The translations under genes were made by a program, and so were the position numbers. From an uncultured virus (IMG/VR IMGVR_UViG_3300021400_001748) (Duplodnaviria; Heunggongvirae; Uroviricota; Caudoviricetes): a DNA stretch of 20,000 nt. The notes under the pieces were generated by a model. The model searched no databases and was not told the origin of the DNA. It saw only the letters and a program-made list of their open reading frames with translations. The DNA is taken from IMG/VR virus record IMGVR_UViG_3300021400_001748; one strand, 5' to 3'. Positions within the stretch are counted from its first letter, which is position 1; each line of letters starts with the position of its first letter. Below are positions 1-20,000 of the stretch, one piece after another.

Positions 1-1
1 T

Positions 2-163
2 ACAAACCAGAATGGATACTTTAACGTTGCTGTTGGTATTCAGTATGGTCATGGCACCAGAAATGGTGGATATGTTCAGGGCATAGACTACATTAATCCA
101 GCTATGAGGCCAATATTTGAACAGATAGCAAATGAAATTTGGGCGGAGGTGATTTCGGATTGA
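2..163 (+). CDS. 3' end of HK97 gp10-like neck/tail-completion protein (partial, runs off window start)
   Basis: Frame 2 reads TNQNGYFNVAVGIQYGHGTRNGGYVQGIDYINPAMRPIFEQIANEIWAEVISD* (TGA 161-163). The YGHGTRNGG..YINPA pattern resembles the HK97 gp10 family. The stop overlaps the TTG start of the next gene. Not in the ORF track. Confidence 0.75.
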   Translation, partial: TNQNGYFNVAVGIQYGHGTRNGGYVQGIDYINPAMRPIFEQIANEIWAEVISD

Positions 164-3100
164 GTAACGTTGATGAAAGAATCGTCGAGATGAAATTCGA
201 GAATCATCTCTTTGAAAAGAACGTAAATACTTCTATTGGAACTCTTGAAAAGCTTAAGAATGCACTTAAGTTTAACGGAGTTGATAAGAATTTAGCTGAT
301 CTTGATAAGTCTGTTAATTCAATGGACTTTTCGAAATTAGCGGCAGGAGTTGACGCTCTTAATAAACGATTCTCAACCATGGGAATCGTAGGCATGACAG
401 TTATTCAGGACTTAACTCGAGCTGCTGAGAATTTAGCTCATAAGATGGCCTTTGGTCTATTTAATCAGATGAAGACTGGTGGCTGGTCTAGAGCTACTAA
501 TATTGATCAAGCTAAATTTCAGCTTGAAGGTCTTGGCGTAGCATGGAACGATATTGTAGCAGATATCGAATATGGTGTAAACGATACTGCGTACGGACTT
601 GATTCAGCAGCTAAAGTCGCATCACAGCTTGTAGCATCTGGTATCACAATAGGTGATAATATGCAAGCTGCACTTCGAGGTGTATCAGGCGTCGCTGCTA
701 TGACTAATTCATCGTACGATGAGATTGGAGCTATATTTACTACTGTTGCAGGTCAAGGCAAGCTTATGACCATGCAGCTCAGGCAGCTTGAATCGAGAGG
801 TCTTAACGTTGCTGCTAACTTAGGAAAAGCATCTGGCAAACTTGCTGGCAAAACAGAGTCTGAGATTCGTGACATGGTAACGAAAGGCAAAATCGATTTT
901 CAGACCTTTGCTGACGCTATGAATGAGGTATTTGGTCCTCAGGCAAAGAAAGCAAATGAAACATTCGAGGGTTCGCTTGCTAACATGAAATCAGCTCTTT
1001 CCAGAATTGGTGCTGAATTTGCAACACCGATTAGAAAGAACATGATTCCTATTTTTAATAAATTAAGAGAAATCTTTAATGATATTAAAAAACAGAAACT
1101 CGGACAGGTTTTTAAAGACTTCGAATCATTTGCTTTTAAAATGTCCAAGTTTGCATATGGCGTATTGGACACACTTCATAAAAACCTTGGGTTCGTTGAC
1201 ACATTAGCCGGAGGAATTCATTCTATATGGATCTGGTTCGACGAACTTATGCAAGGCGTTTCTCCGGTATGGAAATTCTTTACAAAAGCTGAAGAAAAGG
1301 CTGAGGTTGCGGCTACTGCGATCAGCAAAGTAGGCCTTACTCTTGAAGTTGTTGAGGATCTTGCTCAGAGAGTATTAGCTGGTGAGTTCGGGAATGAACA
1401 GGCCAGATGGGATGCCATTGATGAGCTTACAGGAATTGAAAATGCAGGTCTTGCTGTTCAGAACAGAGTAAATGAATTACTAAATTGTTCTAAAAGATAT
1501 TCTGAAGCTGCTGAAATAGTTGAAGATTCAACAGCAAAAGAACAAGAGGCTTTAGAAAAAGCCGGAGAGTCTATAAAAGACTATGCCGAAGCCCAGGATG
1601 AAATTCAGACTACTGCGCAAAGCATGATAGAGACTCTTAAGAAAGCTTTTAGTGAAATCGATCAAGCCGCAATATTTGAATGGGCTGCAACTGTTATTGG
1701 CGGATTCAGAGCTGCTTTGACTATTCTTGGAAGAACTGTTATGGCAGTTGCTGCCGGAGCATTAGAGCCGCTCATTGAGATCGGTAAAACTATAGCTGGC
1801 GTATTCGGCAAAGTAACAGCAACAATTGCCGAATGGATCATGGATTTTAGCAAGTATATGAAAGAGTCAGGTGGCTATGCAAAGATCCAGACCGTTACTA
1901 ACAAAGTATTCAAAACATTTTCTTCTATATTAAAAGGCACAGTAAAAGTCGGATCAAAAGTATTTGATATTCTTGGGAACACTATAGGAAAAGTTGGAAG
2001 TATAATTGATCAAGCTAAGTTCCGTTTCCAGGTGTTCATGGAGCTTTTAAAGAATACAGAAGGATACAAACGACTTACTGAAGCGTTTGATAATATTGGA
2101 TCTAAATTAACAGAATTAAAAGATAATGCATTCTCCAAAATTCAGGATGCTTTAAACAGATTTATGGAAACGGATGTTGAGCTTCCTAAAATTAATCTTA
2201 TGGATCTTGCCAATTCTGTAAGCGACGGAATTGTCTGGATGCTTGATAAAATTAATGAGCTCAAGACATCGATCCTTGATTTCTACAATACGAATATCAT
2301 TGGTGAAGGCGGCTTGATGGAGAAGCTTCAGAACTTCTTCTCGAGTGAGAATCTTCAAGCTGGCATTCAGAATTTCATTGAACTTATCAACGAAGCAAGA
2401 GAAGCTATTGTTAAATTCTTTACTGGAACATCCGGAGCAGAAGGAGAAGCTGGAGAAACCACTAGCGGATTACAGAAGTTCTTGGATGACGTTAACCGGA
2501 TATTTGAACAGATTAAGCAAACAGTAGTTGATCTTGTAAGCGGCGGTGTCGAAGACTTTAATGAATTCGTGAATAGAATCAAAGAGTCCATACCCTCGCT
2601 TGATGAAGTTGTAAAGAAGATAATGCATATCGTTGGTGAAATTACTGCTATAAACTTCATCAGGGCTGTGAACGGTATAATGACTTCTATTAGTCATATT
2701 TCCGGAATCCTTAGAAATGTAAAAGGAGCTATCGGATCGTTTAAATGGTTCTTTAGATCTTTGTCTTTAGCTGTTTCTGGCTTGGCACTACTTGAAATTG
2801 CTGGTGCCATTGGTATATTAGCTTTGTCGTTTAAACTTCTCGGTTCTCTTTCTTGGGACCAGTTTAAAGTAGCTGCAGCGGCAATTATTGTTATAACAGG
2901 CGCATTAGCTGTACTGTTTGCAGTTATTGGTCACTTTTCTGCTGGCAAAGGTGGAAAAGTTATAGAAACTCCGCTTCAGTCACTAACAGAAATGGTGAAA
3001 ACTCTTTCTAGTACGATAAGTAAAGCCATGAAAGGCATAGGAAGAGCTGCAACGATAGCTGCATTCGCTTACGCTGTTAAGACTATTTACGACGTCATCA

Positions 3101-6100
3101 TGTCTGTTGTAGATATGCCATGGTACAAAGTAAAGACAGGCCTTAAACTTGTTGGGGCTATTCTGGCTGAAATAGTAATTGCTATGGCTGCACTTAATTT
3201 GCTTGGCGGTCATAAATCTACAGGAATGCAGAGAATTGGACAGGCTGTTCAGATTGTAGCTTTTGCAGCTGCCATAAAATTAATAGCAAATGCCATAGCT
3301 CAGATCGCCGAATTAGATGCTAGTAAGGCAGAGCAAGGCATTAATGCTATTAAGACTATATCGTTATCGCTTAGTGCCTTGATGGTTTCATCCAAATTTT
3401 CTAAACTTTCTTTAAAGCCTATTATAGGTCTTGGATTATTATTTGCTGCAATTGCCTATGCATTTAGTCAGATGGCTGGTATGGATCCTGATGAAATGAA
3501 AGCAACGGCAGGAGCTTTGACATCTATCATTGGCACGCTGTCACTTCTTGTATATTCTCTTGGCAGGATGTTTAAGAGCAGTGGAAGTGGAGATATTAAA
3601 TCTACTGTTGTAAGCTTTATCGCTTTGGGAGCTTTACTTGGGGAAATGGCATTGATATTTTCTCTTATGCAAGATATGGATCCGCTTAAAATGGCAGCAC
3701 AAGCTGATGCGATGGCAAAAGTATTGAGATCATTAGCTCTTGTTATGTGGGCCACGTCTAAAATTGGTAGTACAGGATCTATTGGCGGCGATATTAAAGG
3801 CGCTGTTGGTACATCATTTAGTGCTGACATTATACTAGCTAATGTAACTGGCATTATGGCTATTGCAGGCTTGATTAATGAAAATGCTCCGTGGCTAAAA
3901 GATTTAATGGATAATGGAATACCACTGCTTAATAAAGTAGCAGAAGGTATAGGCGAATTCTTTGGAACACTTATTTCACATGCTCTTCTTAATCCGCTTA
4001 AAGACACGTTTGGAGATATGGGAGATGGTATAACGAGTTTCATGTCTTCTTTACAAGAATTCTTTACTGGGACTGCTCAGATAGATACTAGTGGATTAGA
4101 TTCTGTAAAGGGTGTCCTTGAAGTGTTTGGCTCATTAGCAACAGCTGGTGTACTTTCTGCTGTTACTGAATGGTTCCTCGGTGAAAATTCGATGAAGACA
4201 TTTGGTGATCAGTTAATTGACTTTGGTCAGGCACTTGTTGTATATTCTGCCATTATCACGTCTGGAAACGGAATTGATGAAGAGGCGGTTGCATCAAGTG
4301 CAAGGGCAGCGCAGATGCTTTCGGATTTTGCGAATACATTGCCAAATGAAGGTGGCTGGCTAGGAGCTATAGTAGGAGAAAATAATATTTCTGAATTTGC
4401 CAATCAGTTAGTAGGATTCGGTACAGAACTCGTGAAATATTCTGCCATTATCACGTCTGGAAACGGAATTGACGAGGCAGCAGTTACAGCTAGTGCAAGA
4501 GCCGCAACAATGATTGCTGAATTCGCTAATAAAATTCCAAATGAAGGCGGCGTATTAAGCTCTTTGACAGGGGACAATACATTAGCTCAGTTTGCAGCTG
4601 GTCTCGAGCCATTTGCTACCGCTATGGTAACATATTCTGATATTATCAAGAACGGCAATATTGATTCAGCCGCTGTAGAAAACAGTGCTAATGCTGCTAC
4701 TATGATATCTAAATTCGCGAGATCCATACCCAATCAAGGCGGCAAGATAGCAGAATGGGTTGGCGATAATACTCTTTCACAATTTGCTGGTGAATTGGTG
4801 CCATTTGCTACTGAATTAGTTAAATACTCAGCTATCATTACATCTGGAAAAGGAATAGATTCTGATGCGGTGGAAGCAAGCGCTGCGGCAGGATCTATTT
4901 TGGCATCGTTTGCAGATGCGATTCCTAATAGCGGAGGATATTTAGCAGCATGGATAGGTGATAATACTCTTTCACAGTTTGGCGCTACATTAGTACCATT
5001 TGCTGAAGACCTTAAGTCTTACTCAGAAGCGTGCACCGGCTTGGACATGACAGATGCTATTGCTGCCACTGGAGCTATTAGTGATCTTGTTGCATTGTTC
5101 AACCAGATAAATGCTGAAGGCGGACTTCTTGGTGCTGAACAAACAGGTTCTAAACTATCCGAAATAGAAGATATAGTGTCTTCGTTGTTCACTAATTTTG
5201 CTTGGGCACTTGAAGATGTTGACGATGTCACTTCTGTTTCTGATGCTATCAGTAACCTTGGCAAGAAAATCGGTGAAACAATGTCCAAAGGCCTTGCCGA
5301 AGGAATCAAATCCACTGAAGGCGGAACTGATCTTCAGGATGCATTCTCTGGAATGATTCAGAAGATGATCAACGGAGCTGACGGAAAAGCAGGAGATTTA
5401 TCCGGACTTGCTGAATCTATTGTAGCATCTCTTGGAACTATTGGAGATGCAATTACAACCAGCCTTGGTGCTGATAATCTGTCTGCTACTATTGTTCCTG
5501 AGCTTACCGCTGCTCTTACTGAGATGTTTGCTACGATCAATTCTAAGCAGCCTATCTTCCGTACTGCTGGCAATAATTTGGTTAATGCCCTTGCGGGAGG
5601 AGTAAGACAGGGTCGTTCTTTGGTTACAGCAGCTCTTCAGGCAATAGGCATTGCTGGATTTAATGCTATTAACGCTTATCAGTCAAGATTCAGAACTGTA
5701 GGCCGTAATTTGGCTGCTGGCCTTGCTGGAGGTATTCGTCAGGGAAGGAATGAAGTAGTAAATGCTGCAAGAGACGTTGTGGCTGCTGCAAATACAGCGG
5801 CGCAGCAGACAGCAGGAGAGAACTCACCTTCTAAAGTATGGGATGGCTTTGGTGCTTACATGGATGAAGGCATGGCTAACGGTATTCGGAAGAATGTTGG
5901 CCTTATCGTGAGCGCGGCTAAGGGCAGTGTTAACGCTGCTAATAAGTCTATCGAAGGCGATTTATCTTCCGGAATGGATAGAGTAACCGATAATCTCTAC
6001 AATCAGCTAATTGCAGTATATCAGTACATCAATTCTGTTATTAATGAATCCACTAACATCAACCCAGTAATCACTCCAGTAGTAGATCTTTCACAAGTTC

Positions 6101-6405
6101 AAAATGGGATGTATTCTGCAGGTGCAATGCTTTCATCTGCAGGCAGTGCGTTCGGTGCAGGAGCTTTTTCCTATGCGAGATCCAATTTCCCAGGATCTTA
6201 TAGTTATGGACTTACATCTCAAGGAGCTTCAAACGTAGAAGTTGTGAGAGCTCTTAATGGCGTCAGATCTGATCTTAAGGATCTTGGAAACGCTTTATCG
6301 GCCATGGATATGGTTCTTGATAATGGCGTCCTTGTAGGCCAGATGGGAACCGGTATGGACAGGCAACTTGGAACTATTCAAAAGTTTAAAGAAAGATGGG
6401 CGTAA
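160..6405 (+). CDS. Tail tape measure protein (~2081 aa)
   Basis: Very long Ala/Gly-rich helical ORF with an N-terminal tape-measure domain (DTAYGLDSAAKVASQL...GQGKL...QLESRG), a hydrophobic middle region, internal repeats and a C-terminal NSPSKV motif; lies directly before Dit. Start moved from 139 to TTG 160 because GGAGGTG (145-151) lies 8 nt upstream. Confidence 0.93.
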   Translation: MSNVDERIVEMKFENHLFEKNVNTSIGTLEKLKNALKFNGVDKNLADLDKSVNSMDFSKLAAGVDALNKRFSTMGIVGMTVIQDLTRAAENLAHKMAFGLFNQMKTGGWSRATNIDQAKFQLEGLGVAWNDIVADIEYGVNDTAYGLDSAAKVASQLVASGITIGDNMQAALRGVSGVAAMTNSSYDEIGAIFTTVAGQGKLMTMQLRQLESRGLNVAANLGKASGKLAGKTESEIRDMVTKGKIDFQTFADAMNEVFGPQAKKANETFEGSLANMKSALSRIGAEFATPIRKNMIPIFNKLREIFNDIKKQKLGQVFKDFESFAFKMSKFAYGVLDTLHKNLGFVDTLAGGIHSIWIWFDELMQGVSPVWKFFTKAEEKAEVAATAISKVGLTLEVVEDLAQRVLAGEFGNEQARWDAIDELTGIENAGLAVQNRVNELLNCSKRYSEAAEIVEDSTAKEQEALEKAGESIKDYAEAQDEIQTTAQSMIETLKKAFSEIDQAAIFEWAATVIGGFRAALTILGRTVMAVAAGALEPLIEIGKTIAGVFGKVTATIAEWIMDFSKYMKESGGYAKIQTVTNKVFKTFSSILKGTVKVGSKVFDILGNTIGKVGSIIDQAKFRFQVFMELLKNTEGYKRLTEAFDNIGSKLTELKDNAFSKIQDALNRFMETDVELPKINLMDLANSVSDGIVWMLDKINELKTSILDFYNTNIIGEGGLMEKLQNFFSSENLQAGIQNFIELINEAREAIVKFFTGTSGAEGEAGETTSGLQKFLDDVNRIFEQIKQTVVDLVSGGVEDFNEFVNRIKESIPSLDEVVKKIMHIVGEITAINFIRAVNGIMTSISHISGILRNVKGAIGSFKWFFRSLSLAVSGLALLEIAGAIGILALSFKLLGSLSWDQFKVAAAAIIVITGALAVLFAVIGHFSAGKGGKVIETPLQSLTEMVKTLSSTISKAMKGIGRAATIAAFAYAVKTIYDVIMSVVDMPWYKVKTGLKLVGAILAEIVIAMAALNLLGGHKSTGMQRIGQAVQIVAFAAAIKLIANAIAQIAELDASKAEQGINAIKTISLSLSALMVSSKFSKLSLKPIIGLGLLFAAIAYAFSQMAGMDPDEMKATAGALTSIIGTLSLLVYSLGRMFKSSGSGDIKSTVVSFIALGALLGEMALIFSLMQDMDPLKMAAQADAMAKVLRSLALVMWATSKIGSTGSIGGDIKGAVGTSFSADIILANVTGIMAIAGLINENAPWLKDLMDNGIPLLNKVAEGIGEFFGTLISHALLNPLKDTFGDMGDGITSFMSSLQEFFTGTAQIDTSGLDSVKGVLEVFGSLATAGVLSAVTEWFLGENSMKTFGDQLIDFGQALVVYSAIITSGNGIDEEAVASSARAAQMLSDFANTLPNEGGWLGAIVGENNISEFANQLVGFGTELVKYSAIITSGNGIDEAAVTASARAATMIAEFANKIPNEGGVLSSLTGDNTLAQFAAGLEPFATAMVTYSDIIKNGNIDSAAVENSANAATMISKFARSIPNQGGKIAEWVGDNTLSQFAGELVPFATELVKYSAIITSGKGIDSDAVEASAAAGSILASFADAIPNSGGYLAAWIGDNTLSQFGATLVPFAEDLKSYSEACTGLDMTDAIAATGAISDLVALFNQINAEGGLLGAEQTGSKLSEIEDIVSSLFTNFAWALEDVDDVTSVSDAISNLGKKIGETMSKGLAEGIKSTEGGTDLQDAFSGMIQKMINGADGKAGDLSGLAESIVASLGTIGDAITTSLGADNLSATIVPELTAALTEMFATINSKQPIFRTAGNNLVNALAGGVRQGRSLVTAALQAIGIAGFNAINAYQSRFRTVGRNLAAGLAGGIRQGRNEVVNAARDVVAAANTAAQQTAGENSPSKVWDGFGAYMDEGMANGIRKNVGLIVSAAKGSVNAANKSIEGDLSSGMDRVTDNLYNQLIAVYQYINSVINESTNINPVITPVVDLSQVQNGMYSAGAMLSSAGSAFGAGAFSYARSNFPGSYSYGLTSQGASNVEVVRALNGVRSDLKDLGNALSAMDMVLDNGVLVGQMGTGMDRQLGTIQKFKERWA
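4180..5025 (+). repeat. ~4.3 tandem 64-65 aa repeats inside the tape measure gene
   Basis: Unit G[DE]N..S.F...L..F...LV.YSAIITSG.GID..AV..SA.AA.M...FA..IPN.GG. Exact 36-nt DNA repeat at 4242-4277 and 4437-4472; GATAATACTCTTTCACA at 4765 and 4960. Both pairs are 195 nt apart. Confidence 0.95.
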
Positions 6406-6416
6406 GCTCAAACGTT

Positions 6417-6453
6417 AGAGGCAGGTACTAATTGTCGGTATCTGCCTCTTTTT
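6417..6453 (+). terminator. Intrinsic terminator after the tape measure gene
   Basis: AGAGGCAGGTAC (6417-6428) / GTATCTGCCTCT (6438-6449) form a 12-bp stem with one G-U pair, followed by a T run. Confidence 0.75.
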
Positions 6454-6472
6454 ACTAAGAAAGGTGGGCTGA

Positions 6473-7435
6473 ATGAAAGGCAATAATAACTATAATTATT
6501 ACGCGATTCAGTTTATCCCGGATGATAAGGATATTTATACAGCTTCTGCACTTGCTAAAAGTCCGCCTGAACTTCAGTGGAACGGAATAAACACTTGGAA
6601 GTCGTGGCATCTTATTCCTTCGTCTCGTCCGGTTATAAACCCGCCTACAATCAAATCGAATTACATTGACATTCCGGGCGGTAACGGAACTATTGACGCC
6701 AGTACAATTCTTACCCCCTATCCAGTCTATAACGATAGAGAGGGAAGCATTGAATATTATGTCACAAGAAATTATGACTCATATGATTCTTGGACAAAGG
6801 TATATCATAATATATTGAATTATCTTGGCGGAAAGAAGTTCAAAGTGATTCTGGAAGAAGATCCTGCCCATTACTATCGAGGAAGAGTCAATGTAAATCA
6901 ATGGAAATCTGAAAAAGATTGGTCCAAGATAACACTCGACTATCATCTTGAGCCGTTTAAATACGAGGTAGTGTCCTCGACTGACAGGTGGCTTTGGGAT
7001 CCATTTAGTTTTATTGACGGTGTCATAACTCCTGAGGTAAATGGCCGAACAATTTATGACAGATTTGTTATTAACAGTTCGAATCGTGAGCACATCGCCG
7101 TCAGAAACTATAATGACAGTAATCCTATATATGGAGCTAAGATGGAAATTACTCCTGGAACAGCTCCTTTTAGCCCGACTTTTTCTATAAGATGCGACAC
7201 GAATATAGTTTCTGGTAATCATACATGGATGCATGTCCTTCAAGTTAGACAGTATTCAAATCATCTTGAGAAGATTAGTGAAACGGAACTCAAGTTCACC
7301 GACAATACTATGATGACAAAAAGATTCTATGACATGACATTCTACGAAAAAGATTATGATGAATTTATATTCTTCGAGACACCTGCCAATTACCAGTTTA
7401 CGGTAACAGTTAATTTCAGGAGAGGGTGGCTCTAA
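6473..7435 (+). CDS. Distal tail protein (Dit)-like, 320 aa
   Basis: Directly follows the tape measure gene. Motifs YIDIPGGNG.ID, EDP.HYY.GR, ITLDY..EPFKY and WLWDPF are typical of Firmicutes siphophage Dit proteins. Confidence 0.85.
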   Translation: MKGNNNYNYYAIQFIPDDKDIYTASALAKSPPELQWNGINTWKSWHLIPSSRPVINPPTIKSNYIDIPGGNGTIDASTILTPYPVYNDREGSIEYYVTRNYDSYDSWTKVYHNILNYLGGKKFKVILEEDPAHYYRGRVNVNQWKSEKDWSKITLDYHLEPFKYEVVSSTDRWLWDPFSFIDGVITPEVNGRTIYDRFVINSSNREHIAVRNYNDSNPIYGAKMEITPGTAPFSPTFSIRCDTNIVSGNHTWMHVLQVRQYSNHLEKISETELKFTDNTMMTKRFYDMTFYEKDYDEFIFFETPANYQFTVTVNFRRGWL

Positions 7436-8916
7436 TGTATATCATAAAAGCTGGAGACGAAGTCGTTCACAATGGAATGATTAATGATAGAGATTATGTA
7501 GCTCTTTCTGGATCTATGAAAAATGAATTCAATAGAGCTGGAACGTTGTCATTTTCTGTCCCTGCAAATAACTATGCTTCTTCACATAATCTGATTAAGA
7601 AACTGTCCAGTGTCATAAAAGTATTTGACAAGTACGGAAATCTTAAATGGAAAGGAAGAGTTCTTGATACTGCTAAGGATTTCTATGGCCGCATGACGTA
7701 TAACTGTGAAGGATGGATGTCTGTTCTTAACGATTCTATAGTACGTCCTAATGTTGGAGCTGGCGATAAAGATAAAGGCATCATAAAACCTCCTGCTACC
7801 ATAATGCGAGCTCTTATCGATAACCATAATAGCCAGGTAAATAGCTCAAAACAGTTAACATTAAACATGATCGGCATCTCAGCTAGTGTTAATGTAACTC
7901 TTCCATATCCAAATTATGAGACCACTCTTGATTATATTCAGAGTAATTTCCTTTCAAATGAAGATATTGGCGGATTAATGTGGGTTGCAGATAACACGCT
8001 TAATTATTACTCTGACGGTGCTTTTTACAATAGATCGTCAAAGCAGTCGATAGTATTTGGAAGGAATCTACTCGATCTTGTTGATACGAAAGACGCTTCT
8101 GAAGTTTTTACTGTAGTACTTCCAGTTGGAAAAGATGGGCTCCTTTTATCTAGTACAGCAGGATATGATATTTATCCAGCTCCTGGAGAAGCAAATGTAC
8201 CATCAGCAGTAACTAATGCCATTAATACGTTTGGACGAATTGTTAGATATGAAGACTTTTCCGACGTTGAATCTGTTTCTATATTAAAGAATAAAGCGAA
8301 AGATTTGCTACTGAAGAGTATCGAAGAAACTTCTATTATAGAAGCAACAGCATTCGATTTAGGTCTCACAGATCGTGATGCGGGAAGTGTAGATGTTGGA
8401 ACTTACGGCGAAGTACATTCAGTTCCTCACGGATTATCCGAAGCGTATCTTTGCACAGCTGCTGAAATTGACATCTGTAATCCGGCTAACTCTAAATTTA
8501 CGTTTGGAACAAATCCAGATACGTTAACGACAAAGCAGACAAAGCTTGCAAGAAAAGTGAATGCAAATGTCAGGTATACTGAAGAAGTTCAGAGAATTGA
8601 CATGTCATATTCTATATTTGAGGAAACGGTGTCAGTTAACAATATTACATTTTATAGAGCTGGAAGAAATGTCTTCTTATCATTTGCTGTCAAGTTTTTG
8701 AAAGTAGTTCCGAACGACAGGGCATCTATACTCACGTTTAACAATAAATATGCACCTCCTTCAATAGAGGATTCGTACGATGCCGCTACAGATGAAAATA
8801 CGGATTTGACATATAGGATTCGTGTCACTGCTGACGGCAAGATTCAGATCTTTAACAATAGCGAGATTGCAGTAGATCATATAGTAACTGGCGTTGTTAG
8901 TTGGGATTATCAATAA
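7435..8916 (+). CDS. Tal / prophage-tail (baseplate hub) protein with a small C-terminal beta-domain
   Basis: Follows Dit. Motifs AGTLSF..P, W.GRV, CEG....LNDS, FG.NLLD, T.V.P.GKDG and FG.I....F.DV match the prophage tail (endopeptidase-like) family. ATG 7435 overlaps the Dit stop (TAATG); GTG 7426 is an alternative start. Confidence 0.82.
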   Translation: MYIIKAGDEVVHNGMINDRDYVALSGSMKNEFNRAGTLSFSVPANNYASSHNLIKKLSSVIKVFDKYGNLKWKGRVLDTAKDFYGRMTYNCEGWMSVLNDSIVRPNVGAGDKDKGIIKPPATIMRALIDNHNSQVNSSKQLTLNMIGISASVNVTLPYPNYETTLDYIQSNFLSNEDIGGLMWVADNTLNYYSDGAFYNRSSKQSIVFGRNLLDLVDTKDASEVFTVVLPVGKDGLLLSSTAGYDIYPAPGEANVPSAVTNAINTFGRIVRYEDFSDVESVSILKNKAKDLLLKSIEETSIIEATAFDLGLTDRDAGSVDVGTYGEVHSVPHGLSEAYLCTAAEIDICNPANSKFTFGTNPDTLTTKQTKLARKVNANVRYTEEVQRIDMSYSIFEETVSVNNITFYRAGRNVFLSFAVKFLKVVPNDRASILTFNNKYAPPSIEDSYDAATDENTDLTYRIRVTADGKIQIFNNSEIAVDHIVTGVVSWDYQ

Positions 8917-8927
8917 CGGGGTAAACT

Positions 8928-10487
8928 ATGGCAGAATATTACGGAATAGACGTTTCATCAAACAATGGAACTCCTGATTGGTCGAAAGTTTCAGGAGTTT
9001 CTTTTGTTATCATGAGAATTACTCAGAGATACGGAATTGATTCGAAATTTGAGCATAACTACGAAGGAGCTACAGAGGCTGGTCTTAAGCGAGGTGTATA
9101 TAGAGTATCCTATGCTACGAATGCCGAAGAGAGTAAGAAAGAAGCCGAAGATGTAATAAAGACATTATCCGGCAGAAAACTTAACTATCCGATCTTCCTT
9201 GATCTTGAATGGGAAGAACAGATGAAATTCGGCAAAGATAGGCTGGCTGAGATCATCAAGGCTTTCCGTGAAGTAGTTTTAAGTAACAGTTACAAGTTCG
9301 GGATCTACACGAATAAGAACTGGTATGACACTCTGATTTCTGATGAAATTAAATCAAAATGCGAGTTCTGGATTGCTTCTGTTCCGTCTACTGCTAAAGA
9401 CAATGGAACAAAGCAGGAAAGACTTAATCCGGGATTTGGTGTAGGCTGGCAGTATTCATGGGCTGGATCAGTTCCTGGAATCAAAGGAAATGTCGATATG
9501 GATGTTTTCTATAATGACTTTTCAGAAGGGGCAAAGGTGGAAGAACCATTGAGTGTTACAGCAAAAGATGCAATTCAGGTAGCCGAGGGATGGGTCGGCA
9601 GGAAAGAAGCAGACGGATCCCATAGAGCTATTATCGATATTTACAATTCTCATAAGCCTTTAGCAAGAGGCTATAAAGTTAAATATACAGATCAGTGGTG
9701 TGATACATTTATTTCTGCTGTCTATATTAGTCTTTCGGCAGTGGATCTGATCGGTGGCACTGAATGTGGTGTTGAAGAACATGTGAAACTCTTTAAGAAG
9801 GCTGGAATCTGGGTTGAAGATGGCAATACTACTCCTGAAGAAGGATGGCTTATTGTTTTTAACTGGGACGATTCTACGCAGCCTAATGACGGATACTCTG
9901 ATCACATTGGGATCGTTGAGAAAGTATCTGGTAAAACGATCACCACGATTGAAGGCAACTATAAAGATTCTGTAGCAAGAAGAACTCTTCAGGTTGGAAA
10001 CGGCTATATTAGAGGCTATGCAAGACCTAAGTATGCTGCTACAGCTTCTTCTGACATCTCTGAAGTTAAGCCTGAGAAGCCTGCTAGTTCTGGATCATCT
10101 GTTATTTCAGTAATTCCATCCACTTCTCATGCAACTCTGCGACTTAATTCTCCCGAGTATAACGAGATCAAGACGCTGCAGACCTATCTTAATAAGTTTG
10201 GATATGGTCTCGTTGTCGACGGACTCTTTGGCATTAAGACATACCTTGCTGTTCGTGACTTCCAGAAGACTCATGATCTGTTTGTTGACGGCATCTGTGG
10301 TCCTAACACCTGGAAGAAGCTTGATAGTCTCGTTGGAAGTTCAGGTAAGAAGTCTGTAAATGAGATAGCTAAAGAAGTAATAGCAGGCAAATGGGGAAAC
10401 CAGCCAGATCGCGAGAAGAAGCTTAAAGTTGCTGGGTATAATTATGCAGAAGTTCAAAATGCAGTAAATAAATTGCTTAAGAAGTAA
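8928..10487 (+). CDS. Multidomain endolysin: GH25 muramidase + CHAP amidase/peptidase + PG_binding_1 + CW_7
   Basis: GH25: GIDVS..NG, FLDLE, WQYS..G.V.GI.GNVD.D. CHAP: WCD.F.S and DHIGIVE...TIEGN. PG_binding_1: LQ..LN..GY.L.VDG.FG..T..AV..FQ..H.L.VDGICGP.TW. CW_7: EIAKEVIAGKWGN..R...L...GY.Y..VQ..VN. Confidence 0.92.
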   Translation: MAEYYGIDVSSNNGTPDWSKVSGVSFVIMRITQRYGIDSKFEHNYEGATEAGLKRGVYRVSYATNAEESKKEAEDVIKTLSGRKLNYPIFLDLEWEEQMKFGKDRLAEIIKAFREVVLSNSYKFGIYTNKNWYDTLISDEIKSKCEFWIASVPSTAKDNGTKQERLNPGFGVGWQYSWAGSVPGIKGNVDMDVFYNDFSEGAKVEEPLSVTAKDAIQVAEGWVGRKEADGSHRAIIDIYNSHKPLARGYKVKYTDQWCDTFISAVYISLSAVDLIGGTECGVEEHVKLFKKAGIWVEDGNTTPEEGWLIVFNWDDSTQPNDGYSDHIGIVEKVSGKTITTIEGNYKDSVARRTLQVGNGYIRGYARPKYAATASSDISEVKPEKPASSGSSVISVIPSTSHATLRLNSPEYNEIKTLQTYLNKFGYGLVVDGLFGIKTYLAVRDFQKTHDLFVDGICGPNTWKKLDSLVGSSGKKSVNEIAKEVIAGKWGNQPDREKKLKVAGYNYAEVQNAVNKLLKK

Positions 10488-10499
10488 GGAGGTGCAACA

Positions 10500-10991
10500 G
10501 TGGAAGATAGTAGAAACATTATTAAAGCTATTGATGCCTTGACTTTAAAAGTAGGCGGAGAAGTAGTCGATAGTAAAAATATTACCGAAGCTATCGATAA
10601 TTTAAAAGCCGTGTATGATCAGAAAGCTATCAGGATCGATAAGACTTTAACACAGGAAGGTCTTGCTGCTGACGCTAAGGCTGTCGGGGATGTGAGAGAT
10701 AAAATCACAAAATTGTCATATAGTTTTTCTTACAATCAAGTCGTATCAATAACGTCATCGTCAGTAGTTAGCATGTGGTTTGGCAGTTTGATCTCAATTG
10801 GTGAACATCTACTATATGTGTATATTAAAGGCACTACTGCTGTGGTCAATGCAATATGCGGGAGTGCTTCTTCAATAGCTATAGAAAGCTTAGATAACGG
10901 AATATCTATAAAAAATAATGCTGCTGGAACTAGGGGCAGATTAATGATATTCCCAGATGATAAAGAGCTTCTTAATATAACGGTTTTGTAA
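10500..10991 (+). CDS. Hypothetical protein, 163 aa, possible short fibre/accessory structural protein
   Basis: GTG start with AAGGAGGTG RBS. N-terminal duplication DSRNIIKAIDAL/DSKNITEAIDNL, fibre-type motif IDKTLTQEGLAADAKAVG, beta-rich C-terminus. Confidence 0.65.
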   Translation: MEDSRNIIKAIDALTLKVGGEVVDSKNITEAIDNLKAVYDQKAIRIDKTLTQEGLAADAKAVGDVRDKITKLSYSFSYNQVVSITSSSVVSMWFGSLISIGEHLLYVYIKGTTAVVNAICGSASSIAIESLDNGISIKNNAAGTRGRLMIFPDDKELLNITVL

Positions 10992-10997
10992 TTATAT

Positions 10998-11390
10998 ATG
11001 TTTATTTATTTAAACATGAATCCAGAAGCAAAAGAGACATTCGACTGTGTAATCAGAGCTGTCTCTTTTGTTTTGGGATTAGACTGGGATACAACGTTCC
11101 TCTACATAGCTGTCGAGTGTCTAATTCATCATGACATGCCAGAGCAGAACTATATTTGGGCAGGATTACTTAGGAAGATGGGGTTTAAACGTTACATTAT
11201 TCCTGATACCTGCCCTGTTTGCTATACGGTGAAAGATTTCTGCTATGACCATCCTTATGGAACTTATCTTCTTGTGATCATAAGTCATGGAGAAGGCGGT
11301 GGACATGTCGTAGCTGTAGAGGATGGAAATTACTATGATATTTGGGACTCTGGCGATGAAGTACCAACATATTATTGGGTGAAAGCATAA
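10998..11390 (+). CDS. Putative small papain-fold cysteine peptidase, 130 aa
   Basis: NP......DC17VIRA at a helix start, GH103VVAV on a strand and YYD114.WDSG give the Cys-His-Asp order of papain/C39-like peptidases. Extra CPVC motif. No clear SD sequence. Confidence 0.65.
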   Translation: MFIYLNMNPEAKETFDCVIRAVSFVLGLDWDTTFLYIAVECLIHHDMPEQNYIWAGLLRKMGFKRYIIPDTCPVCYTVKDFCYDHPYGTYLLVIISHGEGGGHVVAVEDGNYYDIWDSGDEVPTYYWVKA

Positions 11391-11408
11391 GAGAAGGGAG
11401 ATCGAATT

Positions 11409-11894
11409 ATGTCATATAATTATTCACAGTATCAACCTGGATACTATCAGGGCAATGGAAATGTGTATCCTCAGCAGAATCCGTATTATCAAACTGCTGT
11501 GAATACTCAGCAATATTCCGGCGGTGGAATGCAAACAGCTGCTCCAATGGCTCAAATGCAGCAGCCTATGAGTCAGCAGAGTGCTTCATCTGGAATTAAT
11601 TGGGTTCAGGGTAGAGCAGGTGCAAATTCGTTTTATGTTGCTCCTGGACAGTCGGCTCTTTTGATGGACAGTGAAGATTCTGTTCTCTATGTGAAGTCCG
11701 TTGATATGACTGGAAGACCGATGCCTCTTGAAATCTATGATCTGGTTAAGAGAGACAGCGTTGTCGATGTTCCTCAGATTTCTCAGAGACAAGCTCCAGC
11801 ATCACAGCCTACACCGGATATGAGCCAATATGTAAAGGCTTCTGATCTTGAATCTATGGTCGAGAAGTACGTGAATAAAGCTTTGGAGAAATGA
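11409..11894 (+). CDS. Hypothetical protein, 161 aa, Q/Y/N-rich low-complexity N-terminus plus small beta domain
   Basis: AAGGGAG RBS. The first ~60 aa are Q/Y/N/G/P-rich, followed by INWVQG..GA.SF.VAPG....LMDSE....Y.KS.D..G.P and a short C-terminal helix. Confidence 0.8.
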   Translation: MSYNYSQYQPGYYQGNGNVYPQQNPYYQTAVNTQQYSGGGMQTAAPMAQMQQPMSQQSASSGINWVQGRAGANSFYVAPGQSALLMDSEDSVLYVKSVDMTGRPMPLEIYDLVKRDSVVDVPQISQRQAPASQPTPDMSQYVKASDLESMVEKYVNKALEK

Positions 11895-11904
11895 GGCTAT
11901 TTGT

Positions 11905-11970
11905 ATGACAACTGAAGTCATTGTAATAATTGTACTTCTTTTGATGATATGGGTTATAGCTACAATGTAA
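11905..11970 (+). CDS. Unannotated 21-aa single-transmembrane peptide MTTEVIVIIVLLLMIWVIATM
   Basis: GAGG (11893-11896) lies 8 nt before ATG 11905; stop TAA 11968-11970. It fills the gap between two operon genes and is almost wholly hydrophobic. Confidence 0.6.
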   Translation: MTTEVIVIIVLLLMIWVIATM

Positions 11971-11982
11971 GAGGTGAATAAC

Positions 11983-12210
11983 ATGCCAAATCCCTTATTC
12001 AGTAGATTTGGAGGAGGATCAGGTCCAAAAATGCCTGGTCCTTTTTCTAATTTTATGAACATGATGAGCCAGTTCAAACAGTTCAGAAGTCAGTTTCAAG
12101 GGGATCCTAGGCAGCAAGTTCAGGAGCTTTTGAATTCTGGACAGATGACTCAGGAGCAATTTAATCAGTTAAGTAACATGGCCAACCAATTTAAAGATAT
12201 GCTCGGATGA
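11983..12210 (+). CDS. Hypothetical Met/Gln-rich helical protein, ~75 aa
   Basis: GAGGTG (11971-11976) precedes ATG 11983, a better start than GTG 11974. MPNPLF...FKQF...GDPRQQVQELLNSGQMTQEQFNQL. Confidence 0.8.
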   Translation: MPNPLFSRFGGGSGPKMPGPFSNFMNMMSQFKQFRSQFQGDPRQQVQELLNSGQMTQEQFNQLSNMANQFKDMLG

Positions 12211-12398
12211 TAATGCGTGCTGTCATCTGACATCTTTATGCATGAGTATGCGAACAAAAGGTCATGCTTTTAAGTTTCTTTACAATAGAATATGGAGCTC
12301 GTAGGGCTTGAATTGACTTGCTGCTTGAATTGCATCTTTTAGCCATAACATAAAGTGTTTACAAGTCCGTTTAGCTTTTGATTTATCTAAATTAATTC

Positions 12399-12446
12399 AA
12401 AATGCGAGCCAATTTAAGAGTTTCTAAGTAACTCGTTAAGCGTTTT
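12399..12446 (+). promoter_or_regulatory. Stem-loop immediately upstream of the RBS of the 277-aa gene
   Basis: AAAATGC (12399-12405)/GCGTTTT (12440-12446), TTAA/TTAA and GAGTT (12418-12422)/AACTC (12430-12434) pair up. AAGGAGG follows at 12451. Confidence 0.45.
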
Positions 12447-12467
12447 CTAAAAGGAGGAATATTTAAT

Positions 12468-13301
12468 ATGTCCTTGGTAAACGATGGAGCTGGTAATATG
12501 GTCATGCCTGTAGGTCCTATGGGCGGATATGGAAATGGTAGTCTTGGATGGGGAGGAGATGGATCTTTCTGGATCATTATTCTTTTCCTGTTTGCTATGA
12601 TGAATGGCAACTGGGGCGGCTTTGGAAACAATGGCGGTGGTGCTATGCCGTACATCATGAATAATACCACGAATAGCGACATGCAGAGAGGATTCGATCA
12701 GCAGGCTATTATGGGCGGCATCAACGGAATTAACACTGCTCTTGCCAATGCTGAAGTTTCTAGATGTAATGCTCAGGCTAACATTCTTCAGACACTTAAC
12801 CAGAATCAGACAGCTGCTAATCAGGCAATGAATTCTCTTGCCATGAGTCTTCAGAACTGTTGCTGTGAGAATAGAGCAGGTCTTGCTGATCTTAAGTACA
12901 CTGTTGCTACAGAGGCTTGTGCTGATCGCCAGGCTGTTACGAATGCTCTGTTCGATGTGACTACTGCTAACAACAATAATACGCAGCAGCTCGCGAATGC
13001 AATCAATAACGGTATTCAGTCTATTCAGGATAAGCTTTGCAGTCTTGAGCTTGAAGGTGTTAAGAATCAGCTTGCTCAGGCAAATAGAGAGAATGCAGCT
13101 CTTCAGTCTCAGCTTGCTGTATCTAATCAGAATGCTCTCATTCAGCAGGGATTTGCAAACGAGGTAGACAATCTCTACAATCGTCTGAATAATTGTCCGG
13201 TTCCTACCACTCCTGTTTATGGTCGCACTCCGATCTTTACCTGCAATAACGGCATGAGTGGATGCGGATGTGGCTGTGGCGCTAACGGCTTCGTAGCATA
13301 A
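12468..13301 (+). CDS. Gly/Asn/Cys-rich protein, 277 aa: hydrophobic segment, coiled coil, GCGCGC tail
   Basis: Strong AAGGAGG RBS. Gly-flanked FWIIILFLFAMM segment, long N/Q/A-rich helical region with CCCENR, C-terminal P.P.TP.Y...C..GCGCGC. 11 Cys in total. Confidence 0.85.
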   Translation: MSLVNDGAGNMVMPVGPMGGYGNGSLGWGGDGSFWIIILFLFAMMNGNWGGFGNNGGGAMPYIMNNTTNSDMQRGFDQQAIMGGINGINTALANAEVSRCNAQANILQTLNQNQTAANQAMNSLAMSLQNCCCENRAGLADLKYTVATEACADRQAVTNALFDVTTANNNNTQQLANAINNGIQSIQDKLCSLELEGVKNQLAQANRENAALQSQLAVSNQNALIQQGFANEVDNLYNRLNNCPVPTTPVYGRTPIFTCNNGMSGCGCGCGANGFVA

Positions 13302-13313
13302 GGAGGCGATACT

Positions 13314-13769
13314 ATGGCTGAATTTACTTATAATCCGGTTCAGCTTGTGCAGCCTAATCAGCCCGTTATTCTTAATGATTCAATCAGGTGTAATAAGGGC
13401 TATGTGCTTCACAGAAATGAATCTGGACTTGTAACTCTCCGTGGTATTGTGAATAATCCTTGCTCTTGCTTTGCCAGGTATCAAGTGACATTTAATGCCA
13501 ATATTGCTGTACCTGAAGGCGGAACAGTAGGACCTATTGCCGTCGCTCTTGCTATCGATGGTGAATCTATTCTTACAAGTAGGGCTATTGTAACACCAGC
13601 AGCTGTTGATGACTATTTCAACGTGACTTCTACTGCATTCATTACAGTTCCTGCTGGGTGCTGTATGCATGTTTCTGTGGAGAATGTATCGGTTGGTGCG
13701 ACTCCTGCTGATCCTGCTCCTGCGATCAATGTACAGAATGCGAATCTCGTAGTCACAAGAACAGCTTAA
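13314..13769 (+). CDS. Beta-sandwich protein, 151 aa (BclA-CTD/C1q-like suspected)
   Basis: AAGGAGG RBS. All-beta alternation (YQVTFNANIA, IAVALAIDGE, NVTSTAFITV, VSVEN, NANLVVTR) resembling BclA C-terminal jelly-roll domains; 5 Cys. The fold is inferred. Confidence 0.7.
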   Translation: MAEFTYNPVQLVQPNQPVILNDSIRCNKGYVLHRNESGLVTLRGIVNNPCSCFARYQVTFNANIAVPEGGTVGPIAVALAIDGESILTSRAIVTPAAVDDYFNVTSTAFITVPAGCCMHVSVENVSVGATPADPAPAINVQNANLVVTRTA

Positions 13770-13786
13770 GAAAGGAGGGAGATCCC

Positions 13787-14182
13787 ATGAAAGAACTTGA
13801 GAATCTGAAAGAATTATATTTGGATGAAATTAAGGCTATCAACAAAAAGGGAGAACTCACTCCTACTGATGCTGAAGCTGCAAAGAAAGCGCTCGAAGCT
13901 ATCGAAAAGATCAATAAACTTTGCTGTGACGAAGAGTACGAGGACGAAGGATATTCTGAAAGGATGTATCCTCGCTACTCTATGAATCGTTCCTACAGAA
14001 GCATGATGCCTGAGATGAGACCGTATGACTATGATGATCATATGAATCGCACTGGTTATAGTGAAAGAAGAGGCAGAAGTGCTACCACAGGACGTTATAT
14101 TTCAAGACACGCTGGAAGTGATAACGATAACATGGTTATTGATGACATTATCGCTAAGCTTGAGAACATGAAGAACTATTAA
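13787..14182 (+). CDS. Hypothetical protein, 131 aa
   Basis: AAAGGAGG RBS. Helical charged N-terminus, an R/Y/M/D-rich disordered middle and the motif RRGRSATTGRYISR. Confidence 0.8.
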   Translation: MKELENLKELYLDEIKAINKKGELTPTDAEAAKKALEAIEKINKLCCDEEYEDEGYSERMYPRYSMNRSYRSMMPEMRPYDYDDHMNRTGYSERRGRSATTGRYISRHAGSDNDNMVIDDIIAKLENMKNY

Positions 14183-14224
14183 CTTTTAAACAGTATGTAA
14201 TGATTTAACCTGGAGGCATATCGA

Positions 14225-14785
14225 ATGTCCATAGATGAAATCTTTTCCAAAATGTCTGAGCATATGGTAAAAGGAATGATGGTTCATGAGCAGCTTATGA
14301 ATTCCTATTTATATTTGGGACTCAAAGGCTATGCTGCTTGTCACGAGTATCATTATCTTGAAGAGACAAAGGGACATATACGGCTTAACACATACAAGAT
14401 TGAACATTATGATTCGCTTGTACTGGGAACGTTTGATAGATCTGATGTTCCTGAAATTGTCCCTAAGTCATGGTTTAACTTCAAGCGGAATACAGTTGAC
14501 ATTAATACTCGTAAACAGGCAATAGCAGCTGCTTATGATGAATGGATTAATTGGGAGACTGAAACTAAAGCTCTATACGAGGAGATCTATTCGGATCTGA
14601 TTAATCAAGGTGAAATCTCTTTATCTGAATTCGTGAAAGAATACATTTTAGACGTTGAGGAAGAGTTGGTTTATGCTAAATCTGAGAGACTCTCTAAATC
14701 ATCTATGGACTTCGACATAGTCTCCATTTTAGAAGAGCAAGAGCAGTATGAACGTTCTTTTAAAAAGAAGATCCGTAAAGGGTAA
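14225..14785 (+). CDS. Ferritin-like four-helix bundle protein, 186 aa
   Basis: GGAGG RBS. Helix A/B pattern H..L...Y..LGL.GYA..H.....EE..H..L..Y and helix C/D pattern W..WE..T..LY......L...G......V......V.EE follow the ferritin superfamily. Confidence 0.7.
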   Translation: MSIDEIFSKMSEHMVKGMMVHEQLMNSYLYLGLKGYAACHEYHYLEETKGHIRLNTYKIEHYDSLVLGTFDRSDVPEIVPKSWFNFKRNTVDINTRKQAIAAAYDEWINWETETKALYEEIYSDLINQGEISLSEFVKEYILDVEEELVYAKSERLSKSSMDFDIVSILEEQEQYERSFKKKIRKG

Positions 14786-14815
14786 ATCATTTCATACTTC
14801 TCGTGTGGAGGACGT

Positions 14816-15163
14816 ATGGAAATTCTGAGTTATATCTCTGCACACTGGATTGAGTGGCTCTTCATGATCGTTACTGCTATCATAGGATTCGGTTATAGAA
14901 CTGTTCTTAAGAGATTGCAAGAAGAAAAGCAGCGAAATGAAGCCATTGCTGAAGGTGTGCAGAGCCTTTTAAGAGAAAGTATTGTAAACAGTTACAACAA
15001 GTATCAGGATAAAGGCTTTTGTCCGATTTATGCGAAAGAAAGTATTCGTAAAGTTTATTTAGCATATCATAACCTTGGCGGAAATGATGTGGCTACAAAT
15101 CTTTACAATAATGTTCTTAACATGAGGGAAGAGCCAGAAGGTAAAGAGAAGAATGAGCAATAA
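14816..15163 (+). CDS. Holin-like/lysis-associated membrane protein, 115 aa
   Basis: One N-terminal TM segment (WIEWLFMIVTAIIGFGY), a coiled coil and a Y..Y..LGGN motif of the type seen next to holins in Firmicutes phages. GGAGG RBS. Confidence 0.65.
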   Translation: MEILSYISAHWIEWLFMIVTAIIGFGYRTVLKRLQEEKQRNEAIAEGVQSLLRESIVNSYNKYQDKGFCPIYAKESIRKVYLAYHNLGGNDVATNLYNNVLNMREEPEGKEKNEQ

Positions 15164-15383
15164 AGTATATGATATTTTAAAATTCATTGCACAGATCGTA
15201 CTGCCTGCCATTGCAACTTTTTATGTGACAATTGCAGGTATCTGGAATCTGCCACTTGGGGATGAAATCAGTCGTACTGTTATGGCCATTGATACTCTTC
15301 TTGGTGCGATTCTTATGATCTCGACTGCTTCGTATAAGAAAGGACTTTTAGAAGAGAAGCCAGAAGTAGAAGCAGAGGAATAA
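15153..15383 (+). CDS. Holin, phage Dp-1 type, 76 aa
   Basis: MSNKVYDILK.IA.IVLPA.ATFY......W.LP...I..T..AIDT.LGA.L.IS is the recognisable Dp-1 holin pattern, with two TM segments and a charged C-terminus. Confidence 0.85.
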   Translation: MSNKVYDILKFIAQIVLPAIATFYVTIAGIWNLPLGDEISRTVMAIDTLLGAILMISTASYKKGLLEEKPEVEAEE

Positions 15384-15386
15384 CAA

Positions 15387-15426
15387 AAGGCTGATGGTAG
15401 GTGAAATAATGCTTATCATCAGCCTT
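15387..15426. terminator. Long hairpin after the holin (probable terminator)
   Basis: AAGGCTGATGGTAGGT / GCTTATCATCAGCCTT form a 16-bp stem including G-U pairs, with A/T-rich flanks on both sides. Confidence 0.65.
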
Positions 15427-15448
15427 ATTATATTTGAAAAATAAAGCT

Positions 15449-15472
15449 CACAGCTTTTACATAGACTATAAT
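15449..15472 (+). promoter_or_regulatory. Promoter-like motif copy 1 (C.CA.CTTTTACAT...CTATAAT) upstream of the spike gene
   Basis: CACAGCTTTTACATAGACTATAAT, 19/24 identical to 19731-19754. Ends in a perfect -10 TATAAT and lies just after a terminator. Confidence 0.6.
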
Positions 15473-15507
15473 TTTTTAATTCGCATGTAAAAGAAAGGAG
15501 AAGGTAA

Positions 15508-18042
15508 ATGGCAGATATTCAAACTTATTTGCAGCAGATTCTTGATGCTGTATATGGTGAAGAAGTTCGTGGAAGTATTCACGACGCTATATCTCAAATG
15601 AATTCAGATCTAGAAGATGCTATTCGTGATGATTTAAATCCGCTTGCTTTTAAAGGAGATCTTGGAATCAGCGAAGGAAGCAATTACAATTTAAACAATT
15701 TAATTTCAGTGGATCAACGAGGAATTTGGAGGCTTTTGTCTTCTAAAGCGTATGCAGCAGTGCCATCAGATTATGATGGAACTAAAACCGGATATCTATT
15801 AGTTTATACATTCGGCGCTGATAACGTAGCTAGTAACATCAAACAGGAACTTCATTATTTTTCTGATAGCGGTGCAAACGCAAACGTTTATTGGTCTAGG
15901 GTATACTCTACTAATAATGGATGGCAGCCATGGCATAAAAGCGTTGATAATTCATTATCTCTTGAAGGTGCGGCTGCTGATGCTAAAGCTGTTAATACCG
16001 CTATAAATAATTTATTAAATGAGGTGAATACTGCCGAAGATGGTATACTTGGCGGGGATAGACAGTACTTAGATTGGAACGAAAGAGAAGCACACTCAAA
16101 CTATTGGTATGATCAAACTACAAATTCCATTAAGAAAAGTGCCACAACAGATGACTCATTTGGCACTTTTTATCCATTAGTTTTAAATGCTGGTACATAT
16201 TATCTTCATATGATAGCACCAGCATTGTCATATGTGAACACTACAAAAATATCTGAGCACAGCGGATATACCGAAATAAACTCTTATAACGGAACGCTCA
16301 CTCTTTCTGAAAAGTCAACATTATACTTAACAACTTATCATCCTCAGTCAGTAAGATGGAGCTATTCGATGCTGTCTACGTCTTACTTAACCAGCGGCAC
16401 AACATCTTCTAATAACTCATATAGATTCGGATATTACAATGAGTATTTATCTGCAGACAATGCATCTGACAAGTTATATGCAGCTAGAGTGCATAGCGAT
16501 TATGCATATTTTTCATCTCTTAGTCAAAATGCAAAGATTCAGTTTTGCAATTCTAATAAGCGAACAGCTAGCAGCTATTGGAACTACTATGATTCTATTA
16601 TGCACATTGGAACTGCAAATAATTACTGGCGATTTGATCCAATATATCTTCCGAAAGGATCCTATTATGGATACTATATTAGTAACGTATTTTCTGGAAT
16701 AGAAACATATGATAAACAATATACTAAACTTGTAGATTATCCAGGCTTTACAAGTAACGGAAGTAAAAGTACATTAGTACTAAATAATGATGCATTATTG
16801 TATATTACCGGCTTGTCAGAGCAAACCATGATATTTAATTACAATGAAGATGATAACACGTATAAGGACTTCGGTGTTTATGATGGGGACGGTATACATC
16901 ATAGTATATATGTCGGACCAACAAGACAATATACCACTATTATTTCTGCCATTCAGAGTATTCCTAGTGGTACGTGGCTTGGAAATCAGTATGACATATT
17001 TATTGATGACGGTACATATAATGAATACGAAGTTCGACCTGGTGACGGGGTAAATCTTATCGGACTAAGTGGAAACCGTGATTCTGTGAAAATAGTCGGA
17101 AAACTTCCGGCATCATCTGATAATCAGACAATTGAGGGTACGTGTACTGTAGTATTAACAAAGAGCAATGTGCTAAAAAACATTACAGTTACAGCTCAGA
17201 ATATGCGTTATCCTATACACTCTGAATCAGGAGGTATATATAAAAGATGGCGTCAGATATTGGAAAACGTTGCTGTTATACATAAAGGCACAGAAGAAGT
17301 ATCTGATTACAGATCTGAGCATGGGGATAGCTCAGTTGTTTGGACATCAACACATGCCTGGGGTGAAGGAGCTTCTGCAGAATCATATGCGGAATTCAAT
17401 AACTGCTACTTTGAAGGTGGGAATGCTCCATTTTATGTTCACGATTCTACAGCGACAGATAGTAACAAACCGTATTTGCACATTCTTAATAACTGTAAGA
17501 TAGTTAACAATAATCCTGATATGAGTGGCTATTGGAATACTGCTGTCATTATCGATAATAGTACAAATAGGAGCTGCAATAACAATACAGTAGAGATAAA
17601 CAATTGCAATTTTGGTAATGGCTGCGTCAGAATTACGAATACATATCCAATTATTGTAACGATTCATGGATGTAATAATGCTCCGGTTAGAGTTGACCAT
17701 ATAGAAAACGGGTATCCTGAAAGTGATTATGTAACATTAAAAAAGTATATTGGGAGCGCACAGTTACAATCAGGTGACATATTAAAATATGACAAGCATG
17801 TAAATTACGTATCTTTAGCCACAAGTTCTACGCCTATAGAATTAATAGCAGGAATGTATGTCGGAAGTTCAGCTAATACTGGAGATATCGTACAAGTTAT
17901 TTCCGGAACTTATGAAAACATTATACGAGGAGCATCTATCGGCACATTATATTATGCTGATAATAATGGAAAATTAGTTACACAAGGCACTATACCTATA
18001 GCTGTATCAATTGGTGAATTTGCTAAACTGTTAAGTAATTAA
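15508..18042 (+). CDS. Tail spike / receptor-binding protein with pectin-lyase-like beta-helix, 844 aa
   Basis: AAAGGAG RBS. N-terminal anchor I..AVYGEEVRGSIHDAI, a knob-like domain ending WSR.....GWQPW, and a GAAADAKAV linker. Then VGP.RQYTTI.SAI....IFIDDGTYNE...V.LIG followed by N/C-rich beta-helix-type rungs (FNNCYF, LNNCKI, INNCNF). Confidence 0.75.
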   Translation: MADIQTYLQQILDAVYGEEVRGSIHDAISQMNSDLEDAIRDDLNPLAFKGDLGISEGSNYNLNNLISVDQRGIWRLLSSKAYAAVPSDYDGTKTGYLLVYTFGADNVASNIKQELHYFSDSGANANVYWSRVYSTNNGWQPWHKSVDNSLSLEGAAADAKAVNTAINNLLNEVNTAEDGILGGDRQYLDWNEREAHSNYWYDQTTNSIKKSATTDDSFGTFYPLVLNAGTYYLHMIAPALSYVNTTKISEHSGYTEINSYNGTLTLSEKSTLYLTTYHPQSVRWSYSMLSTSYLTSGTTSSNNSYRFGYYNEYLSADNASDKLYAARVHSDYAYFSSLSQNAKIQFCNSNKRTASSYWNYYDSIMHIGTANNYWRFDPIYLPKGSYYGYYISNVFSGIETYDKQYTKLVDYPGFTSNGSKSTLVLNNDALLYITGLSEQTMIFNYNEDDNTYKDFGVYDGDGIHHSIYVGPTRQYTTIISAIQSIPSGTWLGNQYDIFIDDGTYNEYEVRPGDGVNLIGLSGNRDSVKIVGKLPASSDNQTIEGTCTVVLTKSNVLKNITVTAQNMRYPIHSESGGIYKRWRQILENVAVIHKGTEEVSDYRSEHGDSSVVWTSTHAWGEGASAESYAEFNNCYFEGGNAPFYVHDSTATDSNKPYLHILNNCKIVNNNPDMSGYWNTAVIIDNSTNRSCNNNTVEINNCNFGNGCVRITNTYPIIVTIHGCNNAPVRVDHIENGYPESDYVTLKKYIGSAQLQSGDILKYDKHVNYVSLATSSTPIELIAGMYVGSSANTGDIVQVISGTYENIIRGASIGTLYYADNNGKLVTQGTIPIAVSIGEFAKLLSN

Positions 18043-18061
18043 AAGCACTTAATAGCAGCAG

Positions 18062-18246
18062 ATTAGTACCCTACTTATACCACAAATGATATTTTGTAGC
18101 GTAAATAGGCATGCTGCTCTTTTCTTTCCCTAAATATGAAGACCCCTCCCCCTAGGTTCATGTGAGATAACAAGCCTACTGGGAGGGGTTATTCGTTGCC
18201 CTAAAATGACATAAAAAGTACTTCATTAGTACCCCACTAGTACCCC
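18062..18246. repeat. TAGTACCC direct repeats (candidate integrase arm-type sites, attP region)
   Basis: TAGTACCC at 18064-18071, 18227-18234 and 18238-18245; ATTAGTACCC is shared by 18062 and 18225. Located in non-coding DNA downstream of the integrase. Confidence 0.55.
18141..18190. terminator. GC-rich hairpin between the spike and integrase regions
   Basis: GACCCCTCCC (18141-18150)/GGGAGGGGTT (18181-18190) plus inner TAGGTT/AGCCTA. On the - strand it is followed by TTCATATTT. Confidence 0.55.
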
Positions 18247-18301
18247 TATACCATATAACCTTATTTTCCCTAGAAAAGAATTTTGTGAATAGGACTAAAT
18301 T

Positions 18302-18490
18302 ATGAGTAAGTATAGAAAGAAGCCAGTTATTATTGAAGCATATTAAACTGATAAGGAACTTGACATTGAGACATTGGAGGGAAAAATGCATGCAAGCATC
18401 GGTGATTTTATTATCACTGGTGTTAATGGCGAGAAGTATCCATGCAAGCCGGATATTTTTGAGCAGACTTATGAAAAAGTCACCCCTTAA
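18302..18490 (+). pseudogene. KKPV..EA / TLEG / [18 protein letters not shown] small phage protein (PGDYG-like) with one in-frame TAA
   Basis: Reads [61 protein letters not shown]. Internal TAA at 18344-18346; AGGA SD at 18291-18294. Missed by the ORF track. Confidence 0.8.
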
Positions 18491-19691
18491 TCTTTGCCAA
18501 TTCCTTGTGAAGCCAAATGATATTTCTGGCGGTATAGACACGTTCAGTAATGTCCATGATTCTGTGACCAACAATTAATTTGATTGCATACTCATCTACT
18601 CCAGCTTCTTTAGCCATAGTGATGAAATGCTTTCTCCCATCGTGAGGCCTATGATCCGGATTGAGTTTAAGCTCACTTACCAGTTCCTTATATTTTACTT
18701 TCAAGATCTCATAACTTATAGGATACTTCGGTTTAAAGAACAGCTTACTCATTCCGGATTTAATAGCCTCAGTATACCATCTCTGCAGTATTGGTCTGAT
18801 CTTTTCGTGAATTGGCACCTCTCTATTCTTTCCTGCCTCAGTCTTGGATCCGCAGATAATAGACCAGTCTTTCATATTTACTTTCGATACGTCAATATTA
18901 CAAAGCTCATTAGGACGAAGACCTGAGTAGCACTGAAACACTATCATGTCAGTTACCCATGATTCACCTACCTTACTCCAGAGCTTCTTCATCTCTTCAT
19001 CTGTATATTTGATATGAGGCTTAACGGCATCATCATTACCGAACCCAGTCCTGATATCACGAGCGTAATTCCGATCTACGTATCCATACTCAACGGCGTA
19101 GTCCATCATCATTGAGATCGTATACTTTATATTTTTCTTTGTGTTATCTGAAGGGTATAGTGTCTTGTCATTCACCGTCTTATGAGCATCGTCAAGTAGT
19201 CTTCTAAGATCTGGTGTTTTAATTGACTGCACGAGCCTAAAGCCAATAACCTCTTCACAGTACTTCCAGGCTGCTTTAATGGCATCATACCTAGAATTAC
19301 TAACCTCCTGCCTATGAATCTCTACCCATCTCTCATATAGCTCATTCATAGTCATGTCATTGTCAAAGTCATACGGATTAGCATGATATTCTACGAGAGC
19401 TTTATAGGCTTCGTTATAGGTCTTAAAGTATGCTTCAGGCTTAAGTAGTTTCCCGATCGGATGCCCAAACTCATCTTTTCCAACAGACACCATGACTCTG
19501 AAAGGTTTACGGCGCTTCTTATCTGTGAGTTCAGTAATCCTGCCGAAACCATTAGGAAGTCTCATATGAGTAGTACGCTTCTTTTTAGGCGAGTCTTTTG
19601 GCTTGGCGAGCGATAGTGGCATACCACAGTTAGGACAAGAGATGGCTTTATCTGATACGTCATGACCACACTCTGGACATTTGATGAGCAT
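18480..19691 (-). CDS. int: Tyrosine integrase with N-terminal zinc ribbon, 403 aa
   Basis: Catalytic set SGLR, SKT.AG, HDGR, VGH and VYT; arm-binding-like RLPNGFG.I; N-terminal CPECG...CPNCG. AAGGAG RBS on the - strand at 19701-19706. Confidence 0.93.
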
Positions 19692-19730
19692 TATTTACAT
19701 CTCCTTATTTTTTTCGGTGATGGGTGAAAA

Positions 19731-19754
19731 CGCAACTTTTACATGTTCTATAAT
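19731..19754 (+). promoter_or_regulatory. Promoter-like motif copy 2, divergent from the integrase
   Basis: CGCAACTTTTACATGTTCTATAAT matches 15449-15472 at 19/24 positions; TATAAT at 19749-19754. Confidence 0.6.
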
Positions 19755-19759
19755 AGAAG

Positions 19760-19905
19760 GAAATGAAGGCTTTTTCCAGCCTAAACTATTACTAGCATGG
19801 CTACGAAAGTACTAAAGAAACTTGACCCTCGATCTTAGAAATGAGATCTAAGAAATAAATCAGGGATTGTTTAAACTGCAGGTGAGCTAATCCTGCCATT
19901 TCTTT
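19760..19905 (+). ncRNA. Candidate structured small RNA (unknown family)
   Basis: Lies between a TATAAT and a GCAGG/CCTGC hairpin (19878-19896) followed by a T run. Contains a GATCTTA-GAAA-TGAGATC hairpin and an AGCC-TAAA-CTA-TTAC-TAG-CAT-GGCT receptor-like stem. No substantial ORF. Confidence 0.45.
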
Positions 19906-20000
19906 TTTTTTTTTTTTTTTTAAAATTTTAAACCCCATTTTTAAGAAGAAAAAAACTTTTTTTTGGGGGGTATTTTTTTTTAAAATTTAATTATTTTTTT
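19903..20000. other. Low-complexity homopolymer tail, probable sequencing/assembly artefact at the contig end
   Basis: A ~19-nt T run followed only by T/A/G/C homopolymer blocks. Confidence 0.8.

Follow-up and report, generated by a model that had tools for sequence, protein, structure and literature searches.

A conserved six-gene block, very common in rumen and gut phages, that encodes a candidate rod, a predicted C1q-type knob and a predicted papain-fold peptidase

The described systems closest to the locus reported here belong to several different groups. In the exosporium of the Bacillus cereus group, BclA-type folds occur both in the C-terminal domains of BclA and F-BclA, where the head of BclA follows a collagen-like stalk within one polypeptide, and in the stand-alone protein BxpB (ExsFA, ExsF), as represented by structures 1wck, 9h38, 8d02, 7r1m and 9h3d; a 2011 paper on an isopeptide bond between BclA and BxpB is reportedly retracted and was given no weight. 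TNF/C1q-type knobs are also carried by fibres such as the short tail fibre of cyanophage A-1(L) (8ke9), and C1q-headed collagen proteins of giant viruses are found in BFVD. Peptidases of family C39 (PCAT1, 7s5j; ComA, 5xe8; LahT-type, 6mpz) combine a papain-like fold with Cys, His and Asp, cut a Gly-Gly leader from a neighbouring substrate and are usually fused to an ABC exporter or encoded beside one, and i-spanins such as Rz, as well as protease-primed class I fusion proteins, have an N-terminal hydrophobic segment followed by a helical region with conserved Cys.

The window analysed here, a stretch of 20,000 nucleotides from an uncultured Caudoviricetes virus (IMG/VR IMGVR_UViG_3300021400_001748), contains at 10998-14785 eight ORFs, all on the + strand, with a lysin of four domains on one side and a Dp-1-type holin on the other. 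An earlier note, made from the letters alone, had described these ORFs as a co-oriented eight-gene cassette splitting the lysis module, and both their orientation and their coordinates were confirmed. The features of the region are the following:

8928-10487, + strand: upstream lysin, 519 aa, with GH25, CHAP, PG_binding_1 and CW_7
10998-11390, + strand: P130, predicted papain-fold cysteine peptidase of 130 aa, core gene 1, phrog_3754
11409-11894, + strand: P161, with a Q/Y/N/P-rich N-terminus, a small conserved middle domain and a helical-looking tail, core gene 2, phrog_21718
11905-11970, + strand: P21, hydrophobic ORF of 21 aa, probably outside the cassette
11974-12210, + strand: P78, GTG start, M/Q/N/F-rich small protein of 78 aa, core gene 3, phrog_22984
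12211-12467: non-coding spacer of 257 nt between the P130-P161-P78 half and the P277-P151-P131 half
12468-13301, + strand: P277, with a Gly-rich hydrophobic N-terminus, a long helical region and a Cys/Pro-rich tail with GCGCGCG at its end, core gene 4, phrog_16490
13314-13769, + strand: P151, predicted stand-alone TNF/C1q-type jelly-roll knob, core gene 5, phrog_20016
13787-14182, + strand: P131, with an S/Y/G/R/D-rich disordered middle and helical ends, core gene 6, relatives matching phrog_28802
14225-14785, + strand: P186, accessory, non-core, possibly ferritin-like
from 14816, + strand: P115, one TM segment, phrog_4105, overlapping the Dp-1-type holin
15153-15383, + strand: Phage_holin_Dp1 (E 1.5e-22)
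15387-15426: terminator of 17 pairs, 3' of the holin

The gaps between genes, from P130 to P186, are 18, 10, 3, 257, 12, 17 and 42 nt, and Shine-Dalgarno sequences of the GGAGG type lie 5' of five of the eight genes (P161, P277, P151, P131 and P186), being weak at P21 and P78 and missing at P130, in agreement with the mostly tight packing and mostly strong sites described previously. No terminator was found between the lysin and P130, and the cassette is located at the far end of the late operon, within or just past the lysis genes. The 257-nt spacer has a weak terminator-like hairpin where P78 ends and the spacer starts (12203-12230); it rendered no Rfam match and no blastn match in related loci, and its RNA fold is not better than those of shuffled sequences (z -0.52). 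At this position the close relatives L010 and L074 have 1.5-2 kb of additional DNA, with a 517-aa gene in L074. In L019 and L074, two tiny hydrophobic ORFs lie at other places of the interval.

A search with HMMs rendered six core genes, in the order P130, P161, P78, P277, P151 and P131, all of which are present in each of the 54 IMG/VR loci with enough flanking sequence; the order is that of the window in 51 of them, and in the other three the two halves are swapped. All six are also present in most of 41 loci from MAGs, an independent set that was not used for building the HMMs, with matches to P130 in 39, P161 in 41, P78 in 33, P277 in 41 and P131 in 40; clustering, moreover, placed a P131 homologue directly 3' of P151 in 46 of 48 loci. 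The six genes thus co-occur far beyond chance and travel together in a mostly fixed order, so that a conserved, self-contained gene set, as the earlier note had proposed, does exist, although it comprises six genes and not eight. P21, which had been counted as a transmembrane member, was found by tblastn in 0 of 82 loci, and no tiny hydrophobic ORF occupies its position in 62 related loci, in most of which the P78 homologue abuts P161; it shares the reading frame of P78, with a stop codon between them, and lies probably outside the gene set. P186 was found by tblastn in 5 of the 82 loci, clusters with L010 and L074 only, and has homologues beside the tail genes of Clostridium phages CS266P1-P4, with no cassette-sized genes annotated nearby. 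The ferritin-like identity put forward for it is a lead only: Ferritin PF00210 is among the nearest named Atlas clusters (0.88), with no Pfam match at E <= 0.1 and PDB sequence matches of E 0.2 at best.

The cassette moves between phages with differing tail genes. Relatives of the Tal, Dit and TMP of the window phage are present in 3, 1 and 0 of the 82 loci, respectively; a relative from run X5 is 90-95% identical over 11136-15666 and has little in common in the flanks; and the N-terminal and C-terminal types of P277 assort independently (A/V1, 26; A/V2, 23). It is also dispensable, given that in L156, which is devoid of it, a lysin 60% identical to that of the window directly adjoins a Dp-1-like holin, an arrangement that upholds the description of a split lysis module. 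A recognised lysin or holin is located within the three upstream ORFs in 11 of 47 relatives, and in 32 of 54 loci the cassette is preceded by the gene of a single-TM protein, u2. A private regulator, small and sigma-region-4-like, accompanies it in 41 of 54 relatives, and small HTH genes of the GerE/LuxR type precede some relatives (GerE Pfam matches in L023, L056 and L062); the window copy, in the late operon, has no regulator of its own. A full nine-gene version is present in Butyrivibrio phage Ceridwen, which has been observed in the lytic cycle only. RNA libraries from two studies gave contigs on P277, P186 and the tape-measure gene, those of one study cover P131, and those of one study also Dit and P844; since DNA carry-over is possible, they are a weak hint of expression. 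No paper on the cassette was found in the literature.

P151, an all-beta protein with 5 Cys according to its model, is predicted to have the BclA/C1q-type jelly-roll fold that had been anticipated for it, with exosporium proteins as best structural matches. Its fold is like that of the BclA and F-BclA C-terminal domains and BxpB at a sequence identity of 11-15%. Unlike BclA, it has no collagen repeat or collagen-like stalk on its own chain, while it resembles BxpB/ExsFA in being stand-alone and within a size range of ~150-170 aa: at least 7960 clusters are of similar length, and the only two longer forms are chimeras with a truncated P151. The window P151 had no Pfam family, BclA_C (PF18573) included, and one of 73 relatives matched this family at E 0.0027, below the cut-off. 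P151 is the most conserved member of the cassette (~79%, against 22-55% for its supposed partners), a pattern more in keeping with an external target that is itself conserved than with simple self-assembly. Its alignment columns show no clear covariation with the two ends of P277 (mean Cramer's V 0.26 and 0.28). In contrast to the TNF/C1q-knob fibres, rod and knob would be encoded here by separate genes, the conserved part is the knob, and the cassette, which moves among phages with unrelated tails, comes with a peptidase, low-complexity proteins and, in many cases, a regulator.

P277 contains 11 Cys, as previously counted, including CCC and GCGCGCG motifs. The alignment of 66 sequences shows conservation of W35, a CCC-E-N-R block, C191, C259 and the C-G-C tail; conservation is among the highest within the protein in the hydrophobic segment at about residues 33-46 and in the Gly and Trp on either side of it. 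The first 73 residues lack K and R, and the protein has no positive-inside signal anchor. Residues 62-243 are free of Pro, and the hydropathy period is 3.6, a signal reached by 0.75% of shuffles, instead of the heptad value of 3.5, so that a coiled coil is not demonstrated; of the Gly-transmembrane-coiled-coil description, therefore, the hydrophobic segment, the long helical region and the Cys motifs are supported. Profile matches are weak and all to helical tails (ZorA, E 0.0049 and 8.9e-4), the latter being the sole cassette match (to ZorA2, 16 bits) in a PADLOC scan of ten proteins. The exosporium leader TIGR03720, which would be expected in the partner of a BxpB/ExsFA-type anchor, is not listed for the window P277 in NCBIfam at E <= 10, a search in which short low-complexity motifs may be filtered, nor for 66 relatives among the matches listed (25 of 58 families).

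The Cys-His-Asp protein of the earlier note, P130, is predicted by its model to have a papain-like fold, with C39 double-glycine peptidases as nearest structures. No variation is seen at D16, C17, H103 and D114 across 61 aligned sequences, and Cys17/His103/Asp114 constitute the putative triad. Unlike the C39 peptidase domains of PCAT/AMS transporters, P130 does not match the family sequence model: the window protein has no Pfam family at E <= 0.1 and no NCBIfam match, and no C39 model appears for 61 relatives at E <= 1 among the matches listed (25 of 28 families). No ABC transporter is encoded in the window. The short pre-sequence before the conserved motif of P277 ends in G in many relatives, in N, D, E or S in others, and in N here. 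As for the low-complexity proteins, the Q/Y/N-rich P161 (29 Q+N, 14 Y) has a conserved block that includes W65, V66, G68, A72, Y75, L85, D87 and K96 and gave no match in a PDB profile search; P78 is M/Q-rich (21 Q+N, 8 M); and P131 carries an R-G-R...G-R-Y motif in an alignment of 43 sequences.

Our tentative reading, which we hold to be possible and somewhat short of probable, is that the block is a widespread, portable accessory cassette of phages of rumen and gut Clostridia, outside the basic virion and lysis kit, whose products, made late, would form a rod-and-knob assembly matured by the protease and released when the cell lyses. No cassette product has a signal peptide, as read from the N-termini, and because of this the products would be cytoplasmic, late in lytic growth. 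P277 would be a long helical rod stapled by cysteines, with the greasy, Gly-flanked segment of its N-terminus inserted into either a membrane or a protein core; P151 would form a trimer of the BclA/BxpB type joined to the rod as knob or hub; the C39-like P130 would cut a Gly-rich stretch of a cassette protein, yielding the mature assembly; and P161, P78 and P131 would serve as scaffold or matrix. Freed by lysis, the rod and knob would make up a nap-like adhesive or coating structure outside the dead cell, and the cassette would not be a device for spore formation.

An accessory role in lysis or egress, in which P277, by means of its greasy segment and helical rod, would attack the membrane from inside when lysis occurs, with P151 and the peptidase as partners, is unlikely. 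In its favour are the position of the window cassette within the lysis module, the lysins or holins that neighbour at least 11 of 47 related copies, the frequent u2 gene, and a P277 that resembles i-spanins and protease-primed fusion proteins in its conserved hydrophobic segment with Gly/Trp flanks, its helical region, its conserved Cys and its location. Against it, the usable host labels of carriers point to monoderm Clostridia, in which there is no outer membrane for fusion; P277 has neither a lipoprotein partner nor a positive-inside anchor; the cassette is missing from L156; and neither the high conservation of a TNF-like knob nor the presence of three low-complexity proteins would be explained by such a role. 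It is very unlikely that the cassette is a bacteriocin-like or exclusion weapon, a Gly-rich membrane-active protein matured by the C39-like peptidase and released by lysis or displayed against competitors or phages. The affinity of P130 to double-glycine leader peptidases, the Gly-rich, hydrophobic N-terminus of P277, the sigma-region-4-like regulator and TM protein 5' of the unit in relatives, and a location typical for phage accessory cargo are consistent with it, but no PADLOC family was found beyond the ZorA-tail-like match, there is neither an ABC transporter nor an immunity-like gene, the residue before the conserved P277 motif is often not Gly, and one carrier, Ceridwen, is known from the lytic cycle alone.

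That rod and knob decorate the virion as an optional head or tail fibre, like the TNF-knobbed fibres of other phages, is quite unlikely: the tail modules of the carriers are unrelated, so that a docking partner shared by all is missing; conservation is highest in the knob, although receptor-binding tips tend to be variable; and a greasy segment, a private peptidase and, in most relatives, a private regulator are unusual for fibres. The spore link suggested in the earlier note is disfavoured, and remodelling of the spore surface, by expression in sporulating lysogens of a BclA/BxpB-like nap on the host spore, is highly improbable. The exosporium proteins among the structural matches of P151, the Cys-rich products devoid of signal peptides, as in mother-cell assembly, the GerE/LuxR-type genes 5' of some relatives and one of five carrier MAGs with both Spo0A and SpoIVA above the cut-off would agree with it. 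Against these stand the other four MAGs, which may be incomplete, in which neither passes the cut-off, the absence of an exosporium leader among the matches listed, the late-operon location of a window copy without its own regulator, and the full, phage-encoded cassette of Ceridwen, which grows lytically on Butyrivibrio fibrisolvens. To our knowledge, B. fibrisolvens forms no spores.

The six-gene block is very common in rumen and gut phages, and it is unstudied. Apart from the rod-and-knob assembly released at lysis that we prefer, it could also be the case, by analogy and as a long shot, that the block is a self-assembling coat kit of the phage, an exosporium-like assembly built late in infection in the cytoplasm of a vegetative cell doomed to lyse, whose rods, BxpB-like hubs and low-complexity matrix proteins would be trimmed by the peptidase, released at lysis as a thiol-rich nap or matrix that sticks to virions or debris, and hardened through disulfides by oxygen. 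If this were true, the cassette would protect the phage, or help it to spread, between anaerobic gut hosts.

The sequence in the window comes from the late region of a temperate siphophage and has the following features.

139-6405, tape-measure-size ORF, 2088 aa
6473-7435, Dit (phrog_33)
7426-8916, tail protein (phrog_3558)
8928-10487, lysin, 519 aa (GH25 + CHAP + PG_binding_1 + CW_7)
10500-10991, 163-aa protein, directly before the cassette
10998-14785, + strand, the eight cassette ORFs
14816-15163, one-TM protein, 115 aa (phrog_4105), overlapping the Dp-1-type holin
15153-15383, Dp-1-type holin (PF16938, E 1.5e-22)
15387-15426, terminator, 17 pairs
15508-18042, 844-aa protein (P844)
18480-19691, opposite strand, integrase

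The lysin gene starts 12 nt past the tail protein gene, and 4.3 kb lie between the lysin and its holin. The eight cassette ORFs, named here by their length in amino acids (P130, P161, P21, P78, P277, P151, P131 and P186), are present as stated in the earlier note, and the compositions given there are also correct. The intergenic gaps within the block are 18, 10, 3, 257, 12, 17 and 42 nt, and GGAGG-type ribosome sites are found upstream of five of the eight ORFs. As for the flanking genes, the 163-aa protein and P844 have the motif A-A-D-A-K-A-V in common, near the N-terminal parts of both. P844 is located behind the holin terminator and rendered a weak pectinesterase-like match only (E 0.0089), and 15881-18037, within its gene, is missing from the relative found in X5, a DNA run of another sample. 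P844 may be a fibre or a depolymerase encoded outside the tail module.

Relatives of P151 numbered 154 in IMG/VR, from which 80 loci were retained, and 67 in one-per-species prokaryote genomes, every one of them a ruminant or gut MAG. A tblastn search of 82 loci detected P151 in 82, P277 in 80, P130 in 72, P161 in 65, P78 in 45, P131 in 19 and P186 in 5, and Tal, Dit and TMP of this phage in 3, 1 and 0, respectively. Since the low-complexity members change fast, HMMs built from alignments A1-A5 and the P78 set were then run over all six frames. All six core genes (P130, P161, P78, P277, P151 and P131) were found in each of the 54 IMG/VR loci whose flanks reached at least 3.5 kb upstream and 1.5 kb downstream, a count that is partly circular, as the HMMs derive from those same loci. 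Gene order was as in the window in 51 of the 54, and in the other three the halves were swapped, P277-P151-P131 preceding P130-P161-P78. The 41 MAG loci, which are independent, contained P130 in 39, P161 in 41, P78 in 33, P277 in 41 and P131 in 40, so that the conservation of gene set and order for which the earlier note had proposed a synteny search is borne out for the six core genes.

This conservation does not extend to all eight genes of the cassette as first proposed. Nothing corresponding to P21 stood at the same place in 62 loci, and P21 is in frame with P78 with a stop codon between them, so its membership is doubtful. P186, found in 5 of 82 loci, is a local addition that clusters only with proteins of L010 and L074, two of the related loci, and has homologues in the Clostridium phages CS266P1-P4, where it occurs without the cassette, to judge from annotations that show no cassette-sized genes in its vicinity. 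Because P21 is without a counterpart and P186 is only local, the real unit is the six-gene core. The 'ferritin-like' label given to P186 is supported only by an Atlas match (0.88), with nothing better than E 0.2 in a profile search of PDB sequences, and stays a lead. In L154 and L155, P151 is ca. 51% identical to that of the window, versus 65-77% for the remaining cassette genes; in these two loci the knob gene was exchanged on its own, without its neighbours.

Three extra genes are present in most relatives. Directly upstream of the peptidase gene (P130) lies the gene for a small HTH protein (65-90 aa) of the sigma-70-region-4 or GerE type, matched by HMM in 41 of 54 loci and, in a Pfam scan of 47 loci, in 19 of them (of 155 ORFs computed upstream of the cassette, 137 were submitted). 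A one-TM protein of ca. 96 aa, assigned to no family, is encoded 5' of the HTH gene in 32 of 54 loci, and a protein of ca. 116 aa follows P131 in 26 of 54. The HTH and one-TM proteins could constitute a membrane-tethered regulator pair. None of the three genes was found in the window, whose cassette has no regulator of its own and must be transcribed along with the late operon. In 11 of 47 loci the three ORFs upstream of the cassette include an identifiable lysin or holin. In locus L022 (3334-6812), a family-2 glycosyltransferase and two DUF285 proteins stand immediately upstream of the cassette, an arrangement of interest given that P151 has a variable loop rich in Thr, Pro and Ala.

P78 and P277 are separated by a 257-nt spacer, which marks the joint between the two halves. 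At this position L010 and L074 carry 1.5-2 kb of additional DNA, which in L074 includes a 517-aa gene (3878-5431) between the P78 and P277 homologues. The spacer itself showed no Rfam family, no similarity to the relatives and no better folding than its shuffles, and promoter calls over the region (37) were close to the 38.3 expected from shuffles.

The sole cultured carrier among 50,697 phage records is the Butyrivibrio virus Ceridwen, which has the full nine-gene form at 6442-11034, with every gene annotated as hypothetical, an annotated terminator between the HTH and peptidase genes, and an additional 264-aa gene between the P151 and P131 homologues. Its host, B. fibrisolvens, is not known to form spores. 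The spore-forming hosts suggested in the earlier note find little echo in the carriers, as Spo0A and SpoIVA scored above curated cut-offs in one of five cassette MAGs, the same genome for both (the five hold the cassette on long contigs, and their completeness is not given, which makes absence soft evidence), and a full cassette is present in a phage seen only in lytic growth. BclA_C was not found in two carrier MAGs. According to the description of Ceridwen, lytic growth alone was seen, and its authors consider the phage probably virulent (PMC7372960). Many cassette contigs (L083, L086, L092, L093, L096, L103, L106, L110, L113, L115, L135, L137 and L146, among others) belong to MAGs whose labels are Bacteroidales, Spirochaetia, Alphaproteobacteria, Aeriscardovia, Oxalobacter or Chlamydiaceae. 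These non-Firmicutes labels may stem from phage contigs placed in the wrong bin or from a far broader range of hosts and, binning errors being possible, we base no claim of host range on them.

The relative found in X5 has 11136-15666 in common with the window at 90-95% identity, and little else. Of the phages that share this lysin type, four have the cassette, including the two on the L010 and L074 contigs, and one, L156, whose lysin is 60% identical, lacks the cassette and has its holin adjoining the lysin. Single-sequence queries of IMG/VR with Tal and the lysin rendered no close relatives, or one distant match; an alignment query succeeded where these gave little. RNA libraries from two studies yielded contigs that lay on P277, P186 and the tape-measure gene, in one study also on P131, and in one study also on Dit and P844. 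DNA carry-over is possible in such contigs, which can neither rank genes nor prove transcription, and they give a weak hint that the cassette is co-expressed with the late genes. The X5 relative, the cassette-free L156 and the copy in Ceridwen together indicate that the cassette is both portable and dispensable, and that it serves in lytic growth.

With regard to the products, P130 is an enzyme of papain fold whose triad is intact, similar to C39 domains in fold only, and P151, the TNF/C1q-type knob, is a BclA/BxpB-fold protein under strong constraint. P161, P78 and P131 are of low complexity and contain short conserved blocks. In profile searches of PDB sequences, P130 matched only a glutaredoxin-like CxxC stretch (E 0.3), P161 only helical noise and P277 only helical tails, while P151 had no match; an Atlas search with P161 found unnamed viral clusters only. 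Judged from the N-termini, signal peptides are absent from all cassette proteins. The short N-terminal peptide of P277 is of three types (A, 50; B, 11; C, 7; unclassified, 10; 78 pairs), followed by a hydrophobic stretch of ca. 13 residues that is flanked by Gly-rich sequence, with W35 nearly invariant. Lys and Arg are absent from the first 73 residues, and P277 is therefore not a classical signal anchor. A proposed likeness of the hydrophobic segment to tiny sporulation membrane proteins was dropped, as no such family was among the 25 NCBIfam families listed. Residues 62 to 243 are Pro-free with a hydropathy period of 3.6 but not 3.5, a pattern that supports a predicted helical rod and does not show a canonical coiled coil. 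The tail is Pro-rich and Cys-rich, of two types (V1, 47; V2, about 30), with C-G-C repeats at its end; N- and C-terminal types assort independently, and P151 columns showed no clear covariation with either (mean V 0.26 vs 0.28). Longer relatives of P151 comprise P0121 and P0122 only, one being a P277-like rod fused at residue ca. 52 of P151 and the other a GH25 lysin N-terminus fused to the C-terminal half of P151. As each has a single member, they are probably deletions or assembly artefacts, and their reading as 'Rosetta stone' fusions was rejected in favour of deletion chimeras.

The closest counterpart among known systems is found in the Bacillus cereus group, in its exosporium nap and F-ENA anchoring, where ExsF/BxpB trimers grip the Pro-rich N-terminal leader of collagen-like fibres (PMC12357932). 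The exosporium anchor and the cassette have the fold and the stand-alone hub format in common; unlike the exosporium, the cassette has no collagen, no leader motif among the families listed and no tie to spore-formers. The 2011 mBio paper on a BclA-BxpB isopeptide bond is marked RETRACTED, and that mechanism is unsafe as an argument. A PADLOC scan of the cassette gave nothing useful.

The six-gene set is fixed and occupies a late, lysis-linked position. We tentatively favour a rod-and-knob structure whose components would assemble in the cytoplasm, with P151 trimers attaching to P277 rods, P130 trimming a Gly-rich segment and the low-complexity proteins acting as scaffold, and which lysis would free as a nap-like adhesive or coat. 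It could also be the case that the products attack the membrane as an accessory to lysis, which we regard as unlikely, or that they form an optional fibre of the virion, which seems somewhat less likely again. A bacteriocin-like or exclusion device is improbable, and remodelling of the spore surface, in view of the single Spo0A- and SpoIVA-positive carrier and of the cassette in Ceridwen, is very improbable indeed; the remaining probability goes to explanations beyond these five. The strong conservation of P151 beside its fast-evolving partners suggests that the knob meets a conserved outside target, and it is accounted for by none of the five readings, the favoured rod-and-knob assembly included.

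No published account of the cassette was found, judging mostly from titles and abstracts. New here are the six-gene core count with independent support from MAGs, the complete copy in a cultured phage for which only lytic growth has been seen, the Spo0A/SpoIVA test of the carriers, the two-half structure and the cassette-free relative with its holin beside the lysin. Public metagenomes contain at least ca. 8000 distinct clusters (90% identity) each of P151 and P130, both of which lack a Pfam family and a name, so that the cassette ranks among the most common uncharacterised multi-gene units in phages of the rumen and gut. Its combination of a knob of exosporium type with a private protease and several prion-like proteins is not known from any phage system. 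Ceridwen, as a cultured model with the complete nine-gene version, opens the question to bench work. Whether it serves lysis or adhesion, or acts as a coat or a weapon, the cassette likely bears on the persistence and spread of Clostridia phages in anaerobic guts.

Follow-up and report, generated by a model that had tools for sequence, protein, structure and literature searches.

The locus described here raises the question of what two adjacent phage genes, encoding proteins of 277 and 151 amino acids, make together and where their products act. They lie on a 20,000-nt stretch of DNA from an uncultured virus of the Caudoviricetes (IMG/VR record IMGVR_UViG_3300021400_001748), called the window in the following, and belong to the prophage contained in it. 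The first gene occupies 12468..13301 of the + strand, from an ATG start to the last base of its stop codon, and is preceded by the ribosome-binding site AAGGAGG (12451..12457, +) which is separated by 10 nt from the start codon at 12468. The second gene also starts with ATG and lies at 13314..13769 (+), 12 nt behind the stop codon of the first, and its GGAGG ribosome-binding site (13302..13306, +) directly follows that stop. The 277-aa protein matched phrog_16490 (E 1.5e-35) and the 151-aa protein phrog_20016 (E 8.2e-42). Of the candidate homologue clusters scored, 8000 out of 8000 passed E ≤ 1e-3 with the 277-aa query and 7960 out of 8000 with the 151-aa query, and the 151-aa family amounted to 571 clusters at 50% identity. 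Because of these PHROG matches and the wide spread of homologue clusters, both reading frames are, as judged by sequence conservation, real genes, and chance open reading frames are ruled out. An earlier note on this DNA had pointed to both reading frames and to a number of motifs, all of which were found on direct reading: GGYGNGSLGWGGDG, SFWIIILFLFAMM, NGNWGGFGNNGGG and CCCENR (aa 131-136) in the 277-aa protein together with its PVPTTPVY...C...GCGCGCG end, PCSC and GCC in the 151-aa protein, and, on the DNA, the AAGGAGG site, the 12-nt spacing and a gap of 257 nt upstream of the pair.

The shape of the 151-aa protein, the knob in what follows, could be predicted well. An AF2 model (pLDDT 97, pTM 0.89) showed the all-beta jelly roll of the BclA-CTD/C1q/TNF type which the earlier note had anticipated, and the Foldseek comparison with these folds that it had proposed put exosporium proteins of the BclA/ExsF type on top. 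The best matches were ExsF, ExsFA, BxpB, F-BclA and BclA (E 1.5e-6 to 1e-4), with a Foldseek probability of 1.00 for the jelly roll. VIA-align gave Z 17.2 to F-BclA and 15.2-15.3 to BclA, with an rmsd of 1.9-2.1 Å over 123-125 residues for these domains, and Z 14.8-14.9 over 130 residues to BxpB/ExsF (9H3D, 8D02). Not only the predicted structure but also the sequence profile is related: hhalign of the 71-sequence alignment of the 151-aa family with 10 BclA_C domains that passed the Pfam cut-off gave 95.5% (E 1.4e-8, 124 columns), and 5 of the 71 aligned relatives matched Pfam BclA_C directly (best E 9e-5). The 151-aa protein itself had no Pfam match at E ≤ 1 and is thus below the threshold of BclA_C (PF18573). 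PDB sequence and profile searches with the alignment gave nothing significant, and no obvious signal peptide was visible by eye. Profile and model together make the 151-aa protein a remote homologue, standing alone, of the C-terminal domain of BclA, with a predicted TNF/C1q jelly roll.

The 277-aa protein, referred to as the rod, starts with a tail (aa 1-33; 12468..12566, +) that is acidic at its beginning, rich in Gly and aromatic residues, devoid of Lys and Arg, and carries a M-P-V-x-P-M peptide. M13, P14, V15 and P17 were invariant in the 55 sequences compared, and MPVxP[M/L] was present in 40 of 73 homologues, the others having MLVxP or PADxA variants. The Kyte-Doolittle profile revealed a hydrophobic core, FWIIILFLFAMM (aa 34-45; 12567..12602, +), between Gly-rich flanks, with maxima of 2.9 (11-residue) and 1.54 (19-residue). 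The core has 12 residues here; 66 of 69 homologues have 10-13, and the fraction of Gly on either side is about 0.3. Lys and Arg were absent from the N-terminal flank in 67 of 69 sequences, and 47 of 69 had neither within 30 residues behind the core. The core is at most a candidate membrane anchor, being shorter than the 18-20 or so residues of a membrane helix and having no flanking positive charge. Another proposal of the earlier note, a pilin-like precursor, found no support: a type IV pilin would begin with a short basic leader that ends in Gly, followed by a hydrophobic helix with Glu at +5, whereas here an acidic leader of about 33 aa precedes a core that contains no Glu, and no Pfam or NCBIfam pilin family was found.

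The hydrophobic core is followed at some distance by a helical region (aa 79-131 and 144-242; 12702..13193, +), which is broken by a conserved block, CCCENR...ADLKYTVATEACADR. An AF2 model of the monomer (pLDDT 47, usable for secondary structure only) contained about 165 helical residues. The earlier note had described some 170 residues of heptad-like sequence; most of this stretch is indeed helical in the low-confidence model, but a hydrophobic periodicity of 3.5 is limited to aa 190-242, and aa 76-200 have a periodicity of 3.6-3.7. With canonical heptads confined to about the last 50 helical residues, the trimeric stalk supposed in the earlier note is at most a candidate coiled coil. A weak coiled-coil match to the tail of ZorA was found with PADLOC (E 8.9e-4). 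The protein ends in a Pro- and Cys-rich tail, CPVPTTPVYGRTPIFTC...GCGCGCG, which together with the stop codon covers 13194..13301 (+). P244, P246, C259 and GCGC265-268 of this tail were conserved in 90% or more of 69 sequences, and two tail types could be distinguished among 72 (43 T1 and 29 T2). Further conserved cysteines are C100, C131-133, C151 and C191, so that by alignment the cysteines are among the best-conserved positions of the rod. PDB sequence and profile searches with the 277-aa alignment gave nothing significant, and there was no NCBIfam match at E ≤ 1, including the exosporium leader (TIGR03720).

That the two genes form a core pair, as had been supposed, was borne out by their distribution: they are obligate neighbours, the rod gene lying directly upstream of the knob gene in 80 of 82 phage loci, with the remaining two cut by contig ends. 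The same order was found in 16 of 19 genome loci, two of the other three being cut. In 61 of 73 pairs the genes were 1-19 nt apart.

Six genes make up a portable block with the pair at its core, and their proteins have 130, 161, 78, 277, 151 and 131 aa. The first (10998..11390, +; phrog_3754, E 4.7e-20) was present in 72 of the 82 phage loci and is predicted to encode a small Cys-His-Asp enzyme with an invariant CPxC. D16, C17, R20, C72, C75, H103 and D114 were invariant among 35 sequences of this family, for which no Pfam or PDB sequence match was found. A local match of its CPxC to the active site of glutaredoxin (E 0.13) was set aside. The second gene (161 aa; 11409..11894, +; phrog_21718), found in 64 of 82 loci, encodes a Q/Y/P-rich N-terminus, a conserved GIxWVQG...DSE...KSxD core and a C-terminal helix, and had no PDB or Pfam family. 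The third (78 aa; 11974..12210, +; phrog_22984), detected by tblastn in 44 of 82 loci, encodes a Q/N-rich helical protein without a PDB family. Downstream of the pair, the 131-aa gene (13787..14182, +) encodes an N-terminal helix, a low-complexity middle rich in G, S, Y and R, and a C-terminal helix; its family, defined by iterated HMM searches at E ≤ 1e-3, provided the + strand reading frame directly behind the 151-aa gene at 72 loci, out of 76 with such a frame. Three of the six proteins are thus of low complexity (Q/Y/P-rich, Q/N-rich and G/S/Y/R-rich). Apart from the rod, none of the cassette proteins matched the defence models of PADLOC. The cassette around the pair had gone unremarked in the earlier note.

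The 78-aa gene ends at 12210, leaving the 257-nt intergenic region (12211..12467, +) in front of the rod gene. A structured RNA leader in this gap was rejected, since the fold z-score was -0.05 against shuffles and neither an Rfam match nor conservation was found. Compared by blastn with the corresponding regions at 71 related loci, the gap resembled none of them; it contained no convincing open reading frame, and a scan for promoters and terminators gave the same counts as shuffled sequence. A weak terminator-like hairpin lies at 12203-12230. The earlier note had suggested that the 277-aa protein is the abundant product, and the strong ribosome-binding site is the one feature suggesting that it might be. 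In a metatranscriptome of the sample to which the probable source DNA belongs, 17 small contigs fell on the window. Of the 8 listed, the 277-aa gene had 3, tail genes had 3, and the 131-aa gene and a 186-aa gene had 1 each; none was listed for the 151-aa gene or for the region of the integrase, although uncovered parts prove nothing. Such contigs cannot rank genes, and DNA carry-over is possible.

The cassette recurs, with unrelated flanks, in siphophages and prophages whose hosts are Clostridia of the rumen and gut. It was found after lysis genes, beside tail fibres and inside a head module, often next to HNH endonucleases. When two reading frames on each side of the cassette were inspected at 37 loci, an endolysin was a neighbour at 4, an HNH or other endonuclease at 6, a tail fibre at 3, a helicase at 2, an integrase at 2 and a head morphogenesis gene at 1. 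Holin and endolysin genes upstream and integrase or replication genes downstream were also seen. In the window, whose phage is of the siphovirus type with a tape-measure protein, the late strand carries the cassette, with tail-associated genes on one side of it and the holin on the other. The pair is also carried, as QHJ73768.1 and QHJ73769.1, by the Butyrivibrio phage Ceridwen, for which the accessible part of the published description records lytic growth only. Because of its presence in this lytic phage, the pair is not confined to lysogens. That part of the Ceridwen paper contains neither proteomics nor remarks on these genes.

What could such a mobile pair do? We tentatively favour, at somewhat less than an even chance, a self-anchored rod-and-knob complex, made late in infection, with the infected cell's envelope as its place of action. 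The knob would form a trimer, as is to be expected because all solved BclA-C, ExsF and C1q domains are trimers, and this trimer would dock on the rod. One of the two Pro-rich terminal peptides of the rod probably sits in the clefts between the knob subunits, in the manner of the F-Anchor/BclA leader in ExsF. The cysteines would hold the rod together, in the reducing rumen more probably by binding metal than as disulfides. The rod itself would be anchored in the host membrane by its own hydrophobic N-terminus and would have no site on the virion. Such self-anchoring would account for the movement of the cassette between phages with unrelated tails. The complex would be made late, alongside the lysis genes, and its action at the cell envelope would fall at the time of lysis or after it.

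The position of the cassette on the late strand among tail and lysis genes may leave room for a role in the virion instead. The two proteins would then be an accessory adhesin, a fibre on the tail or head with a trimeric helical shaft and a distal BclA-C-like knob, and the rest of the cassette would help in its assembly. Knobs of the TNF/C1q type terminate many phage fibres, and fibre-like proteins were indeed among the structural matches of the 151-aa model: the BFVD matches included proteins annotated as collagen-repeat, pectate-lyase, YadA-like and fibritin with the knob domain at one end, the PDB matches included the short tail fibre of cyanophage A-1(L) and the A4 portal-tail complex, and an Atlas search returned the knob of the Sf6 tail needle at 0.89, which is a lead only. 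The tail-associated neighbours in the window, the tail-fibre neighbours at 3 of 37 loci and the lytic carrier point in the same direction. However, the cassette passes between phages with non-matching tail genes: the Dit of the window matched at none of the 82 cassette loci and its Tal at 2, and the position of the cassette varies. Family searches with the proteins of the window found no domain resembling a virion adaptor, and it is not obvious where a soluble fibre would accommodate a hydrophobic core flanked by Gly. Moreover, within the cassette the knob was conserved best at the loci examined (69-86% identity; the rod 29-67%), the opposite of a typical receptor-binding tip, although the 82-locus set was gathered with the knob as query and the comparison is biased accordingly. 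We consider a virion fibre unlikely.

A more elaborate form of the self-anchored complex, and a quite improbable one, is a fibre kit in the style of the exosporium but free of spores. In it, the knob trimer would clamp the Pro-rich ends of a rod stapled by cysteines or metal, the Gly-flanked core would plug the rod into a membrane as a mini-anchor, the Cys-His-Asp protein would mature the rod as a new kind of small enzyme, and the three low-complexity proteins would surround it. Very doubtful, too, is a cross-linked, coat- or matrix-like material composed of the rod, the knob and the low-complexity proteins and joined through cysteines or by the 130-aa protein as a transglutaminase-like cross-linker. 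GerQ/Tgl and ExsY may offer parallels from the assembly of exosporium and spore coat, although the phage material would have nothing to do with spores. The nearest structural relatives of the knob are exosporium proteins, the cysteines of the rod are highly conserved, half of the cassette is of low complexity, and the invariant Cys, His, Asp and CPxC of the 130-aa family would suit such a cross-linker. Against this, BclA_C apart, no sequence link to coat, exosporium or transglutaminase families was found. The cultured host of the only isolated carrier is a Butyrivibrio, a genus not known to sporulate, and the strongly reducing conditions of the rumen disfavour disulfide lattices.

The two proteins might also not bind each other at all, their adjacency reflecting co-regulation in a cargo operon from which each acts separately. 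Covariation was weak at best: changes of the rod N-terminal type on the 151-aa tree (13, against a shuffle mean of 18.7) and of its C-terminal tail type (18, against 22.7) indicated weak tracking, and no column of the 151-aa alignment clearly followed the tail type. Natural fusions were likewise lacking, as the two fused forms among 2368 longer candidates both resembled deletion chimeras. On the other hand, the near-obligate adjacency with its short spacing persists across highly mosaic phages and is typical of subunits made in fixed proportion; we hold independent action to be improbable. The least likely reading is that the 277-aa protein is a precursor whose Gly-rich leader is cut by the small cysteine peptidase of the cassette, of the double-glycine/C39 type or pilin-like, since, in spite of the conserved Cys-His-Asp protein, the many Gly-Gly pairs, the conserved N-terminal peptide of the rod and the precedent of BclA, whose N-terminus is cleaved before anchoring (accessible text of PMC12357932), none of the 35 members of the 130-aa family matched a peptidase Pfam family at E ≤ 1, hhalign with 10 Peptidase_C39 domains gave a probability of 0.3%, leaving the Cys-His enzyme without C39 similarity, and neither the G|F...E5 prepilin motif nor a definable cleavage site could be read, which gives no support to the pilin-like processing envisaged in the earlier note.

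For each of the two proteins, the homologue clusters from metagenomes of gut and rumen run into the thousands. All members of both families are annotated as 'hypothetical', and we found no published account of either PHROG family or of BclA/C1q in gut phages. If the pair is an anchoring complex in the style of ExsF/BclA, an architecture of the spore surface has a far wider use outside spores, and there would be a handle on a very common unexplained function in phages of the Lachnospiraceae, which are key fibre degraders. Should even the exosporium-style kit be real, it would represent an undescribed class of phage-made envelope structure, spread horizontally and acting at or after lysis. The presence of the cassette in the cultured Butyrivibrio phage Ceridwen makes the question accessible to direct testing.

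Several known systems can be set beside the cassette. The 130-aa protein has its invariant Cys, His and Asp in the same order as C39 peptidases; its invariant CPxC is absent from C39 domains, however, and there is no Pfam or profile similarity. A helical rod ending in a TNF-like knob is known from phages, namely the Sf6-type knob on the P22-like gp26 coiled-coil needle (Phage_tail_NK). That needle is a single polypeptide of podophages, whereas here two genes are involved in a phage of the siphovirus type, and the connection consists of the Atlas lead only. The C-terminal domains of BclA and F-BclA (PF18573; 1WCK, 9H38) share the jelly-roll fold with the 151-aa protein and are its remote homologues, although no link of the pair to spores was found. 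BclA_C is the C-terminal part of a polypeptide that also includes a collagen-like stalk, and the 10 domains used in the alignment came from open frames of 232-783 aa. Unlike BclA_C, the phage protein stands alone beside a helical partner that is not collagen.

ExsF/ExsFA/BxpB (9H3D, 7R1M, 8D02; Z 14.0-14.9) are stand-alone TNF-like proteins of about 150-170 aa and resemble the 151-aa protein in this respect. The partner of ExsF carries the exosporium leader, whereas the rod has no match to the leader, is helical and possesses a hydrophobic core and many cysteines; it resembles the leader solely in the Pro-rich composition of both termini. In the solved structure, as reported in the accessible text of PMC12357932, the clefts between the ExsF subunits hold the Pro-rich F-Anchor peptide of a separate fibrous partner. 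By analogy, ExsF with its leader peptide may be the closest guide to how the pair could work.

The window is the late part of an element resembling a prophage, with every gene as far as position 18042 on the plus strand: a tape-measure protein of 2088 aa (139-6405), a Dit-like protein (6473-7435), a tail protein (7426-8916), a lysin with the four domains GH25, CHAP, PG_binding_1 and CW_7 (8928-10487), several small genes in succession, a Dp-1-type holin (15153-15383) and an 844-aa protein (15508-18042). Next comes a minus-strand gene (18480-19691) for a tyrosine integrase, which bears a zinc-ribbon domain at its N-terminus (Zn_ribbon_3, E 6.2e-8). Lysin and holin are separated by about 4.7 kb, and the gene cassette discussed here lies within this stretch. 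In other words, the lysis module of the window is split by cargo. The middle of the 844-aa protein resembles a region of Lactobacillus phage Bassarid annotated as tail fibre (29.6% identity, E 4e-9), so that a tail-fibre-like gene follows the holin and is interleaved with the lysis genes. The same protein shares a short motif, L(T/S)xEG(L/A)AADAKAV, with a 163-aa protein (10500-10991; 11 of 17 residues identical, E 0.001 in a single comparison).

Two adjacent small genes encode a 277-aa protein (12468-13301), called the rod, and a 151-aa protein (13314-13769), called the knob. The motifs quoted for them in the earlier note are exactly present, as are the AAGGAGG at 12451-12457, the 257-nt gap upstream of the rod gene and the 12-nt spacing between the two genes, which itself includes GGAGG. 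Both reading frames are real genes. They match phrog_16490 (rod, E 1.5e-35) and phrog_20016 (knob, E 8.2e-42), both labelled 'unknown function'. Homologues at E<=1e-3 comprised all 8000 scored candidate clusters for the rod and 7960 of 8000 for the knob; the scored clusters of both proteins lacked Pfam domains, and where a name was given, which was rare, it read 'hypothetical protein'. At 50% identity the knob has 571 clusters at E<=1e-3. No account was found in the literature on the PHROG identifiers or on BclA/C1q in gut phages. The 257-nt gap of this window yielded no RNA element. Contigs from an RNA library of the same sample touch the rod gene and several other late genes, which gives no measure of relative expression.

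A tblastn comparison of the window genes with 82 phage loci (80 viral contigs found by a search with the knob, together with Butyrivibrio phage Ceridwen and Dulem virus 33) indicates that the pair is part of a six-gene cassette encoding proteins of 130, 161, 78, 277, 151 and 131 aa. The rod gene was found in 80 loci, the other two being cut by the contig end, and the genes for the 130-, 161- and 78-aa proteins in 72, 64 and 44 loci, respectively. The lysin of the window was detected in 17 loci, its Tal in two and its Dit in none. In 61 of 73 pairs, rod and knob genes were 1-19 nt apart; the remaining 12 values were negative, an artefact of the ORF extension used. Where an ORF followed the knob gene (76 loci), the first belonged to the 131-aa family in 72. 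The 186-aa helical protein encoded further downstream (14225-14785), rich in His, Glu and Tyr, recurred in only five of the 82 loci and had no family match.

The 130-aa protein (10998-11390) has invariant residues D16-C17, R20, C72-x-x-C75, H103 and D114. It showed no similarity to Pfam families, the PDB or C39; its invariant TCPxCYT segment gave a local alignment to a glutaredoxin active-site segment which was not significant (E 0.13). A redox or metal site in the protein is possible. The 161-, 78- and 131-aa proteins are of low complexity with short conserved cores and belong to no known family. Known defence families were not matched.

The earlier note had called the knob BclA-CTD-like, and this is correct with respect to fold and remote homology. 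An AF2 model based on a 71-sequence alignment (pLDDT 97, pTM 0.89) was all-beta with 11 strands. Its best Foldseek matches in the PDB were ExsF (9H3D), ExsFA (7R1M), BxpB (8D02), F-BclA-CTD (9H38) and BclA-CTD (E 1.5e-6 to 1e-4); members of the TNF and C1q families ranked next. VIA-align gave Z 17.2 for F-BclA (rmsd 1.9 A over 125 residues), 15.2-15.3 for BclA, 14.8-14.9 for BxpB/ExsF and 12-14 for EDA and C1q domains. At sequence level the knob of the window had no Pfam match, while five of the 71 relatives matched BclA_C (best E 9e-5). The formal test of BclA_C homology contributed here, a profile-profile alignment against 10 BclA_C domains from Clostridia genomes, gave 95.5% probability and E 1.4e-8 over 124 columns. 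Unlike BclA, the knob stands alone: 2368 longer candidates contained no natural fusion of rod and knob, the only two matches resembling deletion chimeras, and gut-phage proteins in BFVD, 130-145 aa long, are similar and likewise stand alone. Cys26, Cys50, Cys116 and Cys117 are kept in 76-83% of the 71 sequences; Cys52 is unconserved.

The monomer model of the rod was poor (pLDDT 47) and was therefore used for secondary structure only, with helices at 33-45, 79-131 and 144-242. Alignment-averaged hydrophobicity had a period of 3.5 residues only at aa 190-242, and of 3.6-3.7 at aa 76-200. This periodicity predicts a long amphipathic helical rod which is a canonical coiled coil in part. Since they are kept in at least 90% of 69 diverse homologues, cysteines count among the defining positions of the protein; the positions so conserved include P17, W35, G75-F76, C100, C131-C133, N135-R136, E149, R154, C191, P244, P246, C259 and G265-C-G-C268. 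Our statistics on the hydrophobic core showed a length of 10-13 residues in 66 of 69 sequences, an N-terminal flank of about 33 residues without Lys/Arg in 67, and about 30% glycine in both flanks. Because the core is short and oddly charged compared with a standard membrane anchor, a transmembrane role is plausible but unproven. Both ends carry conserved Pro-rich peptides. The N-terminal one has the motif M-P-V-x-P-M/L in 40 of 73 homologues and MLVxP or PADxA variants in the remainder; the C-terminal tail exists in two Pro-rich forms, seen in 43 and 29 of 72 sequences, each with GCGC-like repeats at its end. Just past the Gly-rich region, homologues widely keep a Met (aa 60-65, 12645-12662; AMPYIM in the window, YPWMNQ in many of them), and the database protein P0391 begins exactly there. 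A second start producing an anchor-less rod is conceivable. The observations of the earlier note stand, and its interpretation stands in part, for the BclA-CTD-like knob and the helical rod.

The closest named carriers of the cassette are rumen MAGs, mostly Lachnospiraceae. Among these 19 loci, nine are labelled Lachnospiraceae, three Ruminococcus, one Butyricicoccus and three Bacteroidales-type, for which binning errors are possible; the rod gene precedes the knob gene in 16, with contig ends truncating two of the three exceptions. Full scans of six loci placed the cassette after holin and endolysin and before integrase or replication genes. In 37 further loci two ORFs on each side were scanned, and 25 of 147 proteins had a PHROG match: HNH or other endonucleases in six loci (L007, L033, L045, L052, L067 and L074), endolysin in four, tail fibre or spike in three, helicase and integrase in two each and head morphogenesis in one. 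Endonucleases are likewise near the cassette in L065, L082 and Dulem virus 33. These neighbours suggest spread by homing and, together with its labile position, identify the cassette as portable cargo. It can also sit in a head module, as a MuF-like head-morphogenesis protein lies directly upstream of it in one locus (L069:2390-3082). Ceridwen, for which only lytic growth has been observed (PMC7372960), carries the cassette with a knob of 75% identity; consequently the cassette is not purely a lysogenic-conversion function.

We infer that a knob trimer would dock on one Pro-rich peptide of the rod, giving a rod with a knob, and that the hydrophobic plug of the rod would anchor the complex. A serious rival is a virion fibre, and tail fibre or spike genes do occur beside the cassette. 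A virion attachment site, however, would be lost when the cassette moved between phages with unrelated tails, which argues for a self-anchoring rod. Covariation between rod-end types and knob is weak. A coat or matrix, and the cleaved Gly-rich leader offered in the earlier note, are weaker explanations. In the reducing rumen, metal binding by the cysteines would be more probable than disulfide formation.

The cassette is thus real, widespread and unexplained, with a core of rod and BclA_C-type knob. The known kinds nearest to this pair are a fibre with a TNF/C1q knob and an ExsF-type anchor. The closest solved analogy is ExsF with the fibrous F-Anchor: ExsF is a stand-alone TNF-like trimer whose clefts between subunits hold three copies of a Pro-rich N-terminal F-Anchor peptide, and by similarity the BclA peptide would be held likewise (PMC12357932).
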